From: a virus
Lineage: Duplodnaviria; Heunggongvirae; Uroviricota; Caudoviricetes
DNA: 48,906 bases
Virus record (IMG/VR): IMGVR_UViG_3300036399_001023
Reading direction: 5' to 3' (one strand)
Shown: one piece after another, positions 1 through 48,906 of the stretch
Layout: every line of letters starts with the position of its first letter
Position numbering within the stretch: position 1 is the first letter of the stretch
Program-made: the position numbers and the translations under genes
The notes under the pieces: generated by a model
Database searches by the model: none
What the model was told of the DNA's origin: nothing
What the model saw: the letters and a program-made list of their open reading frames with translations, nothing else

Positions 1-194
1 GTCAAACTCACAATATCCGACACAATCTCGCGGTGCGCTTTCACAGCCGAGTTAAACACAGTCACAAGATCTCGAGTGCTGCACTCCTCCAAGTGGTCTT
101 GAAGTAGCTCAAGAGCGTCTTCAGCAACCTGCAATGCTGCTGCGGCAAGGGTCTCTTTCTGCCTCAGGATTTTGTCGTTCGAAGTTGTTGTCAT
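1..194 (-). CDS. Hypothetical helical protein, truncated at the window edge (MTTTSNDKILRQKETLAAAALQVAEDALELLQ...)
   Basis: ATG at 194 overlaps the stop of the upstream gene; frame is open to base 1; not in the ORF track. Confidence 0.6.
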   Translation of the reverse strand, partial: MTTTSNDKILRQKETLAAAALQVAEDALELLQDHLEECSTRDLVTVFNSAVKAHREIVSDIVSL

Positions 195-343
195 AGTGTT
201 TTTCTGCATCGTGAGCACCCGGTGTTTGAAGTGGGATAACTCCGGAAGTTTTGCAATTGTTTAAGGATGGCCTGCGCCAAGGCCGAATTGTTGGACTTAA
301 CAGCAACGTCATACTGTGCCCAGAGCTGTGCGGGAGTTGCCAT
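191..343 (-). CDS. Small hypothetical protein (~50 aa, MATPAQLWAQY...CSRC)
   Basis: ATG at 343 is 2 nt after the stop of 346..1569; C-terminal CxxC. Confidence 0.6.
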   Translation of the reverse strand: MATPAQLWAQYDVAVKSNNSALAQAILKQLQNFRSYPTSNTGCSRCRKTL

Positions 344-345
344 AC

Positions 346-1569
346 TTAACAGAGACTCGGAGGAGTTGGTCCGCCTTCGCAAGGAATGCAGCCGAGCTTC
401 CACAAGGAATTAATCGACGCAAGCTCGAAGGAATCTTGTATCAACCAACCTTTACCCTGCGGAGACTGGGCTACAAAGTAGAACCGTCCCTGCGGTGTTT
501 GAATAAACGTGTCGGGTTTCACCCCGACGAGTGTTCCGCCCATCAAAGTTTGCGTCTTGCCGTTCGGATCTAGGGGGTCTGAGTACAGGGTTCGGTTCGC
601 CCCTCTCACAATTGCGAACTCCCCGTAGGTGAGTCCCGACGACCACGACGCATCCTTCACACTTAGCGGGTCTATTCCCCCCTTGGCTGCGCCAGAAACC
701 GTGTTCCTCCAAAGATCCACAGCGTAACGAGCAAGCTTTTTCCCGGAGTTAACGTAGAAAACTTCCTTTATGGGCTGCTTTGTTGTGGCGTTCCAAATTG
801 TTACAACCAAGCGACCGTCCGCCGTGAAATTCTTATTACTTAGCAAGTAGATCGGCTGATTTAAAGGATCTTCGAGGAATACTTCGCTCGGGCTGCGTAC
901 ATAGACCCAATCCCCTGACTGAGTGAGTTCTTCACTCCACTGAACTCCGAGTGCGTCCGTGAACGCTGCCTCTAGGGGGTTCGTCTCAGGGTACCATGGC
1001 ACATAAATACACCCCGTTGCTTCATCGAGAACACCGGCTAAGGGTAAAGAAGTCAGGACATTTCGAGTGGGAAAAATTTGGCGGCAGTCACCACGTTGAA
1101 CACAGGGGTCGAGTGCGATATACGGCAGGGTTTCCTCGATAGTTACGGACCAGTTTTGAGTGTAGGTGTACTGAGACTCCGGGCTTAAGCCTGTGAACTG
1201 GGACGTAGAGCATCGAAAAGGTTCCAAAACTTGCACGTAAGCACCTGAAGGGGCACTCCCCGACAGTGTGATTTTCGCACCCATAAGGAGTTGCGTAGCA
1301 AAGTCGTGTCCTGAACTCGTCAGGTAGTTTTGGCACGAAAAGTTAAGCTCAAAATTGAGAGTGTCTTCGTATATGAAGGGTACTCGGTTCTTAACATTGC
1401 TTGTTGAACTTTCGTATCGGACAACGATGTTGTTGGTCTGAGTTACAACGCCTTCGTTCTCCACTGCGTCAGCCAAACGCAAAACATTAACTCCAATTGG
1501 TATGAGGGGGGATGCAATAAGAGAGTCGCAGAGGAATTGCTCTATTTTCGTTATTGTATTCAGTTCCAT
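346..1569 (-). CDS. Virion structural protein, possibly tail terminator/completion-like N-terminal domain
   Basis: 407-aa ORF directly downstream of the DUF1320-like neck gene; function inferred from synteny only. Confidence 0.45.
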   Translation of the reverse strand: MELNTITKIEQFLCDSLIASPLIPIGVNVLRLADAVENEGVVTQTNNIVVRYESSTSNVKNRVPFIYEDTLNFELNFSCQNYLTSSGHDFATQLLMGAKITLSGSAPSGAYVQVLEPFRCSTSQFTGLSPESQYTYTQNWSVTIEETLPYIALDPCVQRGDCRQIFPTRNVLTSLPLAGVLDEATGCIYVPWYPETNPLEAAFTDALGVQWSEELTQSGDWVYVRSPSEVFLEDPLNQPIYLLSNKNFTADGRLVVTIWNATTKQPIKEVFYVNSGKKLARYAVDLWRNTVSGAAKGGIDPLSVKDASWSSGLTYGEFAIVRGANRTLYSDPLDPNGKTQTLMGGTLVGVKPDTFIQTPQGRFYFVAQSPQGKGWLIQDSFELASINSLWKLGCIPCEGGPTPPSLC

Positions 1570-1581
1570 TTAGGTTAGGAC

Positions 1582-2661
1582 TTAAGGGTAGATCGTATCA
1601 GAGCCGTTAACGCGATAGCCGCCTGCGTCGTTCGGCTCTGTAATTTGTGGAGTCCCACCTAAGTCTTCGTAGTTTCGTGCTGAGATCCAGTTAGTTTCAG
1701 AGTTGTTTTGCCCCGTTGCCCCGAAACCAGCACGAAAGTCCGGAGCCTGATCCCCCGCCATGTCCGTATTCCACCCTCCGAAACCTTTTCCCGAAACCCC
1801 GTTGTACCGCTGCGGGACACGCCAGGAGCGCATGATTCCTGCCTTGGTGTCAATAGCTGAGTCACCGTGGCCCGCACGAACCGAAGTCATTTCTCGTTCA
1901 GCGTCGAGTTGTTTTAGTGCTTCGGTGTAATCCTTGAAAACATCTTCTCTTCGCCGGACATTATCCAGGTAGTATCGGGCTATAATCAGTGCTGTTCGCC
2001 GACGATTGCTCGTAATTAGCACCTTTCCCGCTTTCCCTGACTGCTCAATGTATGAGTCTATGAGAGCGTTTGCATCCTCGATTGCCATTCGCATCTTGGC
2101 AACATTCACCGAGTTTGCACTCGCGTCGTCAATGTTCGTAAGTTGTATGGCCTCTTTGAGTCCGTACGCGATAATGAAGTCGTCGGGCGACGCACTTCGT
2201 GGGTCGGACCTGTTTGGCGTTAAAACACCTGAGCGATCTTGATGCGGATAGCCGTAACCGCCAATAGTCTGCCCAAGGTTGGAACCCTTGCGAGAGCTTT
2301 CCGTTTGTTCGCTCGGTGTGAGCGTGTTTCGGACCGAAACTCGGTAAAAGCCTCGTACTGCGTTTCTTTTCTTTACAACATCACTAGCTGTGGAGGGAAC
2401 TGGCCCCCTCATGCAAGAGGCTAAGGCGACGGGAGGCTCGTAGGAAACAAAAACTTCGTCCCATGCGGACAAGCAGCTGTCTAGGCCGAGGGAAACCATT
2501 GTGTCCGAGGAGTACACAAGTGTCTCGACACCGTACTGGCCGTAGTTCACAGTGAAGGAACTTATGGGGACACTGACCCGAGTGTCAAGTGGGCTATCGA
2601 AGTACAGAACAACTGTACTCGGCGCTGAAAGTATGGCCTCCTTTATCTGCGGTACTGACAT
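1582..2661 (-). CDS. Head-tail adaptor (DUF1320 / Mu gp36-like) with N-terminal SwmB-like beta domain
   Basis: YGLKEAIQLTN..AIEDANALIDSYI..IARYYL..DYTEALKQL matches the gp36 pattern; the N-terminal VVLYFDSPLD..SSFTVN..EVFVSYEPP resembles SwmB repeats. Confidence 0.7.
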   Translation of the reverse strand: MSVPQIKEAILSAPSTVVLYFDSPLDTRVSVPISSFTVNYGQYGVETLVYSSDTMVSLGLDSCLSAWDEVFVSYEPPVALASCMRGPVPSTASDVVKKRNAVRGFYRVSVRNTLTPSEQTESSRKGSNLGQTIGGYGYPHQDRSGVLTPNRSDPRSASPDDFIIAYGLKEAIQLTNIDDASANSVNVAKMRMAIEDANALIDSYIEQSGKAGKVLITSNRRRTALIIARYYLDNVRRREDVFKDYTEALKQLDAEREMTSVRAGHGDSAIDTKAGIMRSWRVPQRYNGVSGKGFGGWNTDMAGDQAPDFRAGFGATGQNNSETNWISARNYEDLGGTPQITEPNDAGGYRVNGSDTIYP

Positions 2662-2681
2662 TCGGCTCTTTCCTTGTACAA

Positions 2682-2691
2682 GGTTTTACCC
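2682..2691 (-). promoter_or_regulatory. Late-promoter-like motif GGGTAAAACC (one of about 10 copies)
   Basis: Identical 10-mer also at 12718, 17111, 22027 and 26445; variants at 3723, 6038, 16478, 28419, 34318 and 48796, always just upstream of - strand genes. Confidence 0.65.
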
Positions 2692-2729
2692 TGCTGCCCA
2701 AGGAAAGTCGGAGCCCCACGAAAGCTACC

Positions 2730-3710
2730 TCACATCAGTTTGTCCCTACCCATTGACATTTTGTAAGGTTTGCTGCCATGCCTTGTATCTCCCCCCTCTA
2801 AGCGTATACTATTTCCGGACCGTGTCGCCGACCAATGGGTGCCACTTTCGTCCTCAAATTTGAACCTTTCCCCCTCCTTTAACTTTCCAAGGGCAATTTG
2901 GTGCTCGGGGTGTAGAACAGCCTTGAACTCAGACCCCCTACTGACCACTATCCTGTCACCCTGCTTTCTTACGGAAGTATCCGGACCTTTGGCTGCGATT
3001 CTCTTGAGGGTGGCTTTGGCTGCCGTGTCTCTCTCTGCCCTAGTTCGCCTGGTCGGAGAAGTCGCCTGTTCCGGTTTGGCGCGTTGCTCTTTCTTTTCCT
3101 CCCGCTCATCACGAATAAACTTGTTAAGTAGCGTGCTGTTTAGCGCACCACCCTTACCTAGAGCCTCGGCAAGATCGTTCCTAAACCATTTCGTGTTATG
3201 GCCACTGCCTTTGTGCTTTTCCTTCACTTTCTCAACAATGCTCTTATGCAGGGTCACTGCGTCTTTAAGATCTTTGCCCCTCAGTCCGCCCATTCTCGAT
3301 AAGGCTTTTAACTCGTCGGGCGCACGGCGCACAATCTCTTCTACCAGCTTATCTTTTCTAGCGGATGATCTCGTTGTACCAAGCTCCCTCTTAAGGTCAT
3401 CCGTAGACATGGCCTCCTCAGTACCTTTCTTACACTTTCCTCTGGTACCATAGGCCGAGCCGTCGGCTCGGACGCATCGAGTGAATTCGTACGAATCAAG
3501 TAAAGTGTTTACAGCTTCTTCAATGAATGGGTATTTACTCCCGTAGTCCTCAGAGAAGGAGAAACCTTCGGATGCTAACGCATCCGCTTCATTGCGGAGT
3601 TCTAAAGCTTCACCTAAGTTACCTTTCAGTGCTTCAGAAAGGGCTTCGAGGTAACAGTGGTCGAGTTTGTTCATGATTGACACTGAGAAAATTTCAGGGA
3701 GTGTTTTCAC
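2730..3710 (-). CDS. Hypothetical basic protein with CVRADGSAYGTRGKCKKG motif
   Basis: 326-aa ORF preceded by the GGGTAAAA motif. Confidence 0.6.
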   Translation of the reverse strand: MKTLPEIFSVSIMNKLDHCYLEALSEALKGNLGEALELRNEADALASEGFSFSEDYGSKYPFIEEAVNTLLDSYEFTRCVRADGSAYGTRGKCKKGTEEAMSTDDLKRELGTTRSSARKDKLVEEIVRRAPDELKALSRMGGLRGKDLKDAVTLHKSIVEKVKEKHKGSGHNTKWFRNDLAEALGKGGALNSTLLNKFIRDEREEKKEQRAKPEQATSPTRRTRAERDTAAKATLKRIAAKGPDTSVRKQGDRIVVSRGSEFKAVLHPEHQIALGKLKEGERFKFEDESGTHWSATRSGNSIRLEGGDTRHGSKPYKMSMGRDKLM

Positions 3711-3752
3711 CCCATCTTTTTATTTTACCCTTTGCGGACCAGGTTTAGGTAG

Positions 3753-4163
3753 TCAACGCAGCAGGAAGTCATCCGGGTCGTTTGACACGGGAGAGAGATT
3801 CTCGGACACCCAAAACGAGTAGATATCCTTGTGAGCTCGCACCGAGTACCCTTGGGCGGGGGAGTAGAGACAATTTATAAGGAATTGAAAGGCCAGTCGA
3901 AGGGGCCACTCGTCTCTCCAGTTGACTTCCCAATTGTCTATCGTGAGCAACTTACCGCTCACTGTGTAGTCTACTCGGGATACTATGCTCCCTCCCCTTA
4001 AACCTGGTGTGGGGTAATCGAAAGTTTGAGCAACGGACTCGTAGGGCTCCCCATCATACTTTCCTAGGACATACCGCAGCTCACTTGCCCCGTCCTGAAA
4101 GTACAAGAAGTCCTGAAAGATAAATCCCCCTTGACGGTAGACAGAAGGGCGACGTATTGCCAT
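3753..4163 (-). CDS. Hypothetical protein in baseplate cluster
   Basis: 136-aa ORF coupled to the upstream gene. Confidence 0.6.
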   Translation of the reverse strand: MAIRRPSVYRQGGFIFQDFLYFQDGASELRYVLGKYDGEPYESVAQTFDYPTPGLRGGSIVSRVDYTVSGKLLTIDNWEVNWRDEWPLRLAFQFLINCLYSPAQGYSVRAHKDIYSFWVSENLSPVSNDPDDFLLR

Positions 4164-4534
4164 TAGACTCTCACCAGTGCATGGAAAGTTCCGTTCCTAG
4201 CGACAATAACCCGGTCCCGGTACTCTTTTCCGTCCACAATGAGCCGATCCGTGTTGGTTATTGCTTCGACTCTCAGGTCCTGTTCGCAAGTCACTGGCTC
4301 AAGAAAAGTTGTGGGTACCGCAACAAAGAATCTTTCCTGACTCAGGAAGCTTTTCCCGATGGAGAAAGAAACGTGGGCACTTACAGAGTTGGCCGCGTAA
4401 ATTGAATCGTATACACAGAGGTTCTCAACTACTCCGAGAGATTTGTAGAACACTGGTGCCAATGGGTTTGTAGCACTCTGGCCGAACCCTGGAGAGTTGA
4501 CAAAGCCTGGGTCGTAATCCTCGGTGAAAGTCAT
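4163..4534 (-). CDS. Hypothetical protein in baseplate cluster
   Basis: 123-aa ORF with ATGA overlap with the spike gene. Confidence 0.6.
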   Translation of the reverse strand: MTFTEDYDPGFVNSPGFGQSATNPLAPVFYKSLGVVENLCVYDSIYAANSVSAHVSFSIGKSFLSQERFFVAVPTTFLEPVTCEQDLRVEAITNTDRLIVDGKEYRDRVIVARNGTFHALVRV

Positions 4535-5727
4535 TTGAATGGGTTTGGTAAGGAGGGTAGCTTAGAGAAAACAGTTTTTATTGTTGCCGCAGGGTTCTGA
4601 AGCGTCGAGATGACAAACTTGGTGGCACCCGGAACATAGGACGGCAGCGACTTCTCTGCCGCATTTTTCACAAAGTCAGTGGGGTCTGCTATGACTTTTC
4701 TGAGAACTTCTGAGAAGTTTAGAACTTTTTGTGCTTGCTGAATCGCCGTCTTCGTAAAATTCGACCCTGGGACACTCTCGACTGCAGCAAGAATTTCAGG
4801 GTTGTAGGTGGTTATGAACGACCCGGTAATATTATCGATAAACCCAGAATTTCGTGCAAAGCTAAGGGCAGTGTCTTGGCTGAACAAAGGCCCTTCCACA
4901 AACTTGAACGCTTGTATCGTGCTCATCGGGGGCGGTGCCCACGCTGCAGCAGACCCCCAAGGATTACCGGCAGGGGCAGTAGAGTACCCGGTTCGCCCCT
5001 CTTTTTTCATTTCCTGATGACTTGTAACAAAGACGTGGTCGTATGTGGCGGCCATTTGTCCAGGGCTGAGGCGATTTCCAGCAGAGTCAACCTGCGACGT
5101 AACATCGTTTCCGCCTGCGTGCCCGTGCGCCAAATCTGCGTGCCTTACCCAAATGTACTGTCCGTCTCTCTTCAGACAAATACACACCCAATCTGAGTTC
5201 ATTGGACCATTTTCTTCAACAACAGTGCAGCCGTGGTTCTCCTTGCACGCCGGGGGCAGACCGCCAGCTTCGTATATCGGCAGCCGAGTCATTGTGCTGT
5301 TGCTCGGAATCTGTAGAGCTTGCTGAGAGCCGTCGGTTAAATTCTGAGGGTCGTACAGTACGTCTTGCAAAACTGCATAGTGGTACTCCCCGTTGCTCAG
5401 AGAAATATTCACTCTCTTTCCTTCGAGTGTCTTCGGCTGCTTTCCCTTGAAAGCCGGGGAAACATCGAGCCAGTGTGACAAGTTGCTTGACTCTCCTGGC
5501 CTCGGTAGAGAAAACTCCCCAGCACCTTCGACTGATGGGATATCCTGAGGGTTCATGGCGTCGAACAGCACCTTGACTCTTCCCAAGTCTTCAGGGTCCT
5601 CAACACTAATTATCGTTCCACGAACAGTCCCCCTGGGTGACCCGGCGTACCTCGCGTTGGCTTCGATGGCTTTCGCCATCTCGGCCTGTTGTCGAATCCA
5701 TGGAATGTTTCTCAGGCTTTGGGCCAT
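4531..5727 (-). CDS. Baseplate spike/hub protein (gp5/gpV/VgrG-like OB-fold N-terminus)
   Basis: RGTIISVEDPEDLGRVKVLF is the typical gp5/Vgr OB-fold motif; context of baseplate genes. Confidence 0.7.
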   Translation of the reverse strand: MAQSLRNIPWIRQQAEMAKAIEANARYAGSPRGTVRGTIISVEDPEDLGRVKVLFDAMNPQDIPSVEGAGEFSLPRPGESSNLSHWLDVSPAFKGKQPKTLEGKRVNISLSNGEYHYAVLQDVLYDPQNLTDGSQQALQIPSNSTMTRLPIYEAGGLPPACKENHGCTVVEENGPMNSDWVCICLKRDGQYIWVRHADLAHGHAGGNDVTSQVDSAGNRLSPGQMAATYDHVFVTSHQEMKKEGRTGYSTAPAGNPWGSAAAWAPPPMSTIQAFKFVEGPLFSQDTALSFARNSGFIDNITGSFITTYNPEILAAVESVPGSNFTKTAIQQAQKVLNFSEVLRKVIADPTDFVKNAAEKSLPSYVPGATKFVISTLQNPAATIKTVFSKLPSLPNPFK

Positions 5728-5730
5728 AGT

Positions 5731-6018
5731 TTACCGTATCTTGAGGGAAAACTTCGGAGTGTTTTTTGACGGTAGTCGCTTAGCGAGTGCGGGTGGTCGT
5801 GGTGCCACCGTTGCTTCTTTTACCGGGGGCTCCTCAGAGCTTGCTTCAGGATGGTTCTCCTGAGGGGTTTCCTGGTGAGGTTCCTGGTGAGGTTCCTGGT
5901 GAGACTCGCCTAGTTCCTCAATAGGGTGTTCAGGTGCAGGTGTCACAGTGGTTGTCTCCTCGGTGTGATCTAGGGGAACTGTTTCTGTGTCGGGTGCACT
6001 TTTTCTTCGTGTGGTCAT
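5731..6018 (-). CDS. Small low-complexity Pro/Glu/His-rich protein
   Basis: 95-aa ORF containing HQEP repeats. Confidence 0.55.
   Translation of the reverse strand: MTTRRKSAPDTETVPLDHTEETTTVTPAPEHPIEELGESHQEPHQEPHQETPQENHPEASSEEPPVKEATVAPRPPALAKRLPSKNTPKFSLKIR
5869..5903. repeat. 12-bp tandem repeat ttcctggtgagg, about 3 copies (HQEP peptide repeats)
   Basis: Seen directly in sequence. Confidence 0.85.
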
Positions 6019-6048
6019 TTCGGTGAGGTAGCTAAGAGTTTTTACCCG

Positions 6049-8106
6049 TCAAGTCTCAAAGTCGAAAACGCCTTCTTCTGACGCAGACAGATCGGCTGCA
6101 AATAGTGAATATCCTACTTTGTAGTGATTCGCGTCAACAGTTGACGAGGCGCCATCATCTTTGCAAGTTGGGGGGTACTTATAGATGCTCGCGTCCCACA
6201 CTGGTGCTGGAACGACTTCGAGTGTTTCTTCCTTGAGATCATTGACGAGGAATCCACGTAAGTTCTCAGAGGAAGGCGAGCGTAAGTACTCCCCATCCCA
6301 GTCACCGTAAGTCTCCCCAGGTAAGGAAGTGTTTGCTGTGCGACTGTGAAGAAGGTCGTAGCTCACAAGCTCGGCCTCATCAAAGTCGTCGTAGGGAGTG
6401 TCAAAACCAGGGGCAATATCCGAATTGTCGTAGTCGTCCGACGTCCCTTGGCCGTACAAAATGTCTGAGAATAGGTAAGGTTCCGAGTACAAAAACGGTA
6501 GCAACCCCTTTTCACCACCGTACAAAACTACTTGTTCGTACACAAGTGGCTCCGACTGCTCCGGGGGGCACGACATTTTCTCAGGGCTGAGCGAAGACCC
6601 CCAGTACCCGAAATTCTTACACACAAGGTTTACCTTTTGCCATGTACTATCGTTTCTCCCATACTCAGGGGGGAGGCGCACAAAGTACCGCTCCCAGTTC
6701 GGGTCACTAGGCCCGTGGTTTGTGTCGGCCCGAAGAGAGTTAGGGCGCCGAAGAAGCTCAAATTCGCTTGGAGAGTTAATTACCTGCAAAGCTTCACTTT
6801 TCCATGGCCTTAAGAGGGTTCCGCTATCTTCCACATTCGGAGACATGTAGTGAGTGCGGCCACTGAGTACGAGGTCGGATATTTTGCAGTTGAAGTTGGA
6901 TGCTAGGGAGTTAGATATGCTTATTACGGGCTCTCCCACTGAACCTGTGTAAACAAAGCGGAAAGTTTGAGATGGTGTGTCAATTTCATACAGAAACTGG
7001 AAGCTGTCGGAGACGTGAGAAACTCCTTCAAAAACTCTAACTCCGTCACAGTGAACTACAGCTGCACCAAAGTCCCCAAAGTCTGAAATTGGCCCCTCGC
7101 TCGCACTTTCTATGTAAGCCAAGACATCGGAAAAACTTACGTACTTGTCGACAGCGCTCGTATGGACAGAGACCCTTTCGTTAAACCCGTGGATACCTAG
7201 GGCATCAAAAACAAAGTTAAAGGGCAACCTTCCACCTTTGTTCGACCATACTCCGTAAAAGTTATCGATCTTTTCTCGAGTGGCCCAGTCAGAAGGGTTT
7301 GACCAAGGGGACACCCTCACTCGCAAGGTGGAACTTTCGTACGTTAGCTCTCCTTCGAGCCCGACCCCGTTAGAGGAAAGATCTGAGGGAATATCAAGGT
7401 ACCAACTCTCCCTCGAAAAGTCGTAGGTCGGGTCAATTGATACTGCTAAGGTGGTGAAAGTTACAGGGAGACTAAAAAAGTACCGTGCACCCGCTACAAA
7501 TGTGTTAAACTTGTAAGGTATTGTCCTCGCTGTGTTGTACTTCGGGAACAGGACAAGGTCGGACCCCTGGACTTCGCAGAGGAAGGAAGCGTCGGCGGTC
7601 GAACCTGGTTCGGGGCGAAAGAACGGACTGGGCAGAGCGCCAGGAGCTATCACCTTGAGCTGCTTATTTTCTGAAAGGTCAGTCAAGAACTGTCCCCCCA
7701 AACCTTCGAAAGTTAGAGCATAGTTGGCCCCAGCTTGAGACACTTCCTTCAGCAAGTACGAAAAGTCCCCTAAGTAAAAGGTCTGACCGACTTGTATTCG
7801 TGGGTCTGCCTTTATAATTACTGTGCCGTTCCAGTTGCGAACTTCGACAACTTCTGGGTGAATGTACCCGTCGTACACACCGAAGGATCCCGTCAAAAGG
7901 TTTCGCTTTTGGGTCACTGTTGAGGCAAGATTGGCCCAGTATTCAGGACCGCTCCAGCCCAAAAGCTGGGCGAGCCAGTCAAGTTGGTCGTTTACGCGGC
8001 TCTCGGTTAGAGCCACTGAGTTGAGTTGTTCGGCAGTTAGGTAAAGGTTTGTGGTACCGTAGTCCTCAAAGTCACTAATACTGAACGAGGGGTTTAAGTC
8101 GGTCAT
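6049..8106 (-). CDS. Baseplate/tail protein, possibly P2 gpI-like N-terminus
   Basis: LDWLAQLLGW..W..QKRNLL resembles gpI-type wedge proteins; lies downstream of baseplate J. Confidence 0.45.
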   Translation of the reverse strand: MTDLNPSFSISDFEDYGTTNLYLTAEQLNSVALTESRVNDQLDWLAQLLGWSGPEYWANLASTVTQKRNLLTGSFGVYDGYIHPEVVEVRNWNGTVIIKADPRIQVGQTFYLGDFSYLLKEVSQAGANYALTFEGLGGQFLTDLSENKQLKVIAPGALPSPFFRPEPGSTADASFLCEVQGSDLVLFPKYNTARTIPYKFNTFVAGARYFFSLPVTFTTLAVSIDPTYDFSRESWYLDIPSDLSSNGVGLEGELTYESSTLRVRVSPWSNPSDWATREKIDNFYGVWSNKGGRLPFNFVFDALGIHGFNERVSVHTSAVDKYVSFSDVLAYIESASEGPISDFGDFGAAVVHCDGVRVFEGVSHVSDSFQFLYEIDTPSQTFRFVYTGSVGEPVISISNSLASNFNCKISDLVLSGRTHYMSPNVEDSGTLLRPWKSEALQVINSPSEFELLRRPNSLRADTNHGPSDPNWERYFVRLPPEYGRNDSTWQKVNLVCKNFGYWGSSLSPEKMSCPPEQSEPLVYEQVVLYGGEKGLLPFLYSEPYLFSDILYGQGTSDDYDNSDIAPGFDTPYDDFDEAELVSYDLLHSRTANTSLPGETYGDWDGEYLRSPSSENLRGFLVNDLKEETLEVVPAPVWDASIYKYPPTCKDDGASSTVDANHYKVGYSLFAADLSASEEGVFDFET

Positions 8107-8107
8107 T

Positions 8108-9379
8108 TCACTCCTTCACTGCTACAAGATTGTTCTGCAAAGTGGCGTAATCATGTCTCATGCAGTTTTGCGGGCTCATCCACACAGAAGAGTACCCTTT
8201 CACCTGTGAGAACAGGTTGATAAGATTTGTATCCAGGGCACGTGTAAGCCAATCAGCCAGGGGCTGGTGGTCTGTGTGAACCACCTCTCTCAGGTCTGTG
8301 ATCTTTTCAACACGGTAAGCCCCGTCAATACTCACGTAGGCCAGTTTGCACAGAGTAACCGGTACTTCCTTTCCTGTGCTGTTCCTAACGGTTTTCGGTA
8401 CGCTGTTTTCAGGATAAGCAACTAGGTTGATAACGGAGGTTGCTGCTGCGGGCTTTCTAAGCAAGGACAGGGTACCACTCACAAGCACCCGATTGATCGC
8501 CACTTTGGTATCCGTCCATACTACTTTCCACCCACGGTTGTACGAGGGTTCAGGAATTGAAAACTTGAAGTACTGCCCGTTAGCGTCGGACGCAACGTCG
8601 GAAGAACCTTGTAAGACCCAAACCGGGTTTGAGCAATAGAGGTCGTCGCTTTCGAGGAGGTTGGACGACACATAAAGCGACGCTGAGCCTGTTACCGAGG
8701 AGCCATCGGGGCACCGTAGTTCAACTTCGGTGTAAGCGGCAGGGTGCGGGCTTTGCCACGACAGGTAGGCTTGCCCCGCGTAAGACGGGAATACACCGTC
8801 AAAGTTTCTCCACGCTTGAGACTCAAGGTCTGTGAAAGCAAAAGCGGGACTGTACCTCCACCCTGGCACAGCATCTGTGCTACTTTCTACTCTTATGTCG
8901 TATCCAGATAAGGAAAATTTATTGACAGAGTACTCAGCGACAAAGGGTGAGTCGTCGTAATAAAGTTGGTAGGCCAGAAGATACTTCGTACTTACCATTT
9001 CCATTTCTTCCAAGCTTATAATCACAGGGTCAACTGTTAAGCTCCCGTACTTCCAAACTACAACTCCGGACTGAACTGTCAGGAACTTGTTCTCCCCGGA
9101 AGACTGAACCTGAAGCGACCCTGTTCCCGTGCGGCCATCGCCCACGGGAAGGTAAGTGTAGGCAAACTCGTCGTTGAGTCCGAAGTCCAGTTTGTAAAGC
9201 TGCGAAGCCGACGGTAAACGTGCGTAGATTGGCCTCCCGTTTTCAACCCACTCAGTGGGGTGCGGGTTGAGTTTAAGCGCATCCACGTACTGGGGGGAAA
9301 GGTTCACACCCTGCTCGAAAGTGGAAGATGTTTCAATTTGCGCAGTCCCCCCGTTCAATGCGACCAGATTCTGACTCAT
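8108..9379 (-). CDS. Baseplate/tail-associated structural protein
   Basis: 423-aa ORF coupled to baseplate J (ATGA overlap). Confidence 0.5.
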   Translation of the reverse strand: MSQNLVALNGGTAQIETSSTFEQGVNLSPQYVDALKLNPHPTEWVENGRPIYARLPSASQLYKLDFGLNDEFAYTYLPVGDGRTGTGSLQVQSSGENKFLTVQSGVVVWKYGSLTVDPVIISLEEMEMVSTKYLLAYQLYYDDSPFVAEYSVNKFSLSGYDIRVESSTDAVPGWRYSPAFAFTDLESQAWRNFDGVFPSYAGQAYLSWQSPHPAAYTEVELRCPDGSSVTGSASLYVSSNLLESDDLYCSNPVWVLQGSSDVASDANGQYFKFSIPEPSYNRGWKVVWTDTKVAINRVLVSGTLSLLRKPAAATSVINLVAYPENSVPKTVRNSTGKEVPVTLCKLAYVSIDGAYRVEKITDLREVVHTDHQPLADWLTRALDTNLINLFSQVKGYSSVWMSPQNCMRHDYATLQNNLVAVKE

Positions 9380-12201
9380 AGCGCTAACGTCCCCTCTCCG
9401 TAGTTCGGCGGGCTAAGTGCAAAAGTTGTTCCCGTGTACCAGGATAAGTCAGGAATTTGACCCAGGGTTGATGTGTTTTCCCACACGTATGTTAAGCTTG
9501 GTGACGAGCTAAAGTTCCTTCCGGTGTTCCGGGGGACAACAGTTATTTGGCAGGACCCAAGCTTAATCGAGGATGTTTCCACACCGTACTGGGACAGCAC
9601 CGGCTCTTCACAGCGATAGGAAACTACGTACCGTAGTAAGTTGCCCGCGTACTCTTCGTACCTCGAAGTGTTGTCTGCGGGCAGGCCGGACCAGTTTGTT
9701 ACTGTTTTCTGGGGTGTGAATGACTTCATGACTCTGTAATAGTTCCTACCGTCTTCACTCAAGATCGTGTCTTCCGTGGCGTTCAGGTATGCGGGGTTGA
9801 AGTAAGGAATGTAGTCGTCTACGGGGAGAAGGGATGGGCCGAATTCCTCGGACTTTACGAACACGCCGTTACCTAGGTATATGCTAAAGTCGAATAAGGG
9901 GGTGACTGCGGAGGTGGCGGTGTAGGATTGCACATCGGAACCTTCTCGAAAGAACGTGCGATCACCCTGAAAAAAGGTGAACATTCTGTCAAATTTTCGC
10001 AGGAGCGGGTTGTTCGTTAGTTCTGAAGCTAGCTGAGTTTGAAGCGCAGGGTTAGGAGAAAGGTTGTAAACCACACCCTCGCTAAGCAAATCTTGTATGT
10101 TGGTGCTACTGGGGGTGAAGTGCGAAGACGCAACGTAGTAAGTGGCTGGAGAAGATGAAGTTTCCTTATACAACAGGTACTGCCCTGGCTTGAACCGAGC
10201 TTTATACTTGTACAAAGGTAATCCACCGTTCCCGTTGAACACGAGGGTCTCAGATAGGATTCCCGAATCAACAAGATTACTAAAGTACTCCTTAACAGAT
10301 AGCTGGTTTGGACTATAGGTGAAACCAGCATTTACACGGGCGTACTTCACAATTGCGCCTTTTGTTAAGTCAACGTAGTTGTAGTAAGGGTCAACAACGG
10401 GATTGGGCCCTCCCCCTACTTGGGGAGTGGAAACCCACGTTCCTTGGGCATAGGACAACCCTTCAGTGAGCTGAGCAGGAACCACGGGAAGCCCGACTAA
10501 AAACTCTGCCTGAGCACCAGTAATATCGTTGGTGGACGGGTTGAGTGTAAAGTTTTTTGAAACTAGCCAGGCAAATCCTCCTGCACGGCTATTTAAGGGT
10601 ACTGCAGAGGGACTTTGAGGAACGAACTCCCCTGATGAGTAGTCATACTCCACAATTTCAGGGTCTAGTGTACCGCCAGAGGAATATGTGAAAGAGTTTC
10701 CAATTTCCCACGGCGAAAAGGTTTTCACTGCGGAGATCTTCCCGTTCAGAATGTATGAAGAAACGGCGGAAGAAGAACCGATGCTTAAGTTTTCTAGGAC
10801 GATGTGCAACCCTTGCTGGGCTAGATCCCCGGATCCATCATGATATACTATGTCACCAAGGGAGTAGGACCCGGATGTTAGCGGTCTTATCTGTTTGAGC
10901 GTAAGGTTGCCGTATATCGTCTGATCCTTCTTGTTTGAAGAGTAGGGTGTAAAGTTTGACTCTACCGGGTAGAAAGTCGGTGCAGGGTTATTGATGAATA
11001 TAAGGTTGCCCTCTTCCAGCAGGTTGTCAGACGCGGAAAAATCGTAGATGTTTGTGTATACCGACGCGTCCTTATTGAGAGAGTTCGGAGTGTTGTAAGC
11101 GGTCGATACTTTTACAGATGGATCTTTGAATCTTGTGTTCGTGTCGAAAGTTGCGTAGAACGCTGCGTCGATGTCACTCACAGTCGGAGTCACGTTCGCA
11201 GGAAAAACCTGCCCAGGAGTCAAAACTGAGAAGAGACGGTCTCGAAAATTGAGTGCAGACTCCTTAAAGTTCGACCCGAAAGTCCCGTTGGAGTCCACTT
11301 CAACGGTTAAGTTGTACTGAACTTGGCTTAGCGTAATGGGGAATAGGTGCCCTTGATTCTCAATCGGGACAGAGAAATTTACTGCGTTTTGGCCCAGCGA
11401 CAGTTGCTGAGTTGTAAGTTCTTGACCGTTTGGCCCAAGCACGAAAAAAGACACCTGCCCATTGGGGCGAAGGTAGTCTTGTGTGTAGTTGTATCCGTAG
11501 AAGCTGGAGCGGTTCGGCTGGACAGATGTCAAAGTGCCTATGCCATACAAGTCAGTGAAAAAATCTTGCCAGTCGGACCCACTGACGGGGTTTCTCCTGC
11601 GAATTAGAGTGAAGAATCTTTCCTGAACTTCCTGAAAAGTCTCGACGTCACTTCCGCCGACAGACGGTTGAGGGTTTGTTGCGGATAAGTTGAGTGTCCC
11701 TGTGTTTGAAGTTCCGGTGATTGAGTTTGCGGGAACGTTATAGGCGGATCCTACAAACTTTGAGTAAACTGGGACTCTACCGGTGAGGTCCCCAGGCGGA
11801 ATCACCAGGTCGGAGCTTGTAACAAACTCGTAGCTTTCTCCTGCTGTTAGCTGAGGGTTCGTAGAGAATAGGGACCCTGCGGGAATAACCGTGGAGCTCT
11901 TTGTTGGCGGGACCGAAATTACCAGCTCAGCTGTTGAGGTTGTCCCAAGCCTTCTCATGGCACCTAAGAAGGGTCCGATCCACTCGATAAGGATTTTGTC
12001 AGGGAGCTGGTTGGCCCAGAACAAGAATTCTCCCTGCGCAAAAGCTTGCCCCTCAAGGAGGACTGCTAGGGGGTTTCCCGCACTGAAGTCGTTAAGGGTT
12101 TTGTTGGACGCTTCGTAAACGGTTTGAGCCGCTGCTTGGACCAAGTCAGCTTCATTGCGCGGGTCAATGGAAACCGACGGTAGCGGTGAGTAACGTGGCA
12201 T
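9376..12201 (-). CDS. Baseplate J-like wedge protein with long C-terminal extension
   Basis: N-terminal DFSAGNPLAVLLE..GAMRRLGTTSTAEL..ATNPQPSVGGSDVET..RRRNPVSGSDW typical of baseplate J; 941 aa. Confidence 0.8.
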   Translation of the reverse strand: MPRYSPLPSVSIDPRNEADLVQAAAQTVYEASNKTLNDFSAGNPLAVLLEGQAFAQGEFLFWANQLPDKILIEWIGPFLGAMRRLGTTSTAELVISVPPTKSSTVIPAGSLFSTNPQLTAGESYEFVTSSDLVIPPGDLTGRVPVYSKFVGSAYNVPANSITGTSNTGTLNLSATNPQPSVGGSDVETFQEVQERFFTLIRRRNPVSGSDWQDFFTDLYGIGTLTSVQPNRSSFYGYNYTQDYLRPNGQVSFFVLGPNGQELTTQQLSLGQNAVNFSVPIENQGHLFPITLSQVQYNLTVEVDSNGTFGSNFKESALNFRDRLFSVLTPGQVFPANVTPTVSDIDAAFYATFDTNTRFKDPSVKVSTAYNTPNSLNKDASVYTNIYDFSASDNLLEEGNLIFINNPAPTFYPVESNFTPYSSNKKDQTIYGNLTLKQIRPLTSGSYSLGDIVYHDGSGDLAQQGLHIVLENLSIGSSSAVSSYILNGKISAVKTFSPWEIGNSFTYSSGGTLDPEIVEYDYSSGEFVPQSPSAVPLNSRAGGFAWLVSKNFTLNPSTNDITGAQAEFLVGLPVVPAQLTEGLSYAQGTWVSTPQVGGGPNPVVDPYYNYVDLTKGAIVKYARVNAGFTYSPNQLSVKEYFSNLVDSGILSETLVFNGNGGLPLYKYKARFKPGQYLLYKETSSSPATYYVASSHFTPSSTNIQDLLSEGVVYNLSPNPALQTQLASELTNNPLLRKFDRMFTFFQGDRTFFREGSDVQSYTATSAVTPLFDFSIYLGNGVFVKSEEFGPSLLPVDDYIPYFNPAYLNATEDTILSEDGRNYYRVMKSFTPQKTVTNWSGLPADNTSRYEEYAGNLLRYVVSYRCEEPVLSQYGVETSSIKLGSCQITVVPRNTGRNFSSSPSLTYVWENTSTLGQIPDLSWYTGTTFALSPPNYGEGTLAL

Positions 12202-12214
12202 TTAGATTCTCCGT

Positions 12215-12691
12215 TCAGTATGTACCGTTATCCACCACAAGAGCGTCGAGCTGGTCGGACAATACTTTTTTCGTTACCAAGTCTGCGTCTGCTAACGCTG
12301 CGAATTTCTGGCTAGCCGAGGAAGGGCTGATGCCGTTGGCGTTGCTATACTTAAGGTTTGTTAGAAAACTTCTCGGAGCTTTGTTATAGTTCTGAGTGAG
12401 TGTGGGGTTTGAAGCGGGGTCAAATCCGAAGCCCCAGTACCCTGTGACAACTTTTGAACCGGAAACCGGAATACCAGACAGAAGTTGACCGGTGCCCGAC
12501 AAAGTGGGTTGCTCAGTGGTTAGTGTGACGTAGCGGCTGTCTAAGCCTGTAGGCCCTGTTTTTTCAAGGTCGTCGAGACCCAAGGGGTCGTAGTGCCAGT
12601 CAAGGTCTTGGCCGTCGAAGACAATGTTCCTTGCACCATTTAGCCACTCGCTTGTTACGACAACGCCACTTGAAAACAGAGTTTTGGCCAT
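12215..12691 (-). CDS. Putative tail-fibre-associated/structural protein
   Basis: 158-aa ORF; the N-terminal FSSGVVVTSEWLN resembles fibre attachment segments. Confidence 0.4.
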   Translation of the reverse strand: MAKTLFSSGVVVTSEWLNGARNIVFDGQDLDWHYDPLGLDDLEKTGPTGLDSRYVTLTTEQPTLSGTGQLLSGIPVSGSKVVTGYWGFGFDPASNPTLTQNYNKAPRSFLTNLKYSNANGISPSSASQKFAALADADLVTKKVLSDQLDALVVDNGTY

Positions 12692-12739
12692 TTCTTCTTA
12701 AGGTTCGTTCTTACAGAGGTTTTACCCTCTTGTGGACAC

Positions 12740-12765
12740 AAAAAAGCCCCGGTTAGGGGGCTTTT
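12740..12765. terminator. Intrinsic terminator after tail tube gene (possibly bidirectional)
   Basis: aaaaaagcccc-ggtta-gggggctttt hairpin flanked by A and T tracts. Confidence 0.75.
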
Positions 12766-12776
12766 CGAGTTGAGAA

Positions 12777-13220
12777 TCAGGTTCGGTCCCAAGAATTCAC
12801 GGTTAGCTGAATCTCAATTTCCTGAACATTGCCGCTTTCACGGTCAACATCGGCGGTATTAAGAGACATGAACTGACATCCGTAGCAAGTGTATTGGCCG
12901 CCAGCGGGGGCTGATCCGTTTCCAACACAGTCTTTCGGAGTGACTGTAACTGTGATTTCTCGGCAATTATACTGCAACCAGTAAATTTCCAACTGCTTGA
13001 AGATCGTGGGATCGTACGGAGCAGAAAGGGAGATGTTGTCTACCTTTTTGGGGCCTACAACTTTGTAAATACGGTTACCAGTACCATTGGCGTAGTCACT
13101 GCTACTTGAGGAATCCTTGATTCCGCTGAATTTTGTAAACGTGGCGATTAGTGTGGGTCCGTCAGGAGCTACGAAGCTAACTTCGTACTGAGACTTTGTA
13201 ATCGGTCTGAGAATAGCCAT
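12777..13220 (-). CDS. Tail tube protein (gp19-like)
   Basis: 147 aa; FTKFSG..GPKKVDNISLSAPY..YTCYGCQFMSLNTADVDRESGNVQEIEIQLTV fits the contractile-tail tube pattern; AGGAGG RBS. Confidence 0.8.
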   Translation of the reverse strand: MAILRPITKSQYEVSFVAPDGPTLIATFTKFSGIKDSSSSSDYANGTGNRIYKVVGPKKVDNISLSAPYDPTIFKQLEIYWLQYNCREITVTVTPKDCVGNGSAPAGGQYTCYGCQFMSLNTADVDRESGNVQEIEIQLTVNSWDRT

Positions 13221-13248
13221 TGGGTCACCTCCTTAGTACCTTCCCTTA

Positions 13249-16200
13249 TCAGGATAGGATGTTGGTGATCATAGCGCCAGAACCGATAAGACCAGTTGCG
13301 CCGAGGCCAACTAGGTTAACCACACGTTCAATTGTGATTTCAGCACGAACAACGCGGCGTTCACGAATGTAGTATTCGGGACGGACGGCTGGGGTGCCTG
13401 TGAGCTGATCATTTGTGTTATCATAAGGGCTCTTTATCCCTTATTTCTTCACATTTCTGTGAAGATCAGACTATATCTTCTTCCCTTTAACTTTGAGGGT
13501 TTAGGGAGTGGGGCACTCTTGTCAGCTTCATCACTGTTCTAGTGGTATGCTGTTAGTCGTTGAACGTTCGTTTTCTCCCGAAAACGCTTCGCTGCTGATT
13601 ACCATAGTTTCAAACTCTCGTTTGAAGCCGTAGGCTTCCCAGCAATTCACCCCATTGACTCGCGGATCAGGCGAGTAATTTGATGTTACCATCAAACCAC
13701 GCATTCAGCTCGTTTAAAAGAAACGATGTTGTTAGCATACGTGTAAGAGAAGGCAGGAGTCGCAGCATTCGCACCACCAGCAGGCATGATGGAATCAGAA
13801 GGACCGTTAGGGCTGTAGAACAGAAGGATACCGTTAGCTGGGAATACCGGCTGTAGGGTTCCATCTTGCGCTAAGTAACGACCTTCGGCAACACGTAGGC
13901 CACGCTCAAGACCGAAGTAGCGAGCAATGACGTCAGTGTCGACGCTGTCTGCAGATGTGTACTTGGTACGATCAAGGATCTTCTCGTTGGTCAGCAAGAG
14001 GTCAAACACGGAAGAACCGACGACTGCGGAGTTTGGACGGATACCGATTTGGTTGGCGACTGCACGCTTGAGGGTTAGAATGTCTTCAATTGGGTTAGAA
14101 GTAGCACCAGACCAGGCGGCGTCTCCAGCAACGGAGCCGTAAGCTGTCTTGAAGTTTGTCCAGGTTGTGAAACCGAGTCCGGTCTGGGAACCTGCGGTTC
14201 CGTTATAGGGCTCGTAAGGGTTGTAAGTCGCGGTGACGGAAACAGCTTGAGCAACGGTGTACTCGTAGCTGTTCATCAATCTGGACATTGCATTCCTGGT
14301 TTCGATTGCGCGAAGATCTACTTGTGCAGGCAAATTGTTATCGTAAAGGCTCTTTATCCTTTACTTCTTTCTGTTTCCAGAAAGTTCAGACTATATCTTC
14401 ACCTTTGCTAAGCAAAGGGCTGGGCGCTCGTGGACGAGTTATTGTTGTCGAAACTCATCGTCTAGTCGTTGAACCTTTTCACCACAGAAATCATAATGAT
14501 TTCTCGACGTAGTAAACTTGGCTGCTGATTGCCTGTTTCTTTAATGGAAATTCAGGGATCCCAGCAATTCACCCAGTTAATTTGTGGTTAAGCTGCCACA
14601 GCAAGAGCCAAACAACCCTCGCCAGCGTTTTCAATTCAATACTGTTATCGTAAAGGCTCTTTATCCCTTACTTCTTTCTGTTTCCAGAAAGTTCAGACTA
14701 TATCTTCACCCTTGTTAGGGTGCTAGGCGCTCTTGTCAGCTTCATCACTGTTCTAGTGGTATGCTGTTAGTCGTTGAACGTTCTCTCAGTCCCCTGAGAG
14801 TTTCGCTGCTGATTGCCTTGTGTTTCAGAGAAGTCACTCCTGAAACCGTCAGGTTTCCCAGCAATTCACCCAGTTTTTCTTTCAGTTTCTCAACTGATGG
14901 AGGCTATTGATTCAACCTCTTCAGGCAATTCCCAGGCGACCACTTCCTGCTCTAGAGCATAAGGCTCAGAGTCGTAGCGGCTTTGGACGTATGGGATGTT
15001 AGTTCCGTAAGCACGACGGAAATCGTTTATAGCAAACTGCTCCTTCCCAAATCTGAGAATTCTCCCAGCTCTGGTAGGAGTGTCAACAACCGGTGCGATA
15101 AAATTCGCAATATTTGTTGACGGAAGCATAAAACCTTGTGCAAGGGTTGTAAGACATTTGTTATCGTAAAGGCTCTTTATCCTCTACTTCTCCTTGTTTC
15201 CAAAGAGTTCAGACTATATCATACTCTTTATTACAGACATAACAGATTTAGTTTTGGGGATTCCTAACAATCTACAAAGCACAACATAAGATGGTTTACC
15301 ATTCTCTAGCCATACTTTGAGTATTTCATCGGATACACCCCATAATGGACTATCTTTTAGTCTCCAGTGGTCTCTCCCCCTAGGAAGAGAAGGGGGGATA
15401 GAGTTTCTATGACTCTCATTCCACGGGGTACCTCTCTTAGTCTCCCTCATCCTTTCAATTCTCTCTAGTAGAACTTCTTTAGAGGTGTTTCTGTAGGTTT
15501 CTTTGTTTGAGTTAGAGATTTTTTCTCTGGACTCGAAACTAAGTTTCCTATTCCTACCTGCTTCAGAAAGTTTATTACGGGTCTCTTCAGAAAAAATGTA
15601 GTTATTTTTTAGAAACTCATACACCCTAGAATTGACGAAAGCTTCGTCAATCGTGTGGGACATAAGCCAAGCAGCCCGTTGGGCTTGTTGGTTTCCCGTA
15701 AATGCTCTAAAGAGGAGCTGATGGGCTATGTAATGGGCCCTGGGTGTAAGGTAAATTAAGTTCACTTTGGCATCACTTCCTCCCATTTTAGTTGGGTGGA
15801 TGTGGTGTTCGTGACAGCATTTAAACTTTTCGAGGGAACCGAATTTTTCTAAGAAGAAAAAGTATCTGTTTAGTTGTCTGTAACTAGTGAGTCCCGGCGC
15901 TCGTGGAAGAGTTATTCTTGGGTCAGTCATCTTCTAGTCGTTGAACCTTTTTACCTAACTCTACTATAGCTAGTAAAGACCCTAAGTAAACTTGGCTGCT
16001 GATTGCCTTTTTTGCAAAAGCAAAACTAAGGTGTCCCAGCAATTCACCGGATTTTCTTTGTTAAAACAAAGCCACTCTAAAAAATGGGATCGACCCCTGC
16101 ATAAGTCTGTTGTAGCAACTTGTTATCGTAAAGGCTCTTTATCCTTTACTTCTTTCTGTTTCCAGAAAGTTCAGACTATATCATCATCTTTGCCTGAGCA

Positions 16201-16390
16201 AAGAGTCGGGCACTCGTGTCAGCTTCATCACTGTTCTAGTGGTATGCTGTTAGTCGTTGAACCTTGCCCCTATCCCTAGGGGCCTTGGCTGCTGATTGCC
16301 TATTTTGCAAAAGCAAAACTAAGGTGTTCCAGCAATTCACCCGATTTTCAATCAGAGTCACCTCTGAGTGGAACCTTTATGATTCATCAT
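13249..16390 (-). CDS. Major capsid protein, spliced: join(16390-16382, 16115-16084, 15154-14915, 14636-14615, 14330-13739, 13409-13249), 351 aa
   Basis: Joining the exons at U/G boundaries gives one open 1056-nt frame MMN|LQQTYAGVDPI|LTTLAQGFMLP..EEV|IENAGEG|PAQVDLR..SYTY|QLTGTPAV..ILS*; located between decoration and tube genes; AAGGA RBS. Confidence 0.9.
13410..13738 (-). ncRNA. Group I intron 5 of capsid gene (329 nt, ORF-less)
   Basis: P/Q/R/S present; IGS GCUGAAUGCGUG pairs with both 5' exon CACGU (P1) and 3' exon UCAGC (P10). Confidence 0.92.
14331..14614 (-). ncRNA. Group I intron 4 of capsid gene (284 nt, ORF-less)
   Basis: P/Q/R/S present; P1 GCGAGGGU/GCUCUUGC; P3 CUGGGUG/CGCCCAG. 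Confidence 0.92.
14637..14914 (-). ncRNA. Group I intron 3 of capsid gene (278 nt, ORF-less)
   Basis: P/Q/R/S present; P1 GAGGU/GCCUC; P10 UCAAU pairs with 3' exon AUUGA. Confidence 0.92.
15155..16083 (-). mobile_element. Group I intron 2 of capsid gene (929 nt) carrying an HNH homing endonuclease in the P8 loop
   Basis: P/Q/R elements at ~15930-16050, S element at ~15210; P3 UCCGGUG/CGCCGGG; P1 CCAU/GUGG. Confidence 0.92.
15214..15930 (-). CDS. Intron-encoded HNH homing endonuclease with NUMOD3-like repeats
   Basis: HEHHIHPTKMGGSDAKVNLIYLTPRAHYIAHQLL HNH motif; FSEETRNKLSEA and LSFESREKISNS NUMOD3-like repeats. Confidence 0.85.
   Translation of the reverse strand: MTDPRITLPRAPGLTSYRQLNRYFFFLEKFGSLEKFKCCHEHHIHPTKMGGSDAKVNLIYLTPRAHYIAHQLLFRAFTGNQQAQRAAWLMSHTIDEAFVNSRVYEFLKNNYIFSEETRNKLSEAGRNRKLSFESREKISNSNKETYRNTSKEVLLERIERMRETKRGTPWNESHRNSIPPSLPRGRDHWRLKDSPLWGVSDEILKVWLENGKPSYVVLCRLLGIPKTKSVMSVIKSMI
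16116..16381 (-). ncRNA. Group I intron 1 of capsid gene (266 nt, ORF-less)
   Basis: P (GAATTGCTGGAA), Q (AATCAGCAGC), R (GTTCAACGACTA), S (GATATAGTC) elements; P3 UCGGGUG/UGCCCGA; 5' exon ends in U, intron ends in G. Confidence 0.9.
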
Positions 16391-16425
16391 AATAGATGTT
16401 TCCTTGTGTGTAAAGTTGACTTCAA

Positions 16426-16443
16426 AGATTGCCGAAGCAATCT
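16426..16443 (-). promoter_or_regulatory. C(UUCG)G tetraloop hairpin in capsid 5' UTR
   Basis: AGAUUGC-UUCG-GCAAUCU, 7-bp perfect stem. Confidence 0.7.
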
Positions 16444-16498
16444 GACCCGCGAGTCCGAAAACTTTGGGGTCACTGTAGTTATACCCTTCTTTTTCACG

Positions 16499-16528
16499 AA
16501 AAAGCCCCCAACTCGAAAGTTGAAGGCT
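16499..16528 (-). terminator. Intrinsic terminator between decoration gene and capsid gene
   Basis: AGCCUUCAACU-UUCG-AGUUGGGGGCU stem-loop followed by U tract. Confidence 0.75.
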
Positions 16529-16563
16529 CTTAGTGAAAACGCACCGAAATGCGTCAGCTTTTC

Positions 16564-17037
16564 TCAGGCGAATGAAACCAGCAAGACAGTGCGACCGCCG
16601 ATTCGCACGATTTCACGAATGAGCGGGATAGTACCGTCAAGAGTGACGTTGGTCCCGGTATTCGCAGTGGGTAGCGCCTTGCCGTCAGCACCAACTGAAA
16701 GCTGGGCGTTGAGTACGAAGGGGGCCACGGCGCTGGCACTCACTTCAACAAGCAAGGAGCCACTGGTGGCCACAGAAGCTTGACGAGCGGTGCGAGGTTG
16801 AGACAGGGCTGTGGGAATGTAGGCCTGGTTCACACCTACAATCTTCCCATCAAACGCGGTCAGGTTGCCAGGGGCGCAAACTTTGTTTGCTCCGGCGTAG
16901 GTTGCGTAAGCAACAACTGCAAACTCAGGAATTTCAACGACTCCAGCCGTTCCACCTTGGTTGTCAGTAGCAGCGGTGAAAGTCTCCGCGTAACGAATGA
17001 ATTGCTTACCGTAAACTGGTGCGATGTTCAAAGACAT
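16564..17037 (-). CDS. Capsid decoration/cement protein (DUF2190-like)
   Basis: 157-aa Ala/Gly/Val-rich protein, GKIVGVNQ..ASVATSGSLLVEV..QLSVGADGKAL; immediately upstream of the capsid gene. Confidence 0.7.
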   Translation of the reverse strand: MSLNIAPVYGKQFIRYAETFTAATDNQGGTAGVVEIPEFAVVAYATYAGANKVCAPGNLTAFDGKIVGVNQAYIPTALSQPRTARQASVATSGSLLVEVSASAVAPFVLNAQLSVGADGKALPTANTGTNVTLDGTIPLIREIVRIGGRTVLLVSFA

Positions 17038-17161
17038 TTTGATATTTTCAAAGGGTTATTGGTTTTGTTGTTTCCTCTAGGACTTGTTTTTCACCTAGCT
17101 TAGTTAATCAGGTTTTACCCTGCTTCACCTTAGTTTGAACCATGGTGGGTTCGTTTAAAAG

Positions 17162-17869
17162 TCAACGGTAGTCGATTCGGCAGCGGCAGCGATCGTAGCA
17201 CCGGCACTCTTGCCCCGGCATCGGCAGGGTTCCAAAGGGCTGCCACCCCTTCTCCCCAAACTTTATGCAGTCAGGACAAGTTCTCCTGTCCAACACTGGC
17301 ACTCGTCGCATCTCCCGGTAACCCTGCTCTTGTTTCACGTAGGAGTCACCAAGGTTGAAAAATGAGTAGGAAGGGTTTGCAAGGTAGCGAACGACTCTGG
17401 TAACAAGGCTCAGCCAAGACATTTTCGGCTTCGGTGGAAGTACCTCTTCGCCCCCTTCGTACATATCTTCAAGATCAATTTCCGAGAAATTTATGCGGTC
17501 GTCGCCGAGCATTAGGGATCCGTCGTTTAGTGCTAGTTCGGTTTGGCTCAAGAATTCTAACAAAGGTGGGAGCATTTGCCCGGTTACAGTGCCCCATGCC
17601 CGTTCGACTTTTGCTTGTGGCGAGGCTTTTCCTGCCCCTAGGTGAACGGCAGCGAGGGCTGCAGACAGTGTCTTATCAATCAAAGTTCGAGAGTACTCCT
17701 CCCAGCGAATATCCTTGTCTCGCAAAGCCTTCACAAGAACTTTCGACTGGTCCGTCATGAGACTTTCCAGCTTCTCTTGTGTTTTCGCTTTGCGAGCTAA
17801 GACCTCGGCTTGAGAGAAGTAGTCCGCTCGCTTTTTTGTTACCTGCCCGACCAAAGTTAGAAGGTCCAT
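17162..17869 (-). CDS. Minor head protein (Mu gpF/SPP1 gp7-like)
   Basis: C-terminal LDRRTCPDC..PMPGQECRCYDRCRCRIDY Cys motif; position in head module. Confidence 0.7.
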   Translation of the reverse strand: MDLLTLVGQVTKKRADYFSQAEVLARKAKTQEKLESLMTDQSKVLVKALRDKDIRWEEYSRTLIDKTLSAALAAVHLGAGKASPQAKVERAWGTVTGQMLPPLLEFLSQTELALNDGSLMLGDDRINFSEIDLEDMYEGGEEVLPPKPKMSWLSLVTRVVRYLANPSYSFFNLGDSYVKQEQGYREMRRVPVLDRRTCPDCIKFGEKGWQPFGTLPMPGQECRCYDRCRCRIDYR

Positions 17870-17901
17870 AGCTTAATCTCCGGGCAGCAGTATCGGAGCT
17901 A

Positions 17902-20481
17902 TCAGCCCCGACCTCCCCAAGGAATGGAACGCTTGATTGCCTCAACATAGTCGCACTCTCCCGCCTGAACCATCTTCATTGCACGAGAATGGGGGTCTAG
18001 ATCTTCGTCATCTTCAGGGTCACTGAAACGTCCCTCTGCGACAACTTCACCGAAGTGAACCATGTTGGGCAAACGCTCAAGCAGCGCAAACAACTTGGTC
18101 GTTGGAGTTTCTCCTTCTGCGAAGTCAAGTGTACCGAACTCAAGACCTTCGCAGTAGTTTTGAAGCTCTCTCTGAGGAATTACTCCGTCAGTCATCTTTC
18201 CCTCGGTGTAGAGGCTGTCGACAAAGTCGGCGATGCGTTGCTTACGGGAGTTGGTTTGGTGCTCCTGGTACTCTTTCCTCAGGCGAGAATTTTCGTTCTT
18301 AAGATTTTCCAGCTCGCGTTGGAACTCCTCGAACATTTGAACCGGATATCCCATGGGCTTAGCCTGTCCCATTGACCCCATTCCGCAGAAGTCTTCAGTT
18401 TCAGAGAAATCGTCGTCCTCATCGTACATCTCCTCATCGTCGTCCTCTTCCATAACGGGACGCTTTTGCCCGTAAGTCGAGCCCTTTCCGGTTCGAGTCA
18501 TTGGATCGCGTTCTGCAAACTTGCGAGAAACTTTCCTGGAAGTCCCACACTCTTCCATGTCAAGATCGTCTTCTTCAGCGTGGTCGATCGAAGGCTTTTC
18601 ACCCGATCGCTGACGCAGCACACGAACTTTGCGACTACCAACGACACTTTCTAGGTCGACAGCAATGTCGAGGTCGTCCGGCTCTTCCTCGGACCGGTCT
18701 GGGAAGTTTGTGGGTCCGTCTTCGCGACCGTGGGGGTCGTTCCCCGCAGAAACACCTGCCTTTTTCGCAGTTCGTGTGACACCGTCTGACTCTTCGCTGT
18801 GATCCGCAATTTCCTTACCTTTGACAGACGCCCTCTTTTGTCCGGAGGTTTGGTGAAGAACGCGAGAAACTTTGTTGCCTTTGGTGCTCTGAAGCGGCAC
18901 AGCAATATCTTCGGTGTCGGGCTCTTCCTCAGAGTCCTCAGAGACGGTTGTTGGTCCACCGTCGCGACCGTGCGGGTCGTTTCCATCGGAGGTTCCCGGC
19001 TTGTTTCTTCCGGGTAGGCCGTACTCGCCGTCGTTGTACTGGTCGTCTTCCATCGAGCGGCGGCGACCCTCAGGTTGGTCGGCCCAACGGGAATCTTCGT
19101 CCCCTTCACCGTCGAGTGCTTTCGCCAGCTCTTCTCGGTCTTGCTCCTGGTCACCGTCCTTAGCAGTGTTTAAACGGTCCGTGTCTTGCGACGCATCCGA
19201 CGTCAAACCTTCTCGGTCTTCCTCATCCCCTTGTCCAACCGACTGACGGTCTCCGTAACTATCGTCGGATGACCGTGCTGTCTTTGACCGCCCAGCGGGA
19301 TCCCCCGGATCTTTCTCGGCACGTTTTCCAAACGACGCCTTCCGATTCGCAGTTTTCTTAAACCCTACCTCAGCGTAGTCGCCCTCAGAGTCTTCCTCGT
19401 CGGATTCTTCCATCTTCGCTGTCTTGGCCTTCATCTTAGCGATATTTTTCTTGAATGCCGCAGGAACTTCTCCGTGTTCCTCGGAAAGTTCATCTTCGTC
19501 GCCTTCGTCACCATCATCGGTGGCTTTGTTCTTAGCCTTCATCTCAGCGATATTTTTCTTGAAAGCAGCGGGAATCTCACGGTGTTCGTCCGAGAGTTCT
19601 TCATCGCCCTCTTCAAAAACCTCTTCCACAACTTGTACGTGGTGGCCGTGAGCCCCTTTCGCAACTTTGCGAGAGACTCCTTCGTCGAACTTCTCTTCTG
19701 GAAATTTGTCTTCCATGTTTGCTAGACTTTGAGCGGATTCGGAGACTTCAGCTCCTTCACGCCCCATTTTCTTTTTCATTTCGGAAAATTGCTGGTTAGG
19801 GTTTTCGGGGGCGGTACTTTCATCCGCCGAATTTGTAGTTTGTGTCGAATCGACGTCTGTTTCAGTCTGATCGTCTTGGTTTTCTTGTAGCTCTTGAAGA
19901 GAAGAACTCATGTCTCCACGAATTTCCTCAAGCTTTTCCTTTAGGATTTCTAACGGGCTTCGCTCAACAAGAAGTGTGGGACCAAGCTCGTCGTCAAAGA
20001 TGTCTTCTGGAGATAGAGCTGAAGCGAAGTTGAACACTCCGTTACCTTCCTCAGAGAACGAGAAAGGCTCCAGGCCCTTAACCGCAGGGGGCGACGCTCC
20101 CAAAAGTGCCAAGTGCCGAACGCTCCACTGTCCCTCATGCGGGTTAATTGGAGAGTTCGGAGAGTAGAAGGATATGGAGACTTTGCGGTAATGCCCTTTT
20201 TTCACTAAATCTTTAGCAGTGTCAGTGAAGTCAACGTCTGCGTATAGCTTCTCTCCGCTTCTGACCAACTTTTTGACCCACCCAAAAGAAGGAACACTGT
20301 CGTTGTCCCCAGTATGACCAATAACAAGGGGTGCCTCATGTGTTTGGGGGTCGTAGGAATCAACAACTTGCTGAAGGTCTTGAGGTGTGAAGTTCCTTTC
20401 CACGCCCTGAGCAGAAACCTGGGGTCCCGCCGTAAAAACATGAACACGTTTTGAAAACACTTTGCTACTCGTTGTACTCAT
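17902..20481 (-). CDS. Prohead protease/scaffold (Mu gpI-like) with very long acidic repeat-containing linker
   Basis: N-terminal APLVIGH..FGWVKKL..YRKVSISF..RHLALLGASPPAVKGL; C-terminal coiled coil; 859 aa. Confidence 0.8.
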   Translation of the reverse strand: MSTTSSKVFSKRVHVFTAGPQVSAQGVERNFTPQDLQQVVDSYDPQTHEAPLVIGHTGDNDSVPSFGWVKKLVRSGEKLYADVDFTDTAKDLVKKGHYRKVSISFYSPNSPINPHEGQWSVRHLALLGASPPAVKGLEPFSFSEEGNGVFNFASALSPEDIFDDELGPTLLVERSPLEILKEKLEEIRGDMSSSLQELQENQDDQTETDVDSTQTTNSADESTAPENPNQQFSEMKKKMGREGAEVSESAQSLANMEDKFPEEKFDEGVSRKVAKGAHGHHVQVVEEVFEEGDEELSDEHREIPAAFKKNIAEMKAKNKATDDGDEGDEDELSEEHGEVPAAFKKNIAKMKAKTAKMEESDEEDSEGDYAEVGFKKTANRKASFGKRAEKDPGDPAGRSKTARSSDDSYGDRQSVGQGDEEDREGLTSDASQDTDRLNTAKDGDQEQDREELAKALDGEGDEDSRWADQPEGRRRSMEDDQYNDGEYGLPGRNKPGTSDGNDPHGRDGGPTTVSEDSEEEPDTEDIAVPLQSTKGNKVSRVLHQTSGQKRASVKGKEIADHSEESDGVTRTAKKAGVSAGNDPHGREDGPTNFPDRSEEEPDDLDIAVDLESVVGSRKVRVLRQRSGEKPSIDHAEEDDLDMEECGTSRKVSRKFAERDPMTRTGKGSTYGQKRPVMEEDDDEEMYDEDDDFSETEDFCGMGSMGQAKPMGYPVQMFEEFQRELENLKNENSRLRKEYQEHQTNSRKQRIADFVDSLYTEGKMTDGVIPQRELQNYCEGLEFGTLDFAEGETPTTKLFALLERLPNMVHFGEVVAEGRFSDPEDDEDLDPHSRAMKMVQAGECDYVEAIKRSIPWGGRG

Positions 20482-21977
20482 ATACGTTTTTTACCCTTCT
20501 TTTTGCCCTCTTCAGTGGGTTCTAAGTCATTCCCGAACACTGAGTCGTAAAGGTTTCCATCTTCTTCAGGGTTGTACGTGGTTTGCTCACCGGATGGTTC
20601 TTCCTTCGGCTTTGGCTCGTCGCCACCCTCCGGCTCGTCCTCCGGACTTCCTTCGGGGTACTCCCCGTCAGCACCAAAAATAGATCCGTAAAGGTCCTCG
20701 TCCTCGTCAGGGCTATAGGTGGTATTCCCTTCTTCCTCTTTCGTCGTGAACTCAGGAGCTTCGTCTTCAAGCTCAATACGAAAATGCCTCTCAACCCACT
20801 CCCTACGCGGTTTGTACCCCTTGTCGATAAGGGAACCCAGGTCGGTGGCAGTGAGGGAAGACTCCTCAATTCGAAACTCCCTTGTGAGGGTTGGCGCTGC
20901 AACGTCTACACCGAAGTTAAGGTCTACAATCCATCGTACCAGAGTGCGAGTCAAAGTGTGAGAGATCGCTTCGGAAATTTCCGCTGCCTTCACAACTCGA
21001 ACAACGTTTGCAACCTGTGAAGAAGCTCTGGATCCAGACTCAGCTTGCCCAGCCTCGTTTTCCCCGCAAAGTATGAGGCTAATTTCCTTGTCGATATAGT
21101 CAATCAGTCCCTTAAACACATCCGGAGTTCCGCTCGGGTTGACAAACTCAAGCTTGTACCCATCCGGCAAAATTAGCGCAGTTTCCTGAGATAAGTTTGA
21201 GATGTGGTCATAGATCGTGTCAATTTCGGCAGAGGACGCGCTTAGGGGTGCGGTCGCAACAGCTGTGGGTGTCGCATACCGGTCCCCGTAAAGAACGTAG
21301 GACTCTAGGGCTCTTCTCCGAAACTTTACTAAGGGATACAGAACTCGCCCTAGCGAAGTTCCGTATGGGTCCCCGTTGTGCTGAGTCCAGTAGCGATTTA
21401 CGACGAATTTTCGAGCAGGGAGCTCAACCCCCTCAAACATACGATTAAAGGTTAAGCACCTCATTGTGAAGCCCGTTTGTGAGTCTTCCGCTTCTTGGAA
21501 AACAAATCGGCGCTGGTCTCTAATTCTAATGTCAAAGGGTATTACCCCGCGTTTTGATTTCTTCCACATTATTTCGCCAACACTAAACCCCACGATAAGG
21601 GCTTCAGCAAGTCCCTTATATATCTCGTCTAAGGGTAGTTCTTCGAGGATTTCTGCTACGAAGTCCCTTACTGCAGTATCGCCAGGCTTTGAGCTGTATT
21701 CCTCAACGTACCACGGTCTCGATACAACCTCTTGAACTAACTTTGAGAACGAACTTTGTACGTGCTCGTCAAAGAAAAGCCGCTGATAGACGGAAAGCGC
21801 ACGGTTCCCTCCCTTCTGGATGAGAAGGTCGTCACTTGGTCGAACGATGCTATTTCCGGATCCAGTAAAGGGAGAAGAGCTCCCAAACATGTAAATACTG
21901 GATAAGTTATAAGGATCGCTCGTATAACTTGAGATCTCCCCCTTCGGTACCGGAGCTGTCTTAAACCTATTTGCCAA
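20478..21977 (-). CDS. Portal protein (DUF935 / Mu gp29-like)
   Basis: D.HVQSSFSKLVQEVVSRPW..ALIVGFSVGEIMW..DPYGTSLGR..YGDRYATP..EISLILCG pattern; TTG start with GAGG RBS. Confidence 0.85.
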   Translation of the reverse strand: MANRFKTAPVPKGEISSYTSDPYNLSSIYMFGSSSPFTGSGNSIVRPSDDLLIQKGGNRALSVYQRLFFDEHVQSSFSKLVQEVVSRPWYVEEYSSKPGDTAVRDFVAEILEELPLDEIYKGLAEALIVGFSVGEIMWKKSKRGVIPFDIRIRDQRRFVFQEAEDSQTGFTMRCLTFNRMFEGVELPARKFVVNRYWTQHNGDPYGTSLGRVLYPLVKFRRRALESYVLYGDRYATPTAVATAPLSASSAEIDTIYDHISNLSQETALILPDGYKLEFVNPSGTPDVFKGLIDYIDKEISLILCGENEAGQAESGSRASSQVANVVRVVKAAEISEAISHTLTRTLVRWIVDLNFGVDVAAPTLTREFRIEESSLTATDLGSLIDKGYKPRREWVERHFRIELEDEAPEFTTKEEEGNTTYSPDEDEDLYGSIFGADGEYPEGSPEDEPEGGDEPKPKEEPSGEQTTYNPEEDGNLYDSVFGNDLEPTEEGKKKGKKRI

Positions 21978-22038
21978 AGTTACCTCTTTTCACACGTGTT
22001 TGGTTTCGGCATTTATTTCCTGTATAGGTTTTACCCGC

Positions 22039-22416
22039 TTAGTTTCCGAGGGAGAATTCGAGCGGCGGTTGAGGAATTCCGTTGACTTGGTAAATTATGT
22101 ACACCTTATACACTCCGTCTTCTCCCGATGTGACCCAGTCCCCCTTCACAACGAGGGACGACAACCCTGACACATGGGTTTGTATCGAATTTTGAAACTC
22201 TGAGTTAATTTGTCCGGGGTCGATTATGTCGAGGGTGTGGTCTCCGACGCCGTAGTCCGCCCTCATTACTCGCTCAAAGAACCTCGTTTCAACGACACTT
22301 CGAATTTCCTGCGTCTTCAAGTCATAGTCCGTACTTGTGGCTAAGTTTCCGTTCAACACCCTCAACGGGTAAGACAAGCCTCGTACTAAGGGTGATAAAG
22401 TTTGCGGTACCGTCAT
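22039..22416 (-). CDS. Baseplate wedge gp25/gpW-like protein
   Basis: GLSYPL..EIRSVVETRFFERVMRADYG motif. Confidence 0.8.
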   Translation of the reverse strand: MTVPQTLSPLVRGLSYPLRVLNGNLATSTDYDLKTQEIRSVVETRFFERVMRADYGVGDHTLDIIDPGQINSEFQNSIQTHVSGLSSLVVKGDWVTSGEDGVYKVYIIYQVNGIPQPPLEFSLGN

Positions 22417-22700
22417 CGTATTAGCCTTAAGAGTTGTGCTTCTAACTTCCGCACTCGCTTGTTCACCTCGTCTTTCGGCAGGGAGCTTTGCATAAGCTTT
22501 TGAATTTCCGTTCGCAAATCCCCATTACCCATCGAGGGGTAGAGGGATGGCTCTACGAAAACTTGATCCCCCTCAAGTAAAGAAACACAGAGTGCCTCAA
22601 TTGAGACACCCTGCTGTTTTGCTTTTCTTGTAAGTGAAAGGAAGAGTGAGTCAGGAATCTGTAGATTTACTTCCTTGTCTGTTAACTCACTCATTTTCAA
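22413..22700 (-). CDS. Ribbon-helix-helix (CopG-like) protein
   Basis: VNLQIPDSLFLSLTRKAKQQGVSIEALC RHH pattern. Confidence 0.55.
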   Translation of the reverse strand: MKMSELTDKEVNLQIPDSLFLSLTRKAKQQGVSIEALCVSLLEGDQVFVEPSLYPSMGNGDLRTEIQKLMQSSLPKDEVNKRVRKLEAQLLRLIR

Positions 22701-25700
22701 CCTAGGCCCTGAGAATCAAGTTCTCTGTTCATTTGGCCAACAGAGACGCGAATAAGATCAACCTCGATTCTTTCCAGTGTTGGTACGGGAGTGTCAAACA
22801 CCTTCACAAACACAACACCGTTCTCGAGGTTGTCTCCGCTGTTAATGCGCTCGTCACAAATCACTTGGAATGCGTCCGAGGGTCTCGCACCGAAGAGTGC
22901 ACCGGAAAGGTAAAGCTGGCTCAGAACGCTATTTCCGATGGAAACGATTTGGTTAAACACGATCCCAAATCCGTCAACAACCGAGAAGATCTGGTTGTCG
23001 AAAGCATTGCGAAGAGAACCGTAAACAACATTCTGAATCACACGAGTGTTCACAAATTGGAACTTACGCTGATCCGCAACTGCCTTGTTGATTCGAGTGC
23101 GTCCACCCCAGACGAACACCGCAGTGTTGGGGTACCCTGGCAAGGAACGAAGAACATTGCAGCCGTCAGGGTTGAGCAAGTTTTGCTGAGCCGAGTTTAC
23201 AGAAATTTGAACGCCAGCAGCGTCTGCGAGTTGGTACTTGGTACCTGCAGGGGGGAACTGGAACCCTTCGGAGCGGTAACGGCGAGCTGCGATCCCGGTC
23301 ACATACGGAGAGGGGGGAACAAATTGTCCTGCCGAGTTCTCCACGTATGGGCCGTAGAAAGCGATGAAGCCAAAGGCATTGAAGTAGCGCTGGCTGTCCT
23401 CGAATAGTCTGTTGACATTGTCAACACCCGCTTCCACAAACACAGCTTGGGGTTCGCCTGCAAATCCAACACCACGAAGTGCTTCGTCGATAATTTCGGT
23501 AGACGTGATGGTCTCGAATCTCCACAGATTTGCGCTTGGTGTTTGTTCAGGAGTGAGGGCAAATTCAACTTGTGAACCGTAACAAACAGTGGAAACTGTG
23601 CTCAAGTCACCGCCAAGGGTGTTCGCCGGCACAACAACCCAACTGTAGGATGAGCCGTCAAATGTAACCGCCAACCTGTCCCCGACAACGACTCGTGTAA
23701 CTCCGTCAGGAGCAACGGAGTTCGCCGGTGCAACCGTAACGTTAAAATAAACTCCGCTCAATTTTGAGAGAGCTGCTTGAATTGCAACTCCAGTGCTGTC
23801 AACTAGGAGACCACAAGCGGTGACGTATGGCGTTACAGAAGTAAGCGTTCCGAGGACAACAGTGGTACTTGCGCTGAAGTTTCCTCCGAAAATCGGATCA
23901 ATCACCGGGACGATGTGTGCTTCCGAGGAGAAGTTTTGGTCCACAGTGGGGGTGCAAAGAAAGTTCTCAACACTCGTTGAGGTTTCCCCAGGCCCCACAA
24001 GTTCTAAAGAGGGTAGCCACCCCGCGTTAGCAGTTTCACCGTACGGGTAGACGTGCTCCGACCCAATAACTAAGGGACTTGAGTTCAGGTACAGGGATAC
24101 AGTTGGATCGTCGTTCGCCGTGAGCAAGTTGTGATCGTACGCACGGTCTGCGATTGTACCCGAAGCCAGACCGTACTTTCTCCCTCGAACCAGCGGAACA
24201 ACGCTCAACTCTGAGAGGTTTACAGTAGTTAACCCGCCGCCTAGGACCGAAGTGTATAGGATGGTGGGACTCGTGGAAATGCTTACCATCCCAACAGGAT
24301 AGGGAACGTAAGAACCTGCAAGATAGTTTGAGCTAGAAGTTGCAAGTACAAACTTATCGGGGTCAATTACCTTAACATAATAAGCTTGTAGATTGTTTCT
24401 AACTGTCGCCTTAAACAGGGTTGCAGTGCCTGCCAGAATGGGCTTAGTAAAGAAAAGTTTCTGTCCGTTAACTAATTTGTGAGAGGTTACTCCGAAGGAA
24501 GCGGCACCGGCGTACCCTGGAGCTGTGCTTGATGAAAGCACAGTTGAGGGGTTGAAAAGTGAGCGGCTTACAAAGGACAGGCGAAGGTCGTCGGTGGTGT
24601 TCTGTAAGCTTCCCGGTAAGTGGAGAGTGTTCACAAAAGCAGGAGCACCAGTCAGATTGTGAATCAAGTTTGAGGTCTGACCCTCAATAGTTACAGGTAA
24701 ATCCCACTGGGGTGTGGTATAAGTCGCTTGAGCTGTACTTGAAGTTGGGGATGCAACACTGAATGCTCCGGAGGGAGTTAGAGGTGCGTTTAATGCAACA
24801 CTGGTACCCCCCAAGGCTGTAACTTCAGCCAGAATTGACACAGCTTGAGTAGAAGTTTGTGCGATATAAACGTATTGTACTTGTCCGTCTGAGGGGTACG
24901 TTCCGTATTGGGCACTGGAAAGTGGGGGTGCTACGAAGTACACATCAGTTGAGGTTTCTCCAAGTGGAAGTAGGGGCAGAAAATCCGCGCCAAGGCCACT
25001 CAATGTTACTCGTTGAATCTGGTAGTCTACCGGCCAAACTGTGCTTGACCCCAGGGCGAAGACTCCCCGGTTGGCTAGAGAGGCAGAGGATGTGACTGTG
25101 AACTTGGCTAAGTCTAGGAGGCCAACAGTTTCGCCCTCCGCTACTCCCTCCACTGACGACTGAACAGCAACCTTAGGGTCGTAGCCGGGAACTAGGGTCT
25201 GGTGTTTTAGACGGTCGTATGTTACTTCTTCACCCTTCCACTGATAGATGGCGTTATCAACCAGGTATAGGTTGTCGGTTACAAGGTCTTCTGCGGGCTG
25301 ATGCGGAGTGTACTCTTTGTACTTGTTTACGTCGGTAACAAGGAAGGAGCCTGGGTCTGCTGCGGCCATCCACTTAAAGTTGTTGTCCTGGCAGTGTGCG
25401 GCAGCTGCTGCTCCAACTAGGGACCGGCCTTCGGCGTCGAACTGAGCGTACGCGGTGGGAGTTACAAGGTACCCTTGGTTTGCTTGTCCATCAAAGGCAG
25501 TGTTAATACACTGAACGTAATCCTGAGGAACTCGCTCAAGATTGTTTTGAAGGCCAACGACATTTTGAATACTGTACGCGGTCTGCATTAAGACCTTTTG
25601 CGCTCCAACTGGCAGCTGCTCGGTTACTACGGAAACACTCCCGTCGTAGGTGGCTGCTGCAATTGTTACGTAGCCGCTTTCCGAGTTTGAGGAAGGGAGC

Positions 25701-26350
25701 AAATCGTTTGCGAGGCCCGAGTCACGAACGAATATGGCACTGCTTACACTTGGGTTACTTTGAATAGCTGCGGCGATTGAGCTTGAAATTGCGGCAGAAA
25801 TTTTGCGGTTATTGACCTTGTCACCGGAAATGTAATCAACAGGAATTACTGTTGGCACGCCGAGCCATTCCCCTTCGGATGTGTATCCGTTCGAGCCGTC
25901 TCCAGCAACAAGCTTCAACCCGTTTAAAATAAGCTGAGCATAAACTACGTCGCCAGCTTTAAGGGTAGATGGAAGGCCGGTGCTACTAATCTTGGAGCCC
26001 GACGGAAGAATCTCTATTTCTACAATCTGGTTTGGAGTTCCAACACGAACGACTCGAAGATCGCCAACTTGCGCATTCAAAAAGAATGCATTCACACAGT
26101 TGTAGCTAAGGAGGGGAATACGAGTTTCGGGAACTTTCCCTACCAAGGCTTTGTAGTCGGTCAGTGAAGATACTGGAACTGGTGTGTTGAAGGGGAAACG
26201 TGCGACAGTGACGTCTTCCTCAGTTTCAACCAACATGTAAGTTGTGTTGAACGAGGCAATACCTGCGGAAGCTACATTTCCAACACGCTCGTTGATATAT
26301 GTACCTGGTGCTCCGGGGACGATACCGGTGCCGAAAGAAAAAGTTGCCAT
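22697..26350 (-). CDS. Tail sheath protein (~1217 aa, large insertions)
   Basis: N-terminal GAPGTYINE; C-terminal PPSPYVTG..FPPAG..NVLRSLPG..VWGGRT..FVNTRVI..LYLSGALFG..AFQVICDE; start moved to ATG 26350 (AGGAGG RBS) from the track start at 26422. Confidence 0.88.
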   Translation of the reverse strand: MATFSFGTGIVPGAPGTYINERVGNVASAGIASFNTTYMLVETEEDVTVARFPFNTPVPVSSLTDYKALVGKVPETRIPLLSYNCVNAFFLNAQVGDLRVVRVGTPNQIVEIEILPSGSKISSTGLPSTLKAGDVVYAQLILNGLKLVAGDGSNGYTSEGEWLGVPTVIPVDYISGDKVNNRKISAAISSSIAAAIQSNPSVSSAIFVRDSGLANDLLPSSNSESGYVTIAAATYDGSVSVVTEQLPVGAQKVLMQTAYSIQNVVGLQNNLERVPQDYVQCINTAFDGQANQGYLVTPTAYAQFDAEGRSLVGAAAAAHCQDNNFKWMAAADPGSFLVTDVNKYKEYTPHQPAEDLVTDNLYLVDNAIYQWKGEEVTYDRLKHQTLVPGYDPKVAVQSSVEGVAEGETVGLLDLAKFTVTSSASLANRGVFALGSSTVWPVDYQIQRVTLSGLGADFLPLLPLGETSTDVYFVAPPLSSAQYGTYPSDGQVQYVYIAQTSTQAVSILAEVTALGGTSVALNAPLTPSGAFSVASPTSSTAQATYTTPQWDLPVTIEGQTSNLIHNLTGAPAFVNTLHLPGSLQNTTDDLRLSFVSRSLFNPSTVLSSSTAPGYAGAASFGVTSHKLVNGQKLFFTKPILAGTATLFKATVRNNLQAYYVKVIDPDKFVLATSSSNYLAGSYVPYPVGMVSISTSPTILYTSVLGGGLTTVNLSELSVVPLVRGRKYGLASGTIADRAYDHNLLTANDDPTVSLYLNSSPLVIGSEHVYPYGETANAGWLPSLELVGPGETSTSVENFLCTPTVDQNFSSEAHIVPVIDPIFGGNFSASTTVVLGTLTSVTPYVTACGLLVDSTGVAIQAALSKLSGVYFNVTVAPANSVAPDGVTRVVVGDRLAVTFDGSSYSWVVVPANTLGGDLSTVSTVCYGSQVEFALTPEQTPSANLWRFETITSTEIIDEALRGVGFAGEPQAVFVEAGVDNVNRLFEDSQRYFNAFGFIAFYGPYVENSAGQFVPPSPYVTGIAARRYRSEGFQFPPAGTKYQLADAAGVQISVNSAQQNLLNPDGCNVLRSLPGYPNTAVFVWGGRTRINKAVADQRKFQFVNTRVIQNVVYGSLRNAFDNQIFSVVDGFGIVFNQIVSIGNSVLSQLYLSGALFGARPSDAFQVICDERINSGDNLENGVVFVKVFDTPVPTLERIEVDLIRVSVGQMNRELDSQGLG

Positions 26351-26448
26351 TTGGGTAGATTCCTCCTTTTCCTTACCTTTGTGCCGGCGAGGATAAGTCC
26401 GGCGGTGGTGCCCGTAGGCCAAAGGTTTAGGGTGTATACCTAGAGGTT

Positions 26449-26811
26449 TTACCCTACCTGTCCGGTAACAACTTCGGAGCTATCGAGTGACCACCCGTTC
26501 AACCTGCTCACTTCACGAAGGGCAGACCGATTGTAGGATGACAAGGACAAAAAGTATTCTGCTTCGCTTGAAAAGGGGTAGAAGTCCAAGGATGTCTGCC
26601 CTGAACTTCTACCGAATATTGGGGACTGCTGTGATGCCCCTGACCCTGCTGTGTTTGCCCCCTCTTGAAGAACTGTCCCTGGAGGGGGAAGCTCAACGAC
26701 AGACCACTTGGGGTTGTAGTTTAGAACTTCTCGGTAAGCCAAGGAGTCCGAGTGAAACCCGTACCCTAGCTTTCTCCAGGTCATTCCAGGTTGGAAGACA
26801 AATGATTTCAC
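26449..26811 (-). CDS. Tail protein X / LysM-like baseplate protein
   Basis: FQPGMTWRKLGY..YREVLNYNP pattern of P2 gpX-like proteins. Confidence 0.55.
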   Translation of the reverse strand: MKSFVFQPGMTWRKLGYGFHSDSLAYREVLNYNPKWSVVELPPPGTVLQEGANTAGSGASQQSPIFGRSSGQTSLDFYPFSSEAEYFLSLSSYNRSALREVSRLNGWSLDSSEVVTGQVG

Positions 26812-26813
26812 GA

Positions 26814-27227
26814 TTAAGCAGACCTACGTGCGCGGGCCATGAGAGCCGCACCAGCTTCGGTTCCACGTGTGAGTTGGAAACCCTCCTGACTTGCAATCTC
26901 TTTAACTTCTTTTTGAAGCTGTGCCGACGGGATGAAGGGGTCTACTTCACCGTCTAGTCTTTTTGAGAGCTTTTCTTGCACGGAAGCTTCAATGGACTCC
27001 TTGCTCTGCTTTTCTTTCACTGCGGTCGTTTCAGATGTCTTAAGCTCCACCGTGGCGGGCTCTTGCGACGGTTTCTCAACCTTGTCCTCAACGGTTGAAT
27101 CGGCGTTGTTCCCCTCGGCAGGTGCAACTTCGCTCTTGTCTTCGACCCACGCCTCGTCTACGTCCGGCGTTGCGGGGTTGTCTCCAAGAAATTGTCCCTT
27201 GTCGTCCTTAGCTCTTGTCTTTGTCAT
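26814..27227 (-). CDS. Hypothetical acidic protein
   Basis: 137-aa ORF within tail operon. Confidence 0.55.
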   Translation of the reverse strand: MTKTRAKDDKGQFLGDNPATPDVDEAWVEDKSEVAPAEGNNADSTVEDKVEKPSQEPATVELKTSETTAVKEKQSKESIEASVQEKLSKRLDGEVDPFIPSAQLQKEVKEIASQEGFQLTRGTEAGAALMARARRSA

Positions 27228-27236
27228 GGTTATGAG

Positions 27237-27647
27237 TTAATTGAGAATGTGTTTCCAGGCAATTCCTGAAAGTTTTTCGAGAGATGACTTAGGCACCCCC
27301 ATCCACGGCCTTGCAGCCATGTTTTTTGTACCAAACTGGTGGTAGGGTCCTACACTAGTTGTAAGGACCGCAAAGCGATCGTTTTTAAGGTAAGATAAGA
27401 CTTTTGCAGTATCCTGCATCTTTCCTGTTACCCTGAGGATTGGGAGATCGCCGTACCGTTGTCTTTTCCAAGCACGGTACTGTGTTGTAAGTGGGCGCCA
27501 GGCTCGACCGTTCGTGTCAGTCTGGTTTTTCCAGTACGGTTTGTTTTCGTTTAGGAGTACAGGGGCCCACTCCAGTTTTGTGGGCTCCCACCAGTTCGGG
27601 TTGAATGGCTCACCTCTGAAAGGTGTTCTTAGGCTAAACTTGAACAT
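27237..27647 (-). CDS. Virion morphogenesis protein (Mu gpG / P2 gpS-like)
   Basis: GRAWRPLT..PILRVTGKM..YHQFGTKNMAARPWMG. Confidence 0.8.
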   Translation of the reverse strand: MFKFSLRTPFRGEPFNPNWWEPTKLEWAPVLLNENKPYWKNQTDTNGRAWRPLTTQYRAWKRQRYGDLPILRVTGKMQDTAKVLSYLKNDRFAVLTTSVGPYHQFGTKNMAARPWMGVPKSSLEKLSGIAWKHILN

Positions 27648-28072
27648 TAGCGGCCTGCTCTCCTTGACTTTTTGATCTCGTCTTGCTGCTGCTCAGCAAC
27701 TTTCTGGTTTATTTCGATCATGCGCTTTATTCGTGCCATTGGTTGAGAGTCCAACCAGTCTATTCCGCCGTCCCAGCGTTGCTTGTTCAAGTGAAACGAA
27801 ATCTCCATCCAACTTTCCGGAGTGAGAATACTCTCGTTGAGAATATTATCCGTGACCCACTTGTAGAGTGCTCGAAAGTTTGTTGAAGATAAAGTCTCAA
27901 GACTTTCAGGGTTCTTTATTAACCTAACAAGTAGTCCCATGGCACTTAAACCCTTATCTTGTAGAACTCTAGCGAAGATAAAGTCTTTCGGAACAATATC
28001 CCGAACATGGACTGGCTCATTTCGCCCCACTGAGACTAAAAAGGAAAAGTCTTCGAGTTCCTCAACGGTTAT
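27647..28072 (-). CDS. Tail assembly chaperone extension (T-like), probably made as a -1 frameshift fusion
   Basis: Frame is open from the CCCAAAA site through the track ORF 27647..28030; C-terminal WMEISFHL..IDWLDSQP..RI. Confidence 0.6.
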   Translation of the reverse strand: MTVEELEDFSFLVSVGRNEPVHVRDIVPKDFIFARVLQDKGLSAMGLLVRLIKNPESLETLSSTNFRALYKWVTDNILNESILTPESWMEISFHLNKQRWDGGIDWLDSQPMARIKRMIEINQKVAEQQQDEIKKSRRAGR

Positions 28073-28392
28073 TTTGGGTCTTTCTTTCCTTCGTCGGACC
28101 CGTTAGCCTGTTTAATCAACCCGACTACAACCTTCAGGTCTCGAGCACCCATGTCTGCAACTTCGTCAAAGGACACTTTTTCAGGCCCCACGTTTAGTCG
28201 TTCAACAAGGTGAAAGCTCTGCCGTGTTTCCCCGAGTGCCGACAATTCGTCCTCGATATAGAGCAGGTCTCGTCCAGTCATTTCACGAACTGTGATCTGC
28301 CTTCCGTCCGACAAGGCTCCGCTAAAGGTTAGAAGATCGTGACGGGTGTTTGGTTCTGCGGGTGGGTTTGGTTCTGTAGTTACAGTTCGCAT
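28069..28392 (-). CDS. Tail assembly chaperone (Mu gp41 / P2 gpE-like)
   Basis: LSDGRQITVREMTGRDLL..VSFDEVADMGARDL. Confidence 0.75.
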   Translation of the reverse strand: MRTVTTEPNPPAEPNTRHDLLTFSGALSDGRQITVREMTGRDLLYIEDELSALGETRQSFHLVERLNVGPEKVSFDEVADMGARDLKVVVGLIKQANGSDEGKKDPK

Positions 28393-28407
28393 GGTGATGT
28401 TGTATCT

Positions 28408-28623
28408 TTACCGCTCTAGTTTTACCCTAGCTTCTAAGAGCCTTTCCTCAATGAAAAAATCCCCCTGCCCAGCTGGGAGGGAGAGATAAAGATTATTTGC
28501 TATTTCCCAACTTTTCTTCGCACTTTCCACGTTCCCTAAGTCTAGACGATCGTAAATGTCTTCGATCCAACTCTCTATGACTTCTTTCCTAAAGTCGGGG
28601 TCTAGGGGAAGGAGGAACGGCAT
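28408..28623 (-). CDS. Hypothetical protein (MPFLLPLDPDF...)
   Basis: ATG at 28623 chosen over the track start. Confidence 0.55.
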   Translation of the reverse strand: MPFLLPLDPDFRKEVIESWIEDIYDRLDLGNVESAKKSWEIANNLYLSLPAGQGDFFIEERLLEARVKLER

Positions 28624-28725
28624 GTTGGGGGAGTGTGAAAGTTGGCTAAAGGTTGATAAATGCACCTCTTCTCTTCAGCTTATGGAGCATTTTCTGCTGT
28701 TTTACTTCTTGAGAATTGAGTTTTG

Positions 28726-29628
28726 TCAGTGGTTGTCGCTCCAGCCAGTGGTCGTACCCCCCCCCCTTTTTAACCCCTTCTCTATACGGGTCTTTTCTAT
28801 CTCCTCAACAAAAGCAGAAGGGGTTAGGTCGTGTAAAGACTCCCAAGGTAAACTCCAGGACTCTTTTCCATCCCCAATTGCAAACTGCTTAGTTAAACTG
28901 TTGTAGTCCGATATACCTGAACTCCCAAGGGTGTTGAGCAGGAGTAACTTCACAGCATCTCTAATTTGCGCATCGGTCAAGTAAGTGTTGAATCTTGTGT
29001 TGGGATACAAACGCAAGTAGGTCTCTAACTCTTCGGCTGACTTATGAGTAAGCCGCCATTTACCCTCTTTCACCACAAGTACAAGTCGGTGGGATTCTTC
29101 TGACGACGGGTGAACCCATGTGGAACCATCTATGTAGGATCCTGAAGGTGGGTGGTTGCTGTCGCCGCTCTCGTGCGCCAGAATTGTAACAGCTTTTGTG
29201 GGTGGTAGGGCGAAGTAATTCCAAGGGGTGTACGCTAGCTCTGTCGCCACACCACTCCCTCCCGCGCCACCGGACCCGTGTCTAAGACTCACCGGAGGGG
29301 AAATATAAGTTTGGTCAAGTACGGGGACCCAGTTTGAGCTTCTCGCAGTCTCCATCCAAATATACGTCCTATCGTCAGTGGGGCAGTAGAATACTTGCCC
29401 CTTCCGGGGGTTTGGAGGAAAATTTAGAGTTTTATCAAGTGTTGTGTGAGTGCCTTTCCCGTAGTTTTCCAAGTCGGCGATAGACGTGGTCGGGTTATAC
29501 ACCCACTCAAGAAAGTCGTCACAGCTTTCTAAAAACTCGATAGAGCTACCCGAATCTGCGCAAACTGAGTCCCTTTTATCAGAACCAAACCCCAACCACT
29601 TTAGTAGCTTTTCTAAGTAGTGTCCCAC
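28726..29628 (-). CDS. Hypothetical protein; C-terminus depends on a G10 tract
   Basis: 300-aa ORF; homopolymer at 28757-28766. Confidence 0.55.
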   Translation of the reverse strand: MGHYLEKLLKWLGFGSDKRDSVCADSGSSIEFLESCDDFLEWVYNPTTSIADLENYGKGTHTTLDKTLNFPPNPRKGQVFYCPTDDRTYIWMETARSSNWVPVLDQTYISPPVSLRHGSGGAGGSGVATELAYTPWNYFALPPTKAVTILAHESGDSNHPPSGSYIDGSTWVHPSSEESHRLVLVVKEGKWRLTHKSAEELETYLRLYPNTRFNTYLTDAQIRDAVKLLLLNTLGSSGISDYNSLTKQFAIGDGKESWSLPWESLHDLTPSAFVEEIEKTRIEKGLKRGGGTTTGWSDNH

Positions 29629-29645
29629 AATTAAGCTCTTGTTAG

Positions 29646-29855
29646 TTATAGAGAACGAAGCATGCGAATTGCATCACCTTGGGAGAAGTACTCTTGTGAA
29701 TACAAACAGTCCACAGACGACGGGATGAATCTTCCGTTCTTGTCAAACGGGATCGGCCACCAGTACATGCCTACTTTTGTTCTGCATGGGTATATGTCTG
29801 CGGATTGAACTCGTGGCTTTTTGATCTTGATGGGTGTTTTCATAGTTAGTCTCAA
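29646..29855 (-). CDS. Small hypothetical protein
   Basis: 69 aa, coupled to the polymerase stop. Confidence 0.5.
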   Translation of the reverse strand: MRLTMKTPIKIKKPRVQSADIYPCRTKVGMYWWPIPFDKNGRFIPSSVDCLYSQEYFSQGDAIRMLRSL

Positions 29856-32782
29856 ATCAGTCCTTTTTGAATAGCTTCGTATCGTGTCTTTAGCTTGTCT
29901 ACAGCCCCAGTCTCACCGAGTTCGGTCATCGAGTACTCAACTCCGTTAGGTTCTTTCGCACCGTGGGGGTTTGAAGGTGTAACCGTACACTCTTTCGGGG
30001 ATTTACGAATCCGAGAGTCAATTGCTACTGAGGAGAAGAACGCACGACTAAGTGGAAGCTCCGGTATATCCATCGCGCTGTGAAAATTCGCCCAGGTATA
30101 AAGGTGGGCGATTTGGAACAGCACGGCAAACTGAGTGGCGTACCTCTCAGGGGTCATGAAGTGGAGTTCATCATGGATGCTGATAATGAAGCGGTAGGGG
30201 ATTTTGTACTCTTCCGCTAGCCACGCGACAGCCGTGAGCGTTATAGATAGAATTTCGGCACCCGATGCTTGAATGGCCCAGTTTGTGCGTCCTGTCCTAA
30301 ATTCGGTGCCAACTGCCGCAGGTCGCATTGCAGTGGAAATTTTGGTACCAAGGCAAGGCAGCTGAGGAACCTTTGTCTTCATGGAGATTTGCTCCATCAA
30401 GTTGAATGCGCCGGAGTCAGAACCACCTTCATACACTCCGTTCACCAGTACCCCCTTTTTCGATGACAGTGCTTTCAGTGCGAAATCCTTAACTTCTCTC
30501 TCCCCTTTCTCAGGAAAAGTTCGTCGAATTGGAGTGCTTAGGGCTCTTACGCTACCTCCGTACAAGGTTGCGAAGCCTACAATCTTGCTCAGGTCTCTGG
30601 CTTTTGCCAGAAGTTTGTACAACTGGGGTTCAATTGGGCTTAACCAATTTTCTCCAGCCTTTACACAATTTGGTACATTCAACGGTTCACTCTCATGACT
30701 GTAACAAATTCCTAGCTTCCTGTCCCACACAAGCCCCTTATACATCTCAGGGAGAATAGCACGAGCAAGAGCGGTGTGAGGATCAGTGCCGTTTTCCTTG
30801 GACCCAGACAGGACGTTGTACCCCATCGGCGAGCACCCGACAAAGCCACCTTCCCAAGTATCGCTGTATATGGATGCGATCTGAAGCTCTTGACCATCGT
30901 AGTCGGCGCTTACAATTTTCCAGCCTTCGGGGGCCTGCACTCGTGTTTTCAACTCCGTGCCAATTCTCCAGTTTTTCGTGGAGCACATGGTTGCCATCAA
31001 GCTTTCAACTGTTCTGCGAGTTACCGTTCCGTGGCAGAGAATCTCAGGAAGAGTCACCAGGGCGGATGAACCATGCGGGTTTTCAGCGCGGAGGAAGATC
31101 CGGTCCATCACCCGCTTACGAACAGAAGTCCAGTAAGAAATAGCGTTTGAAATCTCCAGAGCTCTCTTAGCTTCAGGGAGATCGCTACTTAGCCTCCCGG
31201 TTTCCATATCTTGGACAAAGTCCTTGCTGAGTAACACTCCGGTATTGTCTCCAGTTCCTTTTGGGTGGGGAACTTTCACAAGGCCACCCGTTCCATCGTA
31301 GTAGCACCAACCCTCTGTTTTGGTTTGAATAATAGGTGATCCCTCATATTTGAGCTTCAACAGCAAGTGCGCCAATTGCGACTTGACTCCGATGTGCTGT
31401 TGCGGGTCTTTCACAAAGGGTTGCACCCAGGAGGGAACCCAAGCGTACTTGCCTTTTCTGCTCCGAATCTCCCAGTTAAGCTGGGACACCCAGGGGTCAT
31501 GTTCTGCCCATTTCTGCGCTTTCGCGAGGCCCCGCTCCGGGTCCTCCACGCTGTTAAGGACAGCCTTCCACTCGTTGTACGTTTTCCACACAAGCTCCCT
31601 GCATAGCTCAGTCATTTCCTGGCTGTGCTCATGAAACACTCTTTCTGTGTTCTGAATCCACTCAGCCCAGTCTTCCACCAAGGGGACGACTGATCCGTTC
31701 AGGTGGTAGTGACCACAAAGTCCAACCATTGACGGTGTACTATCAAGATACTTCGGCCACAAAGCCTGAAAAAGCTCCGCCGTGTAAAAAGCATCCCTTA
31801 CCGCGTATTCTACGGCCTTCTCAAGAACTGCGGTGATTTGCGAGATATGCGTAGCGTCTACAAAAATGTCCCGTACCTTTTTGTCCCCTTGGTTGAGTGG
31901 GCGGACAGTGTCATCGCCGAAGTACTTACGAACCTCGTAAACGTGAAAGTTGTAGCATTGCACCAAACTGTTTGTTGATCCCTCGTCTAGCCACTTTGGA
32001 GCATACCTGAGTTTTCTCTTTTCCTCTTCAGTTAGGTTTTCTGGGTCTTTTGCCGCAAGAAGGTACAACCACCGTTGACCTGAAGCCAAACCCGACACTC
32101 CGATATGCGCGGAGAGTGTGTCAAAGTAGAAGTTTTCAGGCTTGTTACGGCTTAGTGAGTATCCTTCCCGTGTTCTTACTCGGTCGTAGCTAATATTGTG
32201 TCCCGCTACAAACCTGTTCTCACCAATGGGAATGAGATCGTGTTGGTCCCACTCTTCCTCCGGTATGGTTGGGTCAATAAGCTCTGCCGCGAGCCAAATG
32301 TAGGTTGCTTTTTCACTTAGCGCCGTCCCAATAATCGGAAACGCACCCGCTTTCACGAAGGTTTCAGTGTCGTACGTGAAAGCTTCTTCGAGTGGGTATG
32401 GTACGGATTCTACAAGAAACTTTCCGTCCACAAACTCATAGCGTGTCCATCCCGCCTGATAGACGAAGTCAGAAACTGCAGGGAGCTTTGGAAGTTTGCA
32501 TCTCGCTAGAGAATTTGCAAGGTTTTTGTACACCCCTACCTGCTCTGTTGCTATGTTTTCAAAGTGCTCCTGTAAATTGCTACCCCTTAAGCTTGGAAGG
32601 GGCAAGGGACCATCGTACAGGTTGTCTGGGTGATCAACAGGGACAGATATACCAAATTGCTTTAAGAGTCGCTCGGCCTTTTGACGTGCCTTAACTCCCA
32701 TTGAAGCTGCCTTTTGTCTGCCGAAAACCTTAGTGTGCAGTGGGGTAGACAGAACAGGGTAGCCGAGTTCGCTGGTTCTCAT
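29852..32782 (-). CDS. Family A DNA polymerase, mitochondrial Pol gamma-like
   Basis: Exo I YDTETF, Exo II GHNISYDR, Exo III YAVRDA, motif A SADYDGQEL, motif B RDLSKIVGFATLYG, motif C ISIHDEL, plus Pol-gamma-specific blocks (GTVTRRTVE, RIGTELK, AFFSSVAID, TPSNPHG). Confidence 0.92.
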   Translation of the reverse strand: MRTSELGYPVLSTPLHTKVFGRQKAASMGVKARQKAERLLKQFGISVPVDHPDNLYDGPLPLPSLRGSNLQEHFENIATEQVGVYKNLANSLARCKLPKLPAVSDFVYQAGWTRYEFVDGKFLVESVPYPLEEAFTYDTETFVKAGAFPIIGTALSEKATYIWLAAELIDPTIPEEEWDQHDLIPIGENRFVAGHNISYDRVRTREGYSLSRNKPENFYFDTLSAHIGVSGLASGQRWLYLLAAKDPENLTEEEKRKLRYAPKWLDEGSTNSLVQCYNFHVYEVRKYFGDDTVRPLNQGDKKVRDIFVDATHISQITAVLEKAVEYAVRDAFYTAELFQALWPKYLDSTPSMVGLCGHYHLNGSVVPLVEDWAEWIQNTERVFHEHSQEMTELCRELVWKTYNEWKAVLNSVEDPERGLAKAQKWAEHDPWVSQLNWEIRSRKGKYAWVPSWVQPFVKDPQQHIGVKSQLAHLLLKLKYEGSPIIQTKTEGWCYYDGTGGLVKVPHPKGTGDNTGVLLSKDFVQDMETGRLSSDLPEAKRALEISNAISYWTSVRKRVMDRIFLRAENPHGSSALVTLPEILCHGTVTRRTVESLMATMCSTKNWRIGTELKTRVQAPEGWKIVSADYDGQELQIASIYSDTWEGGFVGCSPMGYNVLSGSKENGTDPHTALARAILPEMYKGLVWDRKLGICYSHESEPLNVPNCVKAGENWLSPIEPQLYKLLAKARDLSKIVGFATLYGGSVRALSTPIRRTFPEKGEREVKDFALKALSSKKGVLVNGVYEGGSDSGAFNLMEQISMKTKVPQLPCLGTKISTAMRPAAVGTEFRTGRTNWAIQASGAEILSITLTAVAWLAEEYKIPYRFIISIHDELHFMTPERYATQFAVLFQIAHLYTWANFHSAMDIPELPLSRAFFSSVAIDSRIRKSPKECTVTPSNPHGAKEPNGVEYSMTELGETGAVDKLKTRYEAIQKGLI

Positions 32783-32831
32783 GTCGTTGAATTGTTATGG
32801 TTTAGTTTATCTTGGGGGTGTTGCCGTAACT

Positions 32832-33698
32832 TTAGGGCTTCCTGTAAACAGGTCGTGCCAGAATGACTGGGGGCTTCACTTCTTCCTCGGGGGCTCCGGA
32901 GTCGAATTTGTGCATTTTTAGGTCGAAAGCTCGAACACCGCTGCTTGTGTAAACAGCGTCTTTGTGAAGCTTGTAGGTTTCGTAGGCGTCGAAAATCGGT
33001 GAGAAGTGTAGGGGTCGCTCACCCGGTTCGTCACGCCACATTAGAATCTCAACAAGAGAGATCGGGACGTCTGTGTCCCATTGTTCGTCTCGTTGCCCGT
33101 AAAGCAAAGGAAGAGCGTCGTTCCTCCACCAGTCTGTAACTTGGTCTATGTATTGCTCCCATGCGTCGGGATCTGTGACGTGAGTTTTGCAGTCTTCTCT
33201 TAGGTATGCAACGTACTGCCTCCCCCGGTCAATCACAACTTGTGCAGACTCTGGGAGAGTTTCCATGAAGTACGCGGGGTCGTCAGACGATGCAACTCTT
33301 TCTATCACAGCCGGGAAGAGGAAGGAGTAGCTCATTAGCCTAAAGTCGTCTGCTCCTTCGCAGATATGCCTCAGAAGGCACTCGATAATGGCAAGTGTTG
33401 ACGCTATTCCGAGCTCTGTCTCGTCCTCTAAAGGAGATTCAGGGGGGAGTGACTCTTTCACTTGTTTTCGAAGCTTGGTAAGTTCAAGCTCAAGACGCCT
33501 CACCTCGCGACCCATTTCCCGTTCTAGCTTAGCCTTGTATATCTCAGTTTGCGTTAAAAGCTTGTCAAACTTTGTATCAATTTTTTCTACTTCCGAACTG
33601 AGTTGTTCGATGCTGATCTTGAAATTTGATATTTTTTTCTTAAGTGAAGAAACCGAAGACCTCATGCTATCGGTTGCAAACACTATGTTATCCATCAT
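32832..33698 (-). CDS. Hypothetical protein with N-terminal coiled coil
   Basis: 288-aa ORF. Confidence 0.6.
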   Translation of the reverse strand: MMDNIVFATDSMRSSVSSLKKKISNFKISIEQLSSEVEKIDTKFDKLLTQTEIYKAKLEREMGREVRRLELELTKLRKQVKESLPPESPLEDETELGIASTLAIIECLLRHICEGADDFRLMSYSFLFPAVIERVASSDDPAYFMETLPESAQVVIDRGRQYVAYLREDCKTHVTDPDAWEQYIDQVTDWWRNDALPLLYGQRDEQWDTDVPISLVEILMWRDEPGERPLHFSPIFDAYETYKLHKDAVYTSSGVRAFDLKMHKFDSGAPEEEVKPPVILARPVYRKP

Positions 33699-33710
33699 GG
33701 GTGTTTCGCT

Positions 33711-34268
33711 TTAAAGGGGTTTGATTTTGGCTTCTAAGTGGTCAGACTCAGGGTCTACTGAGGTTATTGTAAAGGAAAACCTTTTGTCGGGGTCCGATCG
33801 AAGGTGAAAACTACCGGAGAATCCTTCCCCGTCTTTTAAACTTAAGAAGCTGTTTCCCGGTGTTGGGGGGTGCTCGAACGAAATATCGTCTTTGAGCTCC
33901 GGGTGGGAGTCTTCGATTGCTGAGATGAGCCGGTTGTTCACTGCAGATGCTGTCGCCAACTCAAACTCGGTGGAAATTTGAGGGTGGAAACCGTCTTCTG
34001 TAACTTCGAGTTTGAACGACGCACCCGTGTCAAAGTAGATATGGTAAACAAGCCCGTCCTCCTCAACTTCAAAGCACGCCTCTTCTGCGGAAAACTCACA
34101 TTCTTCGTCAGGAGACCCGTTAATTTCTACTTCCAGGAGTTCGTAAAAAACGTCTCTCAGTACCTCTGCATCTAGAACTCCTCCCAAATGATTTGAGATA
34201 GCTAGGAAAATTCGGGGGTTTGAAAGTAACCTGGAAACCGGATAGACTACAGTCATGGTTCTGTTCAA
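33711..34268 (-). CDS. Hypothetical acidic protein
   Basis: 185-aa ORF. Confidence 0.6.
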   Translation of the reverse strand: MNRTMTVVYPVSRLLSNPRIFLAISNHLGGVLDAEVLRDVFYELLEVEINGSPDEECEFSAEEACFEVEEDGLVYHIYFDTGASFKLEVTEDGFHPQISTEFELATASAVNNRLISAIEDSHPELKDDISFEHPPTPGNSFLSLKDGEGFSGSFHLRSDPDKRFSFTITSVDPESDHLEAKIKPL

Positions 34269-34346
34269 CTATTAAGAGTTTAGCCGGGCAAGATCCTACG
34301 TAAAGTCCCGTACCCAATTTTACCCGGTTTCACTCCGTTTTTCGTC

Positions 34347-36368
34347 CTAAGGTAGTTTCACCTCATCTATATTTGCGACTTTAATTCCTTTGCCCCCCGG
34401 CTTCCCGAGCTTTACTGACAGGTCGAGTTTCATTGCCTTCTTTCGAGTTGAAACCCAGTCCAGGGTGAAACCCCCCTCTCCAAAGTGCCTCAGTGTGGAA
34501 CCTTCGGGTAGCCATCTCTTGCCTTTACTCGTCACCTTGCAAAGGTCTTCTCCGCTCAGGGTCAGTGCTTTGAGCTGCCCGTCGAGTTCGAGCACAACTA
34601 AGTATTTTTTCAAGGAAACCTCAGACTCCTTCTTCGCCAAGCAAACAGCGGAGTACGCTGTTGAGATAACTCCCTTGAAGGTTGCTGACACCTTTTTCAG
34701 TGTCCCGTCCTCAGTCATAAGAATAACCTTGTCTTTGGGGTCTACGACAAGAGCTCCACGTGGCCCTTTCACCTGCTCAACAGTGCCCTTCTTCGAGTCA
34801 ATCTTCAGGAACCGTGGCTTTGGAGCGGCTGCAGGACGCTTCACGCTTTCCCCAGGAACACGGGCCACACCACCAGTCGGGGGGTCTATGAGGGCGCTTC
34901 TGCGAGCCTCTCCGTGGCGCTTTCCTATTTCAGTGAGCTCATTGAGCATATACACTTGTCTCGCGGTAGTCCCACTGGTTTCGTCGCTGGACAGCTCTAC
35001 CAGCTCTTGAATCCGGCCTTGAAGGTAGTTATCCTCAACAATAAGGTCGTTTTGGTCAAGGTTCGTAAGCTGACGCAAGCGCATATCCAGAATGGCCTCA
35101 GCTTGCTTATCTGAGAACTTCAGCGGTGCGGTCGTTAGAGCAACTTTCGCCTCAGATTTATCCTTTGCCGCACGAATCCGCTTAATAATCAAGTCCATCT
35201 TGTCAATGGCCTTGAGCAGTCCCTGAACAATTTCCAGGCGAGCCTCTCGATGAGTGAGCTCATTCTCGAATTTAACTTGTAATCTACCCAACCTCCATGT
35301 CACCCATTTCTCTACAATTTCCACCGGGGAGAGCTCTATGGGCTTCGTGCCATCGATAACTAAGGTTCTCGCTGAGAACTTGGAGTCAAGGTCGGTGTAG
35401 GCATAAAGTTGATCTCTTAGCTTTTCCGGGCTCACACCGGGCTTGGCCACAATTTGAACGCAGTCCCCCGTAAGATCGGACAGGTCATTGACTTCAGCGA
35501 CACCATCAATCCTTCCCTTCTCAACCTCATTTTTCACTTGCTCACCGATTTTCTCAGGATTGGTTCCTGGCGGTAAGTTCGTAAAGGTTAAGGAAGGACG
35601 GTCCTTTGCCTTTCCACTACGGGTCTGGGTACCAATCTCAACCTTCGCCATGCAGCGAATGCTGCCAATACCTGTTAGTGAGTATTGCTCCAACTGATCG
35701 TCTTTTACAATCTGGGTCCCAGTTGGAAAGTCAGGGAAGAGAACCTCCCGTGCTTTTCGTAGGTTTTCTGCGCGTGCCTCAAACGTTATCGCTTCCTTGC
35801 AAACTAGCTTGGTTGCTTCAACAATCGAACGGAGACTGTGAGAGGCGATTTTACAGGCGTATCCCACGCCAATGCCCTCTTGACCATTGAGCAAAACGTA
35901 AGGGATCTTTGCGTTCAACTCGATCGGCTCCTGCAGCGTACCGTCGTAGTTTGGCATGGTCTCCCAGGTGTCTGAGTCGTCGAGGAGGCAGTCCCAGGCA
36001 AAAGGGGAGAGCTTGCACTCTGTGTACCTTGACGACGCCGCAGAGTCTGTCGAAGACCCCCAATTCCCGTGCCCGTCTACGAGCGGGGCCATATTATTCC
36101 ACGGAGCAGCCAAAGTGACAATAGAGCTGTAGCTTCCGCCGTGGGGGCTCAATTTACCCATAACCTCCCCCTCTACCCTGGCGCTTTTCATGTAGCGACC
36201 GTCTGGCTTCAAGTTGAGCCACTTCATAGCTGTTACAATGCGCCGAGAGATACTCTTGCACCCGTCCGTGTACCGAGGGAAGGCTCGCCCCACGATTACA
36301 CTGAGCGAGTAGGCAAGGTAGTCGTCTTGAATTTGCTGGACTAGGTTTACATTGACAGTGTTTGTCAT
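34347..36368 (-). CDS. Type IIA topoisomerase A subunit (GyrA/ParC family)
   Basis: GRAFP..DGCK..RR..KSARVEGEVMGK.SPHG..DGHGNWGS..AASSRYTE (catalytic Tyr)..QAEAILDMRLRQLT. Confidence 0.92.
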   Translation of the reverse strand: MTNTVNVNLVQQIQDDYLAYSLSVIVGRAFPRYTDGCKSISRRIVTAMKWLNLKPDGRYMKSARVEGEVMGKLSPHGGSYSSIVTLAAPWNNMAPLVDGHGNWGSSTDSAASSRYTECKLSPFAWDCLLDDSDTWETMPNYDGTLQEPIELNAKIPYVLLNGQEGIGVGYACKIASHSLRSIVEATKLVCKEAITFEARAENLRKAREVLFPDFPTGTQIVKDDQLEQYSLTGIGSIRCMAKVEIGTQTRSGKAKDRPSLTFTNLPPGTNPEKIGEQVKNEVEKGRIDGVAEVNDLSDLTGDCVQIVAKPGVSPEKLRDQLYAYTDLDSKFSARTLVIDGTKPIELSPVEIVEKWVTWRLGRLQVKFENELTHREARLEIVQGLLKAIDKMDLIIKRIRAAKDKSEAKVALTTAPLKFSDKQAEAILDMRLRQLTNLDQNDLIVEDNYLQGRIQELVELSSDETSGTTARQVYMLNELTEIGKRHGEARRSALIDPPTGGVARVPGESVKRPAAAPKPRFLKIDSKKGTVEQVKGPRGALVVDPKDKVILMTEDGTLKKVSATFKGVISTAYSAVCLAKKESEVSLKKYLVVLELDGQLKALTLSGEDLCKVTSKGKRWLPEGSTLRHFGEGGFTLDWVSTRKKAMKLDLSVKLGKPGGKGIKVANIDEVKLP

Positions 36369-36414
36369 TTCAAGGGTAATTGCTGAGCTAATTTGGTTGT
36401 TAAAGAAGGGTGTA

Positions 36415-36630
36415 TTAATTATTGTCGTTCAAATCCCACAAGCCATTGCTCTGCAGCCAGTGATCGGCAAGAGTCTGGGAGGTCCAACCCCATGAGTCCT
36501 TGCTGTTAAACTTTTCCAGCATCTCTCTCAGAACTTGGTCCTCTTTGTACAAGTGGGATAGACCAAGCTCGCGAAGTGTCTCAATAACTTTTCTAGCAGC
36601 GTCACCGACCCTGCGAGGAGTCACAAGCAT
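36415..36630 (-). CDS. Small hypothetical protein
   Basis: 71 aa, overlaps the neighbouring gene. Confidence 0.5.
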   Translation of the reverse strand: MLVTPRRVGDAARKVIETLRELGLSHLYKEDQVLREMLEKFNSKDSWGWTSQTLADHWLQSNGLWDLNDNN

Positions 36631-36920
36631 GGGCGAAGTTTCTGCTTACTGAGGTGAGTGTGCCCCACTGCAAGAACCCTCTGTGCTACCTCTCGTGTAA
36701 CATTGTACTTGCATCCACTAGGGGATCTGTCAACAAGGTACTGTTTTTTCTGCTCCAGCGACAAAAGGTCAAACAATTTGTCTTCGTCTACCCACATACC
36801 ATAGTTGTAGTTTCTATCGAGAAAGACACGAACTCGGTTTCGGTAAAATCGTGCGGGATCAATACTTTTGTTCTCCGTTACAAGTAGCTCAATCATGCTT
36901 TCTTCCTCTTTTAAGGTCAT
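36621..36920 (-). CDS. Hypothetical protein
   Basis: 99 aa. Confidence 0.55.
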   Translation of the reverse strand: MTLKEEESMIELLVTENKSIDPARFYRNRVRVFLDRNYNYGMWVDEDKLFDLLSLEQKKQYLVDRSPSGCKYNVTREVAQRVLAVGHTHLSKQKLRPCL

Positions 36921-37155
36921 TGTCGTAGTTTAGTTGAAGGGTGAGCCAAAACTTTTCAGTTGGTTGTCCGAACACGTACTCAAGGCGCTCCGCTAGATGA
37001 GGGTCGATGCGAAGGTTCCCTTCCTCAAGTTCAAGAACTTCGGGTACGGTTAACCCTGTTTCTCCCGCAAAGTCGTGAAGAGAAATTCTACGCTCCAGAC
37101 GTAACTCCCTTACGATAGACCCTGGAGGTGAAGCCCAGTCTGGGTTGAATGACAT
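36889..37155 (-). CDS. HigA/VapI-family XRE HTH protein (orphan)
   Basis: PDWASPPGSIV..ISLHDFAGETG..LAERLEYVFG..FWLTLQLNYD; start moved to ATG 37155. Confidence 0.75.
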   Translation of the reverse strand: MSFNPDWASPPGSIVRELRLERRISLHDFAGETGLTVPEVLELEEGNLRIDPHLAERLEYVFGQPTEKFWLTLQLNYDNDLKRGRKHD

Positions 37156-37179
37156 TGGTTCTTCGAAGGTCACGTAAAT

Positions 37180-37207
37180 ACTATAGCGTTTTCCTTCTGG
37201 AAAACAA
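37180..37207 (-). promoter_or_regulatory. Sigma70-like early promoter TTGTTT-16-TATAGT
   Basis: Consensus-like hexamers upstream of the HigA-like gene. Confidence 0.55.
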
Positions 37208-37466
37208 ACGGGGAAACCGCCCAAGGCAAGGGGGCTAACCGCTCACCGCCCAACGGGGGTCAAGGTCAATCGTCAATTGAGACACCTTCAACAAGCCTGG
37301 AAAGGCGTTGAAACCGAGAAGAAGTGAGGGGCACAAGGCCTCCTTCGCACGACACGGACTCCAGTAGAAGACGGTCCAGGAAGTTTAACAGAGTCTCGCT
37401 GTCGTTGAAGGGGGTAGGTATCTGAGTCCGGGTTGTATGACATTGGTTTTCAGGATTTATGAGCGT

Positions 37467-37495
37467 ATTATAGCTGTTTTGCCCCAGCAAAGCAA
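37467..37495 (-). promoter_or_regulatory. Sigma70-like early promoter TTGCTT-17-TATAAT
   Basis: Near-consensus hexamers with 17-nt spacer. Confidence 0.7.
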
Positions 37496-37522
37496 GCCGG
37501 GGAACCACCCTAAGGCAACACT

Positions 37523-37708
37523 TTACCTTGTTGCAGTTGAAAGAAAGGGGTGCCCTTCATCAAGCGGTGTGTCATCCAAACAGGTGGACACTCCAAAGTG
37601 CGACACTCCAAAAAATTCCCCGTCTACCTCCACAGTAGCGTCCTTGTCCAGGTCATCGTTAGAAAAAGTCTGCAAACTTTCTAAAAGTTCTCGGAAAGTT
37701 AGTGTCAC
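37523..37708 (-). CDS. Small hypothetical phage protein
   Basis: 61 aa, coupled to the AAA gene. Confidence 0.6.
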   Translation of the reverse strand: MTLTFRELLESLQTFSNDDLDKDATVEVDGEFFGVSHFGVSTCLDDTPLDEGHPFLSTATR

Positions 37709-38274
37709 AGCGAGGGAGCCTCCTTAAAATGTAGCTCACCAAGATAGCTCAAAATCTCTGTGTCCCTGCGTTCGTCCGGTCCAGATATTGAGATTGGACG
37801 GAACCCACTGTACTTGCACAGATAGTCGTAGACAAACTCGTCAACTCTTTTGGCTTGGTCTTCGGTTTCGTAACGTCCGCGAGGGTCGAAGGGCTTGATG
37901 CGATTTAGGAAGAAATTCTTGTACGTTACACCCCTTTCCTCTGCGTGAGCCATGAAGGATTGAGCGGCGGAACTTACGTACGTGTCTTTGCCTTGAGACC
38001 GGTAGTCTTGGTAGATTCCTGCCAGAAGTATAGGGCTGTCGGTAACAATGTAGTCAACTTTGCCGTACAGCATGCTCTCATACGCGCTTTGCTTACCAAG
38101 GAGGTAAAGCTGGTCCCACTCGCGCACCTTGCGGTCGTTCCACGCCCAGTACTTCACATACTCTCTTACAAGTTCAACGTGAATGCCGGCCAGCTTCATT
38201 CTGGCGAAGAGGAGCGCAGCTGTGGTTGATTTTCCGCAACCGGACCCGCCGAAGAGGTTAATTACTGTTGTCAT
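37705..38274 (-). CDS. P-loop ATPase/kinase (NadR/Ttd14-like AAA)
   Basis: VINLFGGSGCGKSTT Walker A; ELVREYVK; VTDSPILL. Confidence 0.8.
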   Translation of the reverse strand: MTTVINLFGGSGCGKSTTAALLFARMKLAGIHVELVREYVKYWAWNDRKVREWDQLYLLGKQSAYESMLYGKVDYIVTDSPILLAGIYQDYRSQGKDTYVSSAAQSFMAHAEERGVTYKNFFLNRIKPFDPRGRYETEDQAKRVDEFVYDYLCKYSGFRPISISGPDERRDTEILSYLGELHFKEAPSL

Positions 38275-38401
38275 TTTGCTTTAATGGTGGTTTTGATTTA
38301 AGGCTCATAGGGATAAAGAAAGGGGGCCACAAACTTAGTATAGCGGTGTAGCTTCCTTGTAATTGACCTTCGTACGACGTTCCCTATGAGTGGAGGCTTG
38401 A

Positions 38402-39037
38402 TTAAACGTCCATATCGAGGAAGGATAGCTCATCAAGACCAATAAATTCCACACCTTTGTACACCGTATGGTGATTTAGATGCCAGTGGCCATGAATCCA
38501 AAGGTCCGGTTTATGAATCTCGAGCATGTTGTCGAAACACCTTCGTGTTACCGAAGGGATGTCAAATTTGTGCTTTCCTATTTTGTGACACACTAACGAA
38601 ATTACAGAGTCAGGACACTCATGCGTGACGACAACCTTCGGCTTCACAAGCTCGTACACGTCCATAATATTGCAGAGTTCACCGTAAGCCAGTTCTTCGT
38701 CGGGCCACCAGTCGTAGCGCTCGGTACGTCGGTCCCTATCGATGGAGTAAGCTCCACCCACACAAAAAATGTCGTCGCGACCGAACACCGATCCCCCGTC
38801 TTTCACCCAGTAGGGGTGTCTTTTGCAGGCACCGGGACTGTCGTGGTTTCCCCGTACGAAAAAGTGCTCACCTTTTGACATCGCGTCGTAGGGTGGGCTG
38901 CTGTATGGCTTCTCGGTCTTCGGGTCGATGAAACCCACACCGAAGTCCCCGACTTGAAGAGAGCGGTCGCAGCCTTTGATTAGCTTCTCATACTTCGACC
39001 ATTTGCCATGTACATCACCAATAAATCTGATTTTCAC
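38402..39037 (-). CDS. Calcineurin-like metallophosphoesterase
   Basis: IGDVHG, QVGDFG, RGNHD, THECP, HGHWH motifs. Confidence 0.88.
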   Translation of the reverse strand: MKIRFIGDVHGKWSKYEKLIKGCDRSLQVGDFGVGFIDPKTEKPYSSPPYDAMSKGEHFFVRGNHDSPGACKRHPYWVKDGGSVFGRDDIFCVGGAYSIDRDRRTERYDWWPDEELAYGELCNIMDVYELVKPKVVVTHECPDSVISLVCHKIGKHKFDIPSVTRRCFDNMLEIHKPDLWIHGHWHLNHHTVYKGVEFIGLDELSFLDMDV

Positions 39038-39267
39038 AGTGTTTCCCTAAACAAGTCAATCACTCTCTGTATCGCCTCAGATATTTCACCGGAGTCGTTA
39101 TCAATAACTCTCTGGTCAATCATCCAAGAAATGATATTGAAGATGTCTTTTTCAGTCGGTCCCTTCACCTGCGACTCTTTCAACGCTGCAAGTGCGAGGC
39201 ACGTTGTGGGGGACTCGTAGGGTATCTCGTCGAGTAGGGCAGCGCAAATGGCGCGGAAGTTTTCCAT
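39034..39267 (-). CDS. Small hypothetical protein
   Basis: 77 aa, directly after a promoter. Confidence 0.55.
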   Translation of the reverse strand: MENFRAICAALLDEIPYESPTTCLALAALKESQVKGPTEKDIFNIISWMIDQRVIDNDSGEISEAIQRVIDLFRETL

Positions 39268-39273
39268 ACATTT

Positions 39274-39302
39274 ACTATAGCGTTTTTGTCGCTATAAGGC
39301 AA
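39274..39302 (-). promoter_or_regulatory. Sigma70-like early promoter TTGCCT-17-TATAGT
   Basis: Hexamers seen; ATG of the next gene begins 7 nt after the -10 box. Confidence 0.7.
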
Positions 39303-39572
39303 GGGCCTAAACCGCCCCGCTCAGGGCGGTTATCCGCTTTTTCTAGCTGTAGGCCTGCCGCTACCATTCGCAGTGAGTGCTCGGCGTCAGCTACGGCTTG
39401 TTCATCAGGCGACGGCAGCTTTCGTTCCAGCAACTCGTCACCCCACTGCCATTTGGCCGCTTGTTCTGGGGGGGGGCGGTTTCTCTTTGGTTAGTCATTC
39501 TAACATGTGAACAATAAGGGTTGTTAAGTGACCAAGGAAGTGCCTGTACGACACTTCTTTTGCACTTTATTT

Positions 39573-40679
39573 CTATAGAACGTTTAGGTCAGGATACAGG
39601 CTCAAAAGTTCATCCTTTGACAGAACATCAAACTCGTCTTCGGGCTGCCAAATAACTTCCAGTGCCACCAGATCCTCGGGAGAGACAGATCCAAGTTTCA
39701 CAAGATTGGCGTTCAAGCTCTCATGCGAGTCAGACAGTTTGAGATCCAGCTTTTGGTCCGACGCCACAAGAACGCTCACAAGGATATACTCGTTCTCCCT
39801 TACGCCCCTTTGGGGTTTGACCTTACGCTCTGAGATGCTCCCGCCCACATTCGTGAGAACTTCCTCTGATGCCTTAGAGCGTTCTTCCATGGAAAGTTGG
39901 TCGAATCGGCTTTCTGCGTCGTCAGACGCCACCTGCTCAGTACTACTCCACGCGTAAACAACTTTGTCTGGGTGGCGAAGAAGGGCGAGGGAAGTTTCTT
40001 GCAGGATCTTCGAGAGACCCTCAGCACTGTCCGTGTCCCCTCGCCGAGCGAGTCGTATTAGGTCTGTTTGTAGGTCCTTTGCAGAGGCGAGCAAGGCCAC
40101 TCGCTGCCTCACCACGGTCGTCTTTCTAAGCTTGTCCCGCTGAGTACTCACCCATGGGCTCACAAAGTCGTCCCAACCCCCCGCCAGCAGAAAGATGGCC
40201 AAGCCTACTACGCCTAACACGGCAAGGATCCCAAAAAAGAATGCGGGACTTACAGGTATTTGAGGCACTGGTGCCACTTGCGACGAATAAAGTGGAGGAG
40301 CAACCGGATAGACGTTCGGTGTCATGTCCGGCATCACAATGATGTTCGTTCTGTTGCTCCTAGGGTTGCTGTAGGGTAGTGTTGTCCGGTACGGTATCGA
40401 AGGGCTACCACCGTAGTAGCTTGGACTTCTACTCAGCCCCGGTGCAGGGGTGCTTCTTAGCACCGGTGAGGGAGATGTCCTATAGCTTGGAGAGCTGGAG
40501 CGACTACTCCCGAAACTTGGGGACCGAGATGGTCGGCTATAGCTAGACGAACTGCGAAAGCTCCGTCCGCTTATTCGTCCGGCTGACGCTGCGAGTGCTG
40601 GTGTTGCCGAGAGCAGGGTTGCTAAGGCGAAAGTCAAAGCCAAGACAGTTGCTGCGGTTGCTGCGGTTTTTGTTTTCAT
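39573..40679 (-). CDS. DUF1517-family membrane protein (FLAP1/FlpA-like)
   Basis: Signal peptide, AASAGRISGRSF Ser/Gly-rich region, TM helix, ETSLALLRHP, EYILVSVLVA, LEVIWQP..ELLSLYPDL C-terminus. Confidence 0.85.
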   Translation of the reverse strand: MKTKTAATAATVLALTFALATLLSATPALAASAGRISGRSFRSSSSYSRPSRSPSFGSSRSSSPSYRTSPSPVLRSTPAPGLSRSPSYYGGSPSIPYRTTLPYSNPRSNRTNIIVMPDMTPNVYPVAPPLYSSQVAPVPQIPVSPAFFFGILAVLGVVGLAIFLLAGGWDDFVSPWVSTQRDKLRKTTVVRQRVALLASAKDLQTDLIRLARRGDTDSAEGLSKILQETSLALLRHPDKVVYAWSSTEQVASDDAESRFDQLSMEERSKASEEVLTNVGGSISERKVKPQRGVRENEYILVSVLVASDQKLDLKLSDSHESLNANLVKLGSVSPEDLVALEVIWQPEDEFDVLSKDELLSLYPDLNVL

Positions 40680-40756
40680 TGTGTTGAAGTAGTGTTACCT
40701 AGAAAATGCTAGGCGAAATGTTATGGGACAATCTTCCTTAATACCTGGGGGATCGC

Positions 40757-41533
40757 TCATACAGCCTCCCACTCGTTCGCCTTGAATTTCGGTCGCCACC
40801 AGTTTCGAACTTTACCGGCTTTGTCGATAGACAAGATAATGTAGTCGCCGAACCCCGCGCCACCTTTGCACAAATACTCGTCAGGAACGTAATCCCCACG
40901 GTACTTAAATAAGCGGTGCTCCGAGTCTCTGAGCCAGTACTCACCTTGGTCGCACACTTTGTAGTAAATTTCGGCGGTGACTCCGTAGGGCCACTCCATC
41001 ACCTGACCGTCTTTCAGGCGAATTGTTGGAGTCCAACATTTACCGGTCCTTAAGGGGATGAGTGTCCCCTCTTTATCAATCGTCTCATTGACTGTCGCGT
41101 CTTCCCAGTACCGCACTTCTGCGGATAGCTCAAGATACTCTAGTTTTGGAGTATTAGTGCCGGAGAGGCTAACCGTGCTCTTAGAACTCGACATGTCCGG
41201 GAACCAAGTGTCTTTTCGGCTAGAGTATACGGCGGTGTCGTCTTCGGTGAAAGACCTCTTTCGGCCAAACTTGTAGACCTCCACTTGGTCCTTCGTAAAG
41301 ACATAGCAAAAGTCGGTAGATGCGCTGGTTTTCCATTTCCAGGGCCAACCCTCTTCAGGAGAGTGAAAGTCTTCCCGTTTGGCTATGCGCCTGATTTTGG
41401 ACCGGAACTCGTGCGCGGAGGTGACGAACGTGATTTCCGGACAAATAGTTTCAAGAACACCACCGTCGGAGGAAATAGACCCGAGCCACTCAATGGACTT
41501 CGAAAGTCGAACGTAAAAGTCTGCCGGTTGCAT
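40757..41533 (-). CDS. Hypothetical protein, apparently two domains
   Basis: 258 aa downstream of a promoter. Confidence 0.6.
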   Translation of the reverse strand: MQPADFYVRLSKSIEWLGSISSDGGVLETICPEITFVTSAHEFRSKIRRIAKREDFHSPEEGWPWKWKTSASTDFCYVFTKDQVEVYKFGRKRSFTEDDTAVYSSRKDTWFPDMSSSKSTVSLSGTNTPKLEYLELSAEVRYWEDATVNETIDKEGTLIPLRTGKCWTPTIRLKDGQVMEWPYGVTAEIYYKVCDQGEYWLRDSEHRLFKYRGDYVPDEYLCKGGAGFGDYIILSIDKAGKVRNWWRPKFKANEWEAV

Positions 41534-41569
41534 GTTAAAAGTTGAGTCTGCACGAGTACGTATAAGGTA

Positions 41570-41598
41570 ACTATACCGCTTTCCTCTCGGAAAGGCAA
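41570..41598 (-). promoter_or_regulatory. Sigma70-like early promoter TTGCCT-17-TATAGT
   Basis: Same hexamers and spacing as the 39.3-kb promoter. Confidence 0.72.
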
Positions 41599-41626
41599 GG
41601 CGGGGAAACCGCCCCAGAGCAGCCGG

Positions 41627-41860
41627 TTAACCGTACCCCTCCAACTCAGTAGCAATCGCGTACAACTTCTCTTGGTAGTGCCCGTGTGCGCCAAGCGGTG
41701 TAAGTCCTAGTTCACCTCTAAATTCAATCTGCGTTATCAGTTCTCGAAGGAACGCAGCCAGTGCTTCACCGGTGTCTTCAAAAACTCCGATGCGGTCTGC
41801 AACGTCGCAGTAGGCGTTCCATGCGGCTTCGGCTTCAGGGCTGAGTTTGTGCTTAGTCAT
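41627..41860 (-). CDS. Small hypothetical protein (LSPEAEA..IATELEG family)
   Basis: 77 aa; resembles 42917..43159. Confidence 0.6.
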   Translation of the reverse strand: MTKHKLSPEAEAAWNAYCDVADRIGVFEDTGEALAAFLRELITQIEFRGELGLTPLGAHGHYQEKLYAIATELEGYG

Positions 41861-41937
41861 TTATCCCTAAAAGGTTAATAATTAGTATGGACAGCAAGAA
41901 ACAACTGGCAATCGTGCCCAGGGTTGAGTACAAAATT

Positions 41938-42297
41938 TCAAACATTGTTGCCTGGCAGTTGTTTCATGGCCCTCTCAGTAGAAAAATTGTGTAAAGCCAG
42001 TGACACCTCGTCTCCAATGGCGTCCTCTATGTCATTGAAGCAGGAACCAGCGTAGGTTCGCCACGACTGAGTCTCTTCGTCAAAGTCTTCCAACCGGGTC
42101 TCCACGATTGTTCGGTACGGTTCGTAAATCTCGAGGATCGTGTCAAATTGCGCCTGGGACAAGCTCACCCTATATGTGTTTATCCCGAGTGCTTCAGCAA
42201 TCTGAAGAGACGCGTTTGCATTGGGGTACCCAATAACGACAAGGTTATGGTTCCACATTACGTAGGACTCAAGGGTGAGACCAGGGATGCTACTCAT
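41938..42297 (-). CDS. Hypothetical protein
   Basis: 119 aa. Confidence 0.55.
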   Translation of the reverse strand: MSSIPGLTLESYVMWNHNLVVIGYPNANASLQIAEALGINTYRVSLSQAQFDTILEIYEPYRTIVETRLEDFDEETQSWRTYAGSCFNDIEDAIGDEVSLALHNFSTERAMKQLPGNNV

Positions 42298-42302
42298 TTA
42301 CT

Positions 42303-42533
42303 TCACCATTCATCAACAGGAATGTCATCGACGGGTAGTATGCGTAAGTGACGCACGGTGGGGTACTTCTCGGGAAGCCCCCTAGTTGCTCCGCAGGTTG
42401 AGCACCTGTGCGGGTATTGTAGGGGTTCAGTTAGCCAGGCAACGGTGCCGTAAGGCTGCATTGTTCCACTTTCACACTCGTCGCATTCATACTCAACCCC
42501 AACTACTTGTAGCGGAAAAGTTTTCTCAGCCAT
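42303..42533 (-). CDS. Small zinc-ribbon protein
   Basis: CDEC and CSTC pairs. Confidence 0.6.
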   Translation of the reverse strand: MAEKTFPLQVVGVEYECDECESGTMQPYGTVAWLTEPLQYPHRCSTCGATRGLPEKYPTVRHLRILPVDDIPVDEW

Positions 42534-42650
42534 TGTGCCCCCGAATGCTAGCTTTCTTTTGTGCTGCTGCGTAAACTTCCGCGGTTACCATTATCTTATG
42601 TTAGTGTGTTTGAGTCATAGGAGGAGTCTGTGTCAGCGGAATTGCTGGAC

Positions 42651-42673
42651 AAAAAAGCCCCCGTTAAGGGGTT
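42651..42673 (-). terminator. Possible weak intrinsic terminator
   Basis: CCCC/GGGG stem followed by U6 on the - strand. Confidence 0.4.
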
Positions 42674-42684
42674 AGTGTTTTAGC

Positions 42685-42924
42685 TCATTCAGCTGAACTA
42701 AATGAATTAAGGTAGTCAATCACTTTGTTGGTGACGATTACCCGAGCAAGCTCGTCGCTTGCCGTGGTGTCGGCATCACTTTCGTGGTACCGTTGTAACT
42801 CTTCGACCGTAGTCAAAAATAAAGACTGTAAAGTCTCTTCTAGTTCGTTAAGCCAGACCTCAGGTACTCCTGTTTGTTCAGTTTCTTGAACCAGTGAAAA
42901 CCTAGAGATTTGAGTTTTAATCAT
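42685..42924 (-). CDS. Hypothetical protein (MIKTQ...)
   Basis: ATG 42924 overlaps the upstream stop. Confidence 0.55.
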   Translation of the reverse strand: MIKTQISRFSLVQETEQTGVPEVWLNELEETLQSLFLTTVEELQRYHESDADTTASDELARVIVTNKVIDYLNSFSSAE

Positions 42925-43159
42925 TGTTTGAAGGTGTAATGAGAGACGTTGACCCCTCAAGTTCGATGGCAAGAGATCTTAGTTTCCCCTGGCGAATTGT
43001 CTTTAACCCGAACACAAGGTCGGGCTCGCACAGCTCAGCAATTGCGCGGAGTACGGCGGCAATCTTTACACGACGATTCACCAGCTCATGGTACCCGTTA
43101 AAAGCATCGTCTATTGACTGTGCATCAGGACTTAGGCTCTCAGATGACTCAGTAGGCAT
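42917..43159 (-). CDS. Small hypothetical protein (LSPDAQ..LAIELEG family)
   Basis: 80 aa; resembles 41627..41860. Confidence 0.6.
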   Translation of the reverse strand: MPTESSESLSPDAQSIDDAFNGYHELVNRRVKIAAVLRAIAELCEPDLVFGLKTIRQGKLRSLAIELEGSTSLITPSNND

Positions 43160-43436
43160 TCTCGTCTCCGATTAGATTTACAAGTTCCTGAATAGTCATT
43201 TTGCGAAGGTCTTCGATCATGATCATGGCTTCTGTTGCCATCTTCAGTCCAAAGGAGTAACCTTGCTCATAACCTTCTCTTCCTGCTTCGTTATACGCCC
43301 CGTGCCACTCTAAGTTTTTTTGTCTTAAGTGTCTGTGACTCTCAATTAGAGATGCAACAGTAAGTGGTTCCAGGGGTGTATATTCTCCGTGAATTTCGGA
43401 GTCGTAGTCAGCAAGGAGCTTGTCGTCGTCAGTCAT
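43149..43436 (-). CDS. Hypothetical protein
   Basis: ATG 43436 overlaps the upstream stop. Confidence 0.55.
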   Translation of the reverse strand: MTDDDKLLADYDSEIHGEYTPLEPLTVASLIESHRHLRQKNLEWHGAYNEAGREGYEQGYSFGLKMATEAMIMIEDLRKMTIQELVNLIGDENAY

Positions 43437-43629
43437 TTTGTTCGTGCCTATAAGAGTCATCTTGGTCCAGCCTCGCCTCTAGCTTAGCGATCTTTTCGTA
43501 AAGGTCTACAATGGTGTCAATTAGGTCTTCGTAACACAGAGTCGGAGACTCTCTGTCTTCTGAATGCTTGGTGTAACACGTTTGCCACTCTTCGGGCTTT
43601 GTGTAATAGCTGTAAGGGTGTAGTGTCAT
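43429..43629 (-). CDS. Small hypothetical protein
   Basis: 66 aa. Confidence 0.55.
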   Translation of the reverse strand: MTLHPYSYYTKPEEWQTCYTKHSEDRESPTLCYEDLIDTIVDLYEKIAKLEARLDQDDSYRHEQND

Positions 43630-43651
43630 TAAGCTTCCATTTGGTTTTAAA

Positions 43652-43945
43652 CTAGTCTAGGGTCGTTAAAAGATCCAGTGAGGATAAAACAACTTCTAAG
43701 GCTCTTTTGTCGCCAATACAGTTCTCAATTAAATTAGCCAGTTGGTCACGAGTTAAGCCAGGTGGGGATTCCCTTATCATTAGAACCGCAAGGGCTAATC
43801 CCTCGTCCAAAGCTGCTAAGGTTTCCTGTTTCAGGATGGCCCTTAAAAAGCTCTCTTGCTCAAGGGTGAATTCCTGAACCAACCTAAGATCAACCTTCTC
43901 CCCAATCTCTTTAATACACTGAAGGGTCTTTTCATCGTAAGTCAT
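43652..43945 (-). CDS. Hypothetical protein
   Basis: 97 aa, ATGA overlap. Confidence 0.55.
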   Translation of the reverse strand: MTYDEKTLQCIKEIGEKVDLRLVQEFTLEQESFLRAILKQETLAALDEGLALAVLMIRESPPGLTRDQLANLIENCIGDKRALEVVLSSLDLLTTLD

Positions 43946-44457
43946 TGGTTTCGGTTTGTAAGTGATTTGAGTGGTCTTAAGGCAAGCCCAAAAATGTTCT
44001 TAAGGCGCCCAGCAAGTTTTGAGAGGGGTGATACTTCTGTAGTAGGGTAGGGAATGAAAGAACCTGTGTCCAGCCACCTTTGCAAAACAGTAACCAGGGA
44101 CTGAACCTGTTCTTCCCCAAGGTGCATTCTATCTTCCCCTTGGCCCAACCAAACCGCAGACGTCCCTGGCTCCCAATAAACGGCAAGGGAGCTTTGTTGC
44201 AGGCTGCACTCCTTGTTGTATAGATCTTGAAAGTCAATGACCTCAAATCCCCTCTCGGTGCGGGTCACCAACCCAAGTTCCCCGGTGAGTTCGAGATCTT
44301 CCATTGCTTCCTCAAAGGAATATGTTTTTTCTTCTCCGGACTCAACACGCTTTGCTATGGCAATGGCATCGAGAACGTCCTCGTCACTCCAATTCGTGTC
44401 CTGGAACCAGTTCTGGTAGTAGCTCTGGATTCTCGCTATCAAAGTTCGGTTAATCAT
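43942..44457 (-). CDS. Two-part protein: RelB/StbD-like antitoxin motif plus conserved phage domain
   Basis: EDVLDAIAIAKRVESGEEKTYSFEEAMEDLEL, then RTERGF..CSLQQSSLA..VWLG..RMHL. Confidence 0.5.
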   Translation of the reverse strand: MINRTLIARIQSYYQNWFQDTNWSDEDVLDAIAIAKRVESGEEKTYSFEEAMEDLELTGELGLVTRTERGFEVIDFQDLYNKECSLQQSSLAVYWEPGTSAVWLGQGEDRMHLGEEQVQSLVTVLQRWLDTGSFIPYPTTEVSPLSKLAGRLKNIFGLALRPLKSLTNRNQ

Positions 44458-44677
44458 TCTCGTTGATTTCGCTCAGTGTTTGTTTTTTCGAGGTGCTCCG
44501 GTCGTATCGCTTACCAACCCAGTGTGGGCAGCTGTGACCCCAGTCGGGCTTTGTGCGTGTGTCGAGAAACTCACACAGTCCTGAGGCTAATTCACCTCCT
44601 TTACCGCCGTTTTCTGCCACAAGGGGATCTTTTTTCCACTTGGTGTAGCAGGCACAGGATCCACAGCTTTTGCTCAT
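44450..44677 (-). CDS. Small Cys-rich protein
   Basis: CGSC..LC..C motif; ATG 44677. Confidence 0.55.
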   Translation of the reverse strand: MSKSCGSCACYTKWKKDPLVAENGGKGGELASGLCEFLDTRTKPDWGHSCPHWVGKRYDRSTSKKQTLSEINEND

Positions 44678-44714
44678 TGCTTCGCCCCCCAACGTGTTAG
44701 GCCATCTTTCACTA

Positions 44715-44743
44715 AGTATGCCGGTTTTCACCAGGGAAGTAAA
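44715..44743 (-). promoter_or_regulatory. Sigma70-like early promoter TTTACT-17-CATACT
   Basis: Spacing and upstream GGCGG-GAAA-CCGTC hairpin match the other early promoters. Confidence 0.55.
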
Positions 44744-44803
44744 GGCGGGAAACCGTCTCGAAGCAAACGGTCAACCGTACTTTACACAGGGAAGGACACA
44801 GAA

Positions 44804-45187
44804 CTATTCCAGTGGCGCAAAGTTTCGAGGTAGGACTGAATTGGGGGACGACAGCAAAAGACGGTACATTTCTTCTTCGAGCCCCCTTGTGATATCCTTA
44901 GCGATCGACTCGGCAAGCTTTGCAATAGCCTCTGCGCTCTTCTCACACCGTCCATTTTTGTACTCCGATAAAATGGTTGAGAAAGTTGTAGATCGTGTGA
45001 ATTTCTTTCCATTTAGGGTCCACCCTGCTTCTAGGGTGGTTTCCCTGGAAAGAGGATCTAAGTACCCCTCAACTCCAACACTCAGTGAGTTTTCGGGGGC
45101 AGCGACACCTTTCGTGTGCAAGGTTCGAAAGTGGTCAGAAAGCTCTTGCCATTCTTGGAGTTGCTGTAGAGGTGTTTTTTCGTTCAT
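44804..45187 (-). CDS. Hypothetical protein
   Basis: 127 aa. Confidence 0.55.
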   Translation of the reverse strand: MNEKTPLQQLQEWQELSDHFRTLHTKGVAAPENSLSVGVEGYLDPLSRETTLEAGWTLNGKKFTRSTTFSTILSEYKNGRCEKSAEAIAKLAESIAKDITRGLEEEMYRLLLSSPNSVLPRNFAPLE

Positions 45188-45230
45188 CTTATATGGTGTA
45201 AATTTAGGGGGATCGAAGCCTATCCACGTA

Positions 45231-45410
45231 TCAACGACGTGGCCCCCTTAGAAGCTTTGCGGTTAAGGGGTAGGGCCAGAGTAAAACATGGCCGCAAACG
45301 TCCAAAATTCTAACCCTGTGCCCGATAACAGGTAGATCGTAGTCTGGGAGTGCGGAAAGGAGCCTTGCAAAGCCTACAAGCAGGTAAGTTACGGCAAGTA
45401 GGGCGAGCAT
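45231..45410 (-). CDS. Small predicted membrane protein (59 aa, MLALLAVTYLLVGFARLL...), not in ORF track
   Basis: ATG 45410 to TGA 45231; hydrophobic N-terminus; fills an intergenic gap. Confidence 0.5.
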   Translation of the reverse strand: MLALLAVTYLLVGFARLLSALPDYDLPVIGHRVRILDVCGHVLLWPYPLTAKLLRGPRR

Positions 45411-45479
45411 GGGGAGGTCTACGGTTAACTATGCCGGTAGTATAGCTTGGGATTTTTCTGGTAAAGTTTGTCGCCTTTT

Positions 45480-45680
45480 TCATATGCGGTCTCTGGATCG
45501 CCACTGGTAGCACCAATCTTTGTCGGCATTGATTTCCTTCGGTGGACCTTGTATGTGGCACTTTGTGGAAATTCGTTCCGCTACCAGGCCGTGTGTGTTA
45601 GGAATCGAGGCTAGTACAGGGTTTATAACTAGGGTAGAAACCGAGTAGTCACAAGTTGAGCATTGTCTCTTATTGTCCAT
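45480..45680 (-). CDS. Small Cys-containing protein
   Basis: QCSTC..C..PP..WCYQW. Confidence 0.55.
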   Translation of the reverse strand: MDNKRQCSTCDYSVSTLVINPVLASIPNTHGLVAERISTKCHIQGPPKEINADKDWCYQWRSRDRI

Positions 45681-45689
45681 GTTCTTTCA

Positions 45690-46031
45690 CTAAGACGCAC
45701 TGGGGTTTACAATTGCCCACCAAGGTAACCAGTGAGTGTAGTTGTAACCGCTCCCTGAGAGGTTATATTTTCTAACTGGCCAGTCAAATTGTAACATTTC
45801 CCACGTACCCTCAACTGCTGATCCGTCTGCGTCGGTTCTCCACCACCAACATAGTTCTTCGACGTCAGAATCGGAGAGCGTAGGTAGACGGTCAGAAACA
45901 CTTACAGGGTCAAAGGTTTCACCGGGAGCAGCTCTGTAGAGCTTACTCTCGGCTTCTCTTTCTCTCACCAAGCCGTACTCAATTTCAGCAGAAATCTGCA
46001 AGGCTTTCTCTCGTGCGTCGCGCAAGTTCAT
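45690..46031 (-). CDS. Hypothetical protein with DUF551-like (PVS..RLP/THWLP) domain
   Basis: PVSVSDRLP..CWWW..YTHWLP. Confidence 0.55.
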   Translation of the reverse strand: MNLRDAREKALQISAEIEYGLVREREAESKLYRAAPGETFDPVSVSDRLPTLSDSDVEELCWWWRTDADGSAVEGTWEMLQFDWPVRKYNLSGSGYNYTHWLPWWAIVNPSAS

Positions 46032-46032
46032 C

Positions 46033-46242
46033 TTAAACAGGGCAGGGTATTGAGTTGTATGGCAACCAATGAGTGAGACCGTATTCTTCCTGAGACTCTA
46101 AGTTCTGGCTGTCGTACCTCATAAGTTCCCAACAGTCGCCACAACCGATTCCTGGGCAAAACACCCAAAACTCTGCGTTGGTACTACAGTCTTCCGGTCC
46201 AGGGTACCGCTCGGTAAAGGGTACGGGTACTTGCGTCGTCAT
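46033..46242 (-). CDS. Small DUF551-like protein
   Basis: PVPFTERYP..W..W..LTHWLP. Confidence 0.55.
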   Translation of the reverse strand: MTTQVPVPFTERYPGPEDCSTNAEFWVFCPGIGCGDCWELMRYDSQNLESQEEYGLTHWLPYNSIPCPV

Positions 46243-46475
46243 GCTGGAGAAAGGTCAGTGTGTGTAATGCTAGGTAAGGTGTAGCGGCTTCCCAATTGCC
46301 CTGCTTCGTTGCTTCCGCTGCAGTTGAACGAGTGGTGAGTTCCTTTTGGACACCTTTTGTTGCCGCAAGTTGGACAAACGGCCATAGGATGAACCAAAGG
46401 TTGCGCTGTGGCGTTTGCCCTTTCCTTGACACAATAAAAGCACGGGCACCCCTGTTTGTACAATGTATCAGCCAT
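46239..46475 (-). CDS. Small Cys/His-rich (zinc-binding) protein
   Basis: CPCFYC..CPTCGNKRCPKGTHH..C. Confidence 0.6.
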   Translation of the reverse strand: MADTLYKQGCPCFYCVKERANATAQPLVHPMAVCPTCGNKRCPKGTHHSFNCSGSNEAGQLGSRYTLPSITHTDLSPA

Positions 46476-46851
46476 TGAGCTCTTTTAGAGCCTCCCCTCC
46501 TTCAACCAAAGCTCTTACAATAGTGCTTGTAATCTCAGGTAGGTACCGTCCGTCTTTCTCGATGGTCCCCATGAATTGCAGGGCGATTTCATTAAGTGTA
46601 GGGGCTTTCGGCCTACGGGCCTCACGAAGTTCAACTGCGAGTGAGTCCCAAAGTTCCTTGTCAGATTCGTCGGCGTTTTCTCTCAACCAGTCGCAGCAAG
46701 CATCAAGCTCCTGGTCGGCGCCCCATTGTGCGACCTTGTTGGCGAAGTTGCGCGTAGGCTGGAGGGCATTGGTGGGGGGCATCACCTGGTCAATGGGCCA
46801 CCAGCTCTCTATAAGTTCGTCGGAAACTTCAATCGAATTGTGCTGAGTCAT
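46468..46851 (-). CDS. Hypothetical phage protein (WGADQELDACC motif)
   Basis: 127 aa. Confidence 0.6.
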   Translation of the reverse strand: MTQHNSIEVSDELIESWWPIDQVMPPTNALQPTRNFANKVAQWGADQELDACCDWLRENADESDKELWDSLAVELREARRPKAPTLNEIALQFMGTIEKDGRYLPEITSTIVRALVEGGEALKELNG

Positions 46852-46931
46852 TGCGTCGGAATTTTGTTCAATTGGATTAGATACATTCGGGCCAGAAGGG
46901 GAAGAACCATCTTTAGTAAAATCCCACTCTT

Positions 46932-47189
46932 TTAGGGACTCTCGAAACGCTGTGAGCAGTCCTTCGTCAACTTGCTCAAGGGTTTGTGGTTGTGGTGACC
47001 AGCTTTCCTGGGGACTTTCTGGTTTGTTACGTAGCGCCTTCTCAAGGTAGTGTAAACACCCGCACTAGTACGCCACCGGGCAACCACCCTTGGAATCTCT
47101 TCAGTCCGGCCCACCCACCATGGGCCTTCCTGATGAATCACTGCTGTAACGGTTGTTTGGAGTTTAATTCTTTCTTCTCGGTTTGTCAT
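46932..47189 (-). CDS. HicB-family antitoxin-like N-terminal domain (orphan)
   Basis: TAVIHQEGPWWVGRTEEIPRV..RT matches the HicB TAVIxQDGxWWIGWxEEIPGV pattern. Confidence 0.65.
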   Translation of the reverse strand: MTNREERIKLQTTVTAVIHQEGPWWVGRTEEIPRVVARWRTSAGVYTTLRRRYVTNQKVPRKAGHHNHKPLSKLTKDCSQRFESP

Positions 47190-47377
47190 TCGTAAAACTT
47201 GTCAAGTTTGGAAAGAACCTCACGTCTCGTGGGTAAATTAAGTGCCATGCGCAACGTGTCGTTTTCGTGTATCAAAAGTATTACCATATCTGGCGTAGTA
47301 ACTTCGCATTCTGGGAATTGCGACCCGATAAGGGTTGAAATTCTCATATACTCCGTTTTGTAGTCAGTTTCTTCCAT
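47186..47377 (-). CDS. Small hypothetical protein
   Basis: 63 aa, ATGA overlap. Confidence 0.5.
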   Translation of the reverse strand: MEETDYKTEYMRISTLIGSQFPECEVTTPDMVILLIHENDTLRMALNLPTRREVLSKLDKFYE

Positions 47378-47407
47378 ACTAGAACCTTCGGTGTTGGCTT
47401 AAATGAG

Positions 47408-48001
47408 TTAAAAGTGTGGCATCAAGGTCGCACAGTTAGAACCGTCTTGCCGGAGTCGAAGGGCAATCCATAGTCTCTTGAGCAGCGGTTCTTTTCTGTA
47501 CCGTTCTAACCTCCCTTCAGTAACCTTAAGGGAGTTTACTAAGGCACGAGCATCATTCTGGGACTTCTCAAGGTTTCGCCCTAGCGTCCAAAGTTTCTGC
47601 CCTTGATCATACACTTTGTCCTCAAGCTTAACCACCTTATTACGGAGTTTGGAATTAATGTAGGTGGATAGTATCCTTTCGGTCTGAGGCTCAATCGCAA
47701 ATAAGTGAAGGTAGGAGGGGTCGTAGTTCCCAGACTTCCGGCCCCCGTCGTAACTCTCCAAGTATAAACGTTCAACCTCAGGAAGATCATGAAGAGGTAA
47801 ACTTGAGCAGAAACCAACCTCGTGTAGTGGGAGACTTTCTACGTGATTCTTCCTCGTGAGTGAAACCTTGTTATCCGGGTCACCTGTAGGTATGCGGAAT
47901 AGCTCGTCAGGGTCTAAGAGTGGAGCGTACCTGACGTATTTGTCATTGTCATAAACGGGTACGACCGTTTTAGTTAGAGTGTATATTGTGGCGTTTCTCA
48001 T
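47408..48001 (-). CDS. Hypothetical protein with C-terminal coiled coil
   Basis: 197 aa. Confidence 0.55.
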   Translation of the reverse strand: MRNATIYTLTKTVVPVYDNDKYVRYAPLLDPDELFRIPTGDPDNKVSLTRKNHVESLPLHEVGFCSSLPLHDLPEVERLYLESYDGGRKSGNYDPSYLHLFAIEPQTERILSTYINSKLRNKVVKLEDKVYDQGQKLWTLGRNLEKSQNDARALVNSLKVTEGRLERYRKEPLLKRLWIALRLRQDGSNCATLMPHF

Positions 48002-48074
48002 TTTTCAGTGGTCTAGGGGTGTGAATTAGTATGCTGGACCGGAGTCGAGGTAAAGGTTCCCTGGCGAGGTCCCC

Positions 48075-48344
48075 CTAGTCGGGCTCGTCCGCCGATAGGG
48101 TCCCGTCGAGGTTTACTTCGACACTCGCCACCAGCGACTGGAGTCGTTCGGCCCACTCCCCAAGACCCGTTGAGTCTGGAGGCGCAACGGGCCAGTGCTT
48201 AGCCTCGTATTCCTCTACCAAAATTATCAAGGTCTCTAACCGGTTGTACTCGGGGCTACCTTTCGAAGCGTCCCAGTAGCGGTCGATGTCCTTAAGGGCA
48301 AGGTCGTACTCGGTTTCGTTTGCGAGAGGTTTAACGGATTGCAT
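48075..48344 (-). CDS. HigA (YgjM-type) antitoxin N-terminal domain without HTH (orphan)
   Basis: KPLANETEYDLALKDIDRYWDASKGSPEYNRLETLIILVEEYEAKHWPVAPPD. Confidence 0.72.
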   Translation of the reverse strand: MQSVKPLANETEYDLALKDIDRYWDASKGSPEYNRLETLIILVEEYEAKHWPVAPPDSTGLGEWAERLQSLVASVEVNLDGTLSADEPD

Positions 48345-48369
48345 GGTGTCTTGGCGCGTGTGGCCTGAA

Positions 48370-48774
48370 TTAAATTGTTGTGTCTCTAGTTAGGATCCCT
48401 AACTTATTCGGTAAGACGACAGGGGTTCCACCGCAAACTTTGCAGTAGTCCTCGGGTTCAGTTTCAAGGGTTAGAAGCCGATGTTTGTTATTGTACTGAA
48501 GTTCATCTAACCGCTCCCTCACCTTGATGAGTGACGCGAGTGGGAACAACCACCTCCCATCAGACTGAAAAGCACCGGGAAAGTACCCGCCTTCAAGCCA
48601 GTTACTGACACTTTCGTCGGAGTCAATCTCAAGGAAAGCTGTAGCTTGCTCAGAGTCGTATAGGTCTGCTTTTGACACGAGAAAGAAATTTTCAGCTATC
48701 GATTGCAGAACAGCATTGTTGTCTCGGATTCTTTCCGCAACAGTTATTGAATCGGAAGGTGCTGAGTAATCCAT
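48370..48774 (-). CDS. MerR/excisionase-like HTH DNA-binding protein
   Basis: YDSEQATAFLEI..SVSNWLEGGYFPGAFQSDGRWLFP. Confidence 0.55.
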   Translation of the reverse strand: MDYSAPSDSITVAERIRDNNAVLQSIAENFFLVSKADLYDSEQATAFLEIDSDESVSNWLEGGYFPGAFQSDGRWLFPLASLIKVRERLDELQYNNKHRLLTLETEPEDYCKVCGGTPVVLPNKLGILTRDTTI

Positions 48775-48906
48775 CGTGTTATGTCAGGGCTATAAGGTTT
48801 ACCCGGTGGGTCTTTCGGGGGGCGCTACTGGTTAGTTTCCGAAGGAGGGTCAAACCGGTGAAGTTCCTGAAGCATTCTAGCGTACATGGACTCAATCGTG
48901 TAATGA

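What the first reader, a model, noticed from the sequence alone, without database searches (positions are those of the whole stretch)
13249..16390. Major capsid gene interrupted by five group I introns in 3.1 kb
Seen: five cassettes each carry group I P/Q/R/S elements and covarying P3 and P7 helices. Every 5' exon ends in U, every intron ends in G, and each intron has an internal guide sequence complementary to its own exon ends. Removing 16381-16116, 16083-15155, 14914-14637, 14614-14331 and 13738-13410 gives one 1056-nt ORF (351 aa) in the capsid position; about two thirds of the locus is intron. Established: phage group I introns usually occur singly, mostly in DNA-metabolism genes; Staphylococcus phage Twort with three introns in one late gene is the classic extreme. 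Inference: five obligatory self-splicing events gate the most abundant virion protein and could act as a timer or sensor for capsid production. The extra stem-loops between P7 and P3' suggest subgroup IA.
Basis: partly seen in the sequence, partly recalled or inferred. Interest (0 to 1): 0.95.

Follow-up and report, generated by a model that had tools for sequence, protein, structure and literature searches.

The report
Phage capsid gene with five introns
The only recognisable major capsid gene of this large uncultured cyanophage-like virus is cut into six pieces by five self-splicing group I introns, and close relatives carry from none to thirteen such introns in the same 1-kb gene, so these are mobile genetic parasites at an extreme density rather than a built-in timer.

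Summary
Rfam finds five group I introns above threshold, at the stated places and nowhere else in the window. A 95%-identical intron-less orthologue folds as an HK97-type capsid protein. Intron 2 carries an HNH/NUMOD3 homing endonuclease.

New here:
- Among 51 complete orthologous genes from viral metagenome contigs, intron number runs 0, 1, 2, 3, 5, 6, 9, 11 and 13, across 16 insertion sites.
- Genes about 99% identical in their exons carry different intron sets.
- Guide sequences co-vary with synonymous exon changes.
- All but two sites hold members of one intron family.

This fits mobile selfish introns. The "timer or sensor" idea has no support, because close relatives make the same protein with no introns.

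Precedents exist: one intron in other phage capsid genes, a crAss-like capsid gene in five fragments, and about 18 introns per genome in gut jumbo phages. This scan has also noted multi-intron capsid genes on other DNA.

Splicing itself was not shown; no RNA data were available.

The parts
16382..16390 (-). Exon 1 (9 nt, ATG ATG AAT = MMN). An AAGGA Shine-Dalgarno-like motif lies about 10 nt upstream of the ATG.
16116..16381 (-). Intron 1 (266 nt, no ORF), inserted after CDS nt 9. P1 pairs GAAU with GUUC.
   Evidence: Rfam 94 bits; boundaries T/G; orthologous introns at the same site in relatives, some with an endonuclease gene
16084..16115 (-). Exon 2 (32 nt)
15155..16083 (-). Intron 2 (929 nt), inserted after CDS nt 41. 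The ribozyme is interrupted in P8 by an endonuclease gene.
   Evidence: Rfam 56 bits, full model
15214..15930 (-). Intron-encoded HNH/NUMOD3-type homing endonuclease ORF (238 aa). Its ATG lies in the stem between P7 and P3'. Its TGA stop lies inside the conserved GUCUGAAC of the ribozyme core.
   Evidence: phrog_655 at 6e-28 and Pfam NUMOD3 at 24.9 bits against a cut-off of 20.4; position
14915..15154 (-). Exon 3 (240 nt)
   Evidence: phrog_1005 major head protein, profile positions 16-93
14637..14914 (-). Intron 3 (278 nt, no ORF), inserted after CDS nt 281. P1 pairs GAGGU with GCCUC; P10 pairs AUUGA with UCAAU.
   Evidence: Rfam 103 bits; P1+P10 of 10 bp with compensatory changes in relatives
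14615..14636 (-). Exon 4 (22 nt, encoding IENAGEG)
14331..14614 (-). Intron 4 (284 nt, no ORF), inserted after CDS nt 303, with a long P1 (up to 10 bp).
   Evidence: Rfam 91 bits; an 867-nt endonuclease-bearing version sits at this site in G001/L029
13739..14330 (-). Exon 5 (592 nt)
   Evidence: Pfam Phage_cap_E at 1e-9; phrog_1005 profile positions 102-268
13410..13738 (-). Intron 5 (329 nt, no ORF), inserted after CDS nt 895. It has an extended P1 loop hairpin. P10 pairs UCAGCUC with GAGCUGA (7 bp).
   Evidence: Rfam 81 bits
13249..13409 (-). Exon 6 (161 nt including the stop codon)
17902..20481 (-). Upstream head-module gene: an 859-aa protein with a Mu gpI-like (protease/scaffold) domain. 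Context only.
   Evidence: Pfam PF10123 at 27.8 bits
12777..13220 (-). Downstream 147-aa tail-tube-like protein, in the same order as in S-CBWM1. Context only.

Best explanation
The locus is the single major capsid gene (lambda gpE / Mu-type, HK97 fold) of a large, uncultured cyanophage-like myovirus whose nearest cultured relative is Synechococcus phage S-CBWM1.

It has been colonised by five members of one family of group I (subgroup IA-like) self-splicing introns. The late transcript must lose all five introns to give the 351-aa capsid mRNA. Each removal uses the standard two-step, guanosine-initiated reaction, guided by the intron's own P1/P10 pairing.

The introns are mobile selfish elements. 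Intron 2 still encodes an HNH/NUMOD3 homing endonuclease. The other four are endonuclease-less versions of introns that carry such a gene at the same sites in relatives. Spread between co-infecting phages by homing explains why near-identical capsid genes carry different intron sets. Occasional colonisation of new sites that share the short guide-complementary sequence may add further sites.

Shown here: ribozyme identity, exact frame restoration, fold of the product, population polymorphism, and guide/exon covariation.

Inferred: splicing in vivo, endonuclease activity, and the route of spread.
For: - Ribozymes: five RF00028 hits of 56-103 bits, and none elsewhere in the window.
- Junctions: U/G splice-site rule and in-frame junctions. 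Gap-free 68% alignment to the intron-less S-CBWM1 protein.
- Structure: RNAalifold on 30 family members, with no Rfam model involved, recovers P3-P9. 36 of 49 predicted pairs keep pairing through changes on both sides.
- Guide sequences: own-site P1+P10 averages 9.6 bp against 5.3 bp across sites. Exon/intron compensatory changes occur at sites 93, 281, 303 and 895.
- Polymorphism: the same gene in 51 complete loci carries 0-13 introns at 16 sites, in 16 occupancy patterns. Rfam independently counts 11 introns in L060 and 12 in L063.
- Independent assembly: contig L012 has the window's exact five-intron layout.
- Endonucleases: long introns at 11 sites carry forward ORFs. Nine of the ten ORFs tested from ten other sites, plus the window's own at site 41, are phrog_655 homing endonucleases.
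- Fold: a model of the 95%-identical intron-less orthologue has pLDDT 89.7. It matches 3bjq (TM 0.71/0.81), then lambda, HK97 and other capsid proteins.
- Sole capsid gene: no second capsid gene in the window or in the near-complete relatives G001 and G002.
Against:
- Introns 1 and 2 have only a 4-bp exon pairing in P1. That is not distinguishable from chance on its own.
- The window's own genome assembly is not held. The absence of another capsid gene was therefore tested only in the window and in relatives.
- One related intron (site 93 in L060/L063) lacks a terminal G at the boundary predicted by exon homology.
- Endonuclease-driven homing predicts co-conversion of flanking exons. I saw mosaicism but no simple homogenisation of the intron-rich 5' region.
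Confidence: 0.9

Rival explanations
1. Regulatory gate: the five obligatory splicing events were retained because they time or sense conditions (GTP, Mg2+, translation state) for capsid production.
For: Five serial ribozyme reactions must all succeed to yield the most abundant virion protein. Intron 1 lies 9 nt after the start codon, so ribosome loading and P1 formation must compete. All five introns have in-frame stops soon after the 5' splice site (read from the sequence).
Against: Proteins 95-99% identical are encoded by alleles with 0, 3, 5 (a different set), 6, 11 or 13 introns. No site is occupied in all intron-bearing genes. Endonuclease-bearing and endonuclease-less versions alternate at the same sites. 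That pattern fits a parasite's invasion and decay cycle, not a conserved regulator.
Confidence: 0.06
2. Competitive weapon (compatible with the best explanation): the array of site-specific intron endonucleases cuts the intron-less capsid alleles of co-infecting relatives. Intron-bearing phages then gain by interference competition or marker exclusion.
For: An intron-encoded HNH endonuclease of jumbo phage PhiPA3 cuts an essential gene of co-infecting PhiKZ and confers a competitive advantage (PMC11620839). Here diverged phrog_655 endonucleases sit at ten or more sites of the one gene no competitor can lose. Many intron patterns coexist in related contigs.
Against: Only one of the window's five introns still has an endonuclease gene. 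No cleavage or competition data exist, and no host is known. Ordinary selfish homing explains the same pattern.
Confidence: 0.3
3. Dead gene or assembly artefact: the interrupted gene is a pseudogene or a chimeric metagenome assembly, and the virion uses another capsid protein.
For: The window comes from an uncultured genome. Its own assembly could not be searched.
Against: The exact five-intron layout recurs in an independent contig (L012). Related layouts recur in dozens of contigs from many samples. Exons are under strong purifying selection, and every spliced product is stop-free. Ribozyme helices and guide sequences covary. No other capsid family or second copy was found in the 98-100% complete relatives.
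Confidence: 0.02

Closest known systems
Staphylococcus phage Twort orf142 (three group I introns in one late gene; Landthaler & Shub 1999, as cited in PMC6669764 and PMC3706429)
   Same: Several related, self-splicing, IA-type group I introns in one phage late gene, some without an ORF. Short exons lie between the introns.
   Different: There are five introns here (up to 13 in relatives) against three. The host gene is the major capsid gene. The first intron sits three codons into the ORF. Splicing has been shown experimentally for Twort but not here.
crAss-like phage Zeta-group major capsid gene (cMAG OLRF01000054; Yutin et al. 2021, PMC7886860)
   Same: A phage major capsid ORF split into five fragments. 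Three of the four intervening segments encode group I intron-type domains. The genomes carry a high intron load.
   Different: That case was recognised by endonuclease domains, with up to 14 introns spread over a whole genome. Here the introns are defined by ribozyme models, and almost all of a genome's introns sit in the capsid gene (14 of 17 hits in G002). The phage lineage and habitat also differ.
Single capsid-gene introns: mycobacteriophage LittleE (spliced, RT-PCR and N-terminal sequencing; PMC3706429) and lactococcal phage Tuc2009 (cited there)
   Same: A group I-type intron with a homing endonuclease inside a major capsid gene that must be spliced efficiently for virion production.
   Different: Those genes carry one intron each. 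The LittleE endonuclease is LAGLIDADG-like and on the opposite strand.
Jug jumbo gut phages (PMC12880540)
   Same: Jumbo phages with many small group I introns and HNH endonucleases in essential genes. Splicing of about half of the predicted introns is supported by metatranscriptome reads.
   Different: Their introns are scattered over many genes (terL in 2-3 pieces, nrdD, polymerase), at about 18.5 per 360-400 kb genome. They are not concentrated in one 1-kb gene.
Agaricus bisporus mitochondrial cox1 (title: 'the largest reservoir of mitochondrial group I introns', PMC2987802)
   Same: One highly conserved essential gene acts as a reservoir for many group I introns with homing endonucleases. 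Intron presence varies between strains.
   Different: That is a eukaryotic organelle with mostly LAGLIDADG or GIY-YIG endonucleases, large introns and protein-assisted splicing. Here the host is a phage gene with compact 215-330-nt ribozymes and HNH endonucleases.

Membership tests
Group I catalytic intron (Rfam RF00028) | Covariance-model score above the curated gathering threshold | tested here: met
   All five score 56-103 bits against a threshold of 50, each matching the full model 1-253
Group I catalytic intron (Rfam RF00028) | 5' exon ends in U paired to a G of the internal guide sequence (P1); intron ends in G | tested here: met
   All five are T/G. A guide G follows with 4-10 bp of exon pairing. 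P1 is short (4 bp) for introns 1 and 2.
Group I catalytic intron (Rfam RF00028) | Conserved core helices P3-P9 supported by covariation | tested here: met
   RNAalifold on 30 introns: 36 of 49 pairs have compensatory double changes. The P7 pseudoknot has 5 invariant pairs and 1 covarying pair.
Group I catalytic intron (Rfam RF00028) | Precise excision restores the host reading frame | tested here: met
   A 351-aa ORF that aligns without gaps at the junctions to an intron-less orthologue
Group I catalytic intron (Rfam RF00028) | Guanosine-dependent self-splicing of the RNA | not testable with these tools
This needs in vitro splicing or RNA-seq.
Subgroup IA of group I introns | Extra helical element (P7.1/P7.2 or P7.1/P7.1a) between P7 and the 3' strand of P3 (definition recalled from Michel & Westhof 1990) | tested here: met
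   A roughly 32-36-nt insert follows GACUA in all five introns, in two sequence versions. Its base stem covaries in 13-16 of 30 sequences. The finer class (IA1, IA2 or IA3) could not be assigned; subgroup-specific models were not available.
HNH-type homing endonuclease with NUMOD3 (I-HmuI-like; phrog_655) | Sequence match to the family, and location inside a self-splicing intron | tested here: met
   phrog_655 at 5.9e-28 and NUMOD3 at 24.9 bits against a cut-off of 20.4. The ORF 15214-15930 lies inside intron 2.
HNH-type homing endonuclease with NUMOD3 (I-HmuI-like; phrog_655) | Site-specific cleavage or nicking of the intron-less allele, and intron homing | not testable with these tools
   Only indirect evidence: presence/absence polymorphism of introns and endonuclease genes among near-identical alleles
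HK97-fold major capsid protein, Phage_cap_E family (PF03864) | Pfam match above the curated cut-off | tested here: met
   Exon 5 alone scores 38.3 bits against 22.9. The intron-less orthologue scores 33.7 bits. The PHROG major head protein profile is matched colinearly by exons 3 and 5.
HK97-fold major capsid protein, Phage_cap_E family (PF03864) | HK97 fold | tested here: met
   Tested on the 95%-identical intron-less orthologue, not the spliced sequence itself (tool rule). pLDDT 89.7. Foldseek matches 3bjq at TM 0.71/0.81, then lambda, HK97, P23-45 and encapsulins. Profile against the PDB: 3bjq at E 3e-27.
HK97-fold major capsid protein, Phage_cap_E family (PF03864) | It is the capsid protein actually used (the only such gene; present in virions) | tested here: inconclusive
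   No second copy in the window or in G001. No PF05065 or PF07068 gene in G001 or G002 (the PF07068 control found nothing anywhere). The window's own genome is not held, and there are no proteomics.

The most novel reading that the evidence does not exclude
The capsid gene of this freshwater phage lineage is a breeding ground for introns. One ribozyme-plus-HNH-endonuclease family has multiplied inside a single 1,056-nt gene to at least 16 sites, with 13 occupied at once in a complete 279-kb genome and exons as short as 5 nt. On this reading, new sites arise by retargeting of the short guide sequence: the closest paralogues sit at sites sharing the same 4-nt target (9/93 GAAU, 150/192 CGGU), as reverse splicing would predict. 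The resulting endonuclease array would then serve in competition between co-infecting relatives. That would make it the densest intron array reported for a bacterial or phage gene, and a natural system for watching group I intron transposition and an intron arms race.
Probability: 0.3. Interest if true: 0.85.

Novelty: new variant of a known kind. Interest (0 to 1): 0.72.

Why it matters
Group I introns in phage genes are textbook material, and intron-rich huge phages have been described recently. What is unusual here is how many introns sit in one gene.

- The window has five paralogous introns in a 1-kb capsid gene. Its relatives form a natural series from 0 to 13 introns in otherwise near-identical genes.
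- That series captures gain, endonuclease loss and site-hopping of one intron family in snapshots. This is hard to obtain for group I introns outside fungal mitochondria.
- It raises a concrete biochemical question. How does a phage splice up to 13 similar ribozymes, separated by exons of 5-10 nt, accurately and fast enough to make its most abundant protein?
- There is a practical consequence. Gene callers break such capsid genes into fragments, and the public protein sets contain many exon-shaped pieces. Capsid-based classification and marker searches will therefore miss or mis-place these phages.

Tried and rejected
- Own genome: the window's assembly is not held. Genome-wide statements rest on the relatives G001 and G002.
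- First structure prediction: a 13-sequence alignment failed (pLDDT 32) and was discarded. A 124-sequence alignment worked.
- Co-conversion: I expected homing to have homogenised the intron-rich 5' third of the gene. Third-codon-position identity there is not higher than in the rest. The 100% protein identity of that region therefore reflects purifying selection. Only mosaicism is seen: against L018 the window is 100% identical over nt 701-1056 and 87% over nt 1-120.
- Shared-target idea: it holds for sites 9/93 and 150/192. It fails for 36/318, which share GTGGAT but carry unrelated introns.
- PhiMa05: this 273-kb Microcystis jumbo phage was considered as a possible identity. Its capsid protein belongs to another lineage (PMC8093824).
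- Spliced-alignment errors: my script missed a 5-nt exon in L063-type genes and produced a false stop. I corrected this by hand and re-verified it. L076 still has one unresolved stop near sites 884/895.
- Inteins, frameshifting or bypassing: not needed. All five inserts are full ribozymes with stops in frame.
Full report

Yes. A scan of the whole window against Rfam finds exactly five matches above any family's gathering score. All are RF00028 (group I intron), all on the minus strand, and all inside 13447-16395 (103, 94, 91, 81 and 56 bits). The weakest match is the long intron, whose ribozyme is interrupted by an ORF.

Removing the five segments gives a 1056-nt ORF of 351 aa, from the ATG at 16390 to the stop ending at 13249. 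The exons are 9, 32, 240, 22, 592 and 161 nt, and introns make up 66% of the locus.

**2. Are the junctions right?**

The nearest annotated phage protein is the major head protein of Synechococcus phage S-CBWM1, whose gene is uninterrupted. The spliced protein aligns with it from the first residue to the last at 68% identity. There is no gap at any of the five junctions.

The PHROG major-head-protein profile is covered colinearly: exon 3 matches positions 16-93 and exon 5 matches 102-268. Exon 5 alone passes the Pfam Phage_cap_E threshold.

Gene order matches a head module: a Mu gpI-like protease/scaffold, two small ORFs, the capsid gene, a tail-tube-like protein, then a baseplate J protein. 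The capsid gene followed by a 147-aa protein is also the S-CBWM1 arrangement.

**3. Is the product a capsid protein?**

The spliced sequence itself may not be sent to the folding tool. I therefore folded an intron-less orthologue from a related contig (L028, 95% identical).

- A shallow alignment gave an unusable model.
- A 124-sequence alignment, built from a search of 1.8 billion representative proteins, gave pLDDT 89.7 and pTM 0.88.
- Foldseek's best match is 3bjq, a Phage_cap_E-family prophage protein (TM 0.71/0.81). It is followed by lambda, HK97 Head II, P23-45, Chi, cyanophage A4 and encapsulins.
- A sequence profile also hits 3bjq, at E 3e-27.

**4. Is there another capsid gene?**

None is in the window. 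The window's own assembly is not held.

The nearest record, G001 (277 kb, 98% complete), has only the one interrupted copy. Neither G001 nor the complete 279-kb genome G002 has an HK97-type (PF05065) or gp23-type (PF07068) capsid gene. The gp23 control search found nothing in any genome, so that negative result is weak.

**5. Anatomy of the introns**

The five introns share near-identical core blocks:

- GGGTGAATTGCTGG
- GGCAATCAGCAGC
- GTTCAACGACTA
- GATATAGTCTGAAC
- a common 3' tail, …GGATAAAGAGCC…ACGATAACA…G

They differ in P1, P2, P5, P6 and P8.

An extra element of about 34 nt lies between P7 and the 3' strand of P3, in two sequence versions. This is the position of the P7.1/P7.2 extension that defines subgroup IA (definition recalled from memory). 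I could not assign a finer subgroup.

RNAalifold on 30 family members, with no Rfam model involved, recovers P3, P4, P5, P6, the extra stem, P8, P9 and P9.1. In 36 of the 49 predicted pairs, pairing is kept through changes on both sides. P7 is a pseudoknot that I checked by hand. It has five invariant pairs and one A-U/G-C covarying pair next to a bulged base. So P3 covariation is confirmed, while P7 covariation is minimal.

Intron 2 carries a 238-aa ORF (15214-15930), matching phrog_655 homing endonuclease at 6e-28 and carrying a NUMOD3 motif. An HNH-like His/Asn motif is visible in the translation. Its start codon lies in the extra stem, and its stop codon lies within the conserved GUCUGAAC of the core.

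**6. Guide sequences**

For 63 distinct intron/exon contexts from the window and its relatives, the best P1+P10 pairing with the intron's own exons averages 9.6 bp. With the exons of other sites it averages 5.3 bp. Only 6% of cross-site pairings reach the own-site median.

For the window itself:

| Introns | P1+P10 pairing | Specific? |
|---|---|---|
| 3, 4, 5 | 10, 12 and 12 bp | Clearly specific |
| 1, 2 | 4-bp exon pairing only | Not above background |

More telling, synonymous exon differences between relatives are matched by compensating changes in the intron:

- P1 at site 281: GAGGT/GCCTC against GAAGT/GCTTC.
- P1 at site 303: three variants.
- P10 at site 93: TATCG/CGATA against TATTG/CAATA.
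- P10 at site 281: ATTGA/TCAAT against ATCGA/TCGAT.
- P10 at site 895: TCAGCTC/GAGCTGA against TCAACTC/GAGTTGA.

This is the strongest computational sign that these ribozymes are under selection to splice.

**7. The wider picture**

Searching viral metagenome contigs with exon 5 returned 80 related loci. I aligned the window's spliced CDS to each with a spliced-alignment script that reproduces the window's own structure exactly.

Of the 81 genes aligned (80 loci plus the window), 51 are complete genes with clean, stop-free spliced products, and the window is one of them. Their intron counts are:

| Introns per gene | 0 | 1 | 2 | 3 | 5 | 6 | 9 | 11 | 13 |
|---|---|---|---|---|---|---|---|---|---|
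| Loci | 25 | 6 | 3 | 2 | 5 | 6 | 1 | 1 | 2 |

The introns occupy 16 sites (after CDS nt 9, 36, 41, 75, 93, 150, 160, 192, 273, 281, 303, 318, 356, 889, 895 and 927), in 16 different occupancy patterns.

Rfam independently reports 11 introns above threshold in L060 and 12 in L063.

After I recovered a missed 5-nt exon, L063/L064 have 13 introns. These loci lie in G002, a complete genome with terminal repeats. Their exons are 9, 27, 5, 52, 57, 10, 32, 81, 8, 37, 38, 539, 32 and 129 nt, and the spliced product is 94.6% identical to the window's.

Some specific comparisons:

- An independent contig (L012) has the window's exact layout.
- G001 is about 99% identical in its exons. It shares four sites, lacks the intron at 895, has one at 356 instead, and has an 867-nt endonuclease-bearing intron at site 303.
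- Another group of near-identical genes has introns at 9, 36, 75, 93, 318 and 895.

Thirteen of the 16 sites fall in the first 356 nt. That region encodes the almost invariant N-terminal 120 residues.

**8. Relationships and mobility**

Apart from those at sites 75 and 889, all the introns are recognisably related (normalised BLAST scores 0.2-0.75). The closest cross-site pairs include 9/93 and 150/192, which also share the tetranucleotide bound by the guide (GAAT, CGGT). Sites 36 and 318 share GTGGAT but their introns are not close.

Every long intron (about 800-1020 nt) holds a forward ORF. These ORFs are only 27-40% identical between sites. Nine of ten tested fall in phrog_655.

At least ten sites have both endonuclease-bearing and endonuclease-less versions. 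The window's short introns 1, 4 and 5 are close to long versions at the same sites in relatives. This is the pattern expected from the homing cycle: invasion, endonuclease decay, then loss.

In G002, 14 of 17 intron hits are in the capsid gene. The other three split a DNA primase gene.

**9. Interpretation**

The best-supported reading is a family of mobile, self-splicing introns parasitising the capsid gene. All five must be removed from the RNA to make the capsid protein.

The timer or sensor idea is not excluded as a side effect. Nothing supports it as a function, however, because intron-less and differently interrupted alleles encode the same protein in close relatives.

A role for the endonucleases in competition between co-infecting phages is plausible by analogy with PhiPA3 gp210 (PMC11620839). 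It is untested.

**10. Comparison with what is known**

- Single capsid-gene introns are documented. LittleE's was shown to splice (PMC3706429), and Tuc2009 is cited in the same paper.
- Twort orf142 has three introns.
- A crAss-like Zeta-group capsid gene is split into five fragments (PMC7886860).
- Jug phages average 18.5 introns per genome, with terL in 2-3 pieces (PMC12880540).

I found no paper describing this phage lineage or an intron load of this size in one phage gene. The library searched is incomplete, so this is not proof of absence.

Earlier notes of this scan report multi-intron capsid genes on other DNA, including a ten-intron case. I did not check them.

The closest analogy in scale is fungal mitochondrial cox1 (PMC2987802).

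**11. Limits**

- There is no RNA or protein evidence.
- The host is unknown.
- The window's own genome was not searchable.
- Census coordinates come from my own alignment script. They were cross-checked by Rfam on 13 loci and by stop-free translation, but not curated by hand for every locus.

Noticed in passing
L091:1879-2955 (G002:C1:20378-21454), minus strand: In the complete 279-kb relative, three further group I introns split a DNA primase gene. phrog_25243 N-terminal and C-terminal halves lie in ORFs L091:2924-3856 and L091:909-1892.
   Followed up: partly
L060:3292-3568 and the same intron in L063, L067 and L075 (site 93): This intron variant has a divergent 3' tail. It ends in A, not G, at the boundary predicted by exon homology. 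It may use another 3' splice site or be impaired.
   Followed up: no
L076, around CDS nt 884-895 (locus about 7100-7750): An extra 209-nt insert lies beside the site-895 intron, and one stop remains in my spliced model. This could be a degenerate or nested element, or an alignment error.
   Followed up: no
window 15214-15216 and 15928-15930: The intron-2 endonuclease ORF begins inside the extra stem between P7 and P3'. It takes its TGA stop from the conserved GUCUGAAC ribozyme core, so coding and catalytic sequences overlap at both ends.
   Followed up: partly
window 14330-16190 (intron cores): Megablast of the locus hits unannotated stretches of Clostridium perfringens and Clostridioides difficile phages at 84-92% identity over 60-150 nt. 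The same ribozyme core family therefore occurs in Firmicutes phages.
   Followed up: no
public protein sets (P0122, P0126, P0131, P0147, P0222, P0261 and others): Many database 'proteins' are exon-shaped fragments of this capsid family (residues 120-298, 120-309, 1-94, 31-94, 299-351, 51-92). Gene callers are breaking intron-split capsid genes into pieces.
   Followed up: partly
window 13249-16390 compared with L018: The two genes are mosaic: 100% identical over CDS nt 701-1056, 95% over nt 121-360 and 87% over nt 1-120. That is where their intron sets differ, which suggests recombination or co-conversion with a diverged donor.
   Followed up: partly
window 17902-20481, minus strand: An 859-aa protein has an N-terminal Mu gpI-like domain followed by a very long acidic, repeat-rich middle region. 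This is unusually large for a head protease/scaffold.
   Followed up: no

Follow-up and report, generated by a model that had tools for sequence, protein, structure and literature searches.

An uncultured freshwater cyanophage with mosaic group I introns in its major capsid gene

Staphylococcus phage Twort reportedly carries three group I introns in a single gene, orf142 (a case attributed to Landthaler and Shub, 1999); PMC3984707 cites papers on the Twort introns. To our knowledge, the Twort introns have not been analysed for exchange at the level of modules. Intron-rich capsid genes occur in crAss-like phages of the Zeta group and in Jug phages; splicing in Jug phages was confirmed with metatranscriptome reads, and in the Zeta group, where an entire genome may hold as many as 14 introns, an exemplary major capsid gene has four interruptions (PMC7886860; PMC12880540). 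For nuclear rDNA, reverse splicing has been proposed as the way in which group I introns spread ectopically (Bhattacharya et al. 2005, PMC1299323; see the review PMC3984707). Homing with co-conversion, and the cycle of gain, degeneration and loss, are represented by T4 td/I-TevI and SPO1 I-HmuI (PMC3984707, PMC2988022). Dispersed repeats such as rRNA operons are under concerted evolution by gene conversion (PMC8022953).

How group I introns arrive at new sites, and how they persist after decay of their endonuclease, are long-standing questions. According to a 2014 review, direct evidence for ectopic spread is lacking and the best circumstantial case is the occurrence of related introns in two positions of rDNA (PMC3984707). 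The capsid gene family described here is a far denser natural experiment, with at least 16 insertion sites in 1 kb, alleles of 0–13 introns and pairs of sites which share a guide.

The capsid gene and its five introns

The window, a stretch of 48,906 nucleotides, is derived from a freshwater cyanophage which is uncultured and whose genome measures about 270–280 kb. The nearest named relative of this phage is Synechococcus phage S-CBWM1. The interrupted gene at 13249–16390 on the minus strand is the major capsid gene (Phage_cap_E). Its exon 5 matches PF03864 with 38.2 bits (E=1e-9; curated cut-off 22.9 bits), and the S-CBWM1 major capsid protein is among the 132 homologues of the encoded protein. 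Many database ‘proteins’ of 180–240 residues among these homologues are single exons.

The initial annotation had placed five introns at 13410–16381. The RF00028 covariance model gives five matches there on the minus strand, with 55.7–103.2 bits (gathering score 50), and the proposed outer limits proved to be exact. The weakest match (55.7 bits) is the endonuclease-bearing intron; the other four have 81–103 bits. Intron boundaries were refined by comparison with uninterrupted homologues, which gave the following map.

16382..16390, minus strand: capsid exon 1, ATGATGAAT, Met-Met-Asn; N-terminus MMNLQQTY... as in homologues P0048 and P0059
16116..16381, minus strand: intron 1 (I1) at CDS site 9, 266 nt, short P6, no ORF, boundaries U|...G; Rfam 94.3 bits
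16371–16375, minus strand: I1 guide GGTTC
16341–16381, 16288–16340 and 16263–16287, minus strand: I1 modules S1, S2 and S3
16209–16262, 16183–16208 and 16116–16182, minus strand: I1 modules S4, S5 and S6
16217..16262, minus strand: 46-nt P7-P7.1/7.2 block of I1, identical at 14734–14779 (I3) and 13520–13565 (I5)
16120..16182, minus strand: 63-nt P7'-P9-P9.1 block of I1 (maximal match), identical at 14335–14397 (I4), one difference to 14643–14704 (I3)
16084..16115, minus strand: capsid exon 2, 32 nt
15155..16083, minus strand: intron 2 (I2) at site 41, 929 nt, long P6, endonuclease gene in P8; Rfam 55.7 bits
16072–16077, minus strand: I2 guide GAGTGG
15214..15930, minus strand: homing endonuclease ORF in P8 of I2, 238 residues, HNH-type, NUMOD3 motif
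14915..15154, minus strand: capsid exon 3, 240 nt
14637..14914, minus strand: intron 3 (I3) at site 281, 278 nt, short P6; Rfam 103.2 bits
14637, minus strand: omega G of I3, placed via VIENAGEG homology
14900–14906, minus strand: I3 guide TAGCCTC
14615..14636, minus strand: capsid exon 4, a 22-nt micro-exon coding for (V)IENAGEG as in uninterrupted homologues
14331..14614, minus strand: intron 4 (I4) at site 303, 284 nt, long P6, no ORF; Rfam 91.2 bits
14599–14609, minus strand: I4 guide GGCTCTTGCTG
13739..14330, minus strand: capsid exon 5 with the Phage_cap_E domain, 592 nt
13410..13738, minus strand: intron 5 (I5) at site 895, 329 nt, short P6, with P1 extension hairpin, P2 and P2.1; Rfam 81.2 bits
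13698–13704, minus strand: I5 guide ATGCGTG
13249..13409, minus strand: capsid exon 6, including the stop codon

Removal of I5 restores the reading frame (T+AT = Tyr), and excision of all five introns in silico leaves a stop-free CDS of 1056 nt. The 351-residue product is colinear with the uninterrupted homologues P0048 and P0059. The identical splicing procedure yields intact 351-residue proteins from alleles with 11–13 introns. Such alleles reach 13 introns in the one gene, with intron sequence making up 84% of the gene span. As a practical warning, gene callers break up such intron-laden capsid genes. Supposed introns at CDS positions 1024–1055 in distant alleles turned out to be alignment artefacts of the divergent C-terminus and were dropped.

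The introns of the capsid gene are small group I introns, probably of IA type. In an RNAalifold consensus of 43 family members, P3, P4, P5, P6, P7.1, P8, P9 and P9.1 were recovered, and 36 of the 49 consensus pairs showed double compensatory changes. P7, a pseudoknot, is absent from this fold, and just its two conserved strands, CGACTA and TAGTC, can be recognised. An insert of 30–35 nt with a covarying outer helix (alignment columns 227–230 and 253–256) occupies the P7-P3' position, at which phage-type (IA) introns have the additional helices P7.1 and P7.2. The five core anchors were found in order in 191 of the 195 interruptions of related alleles. A U.G pair at the 5' splice site and a terminal G are present in all five introns of the window, and also in every further intron that was retained once the boundaries had been refined.

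As the initial annotation had stated, the P1 and guide regions are all different and each is matched to its own 5' exon, by a pairing which includes the U.G at the splice site. The exon/guide pairs are GAAU/GGUUC for I1, CCAU/GAGUGG for I2, GAGGU/UAGCCUC for I3, GCGAGGGU/GCUCUUGC for I4 and CACGU/AUGCGUG for I5. The intron at each insertion site has a guide complementary to that site, and at site 303 exon and guide co-vary among alleles. Sites 9 and 93 have the guide pair GAAU/GGUUC in common, and their P1-P2 modules are nearly the same; GGAU/GGUCC is common to sites 36 and 318. At most insertion sites the P1-P2 modules are unrelated.

Four contigs (from JGI 3300012708, 3300012717, 3300012729 and 3300012752) are 99.8–100% identical to L017, a sister allele at the DNA level, but differ from one another in the introns that they lack. 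The missing introns end exactly at the predicted junctions, and the intron at site 74 is still present in all four. These RNA-like contigs may possibly represent splicing in vivo; JGI identifiers of this range may belong to freshwater metatranscriptomes.

Modules shared between introns

The block identities listed in the initial annotation were all reproduced. A 45-nt block (16218–16262, 14735–14779 and 13521–13565) shows no difference in any of the three pairs formed by I1, I3 and I5; the maximal exact match around it is 46 nt for I1-I3 and I1-I5, and 54 nt for I3-I5. The 62-nt 3' block of I1 (16121–16182) has no difference to I4 (14336–14397) and one to I3 (14643–14704). The P3-P4-P5 block of 66 nt (16284–16349, minus strand) has three differences to I2 (15991–16056). 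I2 and I4 indeed share a different P7.x type, with 85% mutual identity and 63–67% identity to I1, I3 and I5. Upon comparison by domain, S2 joins I1 and I2 (96%, the value found also for the P3-P5 block of I2 against I1), S4 joins I1, I3 and I5 (96–98%) and sets them against I2 and I4, and S6 joins I1 and I4 (99%).

Part of this identity has to be read with caution. The 45-mer of P7-P7.1/7.2 is present in 35 viral contigs, six of which are unrelated; these are AT-rich phage contigs in which the remaining intron domains differ. As it recurs in introns of unrelated phages, the block is under constraint and has no diagnostic value. An intron of Clostridium phage phiCP13O matches the 3' block with 92% identity. 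Since both blocks are conserved beyond related phages, identity in them is no proof by itself, and it is owed in part to constraint or selection rather than to recency. The P6 stems are not conserved in such outside introns.

For the five introns of the window alone, the pairwise homoplasy index (PHI) was marginal (p=0.04), with 239 of 703 informative site pairs incompatible. Because this test is weak with five introns, population-level tests were used instead, covering 112 introns in 15 loci (related capsid alleles). The presence of introns varies across these alleles, with 0–13 introns per allele and no fewer than 16 insertion sites in all. The mosaic structure proposed at the outset was borne out, as per-domain identities and trees are incongruent. 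On the domain trees, the site label changes 16 times for S1, which contains the guide (minimum 14), and 50–52 times for S2–S4 (P4-P5, P6 and P7.x). Module type agrees with site at an adjusted mutual information of 0.78 for the guide module, 0.23 for P6 and 0.34 for P7.x. One P6 type occurs at up to 11 sites, and one site may have 5–7 P6 types among close relatives. Locus clustering of P6 and P7.x exceeds that in all 200 label shuffles. Near-identical modules at different sites occur two to three times as often inside one locus as in different loci (pairs with at least 95% identity: 15.9% vs 5.8% for S3, 14.1% vs 6.9% for S4). The loci are phylogenetically related, so that this within-locus excess, like the Fisher test on the scaffold classes treated below, is based on non-independent samples.

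Compared with the orthologues from L010 and G001, the window intron at site 9 deviates in two patches only. The patch in P7.1/7.2 has about 17 differences in 40 nt and is identical to I3 and I5 of the window; that in P9 has eight differences in 17 nt and is identical to I3 and I4. Inside the 63-nt 3' block, it is the P9 hairpin that forms the converted patch specific to the window. I3, I4 and I5 are 100% identical to L010, which is from an independent sample (99.6–100% for I2–I5 together), and the P7.x patch of I1 is also found in L018 and L022, with two SNPs. The window-specific junction of I1 between P8 and the P9 patch was not found in the other viral contigs searched, so this event rests on a single assembly. 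The combination of P6 and P7.x in I1 is also present in site-318 introns of other alleles, and the site-281 intron of G001 has P5 and P6 of the 895 type. Converted tracts are about 17–46 nt long, with flanking identity of at most 12 nt on one side. Tracts and flanks as short as these are unusual for classical homologous recombination.

Recombination or gene conversion between paralogous introns, suggested in the initial annotation for neighbouring introns, is the only reading which explains both that patches in orthologues equal paralogues and that P6, P7.x, P8 and P9 are reshuffled population-wide. The accompanying idea of a local proliferation of one ribozyme scaffold was right in that one family occupies at least 16 sites of the capsid gene, but the family comprises two scaffold classes. 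In a 277-kb relative, the scaffold family is restricted to the capsid gene.

Endonucleases and the two scaffold classes

The scaffold classes are a long-P6 class associated with endonucleases, which includes I2 and I4, and a short-P6 mini class, which includes I1, I3 and I5. Each of the 31 introns that carry an endonuclease is of the long-P6 type, and none of the 70 short-P6 introns has an endonuclease. The endonuclease ORFs were removed from the introns by cutting at conserved anchors.

The endonuclease of I2 matches PHROG 655 ‘homing endonuclease’ (E=6e-28), PHROG 12434 HNH (E=1e-5) and Pfam NUMOD3. A Pfam HNH domain was not found at E<=0.01, and a sequence search of the PDB gave no useful match. 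A His-rich stretch was seen by eye only. The protein belongs to endonuclease family 3, which is found only at site 41. All 13 endonuclease families are strictly site-specific, which led us to reject the hopping of endonuclease genes between introns together with flanking modules. Endonuclease identity is at least 60% within a site and 20–42% between sites; the latter indicates that colonisation of the sites is old and not a recent burst.

The orthologue of I4 in G001 has an endonuclease of 216 residues in P8, as a simple indel. Orthologues with and without endonuclease are 97–100% identical at their ends, and in eight of nine pairs their centres are non-homologous. This suggests that endonuclease loss can come by overwriting from a paralogue. 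Between the introns at sites 9 and 93, P6 and P7.x are 100% identical and the endonucleases about 33%.

Origin of the mosaics and comparison with known systems

We consider it highly probable that the capsid gene contains a ‘swarm’ of self-removing introns with site-bound ends, the inner helices of which are swapped between introns. Each intron, which has G as its last base, would excise itself from the mRNA; its 5' guide would pair with the final 4–10 nt of the exon directly upstream, with U.G where the cut falls. The outer modules, namely the guide-bearing P1-P2 part and the 3' tail, would remain tied to the insertion site because they adjoin unique exon sequence and have to fit it. The inner helices P4-P5, P6, P7.1/7.2, P8 and P9, as self-contained hairpins between near-invariant core strands, would be copied repeatedly from intron to intron, through ectopic gene conversion of short patches or through template switching, either inside the gene or between co-infecting relatives. 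The HNH-type endonucleases in P8, each specific for its site, would drive presence and absence at that site. They would be carried only by the long-P6 scaffold, and the centres of their introns would often be overwritten with endonuclease-free short-P6 centres. The introns with their junctions and guides, the mosaic pattern, the incongruent domains and the tie between scaffold class and endonuclease are observed in the sequences; the molecular route and the direction of conversion, as well as the first colonisation of new sites, we infer.

Could the mosaics arise without any exchange, from sites colonised independently out of a diverse intron pool, with the blocks frozen by purifying selection? 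The exact 45-mer in six unrelated AT-rich phage contigs with differing other domains, the 92% match of the 3' block to phiCP13O and the ancient divergence of endonucleases from different sites would fit such a history. We regard it as very improbable, as it is largely refuted by the site-9 orthologues, which are identical but for whole-helix patches of paralogues. The 5–7 P6 types per site in close relatives and the single P6 type at up to 11 sites also argue against it, as do P6 stems that are unconserved in outside introns, the excess of identical modules within genomes and the replaced centres in endonuclease-plus/minus pairs. Allelic recombination between co-infecting variants probably acts in addition and spreads converted versions: alleles with an exon 5 that is 98–100% identical have quite different intron sets, as in the window compared with L015 and L016, and homing endonucleases promote allelic co-conversion, as established in T4 and SPO1 (PMC3984707). 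That it is the only process, and that introns never exchange ectopically, seems quite improbable, since neither the same P6, P7.x or P9 variant at different sites nor 100% identical P6 and P7.x beside endonucleases with 33% identity is explained.

All sequences are metagenomic assemblies, the 46–63-nt repeats of neighbouring introns reach assembler k-mer sizes, and the window-specific junction in I1 is unique, all of which might point to assembly chimeras at these repeats. However, a switch between paralogues would delete or duplicate exons, and all alleles keep the exon order and the 351-residue ORF. A swap of a patch requires junction k-mers, which are present only if the molecule exists. 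I2–I5 are matched at 99.6–100% in the independent sample L010, the P7.x patch of I1 recurs in L018 and L022, and the same module combinations are seen in dozens of contigs from different samples. Chimeras are thus extremely improbable as the source of the mosaics.

Within the preferred reading of site-bound ends and swapped inner helices, reverse splicing may be the route of spread and is consistent with the data. In the 98%-complete relative G001, no RVT_1 match to indicate a reverse transcriptase was found. A further possibility, which we put forward tentatively and with some doubt, is that the swarm sustains itself: mini ribozymes would colonise matches to their 4–6-nt guides, pool their helices by conversion and overwrite endonuclease centres, so protecting the sites. 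If this were true, the gene would provide the first strong evidence from nature that group I introns, directed by their guides, can spread ectopically within a phage gene coding for a protein. Filled sites would be shielded from the more than 10 site-specific homing endonucleases of co-infecting relatives, and the accumulation of up to 13 introns per gene would be the outcome of an arms race and not neutral clutter. On the preferred reading, the capsid gene would show selfish introns which spread and become homogenised inside one gene, and the peripheral helices of ribozymes would be natural interchangeable cassettes, which is of relevance to ribozyme engineering.

The Twort orf142 introns resemble those of the window in being several small, related IA-type self-splicing introns in one phage gene, some with HNH-type nicking endonucleases. 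The window differs in having five introns, with up to 13 in relatives and at least 16 sites in the 1056-nt capsid CDS, and in that whole helices appear to be swapped and two scaffold classes are tied to endonuclease carriage. As in the crAss-like Zeta and Jug phages, essential late or core phage genes, including that for the major capsid protein, are split by multiple group I introns. Unlike in the Zeta group, up to 13 introns are found within one gene, and the combination of guide-specific ends with exchanged inner modules is not described in PMC7886860 or PMC12880540. The rDNA introns share with our case that related introns reside at different sites of one gene, each complementary to a 4–6-nt guide, but the host here is a protein-coding phage gene and not rRNA. 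As in T4 and SPO1 homing, the endonuclease lies in a peripheral loop (here P8), is polymorphic at its site and belongs to a site-specific family, whereas here, in eight of nine pairs, the endonuclease-free form has its whole centre replaced by one of paralogue type, in place of ORF deletion or decay. As in rRNA operons, paralogues are homogenised in patches and are more alike inside one genome than across genomes. Unlike in rRNA operons, the units are single RNA helices of 17–50 nt with the intron ends excluded, and the outcome is a set of combinatorial mosaics and not uniform copies.

Intron organization of the capsid gene and its alleles

On the minus strand, the Rfam group I intron model (RF00028) has five matches to the window within 13447–16395, with 81–103 bits for four introns and 55.7 bits for one with a large insertion (gathering score 50). 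The coding pieces around these introns form a Phage_cap_E major capsid gene. Among named phages, Synechococcus phage S-CBWM1 has the closest capsid protein, with 57% identity over exon 5. The record nearest to the window is G001, a 98%-complete viral contig of 277 kb. Junctions were placed by uninterrupted homologues, reading MMNLQQTYAGVDPILTT..., ...EEVIENAGEGPAQVDL..., ...FSYTYQLTG...

Features of the capsid gene in the window (exon and intron boundaries from uninterrupted homologues; a site is the CDS position after which an intron sits)
16390-16382, 16115-16084, 15154-14915, 14636-14615, 14330-13739, 13409-13249, minus strand: capsid exons
16381-16116, minus strand: intron I1 (site 9), 266 nt
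16083-15155, minus strand: intron I2 (site 41), 929 nt
14914-14637, minus strand: intron I3 (site 281), 278 nt
14614-14331, minus strand: intron I4 (site 303), 284 nt
13738-13410, minus strand: intron I5 (site 895), 329 nt
15930-15214, minus strand: endonuclease ORF of I2, in P8, 238 aa (homing-endonuclease PHROGs, E=6e-28; HNH family, E=1e-5; NUMOD3 motif)

In all five introns, U precedes the 5' splice site and the final base is G. Splicing in silico yields a CDS of 1056 nt (351 aa) without a stop, colinear with the database proteins P0048 and P0059. Within the window, the complete set of core anchors is confined to the five capsid introns, which are ordinary group I members. The sole further group I signal in G001, at about 248.6–248.7 kb (L007:1550-1700), is of another type than the capsid scaffold; near 248.7 kb, an intron-like 3' core follows an ORF end (Rfam 30.9 bits, below threshold).

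When viral contigs were searched with the exon-5 protein, 80 loci were obtained, and the spliced CDS of the window was aligned to each of them with a spliced aligner. Some alleles have no interruption and others as many as 13, distributed over at least 16 insertion sites (9, 36, 41, 74, 93, 149, 160, 191, 273, 281, 303, 318, 353, 889, 895 and 926), and 191 of the 195 interruptions carry all five core anchors in the correct order. Removal of all predicted introns from alleles with 11 and 13 introns that span the whole gene leaves intact 351-aa proteins, 87–95% identical to that of the window; the shortest exons of these alleles have 5, 6 and 8 nt, and introns occupy up to 84% of the gene span. 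From 43 endonuclease-free members, a consensus fold recovered P3, P4, P5, P6, P7.1, P8, P9 and P9.1, with double compensatory changes in 36 of 49 pairs. The capsid-gene introns are structurally constrained ribozymes.

The exon-5 proteins of the related locus L015 (2775-3350) and the window (13739-14330) are 100% identical over residues 6–197, whereas the intron set of L015 differs from that of the window (remnant-9, 36, 74, 93, 318, 895). The same exon 5 combined with a quite different intron set points to frequent recombination between alleles within the capsid gene. Remnant-9 is a 63-nt remnant of the site-9 intron, present in L012 (750-848), L015 and L030 in the region homologous to window 16116-16390. 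It originated by a deletion between two copies of ATGATGA, one in exon 1 and the other at the P8/J8-7 border, and now reads ATG ATG ATA TAG; its 3' end (..AATG or ..GTTG) provides an in-frame start (MLQQTYAGV...), as in the database proteins P0030 and P0046. For this clade, many ‘capsid proteins’ of 180–240 aa in databases (P0008, P0014, P0017, P0022 and others) correspond to one exon each of an intron-split gene; fragmentation of the capsid gene by gene callers is thus systematic.

Modules shared between introns

The initial annotation described the five introns as mosaics of shared ribozyme modules with individually retargeted guides. I1, I3 and I5 indeed contain the same 45-nt block (maximal matches 46 nt, or 54 nt for I3 vs I5). 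A 62-nt 3' block is the same in I1 and I4 (63 nt maximal) and 1 nt off in I3, and I1 and I2 share a 66-nt P3-P5 block with 3 mismatches. Every guide is complementary to the exon upstream of its intron, and the pair at the cut is U.G. When the introns were cut at five near-invariant core anchors, P4-P5 grouped I1 with I2 (96%; remaining pairs 68–77%), P7 plus P7.1/7.2 grouped I1, I3 and I5 (96–98%) apart from I2 and I4 (85%; 63–67% between groups), and the 3' domain grouped I1 with I4 (99%), joined by I3 at 94–96%. P1-P2 (36–62%) and P6 (39–60%) differ in every intron. The observation is therefore confirmed, and the domain groupings are in conflict. For the five introns alone, the pairwise homoplasy index (PHI) test for recombination was marginal (p=0.04). 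The different P7.1/7.2 type noted for I2 and I4 arises because these belong to a long-P6 class, I1, I3 and I5 being short-P6.

The 45-mer is found without change in 35 viral contigs, of which six are unrelated (AT-rich, without a capsid homologue and with other intron domains different). In Clostridium phage phiCP13O, an unannotated intron of ~1.07 kb interrupts the ‘minor tail protein’ gene, and its end matches the 3' block at 92% identity. Since both blocks recur in unrelated phages, they are strongly constrained elements of a wide intron subfamily, and their identity is in itself no evidence of recent exchange. In phiCP13O (JF767208.1, 16098-17164), gp23 and gp24, both annotated as ‘minor tail protein’, probably form one intron-split gene; the match covers the last 64 nt of the intron and is also found in phiCP34O and vB_CpeS-17DYC. 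In two unrelated AT-rich phage contigs (L099, ~560-900, and L120), a group I intron with the same 45-nt P7.1/7.2 block splits a tiny ORF reading MWTKPAATEMRFGL...EVTMYVMNK, a candidate which we take to resemble a PqqA-type precursor peptide.

I1 gives the clearest evidence of exchange between introns. Its orthologues in G001 and in L010, a locus from another sample with the same five-intron architecture, are identical to I1 in the 5' half and differ in two patches only. One comprises ~17 changes in 40 nt of P7.1/7.2, where the window version equals I3/I5 exactly; the other comprises 8 changes in the 17-nt P9 hairpin, where it equals I3/I4 exactly. The P7.1/7.2 patch is also present in L018 and L022, with two SNPs, and I2–I5 are 99.6–100% identical between the window and L010. 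Such patches are beyond the reach of point mutation; whole-helix replacement can account for them. In G001, conversely, the P5 and P6 modules of the site-281 intron are of the site-895 type. The junction defining the window-specific P9 conversion was absent from the other viral contigs searched. An origin of the module mosaics as assembly chimeras is argued against by two observations: exons would be lost or duplicated if an assembly switched between paralogous introns, yet all alleles retain their exon order and intact ORFs, and the same module combinations recur in many independent samples.

Agreement between module and site was expressed as adjusted mutual information (AMI) for 112 introns from 15 multi-intron loci. 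The guide module follows the site (AMI 0.78; no near-identical pairs at different sites), while P6 (0.23) and P7.1/7.2 (0.34) track it weakly: up to seven P6 types occur at one site, and a single type at up to 11 sites. Module pairs from different sites that share at least 95% identity are 2–3 times commoner within a locus than between loci, and the locus clustering of P6 and P7.1/7.2 exceeds all 200 label shuffles. The per-domain trees are clearly not congruent, as expected for mosaics, with 16 site-label changes for the guide module (minimum possible 14) and 50–52 for P4-P5, P6 and P7.1/7.2.

Endonucleases, proposed conversion tracts and new sites

Thirteen endonuclease families were found, all in P8, with at least 60% identity within a site. 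Hopping of endonucleases between introns was rejected, as each family is limited to one site and identity between sites is 20–42%. A long P6 (46–56 nt) and the second P7.1/7.2 type are present in each of the 31 unique introns that bear an endonuclease, whereas all 70 short-P6 (25-nt) introns lack an endonuclease, as do 11 long-P6 introns, I4 of the window among them (Fisher p ~1e-18, relatedness of introns ignored). Nine orthologous endonuclease-plus/minus pairs have 97–100% identical 5' ends (60–150 nt) and 3' ends (72–77 nt); the centres are non-homologous in eight, a simple indel being seen only at site 303 (I4 vs G001). The introns at sites 9 and 93 have 100% identical P6 and P7.1/7.2 but endonucleases with ~33% identity. 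Hence the RNA modules postdate the occupation of the sites by far, which argues for continuing homogenization.

The intron ends probably escape exchange because of their position: the guide/P1-P2 module and the 3' tail adjoin unique exon sequence, so that a conversion tract would have homology on one side only; both ends also need lasting complementarity to local exons. The near-invariant core strands bracketing the inner helices could serve as short homology arms. Each inner helix brings both its own strands, so a swap would keep pairing.

GAAU ends both site 9 and site 93, where the introns share guide GGUUC and have nearly the same P1-P2 module; GGAU/GGUCC is common to sites 36 and 318. Such sharing is predicted by guide-directed ectopic insertion and equally by selection for splicing after DNA-level insertion. 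As guide sharing fits both routes and no reverse transcriptase domain was found in G001, we regard reverse splicing as unproven. In the site-93 intron of L058 (3285-3568; also in L061, L062, L065 and L073), guide GGUUC predicts the 5' site at CDS 93, where the cut intron would not end in G (..GTTTTGTATATTA|TTCATAGC); an alternative site pair 7 nt upstream keeps U|..G and changes the protein from NIANFIA to NIILFIA.

Possible splicing in vivo and comparison with known systems

Four short contigs of one JGI sample series (L014/L089, L090, L091 and L092; JGI 3300012708, 3300012752, 3300012717 and 3300012729) encode a continuous capsid protein, P0001, and are 99.8–100% identical to the DNA allele L017. 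A different subset of introns is missing from each, exactly at the junctions predicted here: those at sites 93, 318 and 895 always, those at sites 9 and 36 sometimes. The contigs are possibly partially spliced transcripts of L017. The atypical 215-nt site-74 intron is kept in all four, so its splicing may be slow or conditional.

Support for ectopic spread by reverse splicing is circumstantial only and comes from rDNA introns (PMC1299323; PMC3984707). In the searchable literature, we found no description of helix-level exchange among paralogous phage introns, of the long-P6/endonuclease association, of centre overwrite in introns or of 13 introns in one phage gene. Multi-intron phage genes are already established. 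Twort orf142 reportedly contains three introns. Four interruptions are described for the capsid gene of crAss-like Zeta phages, whose genomes contain as many as 14 introns (PMC7886860), and Jug phages have a mean of 18.5 introns per genome, their splicing being confirmed by RNA reads (PMC12880540).

Follow-up and report, generated by a model that had tools for sequence, protein, structure and literature searches.

To our knowledge, the phage homologues of DNA polymerase gamma (Pol gamma) are the only non-eukaryotic relatives of the mitochondrial replicase, which makes them relevant to the proposal that the replication enzymes of opisthokont mitochondria were taken from a phage. Pol gamma has been reported to be exclusive to opisthokonts (PMC10877234). 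According to PMC7156551 and PMC10087341, a Pol gamma gene is carried by two cyanomyoviruses, S-TIM5 (Sabehi 2012) and S-CBWM1 (Xu 2018), and PMC7156551 cites Chan 2011 for Pol gamma homologues in A-HIS1 and A-HIS2. Here we analysed a 48,906-nucleotide stretch of phage DNA (IMG/VR record IMGVR_UViG_3300036399_001023; hereafter the window), for which a Pol-gamma-like polymerase in a contractile-tailed phage had been proposed. The background given in the original prediction, i.e. the restriction to opisthokonts and the homologues in A-HIS1/2, was correct but incomplete. We conclude that the open reading frame very probably encodes the phage's own replicative family A polymerase of the Pol gamma lineage, in an S-CBWM1-like lineage of contractile-tailed, uncultured cyanophages.

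Results

The polymerase gene occupies the following position in the window:

29852..32782, (-) strand: Pol-gamma-family DNA polymerase gene, 976 aa (P0001), from ORF analysis, profile matches, the AlphaFold (AF2) model and Foldseek

We define the Pol gamma family sensu lato as cluster 2 of Czernecki et al. (CDD cd08641), with PF18136 plus PF00476 and PHROG 22619 as its profiles. ORF analysis gave a single uninterrupted frame of 976 aa. In agreement with the proposed Pol-gamma-like identity, Pfam searches matched the protein to PF18136, the exonuclease of mitochondrial polymerases, at 3.1e-62 (210.7 bits against a cut-off of 26.7 bits, covering profile positions 6-282 of 282), and to PF00476 at 1e-9. 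Human POLG chains were matched at 3e-99 and yeast Mip1 at 8e-97 by phmmer, and PHROG 22619 at 5e-218. The blocks that the original prediction had listed as specific to Pol gamma were all found in the polymerase, once each and in the order given: GHNISYDR (194-201), FDTLSAHIGVSG (220-231) and QR (236-237) in the N-terminal part; DPWVSQLNW (429-437), LKYEGSP (477-483), GW.Y (491-494), VPHPKG (504-509), NTG (513-515), SKDF (519-522), EISNAISYW (543-551), GTVTRRTVE (585-593), RIGTELK (606-612), VQAPEG (615-620) and GTDPH (665-669) further on; and AFFSSVAID (914-922), RK (926-927) and TPSNPHG (935-941) in the C-terminal part. Given the strength of the matches to PF18136, human POLG and PHROG 22619, this agreement is far above chance. 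At the nucleotide level, Megablast found no match to the gene in the GenBank phage collection, and relatives were found by protein-level search only. No Rfam family was found within the gene, nor within the interrupted gene of one relative (L033).

The two enzymatic halves are laid out as follows:

31748..32602, (-) strand: 3'-5' exonuclease domain of the mitochondrial-polymerase type (PF18136), residues 61-345
30875..30922, (-) strand: polymerase motif A, residues 621-636, with catalytic D627 and E632 in invariant columns
30557..30598, (-) strand: polymerase motif B / O-helix, with R729, K733, F737 and Y741
30164..30187, (-) strand: polymerase motif C, with H870, D871 and E872 in nearly invariant columns

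The exonuclease residues are D138 and E140 in Exo I, D200 in Exo II, and Y326 and D330 in Exo III, all invariant or nearly so among 72-128 homologues. The polymerase residues D627, E632, R729, K733, Y741, H870, D871 and E872 are likewise invariant or nearly so, and the alignment shows intact catalytic carboxylates throughout motifs A, B and C and Exo I-III. A 5'-3' exonuclease domain (5_3_exonuc), as at the N-terminus of bacterial Pol I, was not found in the protein by Pfam.

The structure comparison gave the same picture. The AlphaFold model, built from an input alignment of 72 rows, has a pLDDT of 93.1 and a pTM of 0.91. Foldseek aligned it with human Pol gamma A at TM 0.80-0.82 (8d33_A 0.80; E 2e-61) and with yeast Mip1 at TM 0.76, whereas the best non-gamma family A chains (Klenow, G20c and Pol theta) reached TM 0.37 or less; the T7 gp5 structure was absent among the best 50 matches. 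As motifs A, B and C are common to all family A enzymes and the Phe in motif B is as in Pol I, we considered an ordinary Pol I-like or T7-like polymerase with convergent or generic gamma-like motifs. This reading is refuted and retains practically no credence: the bacterial Pol I models of NCBIfam aligned with residues 833-887 only and scored far below their equivalog cut-offs (PRK05755, 20.1 bits versus 720; TIGR00593, 16.5 versus 600), Klenow was reached in the sequence search only at E 0.009, the TM values are as given above, and a branch supported at 97/97 sets the Pol gamma superclade (44 rows) apart from T7 gp5 and Klenow. From its exonuclease domain, catalytic motifs, whole-chain fold and tree position, each of which agrees with the family, the window protein is therefore a member of the Pol gamma family sensu lato and not Pol I-like or T7-like.

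The tree also locates the polymerase within the family. The window polymerase and the S-CBWM1 enzyme pair as sisters (99/98) in a 15-row clade that includes S-TIM5 (100/99), and the window polymerase belongs to a 25-row phage clade (96/95) which leaves out the eukaryotic enzymes. The eukaryotic Pol gamma clade is tight (100/100) and does not contain the window polymerase; the AU test rejects a group of the eukaryotes plus the 15-row clade (p 1.65e-31), a group that was named once the tree had been seen. The expected position beside Pol gamma thus held as regards separation from T7 and Klenow, but a special tie to the eukaryotes was rejected. The window polymerase is outside mitochondrial Pol gamma sensu stricto, i.e. 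the opisthokont POLG/Mip1 clade, and the clade of S-CBWM1/S-TIM5-type myoviruses is not the phage lineage nearest to the eukaryotic enzymes, which counts against the proposed widening of the pool from which mitochondria may have acquired Pol gamma. Mic1-like sequences and a few other lines are better candidates for such nearness.

The same tree bears on whether the gene was captured from a eukaryote, in which case it would say nothing on whether the mitochondrial enzyme originated in viruses. The superclade root is without resolution, with the Mic1-like line and three other phage-like lines in a polytomy with the eukaryotic clade, and the branches leading to the outgroup are very long (5-6 changes per site; the path from T7 gp5 to the window polymerase exceeds 6), which gives this scenario some room. 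It is nevertheless highly improbable: phage-like sequences make up about 68 of the best 150 clusters at 50% identity and include many deep lineages, against one tight eukaryotic clade; the window polymerase is only ~26-33% identical to eukaryotic enzymes and sits inside the 25-row phage clade; and its simple spacer and tail-less architecture would seem ancestral rather than reduced. More than 120 metagenomic relatives of the window polymerase were found, many auto-named "DNA polymerase gamma 1", and the phage branch of Pol gamma goes far beyond the 'several cyanophages' mentioned in reviews.

Two further regions of the protein distinguish it from other members of the family:

31271..31471, (-) strand: 67-aa minimal spacer (residues 438-504) that links the thumb/exonuclease half to the polymerase half
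30599..30775, (-) strand: lineage-specific fingers insertion directly before the O-helix, residues 670-728

Measured from the conserved W437 to P505, the spacer is 67 aa long in the window polymerase, whereas the named fungal representatives have ~100-135 aa and the fish and tardigrade enzymes 254-258 aa. In the phmmer alignment, human POLG residues ~462-716 have no counterpart in the window polymerase; the accessory-interacting determinant, whose boundaries were reportedly drawn by Lee et al. in 2009, is said to fall within this segment. The window polymerase thus lacks the long spacer with this determinant that is typical of animal Pol gamma, and it also lacks a long C-terminal extension of the fungal type. 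Phe (F737) occupies the first aromatic position in motif B, which we take to be the equivalent of human Y951. Every representative of the eukaryotic clade in the alignment has Tyr here, as do S-TIM5 and Mic1. The Tyr is likewise lost in S-CBWM1 and A-HIS1/2 (PMC7156551). The interval from H669 to R729 spans 59 aa, compared with 10 in nearly all relatives, which corresponds to an insert of ~49 aa. AlphaFold predicts four beta strands at residues 684-716 (block pLDDT 83-92), and an alignment of relatives with and without the insert shows that its middle part varies among near relatives.

The original prediction of a contractile-tailed carrier was examined with the structural genes of the window:

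22697..26422, (-) strand: tail sheath, 1241 aa (PHROG 17610, 7e-44; PHROG 23, 4e-25)
9376..12201, (-) strand: Baseplate J-like wedge protein (PF04865, 3.9e-14; PHROG 6, 3e-23)
12777..13220, (-) strand: tail tube protein (PHROG 35249, 5e-5; PHROG 5102, 3e-4)
27237-27647: tail completion gene
20478-21977: Mu-type portal gene

The sheath, tube, Baseplate_J and Mu-type portal genes are downstream of the polymerase gene, and the sheath protein matches Pfam Phage_sheath_1 at 2.5e-6, just below that family's cut-off. Because sheath, tube and Baseplate_J genes are present, the carrier phage, known here from its genes alone, is of the contractile-tailed (myovirus) type, as had been predicted. That a myovirus carrier would widen the known viral pool could not be upheld: S-TIM5 and S-CBWM1 were published in 2012 and 2018, and the window phage is a collinear relative of the latter. 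The window is a well-supported addition to the known group of Pol-gamma cyanomyoviruses, with no new carrier type.

The polymerase gene lies in a conserved block with these neighbours:

29646..29843, (-) strand: conserved 65-aa ORF downstream of the polymerase gene, its ATG 9 nt past the polymerase stop
32832..34268, (-) strand: two conserved genes, encoding 288 aa and 185 aa, that separate the topoisomerase gene from the polymerase gene
34347..36368, (-) strand: type II topoisomerase subunit A, GyrA/ParC-like (PF00521, 9.5e-92; PHROG 551, 2e-96)

The GyrA/ParC-like gene is the upstream member of the replication block and is syntenic with S-CBWM1 gp73. The related IMG/VR loci and S-CBWM1 all show the order gyrA-like, orf185, orf288, polymerase, orf65, tail completion; in the IMG/VR loci, as far as each extends, the block then runs on into sheath, portal and protease.

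This arrangement suggests another reading, in which the polymerase is the catalytic core of a holoenzyme and processive replication of a ~277-kb genome needs a partner, much as T7 gp5 employs host thioredoxin. The candidates would be the 65-aa protein, either conserved upstream gene product or a host protein, and the fingers insertion could be the docking site. In every related locus, and in S-CBWM1 (gp78), the polymerase gene is directly followed by the 65-aa ORF, whose length is constant in 14 of 15 distinct sequences (62 aa in L033) and which has 13 invariant residues; the 288-aa and 185-aa genes show the same synteny throughout these loci and S-CBWM1 (gp75/gp76); and the structured ~49-aa insert is lineage-specific, with a middle part that varies. 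We still consider a holoenzyme unlikely. Adjacency alone is weak evidence, and relatives without the insert retain the same set of neighbour genes. Searches of Pfam, NCBIfam, PHROG and Atlas with the three neighbours returned coiled-coil noise or nothing (for the 65-aa ORF, no Pfam or NCBIfam match). Moreover, yeast Mip1 is processive by itself (Viikov 2011, cited in PMC10201439).

To place the polymerase among the replication genes of a whole genome, the gene inventory was read from a near-identical IMG/VR record of 277 kb (G001; 98% complete, 95-97% nucleotide identity to the window). About 50 of the 107 S-CBWM1 ORFs have collinear homologues in it. An assembly artefact, i.e. a dimer of a ~139-kb genome, was ruled out by the one polymerase copy and the lack of long internal repeats. 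Genomes of 277-279 kb occur among the Pol-gamma phage relatives. PF00476 matches one gene only, the Pol-gamma-type polymerase, and PolB and PolIII-alpha families were not found in this genome. The genome encodes a DUF5906 primase-helicase homologue, 56% identical to the S-CBWM1 'primase', as well as two FEN-type nucleases. DnaB_C, SSB, the class II aaRS core and HGTP_anticodon gave no match at the search sensitivity used, which could miss divergent helicases, SSBs or clamps; neither Pol gamma B-like nor Twinkle-like genes were detected in the record. A search for T7-type RNA polymerase had no match in it, with the control likewise without a match in any genome.

The lack of a detected DnaB-type helicase, SSB or clamp family, together with the cellular repair function of family A enzymes like Pol I, might point to a repair or gap-filling polymerase in a phage whose genome is copied by the host replisome. 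That role is very unlikely for the only DNA polymerase found in the 277-kb relative, which is universally conserved across the clade and syntenic with a topoisomerase; the phage encodes its own primase-helicase homologue and FEN nucleases, and the closest characterised homologues, Pol gamma and Mip1, are replicases. Host polymerases could contribute to phage replication.

Discussion

In our preferred reading, that of a phage-encoded replicase, a very short spacer joins the polymerase half to a 3'-5' exonuclease half that proofreads. The enzyme would act as a single subunit like yeast Mip1, because it lacks the accessory-binding part of the spacer and the searches found no accessory gene resembling a class II synthetase, an argument made of absences only. 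Its partners would be a D5/DUF5906-type primase-helicase and FEN-type nucleases rather than a helicase of the Twinkle/T7 gp4 type, and Phe737 may confer discrimination against dideoxynucleotides, unlike human Pol gamma. Such a compact, accessory-free enzyme would lend itself to use as a minimal model in biochemical work on Pol gamma.

A bolder proposal is that this sub-lineage has the Pol-gamma enzyme with the shortest known spacer as its sole polymerase, and that the beta insert and/or the 65-aa protein form a new processivity or template-handling device. We hold this to be quite unlikely. If true, the device would take over, in another way, the task that Pol gamma B or thioredoxin performs elsewhere, and it would do so on a ~277-kb genome with hypermodified thymine, roughly 50% above the largest published Pol-gamma phage genome.

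Compared with known enzymes, the window polymerase shares with human POLG (8d33/3ikm) and Mip1 (9c51) the whole-chain fold (TM 0.76-0.82), the exonuclease type and all catalytic residues, whereas these two are only 25-27% identical to it, have longer spacers, carry Tyr at the dideoxy-sensitivity site where the window has Phe, and lack a beta insert before the O-helix. The A-HIS1/A-HIS2 and Mic1 enzymes belong to the same family with the same domain order, and those of A-HIS also share the motif B Phe and have the fingers interrupted by an insertion at the same place; however, identity is ~30% and the carriers are siphoviruses (of Acaryochloris and Microcystis, respectively). In Mic1, the polymerase gene is moreover intron-split, and its group is nearer to the eukaryotic clade, outside the 25-row clade of the window. 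The 'mitochondrial-like DNA polymerase' of S-TIM5 (Aurunvirus) resembles the window polymerase in its myovirus carrier, its membership of the 15-row clade and its short spacer, but is 34% identical, keeps the motif B Tyr and has no fingers insertion. Closest is the 'DNA polymerase gamma' of S-CBWM1 (Aokuangvirus; gp77), 56.6% identical over the full length, from a myovirus with the same gene order, with the motif B Phe and with a shorter form of the fingers insertion, that of the window being 16 aa longer. The S-CBWM1 genome is 139 kb, compared with 277 kb in the window's relative, about twice that size, and protein identities between the two phages are only 25-75%; the window phage therefore represents at least a different genus.

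Polymerase gene and predicted structure

A single ORF of 976 codons fills window positions 29852-32782 on the minus strand. All sequence blocks from which its product had been predicted to be a Pol gamma-like polymerase were found, each a single time and in the order listed, from GHNISYDR (residues 194-201) to TPSNPHG (935-941). The Pfam profile PF18136, 'DNA mitochondrial polymerase exonuclease domain', is matched over its whole length at residues 61-345 (3.1e-62), and the Pfam family A profile PF00476 matches the motif C region. Using phmmer against PDB sequences, the only significant matches were Pol gamma chains (human, 3e-99; yeast Mip1, entry 9c51, 8e-97), with Klenow at 0.009. The protein also matches PHROG 22619 (5e-218), and its 20 bits against the NCBIfam Pol I equivalogs fall far below the 720-bit cut-off. 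The PF18136, human POLG and PHROG matches confirm the Pol gamma identity, and the similarity to Pol gamma far exceeds chance.

An AlphaFold2 model built from 72 homologues had a mean pLDDT of 93.1 and a pTM of 0.91. Searched against the PDB with Foldseek, its top 36 chains were all Pol gamma (E down to 2e-61), with TM scores of 0.80-0.82 for human and mouse and 0.76 for yeast Mip1, whereas the highest-scoring family A structures outside Pol gamma (G20c Pol I, Klenow and Pol theta) reached just 0.30-0.37. The structure comparison thus agrees with the original prediction. Conservation was scored in two alignments, one of 72 and one of 128 homologues; the following residues are fully or almost fully conserved:

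Exo I: D138, E140
Exo II: D200
Exo III: Y326, D330
Motif A: D627, E632
Motif B: R729, K733, Y741
Motif C: H870, D871, E872

The protein therefore has the full set of features that an active polymerase with proofreading should have, and it is a genuine, apparently functional enzyme.

Carrier phage and gene neighbourhood

The genes around the polymerase gene include:

Upstream: GyrA/ParC-like topoisomerase subunit (PF00521, 9.5e-92)
Downstream, same strand: tail completion protein
Downstream, same strand: tail sheath, 1241 aa (PHROG 17610, 7e-44; Pfam Phage_sheath_1, 2.5e-6)
Downstream, same strand: Mu-type portal (PF06074, 5e-71)
Downstream, same strand: head protease
Downstream, same strand: tail tube
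Downstream, same strand: Baseplate_J protein (3.9e-14)

The sheath, tube, Baseplate_J and tail completion genes support, at the gene level, the contractile tail that had been proposed for the carrier. A near-identical IMG/VR record, G001 (277,244 bp; CheckV 98% complete), has 95-97% nucleotide identity to the window at positions 158294-208416; the polymerase gene occurs there once, and no long internal repeats were found. Further relatives lie on 279-kb and 201-kb contigs. The gene order gyrA-like, orf185, orf288, polymerase, small ORF, tail completion equals gp73-gp81 of Synechococcus phage S-CBWM1 and recurs in 27 related IMG/VR loci, to the extent of each contig. G001 contains collinear homologues of about 50 of the 107 ORFs from 92 kb of S-CBWM1.

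Three conserved genes accompany the polymerase. Directly after it, in all related loci as well as in S-CBWM1 (gp78), lies a gene for a 65-aa basic protein (29646-29843, minus strand) with the invariant core P..D K ... IPSSV.C and no family match found in Pfam or NCBIfam. Invariably between the topoisomerase and polymerase genes (32832-34268, minus strand) are those for a 288-aa protein with an N-terminal coiled coil and an acidic 185-aa protein; no detectable homology to known families was found for either, and both are candidate replication-module components. Shortly downstream of this block, a 300-aa ORF (28726-29628, minus strand) is 71-79% identical in relatives, where its flanking genes are 97-100% identical, and is absent or hardly recognisable in more distant loci, making it a local hypervariable gene.

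Elsewhere in the window, Rfam detected five group I introns, all in a 3-kb stretch (13447-16395, minus strand):

13447-13731, minus strand, group I intron
14367-14642, minus strand, group I intron
14674-14924, minus strand, group I intron
15190-16093, minus strand, group I intron with homing endonuclease ORF (15214-15930)
16152-16395, minus strand, group I intron

All are within or close to the major capsid gene, of which the visible ORF (13692-14333) accounts for only part of the PHROG major-head profile. A stretch of about 300 bp at 3416-3730 is a dispersed repeat, matching G001 at about 167.7, 205.1 and 218.8 kb with 86-95% identity.

Likely role in replication

In G001, the family A profile matches the window-type polymerase gene only, and the family B and PolIII-alpha profiles gave no match there, with positive controls. 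Also encoded in G001 are two FEN-type nucleases and a DUF5906-type primase-helicase, 56% identical to the 'putative DNA primase' of S-CBWM1; searches there found neither a DnaB/Twinkle-type helicase nor a classical SSB. On the best reading, the window polymerase is the phage's replicase, with the 'mitochondrial' type limited to the polymerase rather than extending to the entire replication set.

Spacer, motif B and fingers insert

Between the conserved residues W437 and P505 lies a 67-aa spacer; named fungal sequences have about 100-135 aa here, and those of fish and tardigrade 254-258 aa. Human residues ~462-716 have no phmmer counterpart in the window polymerase; this region reportedly contains the accessory-interacting determinant (Lee et al. 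2009). G001 yielded no gene resembling a class II synthetase (Pol gamma B-like). We infer that the enzyme may act as a single subunit, like yeast Mip1.

A related locus (IMGVR_UViG_3300033571_013339, 5733-9243; 66% polymerase identity) has an interrupted polymerase gene, and the break falls precisely at the short spacer, following residue ~495. A 258-aa HNH endonuclease ORF (7175-7951) lies between the two resulting ORFs, of 502 and ~430 aa, which are in different frames. Rfam found no intron there; either an intron that it does not recognise interrupts the gene, or the polymerase is naturally made in two pieces. Two phage-clade polymerases, P0151 (1225 aa) and P0168 (1254 aa, of which 261 aa occupy the spacer position), have tree sisters of about 890 aa and may contain inteins or some other insertion.

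At position 737, motif B carries Phe; the residue is Tyr in all eukaryotic representatives, in S-TIM5 and in Mic1. In family A enzymes, this Phe/Tyr position governs dideoxynucleotide discrimination (the Tabor-Richardson rule), which predicts that the window polymerase would discriminate against dideoxynucleotides. S-CBWM1 and A-HIS show the same Phe/Tyr difference (PMC7156551). Between GTDPH and the O-helix lie 59 residues, compared with 10 in nearly all relatives, eukaryotic or viral. This fingers insert, with conserved ends and a variable middle, is predicted by AlphaFold2 to form a four-stranded beta unit (block pLDDT 83-92); it is shorter in S-CBWM1 and missing in many relatives that are 65-70% identical.

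Phylogeny

When 1.84 billion cluster representatives were searched exhaustively without a profile, 1397 matched, 444 of them below 1e-30; six long representatives are named as fungal or animal Pol gamma. FastTree (140 rows) and IQ-TREE (LG+C20 PMSF, 46 rows, 875 columns) agree on the following groupings. A Pol gamma superclade stands apart from T7 gp5 and Klenow (97/97), so the branching with Pol I or T7 enzymes that would have contradicted the original prediction was not observed. The window pairs with S-CBWM1 (99/98) within a 15-row clade with S-TIM5 (100/99); together with A-HIS-like lines, this clade makes up a phage clade of 25 rows (96/95). Eukaryotic sequences form a single clade (100/100); at the base of the superclade, they, Mic1-like sequences and three phage-like lines on compact phage-type contigs form a polytomy. 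Forcing the eukaryotes with the 15-row clade cost 203 log-likelihood units (AU p 1.65e-31), for a group chosen after the tree was seen and with very long outgroup branches. In these trees, the window lineage is not the nearest phage relative of the mitochondrial enzyme.

Comparison with known phage polymerases

By tblastn against GenBank phages, the window polymerase is 56.6% identical over its full length to S-CBWM1 gp77, annotated 'DNA polymerase gamma', about 34% to the S-TIM5 group, about 30% to A-HIS1/2 and 30% to Mic1. Pol gamma genes have been described in the siphoviruses A-HIS1/2 (Chan 2011), the cyanomyophages S-TIM5 (Sabehi et al., 2012) and S-CBWM1 (Xu et al., 2018), and Mic1 (PMC7156551). 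A 'mitochondrial-like DNA polymerase' is the signature gene of TIM5-like myoviruses (PMC10087341), and the family A Pol gamma cluster includes 'several cyanophages' (PMC10201439). More than 120 entries of a large protein database are relatives with 63-98% identity, and many of them already bear the automatic name 'DNA polymerase gamma 1'. The background given with the original prediction was correct on the A-HIS1/2 homologues but incomplete in omitting S-TIM5, S-CBWM1 and Mic1. Its proposal that a myovirus carrier widens the viral pool is not supported, because S-TIM5 and S-CBWM1 are published, the S-CBWM1 locus is collinear and the database relatives are numerous. Modest novelty lies in the genome size of ~277 kb in the carrier lineage, in the fingers insert and in the 65-aa gene conserved downstream; the window gene is a Pol gamma-family polymerase of a contractile-tailed cyanophage, within an already known group.

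Follow-up and report, generated by a model that had tools for sequence, protein, structure and literature searches.

The DNA analysed here, a window of 48,906 nucleotides, is a fragment of the genome (about 277 kb) of an uncultured myovirus, a giant freshwater cyanophage whose hosts are likely to be freshwater picocyanobacteria (Cyanobium, Vulcanococcus, Synechococcus). The genome of a relative, 277 kb in length and 98% complete, served as reference for whole-genome checks. The following features are of relevance:

36889..37155, minus strand: ORF1, a stand-alone HigA/VapI-type XRE helix-turn-helix (HTH) protein, 88 aa long if started at ATG 37155
37160..37260, minus strand: cassette of a stem-loop and sigma-70-like promoter (TTGCCT-N17-TATAGT), leader and start context, with direct-repeat families D1, D2, D6 and D8 and promoter-like sites
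Near 37425-37540, 39296-39336 and 41601-41642: copies akin to this cassette (direct-repeat families)
43942..44457, minus strand: ORF2, 171 aa, whose helical N-terminal extension holds a RelB/RHH-like segment and is followed by a phrog_3849 domain and a tail
44287..44442, minus strand: ORF2 residues 6-57, similar to the part of host RHH antitoxins that binds the toxin, their C-terminal half
44053..44280, minus strand: ORF2 residues 60-135, the widespread small beta plus helix domain phrog_3849 (E 1.4e-15)
46468..46851, minus strand: gene for a 127-aa phrog_32006 domain (E 1e-13), here with its own ATG
46932..47189, minus strand: ORF3, 85 aa, a split allele; residues 1-44 form a HicB-like head and the last 41 do not follow the reading frame of the 239-aa gene found in relatives
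47059..47061, minus strand: homopolymer run, reading CCC on the plus strand here and CCCC in contigs L001 and L004
48075..48344, minus strand: ORF4, 89 aa, a HigA-type head with an acidic tail
48174..48344, minus strand: ORF4 residues 1-57, the N-terminal domain of HigA of the E. coli K-12 (YgjM) type
48075..48173, minus strand: ORF4 residues 58-89 and stop codon, an acidic tail in place of the HTH, resembling the PrlF C-terminus
48370..48774, minus strand: ORF5, located directly upstream of ORF4, an HTH_17 (excisionase/MerR-like) protein (PF12728, E 2.5e-3)

An earlier, sequence-only reading of this DNA had pointed out antitoxin-like similarities in ORF1 to ORF4, and all four proved to be real and to lie at the positions given there, each gene being homologous to a picocyanobacterial one. 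With regard to family profiles, ORF1 and ORF2 gave sub-threshold matches and ORF4 matched HigA, but ORF3 gave none. The same reading spoke of an early region, a designation that would follow from the sigma-70-like promoter cassettes only.

The RelB-like resemblance of ORF2 is the weakest of the four. Residues 26-57 match the RelB-like model NF048017 at E 5e-4 (20 bits, the cut-off being 50), a model also matched in relative P0011 (E 1e-3), and residues 6-57 share 30% identity (pairwise E 3e-8; weak on a genome-wide scale, with E 0.008-0.04) with a host RHH antitoxin of 84 aa (L114:1423-1677), in its C-terminal half. A PF05016 RelE/ParE gene (55 bits) comes immediately after the gene of this antitoxin. 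A structure lead from the Atlas for these residues is Unstab_antitox (TM 0.51). No RHH match was found in ORF2 by profile scan and, as the alignment begins at host residue 27, ORF2 lacks the strand and the first helix of the RHH fold. Twenty-five homologues cover the phrog_3849 part alone; it is modelled with pLDDT 86-89 and no fold match was found for it in PDB or AFDB. Compared with L004, ORF2 has a dN/dS of 0.20.

ORF3, noted earlier for a HicB-like N-domain, is one part of a split gene: the 1-nt difference in the homopolymer run divides what in relatives is a 239-aa fusion (L001:7258-7977), the phrog_32006 gene corresponding to its C-terminal half. The frame is unbroken across head and phrog_32006 domain in both L001 and L004, and in L006 a different head is joined to the same domain. 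Read in the relatives' frame, the head shares 42% identity (E 9e-11) at residues 10-56 with a HicB-like protein of 70 aa from the hosts, after which PF07927 HicA comes in five of five genomes. No HMM match was obtained, Pfam HicB models included, while Atlas feature leads pointed to HicB (0.86-0.89). The 85-aa product recurs in at least nine samples, on 18 contigs or more. The split allele is a natural one, and its being common in nature argues that the head is dispensable in that lineage. A 58-aa gene near ORF3 is likewise frameshifted.

ORF2 and ORF3 are not the free antitoxins they had been read as, both being heads on phage-specific domains. Such fusions to conserved phage domains, and the different head on the phrog_32006 domain in L006, could also mean that the heads serve to bring host RNase toxins to the fused domains, where these would be redirected or used and not silenced alone. 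This we regard as highly improbable, given that ORF4 and ORF1 have no such fused domain and that no evidence points to an activity of the fused phage domains.

ORF4 is assigned to HigA through its first 57 residues. Its family profile matched 1948 representatives, a profile of its relatives matches E. coli HigA (PDB 5ifg_B/5ycl_A, E 1e-5), and identity to picocyanobacterial HigA is 50-59% over 57-71 aa. A PF09907 HigB lies directly upstream of host HigA in 74 of 80 cellular loci (110 bits in L015). The HTH is C-terminal in YgjM-type HigA (PMC7984235), and host HigA proteins run on into HTH_3 beyond the point matching ORF4 residue 57, where the similarity ends; no HTH match was found in ORF4 by profile scan. 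The tail in its place matches PrlF models at E 0.047 (PF15937) and 0.013 (NF007429). The likeness is clearer in relatives with a tail 20 aa longer, the tail of P0008 matching the PrlF C-terminus at E 8.1e-7 (NF007429) and 2.2e-6 (PF15937). It should be mentioned that ORF4 as a whole PrlF antitoxin was considered and rejected: only the last ~35 model positions match, the N-terminus is the HigA head, and the AbrB/SpoVT-type N-terminal domain of PrlF was not found in it.

All six related contigs keep the ORF4 head intact, even where identity falls to 60%, and 41 positions do not vary. HTH-less HigA heads also occur on an unrelated viral contig (L103). Values of dN/dS for ORF4 are moderately low (0.41-0.66), and exceed 1, with few changes, in the comparison with L001. 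The latter value, the frameshifts in ORF3 and its 58-aa neighbour, and the high plasticity of the region, in which heads are exchanged between relatives, would be in line with decaying debris, that is, host toxin-antitoxin (TA) fragments gained by illegitimate recombination at promoter-terminator cassettes and eroding without function. Against this stand the conservation of the ORF4 head and the low dN/dS of ORF2; moreover, random decay would not give clean in-frame domain grafts, and the toxin half is absent in every case, which together make debris a decidedly unlikely explanation.

Complex prediction with a host HigB, suggested in the sequence-only reading, weakly supports a putative binding of HigB by ORF4. 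The complex with Synechococcus HigB scored 0.57 against 0.01 for the best control, in a range (0.60 or less) holding only 7 of the 80 solved complexes plus both passing mismatches, and the score may reflect memorisation by the predictor as a like complex has already been solved. Runs agreed in at least 68% of contacts, with partner pLDDT of at least 67; of the 80 solved complexes 58 reached the score mark, as did 2 of the 110 pairs that were mismatched.

ORF1 matches the HigA model TIGR02607 at E 1.1e-7 (31.6 bits, under the cut-off of 47.7), a likeness which is real though sub-threshold, as well as phrog_1381 'plasmid antitoxin with HTH domain' (E 5e-7) and PDB HigA 4mcx (E 1.5e-4). With a Cyanobium protein composed of HTH_3 and Peptidase_M78 domains (L096:670-1782) it shares 40% identity (E 5e-16), namely over the N-terminal HTH, and one copy of ORF1 is present in the 277-kb relative. 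An alternative longer TTG start at 37224 falls within the upstream promoter cassette. As it is below the HigA cut-off and keeps a full HTH, ORF1 may be a plain transcription regulator, and related proteins of Microcystis and Cylindrospermopsis phages carry the annotation XRE or Cro/C1. Extended to the other genes, this would make ORF1 an ordinary XRE transcription factor and have the other heads, as short helical or beta modules put to new use, serve phage-internal protein contacts, none of them acting on host toxins. ORF4 with its HTH_17 neighbour, ORF5, would be an example of a two-part regulator, and in relative P0003 an HTH_17 domain is fused in frame to an ORF4 homologue with PrlF-like tail, rebuilding an HTH-plus-head protein; the fused phrog_3849 and phrog_32006 domains also have no known link to toxins. 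Nevertheless, we consider it rather unlikely, as it leaves unexplained both the four matches to antitoxin families whose host members adjoin toxins and the fact that the matched parts of ORF2 and ORF4 are not DNA-binding.

That no toxin lies beside these genes was borne out by Pfam, PADLOC and NCBIfam scans, which identified no toxin family among the 92 ORFs of the window. Compared with NCBIfam (E <= 0.02), the 49 ORFs of the region matched six families, three of them antitoxins and none a toxin. The search was extended beyond the window with six-frame HMM searches of the 98%-complete relative, and none of six families (HigB-like, HigB, ParE/RelE, HicA, Gp49, YhaV) was found there. PF09907 HigB is absent beside ORF4, HicA (PF07927) beside ORF3, RelE/ParE (PF05016) beside ORF2, and PF05015 (HigB-like) and PF05973 (Gp49) beside ORF1, and all are likewise absent from the relative. 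The PF09907 HigB negative is of moderate strength only, as no control genome came above the cut-off with PF09907 or PF11663; at E <= 0.01 the E. coli control gave no signal for PF11663 or PF15937.

Host TA systems cognate to the phage heads are sporadic, the HigA-type pair being present in 4 of 151 sampled host-family genomes and the RelB-like type in 3 of the 151, at weak E-values. Being accessory genes of this kind, they might suggest that the heads counter toxins of competing plasmids, prophages or co-infecting phages and not chromosomal host defences, an anti-addiction idea for orphan antitoxins reviewed previously (PMC7354431). The mechanism would be the same as in toxin neutralisation proper, with the toxin source alone differing, and nothing here separates the two; we hold this variant to be very unlikely.

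Taken by their sequence, the phage genes appear to be captured pieces of four antitoxin families, best explained as YgjM-type HigA, VapI-type HigA, short HicB and RHH RelB-like antitoxin, each of which has full toxin-antitoxin pairs in the clade of the probable hosts. Two of them had earlier been said to lack the DNA-binding domain; three have no DNA-binding part. Homologues of antitoxins with no toxin, three of them so trimmed, form the pattern to be expected of toxin-neutralising decoys, and neutralisation of host toxins is in our opinion the best reading, with a probability a little better than even. The phage would have taken over the toxin-contacting parts of four host type II antitoxins, the DNA-binding part being dropped or never present in three cases, and the heads would have been grafted onto a PrlF-like tail, the phrog_3849 domain and the phrog_32006 domain. 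Transcription is probably driven by the host-type promoters of the plastic accessory region. As infection shuts off host gene expression, labile host antitoxins would decay, setting free mRNA-cutting toxins of the HigB, HicA and RelE/ParE classes; the phage proteins may then bind these, such that abortive infection is averted to the benefit of the phage. The split ORF3 allele, the sub-cut-off score and full HTH of ORF1, the sporadic occurrence of the cognate host pairs, the limits of the toxin searches' controls and the only moderately low dN/dS of ORF4 were counted against this reading.

A more far-reaching proposal, which is plausible though we lean slightly against it, is that of a modular panel, in which a lytic jumbo cyanophage swaps toxin-gripping heads (HigA, HicB, RelB, PrlF tail), taken from various host type II antitoxins and rid of DNA binding, on a few phage carrier domains as a multi-target counter-defence against RNase toxins. 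ORF4 could then be two heads in a single 89-aa protein, and homopolymer frameshifts might switch heads off as host TA repertoires change, a suggestion just as tentative.

Among suspected anti-phage systems, type II toxin-antitoxin pairs belong to the commonest, yet to our knowledge few phage inhibitors of type II RNase toxins have been described. Binding-type orphan antitoxins are hard to spot (PMC11825919). If neutralisation is correct, phages harvest host antitoxin heads as a panel, such genes may be found by searching phage ORFs against host antitoxins instead of family models, and freshwater picocyanobacterial TA systems become linked to phage defence. As a named host toxin gene can be matched to every phage head, the idea lends itself to direct testing by co-expression.

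With E. coli K-12 HigB-HigA (YgjN-YgjM; PDB 5IFG, 5YCL) and its picocyanobacterial orthologues (e.g. L015:2196-2959), ORF4 residues 1-57 share the N-terminal domain family. Unlike this system, ORF4 is without HTH, HigB and an operon of its own, and carries the PrlF-like acidic tail at the place of the HTH. ORF1 is a single XRE HTH, as are members of the HigA/VapI family (TIGR02607; Proteus vulgaris HigA 4MCX, Coxiella VapI 3TRB), but differs in its sub-cut-off score and its lack of a PF05015/Gp49 toxin; it also lacks the peptidase-M78 domain of its nearest host relative. Toxin-less HigA-type genes like it occur in Microcystis phage MaMV-DC and other large phages. In the short HicB-HicA pairs of picocyanobacteria (70-aa HicB-like protein plus 61-aa HicA, e.g. 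L110:1244-1638), the ORF3 head aligns at 42% identity to the first 45 residues of the HicB-like protein. It differs in having no HicA, in being unmatched by Pfam HicB, and in that relatives carry it fused to a phage domain of 127 aa, while here it is frameshifted.

The phage T4 protein Dmd counters RnlA/LsoA. The genes described here had been called antitoxin mimics, and antitoxin-derived and toxin-less they do appear to be; however, they are not look-alikes in the sense of Dmd but true homologues of antitoxins. Counter-defence by orphan antitoxins has been proven for DarG-like NADAR enzymes of T4-like phages (PMC11825919) and the anti-DarT mimic of ICP1 (PMC11481870). These and Dmd are toxin-less phage genes directed against a host TA toxin, as is proposed for the cyanophage heads here. 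They are, however, single genes whose products are enzymes or have no sequence relationship to the antitoxin, whereas the present phage has, in one region, four candidate heads of the binding type (type II) from different families.

All plausible genes of the window lie on its minus strand. The first 36 kb carries Mu-like head genes, a contractile tail, a Pol-gamma-type family A polymerase and a topoisomerase IV/gyrase A-like gene. Six IMG/VR contigs match the window at 88-97% identity over 34.4-48.9 kb and, as one of these is 277,244 bp long (98% complete), the window is regarded as a fragment of a jumbo myovirus genome; no match among GenBank phages was obtained with Megablast. Approximately 34 small, tightly packed ORFs occupy the stretch 36.4-48.9 kb, the end of the window falling midway in this run, and cassettes of a stem-loop with a sigma-70-like promoter (TTGCCT-N17-TATAGT/TATAAT) punctuate it at approximately 37.2, 37.5, 39.3 and 41.6 kb. 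It is the promoter type that suggests the designation "early region" for this run. The features concerned are:

36889-37155, minus strand, ORF1, HigA-type HTH protein
37209-37250, repeated stem-loop and TTGCCT-N17-TATAGT cassette
39296-39336, repeated stem-loop and TTGCCT-N17-TATAGT cassette
41601-41642, repeated stem-loop and TTGCCT-N17-TATAGT cassette
43942-44457, minus strand, ORF2, RelB-like extension on a phrog_3849 domain
46932-47189, minus strand, ORF3, HicB-like head, split allele
48075-48344, minus strand, ORF4, HigA head with PrlF-like tail

The small-gene run continues past the window end in the related contig L001 (1-5621) with genes resembling an APH-type kinase, a nucleoside 2-deoxyribosyltransferase and an HD_4 (RelA/SpoT-type) hydrolase. 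Contigs L001-L003 have approximately 1 kb (L001:14884-15924) where the window has 0.5 kb (39054-39574), and a 313-bp stretch of this replacement is 85% identical to window positions 3418-3730, indicating duplication of part of a distant gene. At site 42953 (in 42685-43159) the window reads CCCC and contigs L004 and L006 read CCC; the site sits in the 56-nt overlap of the ORFs at 42685-42972 and 42917-43159, which may be a single gene in the relatives.

ORF4 encodes 89 aa. A word-based search with it recovered nine close relatives only, two of them named HigA by JGI. A profile of these nine matched 1948 proteins at E ≤ 1e-3 among 1.84 billion representatives, all over residues 1-57, and HTH_3 was present in 8 of 70 sampled matches. 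The narrow profile of the phage relatives had no match in the PDB; only the wider one, of 70 family proteins, reached HigA of E. coli/Shigella (5ifg_B, 5ycl_A; E 1e-5). The closest cellular relatives belong to freshwater picocyanobacteria (Prochlorococcaceae, Cyanobium, Vulcanococcus and Synechococcus sp. HJ21-Hayes), whose HigA proteins share 50-59% identity with ORF4 over 57-71 residues. A PF09907 HigB homolog lies just upstream in 74 of the 80 cellular loci, an example being the picocyanobacterial locus L015, where a 98-aa HigB (110 bits) is paired with a 152-aa HigA possessing HTH_3. ORF4 tracks the host HigA up to the "PPD" that follows residue 55; beyond this point the two part, ORF4 ending in an acidic tail of 32 residues, and neither a Pfam scan nor the alignment to host HigA revealed an HTH in it. 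In the window the tail bears a weak resemblance to the final residues of PrlF (E 0.013-0.047); the resemblance is clear in relatives whose tail has 20 additional residues (P0008: E 8.1e-7 with NCBIfam, 2.2e-6 with Pfam). As residues 1-57 follow host HigA and the tail matches the end of PrlF, ORF4 is, by homology, assigned as a fusion of a HigA head and a PrlF-like tail. Searches for YhaV and PrlF in five host genomes were uninformative, as the E. coli control gave no match; the PrlF matches there were AbrB-type N-termini with tails unlike that of ORF4.

The gene occurs once in the 277-kb relative, within the same small-gene region, and is retained in every related contig spanning the site, with 41 invariant positions and a dN/dS of 0.41-0.66 against more distant relatives. 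When ORF4 was modelled in complex with the Synechococcus HigB, the predicted complex scored 0.57 and the best control 0.01; the score of 0.57 may reflect likeness only, since HigBA complexes have already been solved; runs shared at least 68% of contacts, with a partner pLDDT of at least 67, and the model lends slight support to binding. An unrelated viral contig (L103:2102-2839) also has an HTH-less HigA head (116 aa), joined to a different C-terminal part. A small, separate HTH-like gene comes before it and a dUTPase-like gene after it, and the ORFs listed near this match included none that looked HigB-like. Two cyanobacterial higB genes adjoining HigA relatives (L027:2205-2489, L044:2205-2489) are interrupted by an in-frame stop codon, which means that the toxin is inactivated in some of its host copies.

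ORF3 had no match to family models, and its Atlas features lead to DUF1902 and HicB clusters and nothing more. Contigs L001-L005 have one extra base in a homopolymer (GGGG on the coding strand against GGG in the window; CCC on the plus strand at 47059-47061) and read through into the downstream gene as a single 239-aa ORF, in which a linker connects the HicB-like head to a phrog_32006 domain. In this frame, residues 10-56 are similar to short open reading frames of picocyanobacteria (best per-genome E 8e-8), among them that of a 70-aa protein with 42% identity to the head (pairwise E 9e-11). As a PF07927 HicA gene lies directly downstream of this protein in all five genomes checked, the head is, from this comparison, taken to be related to a short host HicB-type antitoxin. 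The 277-kb relative gave no match to Pfam HicB_lk_antitox or DUF1902, even with the limit relaxed to E ≤ 10. The 239-aa form had no usable match in the Atlas, a word-based search with its first 111 aa recovered only the window's own protein, and its AlphaFold2 model made without an alignment (mean pLDDT 37) was too poor to test the fold of the head. An assembly error as the cause of the split is ruled out by the occurrence of the identical 85-aa product in at least nine samples, on 18 or more contigs. The head may be inactive in the window allele, as this allele keeps the homologous frame only up to residue 44. Where L001 and L004 have the HicB-like head on the phrog_32006 domain, L006 (7212-7964) has another, in-frame head of 127 aa without recognisable relatives; this head had no credible match among hosts or in the PDB. 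In one picocyanobacterial genome (G108, contig C13, 14766-16133), approximately 1 kb separates the ORF4-like HigA from an ORF3-like HicB-type match, suggestive of a small TA island.

For ORF2, the 25 detectable homologs share residues ~60-135 only, namely the phrog_3849 domain, which was modelled confidently and matched no known fold; the N-terminal extension is confined to close relatives. Residues 26-57 match a RelB-like model (E 5e-4; 1e-3 for the counterpart in its relative P0011), and in a search of 151 picocyanobacterial genomes the top three matches all lie in the C-terminal half of proteins from a single RHH antitoxin family (30% pairwise identity over 53 aa, E 3e-8), with RelE/ParE (55 bits) as the next gene in one genome. 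The alignment showed no counterpart of the RHH strand and first helix in ORF2. Taken singly, these lines are weak, with genome-wide E-values close to chance; they agree, and homology of the N-terminus to the RHH antitoxin is considered probable. The ORF2 model (pLDDT 70) had no convincing match in the PDB (Foldseek; VIA-align best Z 3.6) and matched only unnamed small proteins among AFDB clusters; a HigB2 match (E 0.5) was dropped as noise. The N-terminus of P0011 and ORF5 (48370-48774), an HTH_17 protein just upstream of ORF4, have in common a 17-residue stretch (AEN..SKADLYDS..; 13 of 17 positions), suggesting that modules are shuffled among the early genes at short shared motifs.

The longest frame of ORF1 begins at a TTG within the promoter cassette, while the ATG at 37155 gives an ORF of 88 aa that fits the HigA model from position 6. 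It matches TIGR02607 (E 1.1e-7, below the cut-off), phrog_1381 and the PDB HigA 4mcx, and shares 40% identity across its whole length (E 5e-16) with a 370-aa HTH_3 and Peptidase_M78 protein of a Cyanobium MAG. These matches identify it as a genuine HigA-type HTH protein. A 109-aa ORF upstream of the Cyanobium relative was rejected as a toxin; by eye it has a HigB "killer" motif, but its match to 4mct_B has an E-value of 1.8 and there is none in Pfam. Comparable lone HTH genes are found in Microcystis and Cylindrospermopsis phages, and ORF1 is present once in the 277-kb relative, in the same small-gene region. Of the four genes, it is the readiest candidate for an ordinary regulator. A neighbouring 58-aa gene (37266-37443), intact in L001 (17537-17713), is broken in the window near 37410 by a homopolymer of five C instead of four; it shares with ORF1 its promoter, its leader and its opening six codons (MS[F/Y]NPD), the whole cassette being duplicated.

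The sequence-only reading had described orphan antitoxin-like genes of several type II TA families, and each of the four does match a host antitoxin that adjoins a toxin in the host. It had also seen no toxin beside them, and Pfam, PADLOC and NCBIfam scans of 43 and 49 window ORFs, antisense ORFs included, likewise revealed no toxin family; the region's ORFs match six NCBIfam families at E ≤ 0.02, three of which are antitoxin families. The search of the rest of the genome that it proposed gave no match to PF05015, PF05016, PF07927, PF05973, PF09907 or PF11663 in the 277-kb relative. It had named two genes as lacking the DNA-binding domain; here three of them have no DNA-binding part. Given the four toxin-partnered host matches, the three genes without a DNA-binding part and the missing toxins, toxin-neutralising decoys would be the best account of the four heads. 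The cognate TA pairs are sporadic across the sampled host family.

Counter-defence by orphan antitoxins of phages has been proven for other TA types (PMC11825919, PMC11481870), and an anti-addiction role has been proposed for orphan type II antitoxins (PMC7354431). Beside these systems, the present set is filed as a putative multi-family, modular collection of HTH-less heads.

Follow-up and report, generated by a model that had tools for sequence, protein, structure and literature searches.

The DUF1517 gene and its protein

The DNA analyzed here, referred to as the window, is a 48,906-nt stretch of viral DNA (IMGVR_UViG_3300036399_001023). Its minus strand carries an open reading frame that starts with ATG, ends with TAG, and encodes a protein of 368 aa (Table 1). 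In the Pfam search, this protein matched PF07466 (DUF1517) with 187.8 bits (E = 2.6e-55; cut-off 23.3), and its residues 187–367 covered positions 2–183 of the 184 profile positions, i.e., nearly the full domain. This strong, full-length match bears out the DUF1517 membership that had been proposed in an initial annotation of the sequence. Searches of the PHROGs and NCBIfam libraries with the same protein returned no family.

Table 1. Features of the DUF1517 locus in the window, in order of decreasing coordinate.
Feature	Position	Strand	Basis
Stem-loop and promoter-like cassette TTGCCT-17-TATAGT, upstream	41570..41616	-	consensus scan
258-aa ORF directly upstream of the DUF1517 gene	40757..41533	-	
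DUF1517/FLAP1-family membrane protein gene, complete (P0001)	39573..40679	-	ORF list, translation, Pfam, dN/dS 0.18 against the copy of G001
Signal peptide, residues 1–30 (MKTK..., hydrophobic core, A-L-A site)	40590..40679	-	hydropathy peak at residues 5–32
Conserved motif ASAGRISGRSFRS, residues 31–43, predicted mature N-terminus	40551..40589	-	host alignment
Phage-type low-complexity linker, residues 44–145, Ser/Pro/Arg/Tyr-rich	40245..40550	-	composition compared with hosts
Single TM helix, residues 146–169 (AFFFGILAVLGVVGLAIFLLAGGW)	40173..40244	-	hydropathy and AlphaFold2 model
DUF1517 C-terminal alpha/beta domain, residues 187–367	39579..40121	-	Pfam, AlphaFold2, conservation
Second stem-loop and TTGCCT-17-TATAGT cassette, downstream of the DUF1517 gene	39274..39320	-	consensus scan, copy alignment

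The hydrophobic N-terminal stretch (residues 5–32) includes A28-L29-A30, a site of the signal-peptidase type, and the signal peptide would be cleaved after A30. Residues P27, A30, and A31 were invariant in the alignment of phage and host copies. The motif ASAGRISGRSFRS and its host counterpart AASGGRIGGGSFRS aligned in every column, with A31, G34, R35, I36, F41, R42, and S43 invariant in both groups. Past the linker, the hydropathy profile showed one hydrophobic helix only (A146–W169), and the C-terminal domain (C-domain) ends with ...ELLSLYPDLNVL. The protein is thus built of a signal peptide or anchor, a motif of the SGGRIGGxSF type, a linker, and a TM helix placed directly before the domain. 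The signal peptide, the TM helix, and the end of the C-domain had been described correctly in the initial annotation, but the segment that it called Ser/Gly/Arg-rich is actually Ser/Pro/Arg/Tyr-rich; the Gly-rich composition is that of the host form. Two gene calls of the phage clade, P0036 (221 aa, L150) and P0003 (253 aa), were much shorter and apparently lacked the signal peptide and the linker.

The 258-aa ORF upstream of the DUF1517 gene, which apparently belongs to the same transcription unit, had no match in Pfam or PHROGs. Other small ORFs occupy its place in two related contigs (L002 and L003). The pattern TTGCCT-17-TATAGT occurs twice in the window, compared to 0.17 occurrences expected by chance, and both copies are preceded by a stem-loop (GGGGCGGTTT...). 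The two cassettes bracket the gene and look like combined terminators and promoters. The upstream cassette is likely to start the unit with the 258-aa ORF and the DUF1517 gene, and the downstream cassette may start the next one.

The carrier phage and its relatives

The window encodes a portal protein, a prohead protease, a 1241-aa sheath protein, and a baseplate wedge protein, together with a Pol-gamma-type polymerase, a topoisomerase II, an AAA_28 kinase-like protein, and a metallophosphoesterase. It derives from a contractile-tailed cyanophage from lake water. The near-identical relative G001 (IMG/VR; 277,244 bp; CheckV 98%) carries a DUF1517 gene 93% identical to that of the window. In this genome type, the gene co-occurs with a full-length psbA/psbD-type gene (L006, G001:C1:272210-273082; 284 bits, 359-aa open frame), which is located close to an end of the linear record. 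CemA/PxcA, PspA/VIPP1, ferredoxin (Fer2), and hli were sought in G001 as co-encoded partners and were not found. The AOX/PTOX search of G001 carries no weight, as its control matched nowhere.

Among cultured phages, Synechococcus phage S-CBWM1 is the closest, with 61% identity in the portal protein and 57% in the Pol-gamma-type polymerase, and all 11 polymerase matches among deposited phages were cyanophages. A cyanobacterial host, as claimed in the initial annotation, is supported by these matches, by the psbA-type gene of G001, and by the cellular DUF1517 proteins, of which the best 80 matches were all from picocyanobacteria. Two metagenomes (3300033996 and 3300042374) contained viral contigs together with Cyanobium or Prochlorococcaceae metagenome-assembled genomes (MAGs), which is consistent with these bacteria as hosts. 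S-CBWM1 (Aokuangvirus, 139 kb) has its phosphatase, topoisomerase II, and polymerase genes in the same order as the window lineage, but its genome is half the size of the ~280-kb relatives and lacks the DUF1517 gene. Its gp51 was considered as a diverged copy and was rejected, as the two proteins proved unrelated on comparison.

Distribution among viruses

The DUF1517 gene was found in related phage neighborhoods on at least 10 independent contigs (from JGI, ENA, NCBI, and Logan) that were inspected for gene order, and in 6 of them it occupied the same slot. On 6 inspected contigs, the genes ran in the order DUF1517, metallophosphoesterase, AAA_28, topoisomerase, polymerase, and the others had variants of this arrangement. 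When eight top-tier relatives from the protein collection were checked for context, seven lay in phage-type neighborhoods; the contig of the eighth (P0122, 2.7 kb) was too short to judge. Several of the gene-bearing phage contigs were 280–284 kb long. The top tier consisted of full-length relatives with 39–94% identity. Below it, proteins of Cyanobium and Synechococcus formed a plateau; these aligned over the C-terminal half only, with 43–52% identity.

In IMG/VR, 16 loci carried the gene, all within one phage clade. Neither tblastn (E ≤ 1e-3) nor megablast detected a DUF1517 homologue among 50,697 deposited phages. In the searchable literature, cyanophage and FLAP1 were never combined, and the DUF1517 papers had no phage in title or abstract. 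As far as searched, the gene is confined to one freshwater phage lineage. The initial annotation had placed it outside the standard cyanophage AMGs; the deposited phages, the PHROGs, and the searchable literature agree with this, and the gene is a new candidate for the viral management of host photosynthesis.

More distant carriers of the gene were found in Logan and ENA (L149, L150, L151, and L154). These encode RNase T, RNA ligases, a histone-deacetylase-family protein, a radical SAM protein, an EF-Ts-like gene, and a DNA polymerase III beta clamp, and they represent a diverse, largely undescribed group of phages.

Selection on the phage gene

Between the window and G001, the whole gene had a dN/dS of 0.18, with a value of 0.10 in the TM helix plus C-domain and of 0.36 in the signal peptide plus linker. 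Between two of the ~280-kb relatives, it was 0.09. These values show that the phage DUF1517 gene is under purifying selection. The phages keep the gene down to a C-domain identity of ~49%. When 347 cellular copies were compared to 56 copies of the phage clade, 24 of the 32 C-domain columns with at least 90% conservation in the cellular copies were equally conserved in the phage clade. In the remaining eight columns, conservation was partial or the changes were conservative, as with Q193R and T302N/S.

One copy with 91–93% identity has a broken frame (L190, the same as L015; IMGVR_UViG_3300042464_000635, gene at ~6001-7057). A one-base insertion in a C-run (CACCC to CACCCCC at nucleotide ~707 of the coding sequence) splits the gene into two stop-to-stop frames (252 and 161 residues); the first frame opens upstream of the start codon. 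Either the homopolymer was misread in sequencing, or this copy is a true pseudogene.

The frameshifted relative (91% identical), together with the absence of the gene from the cultured S-CBWM1, would fit the view that the gene is host contamination, part of a chimeric assembly, or a decaying passenger. The low dN/dS (0.09–0.18), the shared slot on 6 of at least 10 inspected phage contigs, and the 16 IMG/VR loci speak against this explanation, and the frameshift itself, located in a homopolymer, could stem from an error in sequencing. In addition, the identity to any cellular copy did not exceed 52%, so the phage gene is not recent host DNA. Contamination and chimerism were rejected on the basis of synteny and selection, and we consider an artifact or a decaying passenger gene very improbable.

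Origin of the phage gene

The PF07466 family comprises 1072 clusters, most of them cellular. In a sample of Cyanobacteriota, the family was present in 46 of 121 genomes, and large cyanobacteria had two to four paralogues that fell into three score classes. In the family to which Cyanobium usitatum belongs, 105 of 121 genomes had a DUF1517 gene, as a single match in 104 of them, and these included small, low-GC genomes. The nearest cellular relatives of the phage protein were 45–52% identical to it over the C-domain. Copies from Cyanobium usitatum (L037), Synechococcus lacustris (L070), and Cyanobium sp. Cruz CV13-4-11 (P0065) are single-copy genes whose products have the same architecture as the phage protein. 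The likeness to these freshwater picocyanobacterial copies is restricted to the N-terminal motif and the part from the TM helix onward, whereas the linkers differ in composition and length.

Trees were inferred by FastTree (407 rows), by IQ-TREE under a site-heterogeneous model (79 and 99 rows), and under LG+F+G4 with 1000 ultrafast bootstraps (99 rows). The phage rows were monophyletic in all three analyses, with support values of 88 (FastTree), 99 (SH-aLRT), and 92 (UFBoot), and their stem branch was long (0.54–0.58). The phage clade joined a group of freshwater, estuarine, and marine picocyanobacteria. In the 99-row trees, this grouping of the phages with the picocyanobacterial family had an SH-aLRT of 86 (site-heterogeneous) and a UFBoot of 100 (LG+F+G4); in the 79-row site-heterogeneous tree, the phages grouped with freshwater picocyanobacteria with an SH-aLRT of 96. 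Under the site-heterogeneous model, phages and picocyanobacteria were nested in the main orthologue class, with the second and the short paralogue classes outside. In the LG+F+G4 tree, the second-class paralogues branched near the phages and picocyanobacteria, so their exclusion is model-dependent.

The exact attachment point of the phage clade also varied. In the LG+F+G4 tree, the host family was monophyletic with a UFBoot of 100 and the phages were its sister. In the AU test under the site-heterogeneous model, a clade of phages and freshwater Cyanobium-type sequences was not rejected (p = 0.75), and the tree constrained to contain this clade even exceeded the quick free tree in likelihood. 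On the ground of this test, a sister relationship between the phage clade and the whole host family was dropped as a firm conclusion. The safe statement from the sequences is that the gene was acquired once, long ago, from a picocyanobacterium-like donor and then descended vertically in the phage lineage. The donor probably belonged to the freshwater picocyanobacteria, which are also the probable hosts. In the phylogeny against host copies, which the initial annotation had suggested, the closest relatives of the phage clade were photosynthetic bacteria, not the non-photosynthetic ones that would have spoken against its reading.

In the host genomes, the DUF1517 gene lies among ribF, thiE, and ispF. 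These are unrelated housekeeping genes, so the host neighborhood gives no hint of function. Picocyanobacterial-type DUF1517 genes were also found in four MAGs titled Klebsiella, Rhizobium, Bradyrhizobium, and Pseudanabaena (L051, L072, L074, and L046). These are probably mislabelled or contaminated bins; L051 fell within the Cyanobium/Synechococcus clade in the trees.

Linker replacement and the C-domain

The linkers of phage and host proteins differ systematically. Phage linkers had a median length of 97 aa and consisted of 25% Ser, 20% Pro, and 8% Arg, compared to a median of 42 aa with 43% Gly and 12% Phe in the hosts. A phage-clade motif, TNIIVMPDMTPNV, lies inside the linker of the window protein. 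In L002, the linker region (10109-10251) is a 24-nt tandem repeat of 5.4 copies with a 91% match, which encodes SSPSYSRS; in L003 (10145-10240), 3.9 decayed copies of the same repeat were found. No such repeat was detectable at the DNA level in the window copy. The tandem repeats of L002 and L003 indicate that the linker length varies through gain and loss of repeats. The replaced Ser/Pro/Arg/Tyr linker suggests that phage and host proteins are regulated differently or have different partners on the trans side of the membrane. Taken together with the eight relaxed or changed C-domain columns, it indicates that the activity of the phage protein may differ from that of the host protein.

Structural models were built by AlphaFold2 from a 144-row alignment. 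The TM helix plus C-domain was modelled with a pLDDT of 92.1 and a pTM of 0.81, and the C-domain alone with a pLDDT of 90.2 and a pTM of 0.86. A continuous helix (residues 145–183, block pLDDT 83–94) leads into an alpha/beta domain that is compact and contains long strands. Foldseek gave nothing convincing, with best E-values of 0.16 for the C-domain only and 0.7 for the TM helix plus C-domain. In the fold searches, the model of the TM helix plus C-domain matched single long helices only. The exhaustive VIA search with the C-domain only was likewise unconvincing (best Z 3.6), and the sequence-profile search against the PDB gave nothing below E = 0.1. The C-domain fold is therefore without a recognizable solved relative, and the structure provides no mechanistic support.

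These differences could mean that the phage protein is a variant of altered function or an antagonist, in which the FlpA-like cytoplasmic domain is kept and the new linker changes its regulation or partners. Such a variant would reprogramme the host by dissipating or locking the ΔpH or by out-competing host FlpA, favoring ATP for phage replication. The clade-wide exchange of a 42-aa Gly/Phe-rich linker for a Ser/Pro/Arg/Tyr-rich one of ~97 aa, the phage-specific linker motif and the 24-nt repeats of some relatives, the substitutions Q193R, G195A, R201K, and T302N/S at otherwise conserved C-domain positions, and the long phage stem branch are all in line with this possibility. However, most of the conserved residues and the N-terminal motif are kept, and the low dN/dS fits an unchanged function equally well. 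Linkers of low complexity often drift while the function stays the same, and dN/dS reached 0.36 in the N-terminal part. We consider a variant of this kind unlikely.

Proposed function

The members of the PF07466 family with known phenotypes are FLAP1 of Arabidopsis (At1g54520) and FlpA of Synechocystis (reviewed in PMC9174948 from Sato 2017, Trinh 2019, and Inago 2020). FLAP1 resides in the thylakoid and the envelope membrane and combines DUF1517 with a single TM helix; upon its loss, lumen acidification and NPQ stay high, and the plants bleach under fluctuating light (PMC9174948). The phenotypes of flap1 and ΔflpA mutants concern H+ handling under fluctuating light in Arabidopsis and Synechocystis, respectively, and the role in proton homeostasis and NPQ cited in the initial annotation matches this review (PMC9174948). 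FLAP1 and FlpA have no established partner, and their molecular activity is undefined (PMC9174948). The phage protein shares with them a single TM helix followed by the C-domain and the conserved core residues, and with the cyanobacterial copies also the signal peptide and the SGGRIGGxSF motif. It differs from FLAP1 and FlpA in being encoded by a virus, in its Ser/Pro/Arg/Tyr-rich linker in place of a Gly-rich one, and in its clade-specific substitutions. The likeness, seen in the sequence, holds at the level of the family.

We propose, with a probability of roughly 0.55, that the gene is a host-derived auxiliary gene of the DUF1517/FLAP1/FlpA family that supplies FlpA activity during infection. 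The gene is encoded in a bona fide phage genome, is homologous to a host gene, and is kept by selection; it is a candidate AMG. An ancestor of freshwater Synechococcus/Cyanobium myoviruses, including the ~280-kb jumbo phages, took the gene from a picocyanobacterium-like donor, and the gene has since passed down vertically beside the replication genes for the metallophosphoesterase, the AAA_28 kinase-like protein, topoisomerase II, and the Pol-gamma-type polymerase. During infection, the protein would be made from an early or middle transcription unit. The Sec-type signal peptide would direct it to the plasma and/or thylakoid membrane of the host, where the single TM helix would anchor it with the linker on the periplasmic or lumenal side and the DUF1517 domain on the cytoplasmic side. 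By analogy with the genetics of FLAP1 and FlpA, the phage protein could then supply FlpA activity, that is, control of light-induced H+ fluxes. Proton motive force (pmf) and pH might thereby be kept fit for photophosphorylation as host protein synthesis falls, in parallel to the phage psbA. The absence from G001 of PxcA/CemA, the genetic partners of FLAP1, counts against this reading, as do the replaced linker with the eight changed C-domain columns and the frameshifted copy of L190.

Besides photosynthetic bacteria, PF07466 matches above the cut-off were obtained in the control genomes of Thermus thermophilus and Deinococcus radiodurans. DUF1517, which the initial annotation had called typical of cyanobacteria and chloroplasts, therefore does not occur in phototrophs exclusively. 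The matches also contrast with the literature, in which FLAP1 homologues are specific to oxygenic phototrophs. Hence, the core role of the family may not be specific to photosynthesis, and the phage protein could have a general role in the membrane or envelope, such as VIPP1/PspA-type maintenance, a link between pmf and the time of lysis, or the exclusion of superinfecting phages by the periplasmic linker. FLAP1 was among the proteins that co-purified with VIPP1-YFP in Arabidopsis (bioRxiv 10.1101/2023.10.10.561251). The position of the phage gene among replication and early genes and not adjoining psbA, and the finding that psbA alone was present in G001 among the photosynthesis and proton-handling families tested, point in the same direction. 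On the other hand, the phage clade has its origin in the orthologue class of cyanobacteria, for which photosynthetic H+ handling accounts for the sole tested phenotypes, and the link to VIPP1 comes from one co-immunoprecipitation list. Furthermore, no PspA/VIPP1 gene was found in G001, and the protein showed no resemblance to holins or known exclusion proteins in PHROGs and NCBIfam. A general membrane role is quite unlikely in our judgment.

The replaced linker, the clade substitutions, the lack of a co-encoded CemA or PspA in G001, and the Thermus and Deinococcus matches nevertheless allow for a membrane role that is altered or broader in kind. One form that such a role could take, which we regard as distinctly unlikely, is a retargeted FlpA, in which the new repeat linker and the altered C-domain steer the partitioning of pmf, possibly via VIPP1-linked membrane maintenance. 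If true, it would add a new layer to the viral control of photosynthesis, acting via proton and membrane homeostasis, and would offer a natural variant for working out the molecular role of FLAP1 and FlpA.

Relation to other cyanophage auxiliary genes

The cyanophage genes psbA, hli, and PTOX are the textbook case of viral reprogramming of global primary producers. To our knowledge, the known cyanophage photosynthesis genes all act on reaction centers, pigments, or electron carriers. Like the AMGs psbA, psbD, hli, PTOX, petE, and petF, the DUF1517 gene is host-derived, linked to the photosynthetic membrane, and selected in cyanophages; unlike them, it belongs to another protein family and would act on proton and pH homeostasis. 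DUF1517/FLAP1-FlpA is a new gene family among the cyanophage auxiliary genes. A conserved and selected viral FLAP1/FlpA would add the proton and pH balance of photosynthetic membranes to the functions that cyanophages target, in the setting of freshwater picocyanobacteria, whose phages are poorly known. Within the viral clade, the N-terminal motif, the TM helix, and the core of the C-domain are invariant, whereas the linker is freely replaced; this contrast points to the parts of the protein that matter, and the phage gene is small enough for complementation tests.
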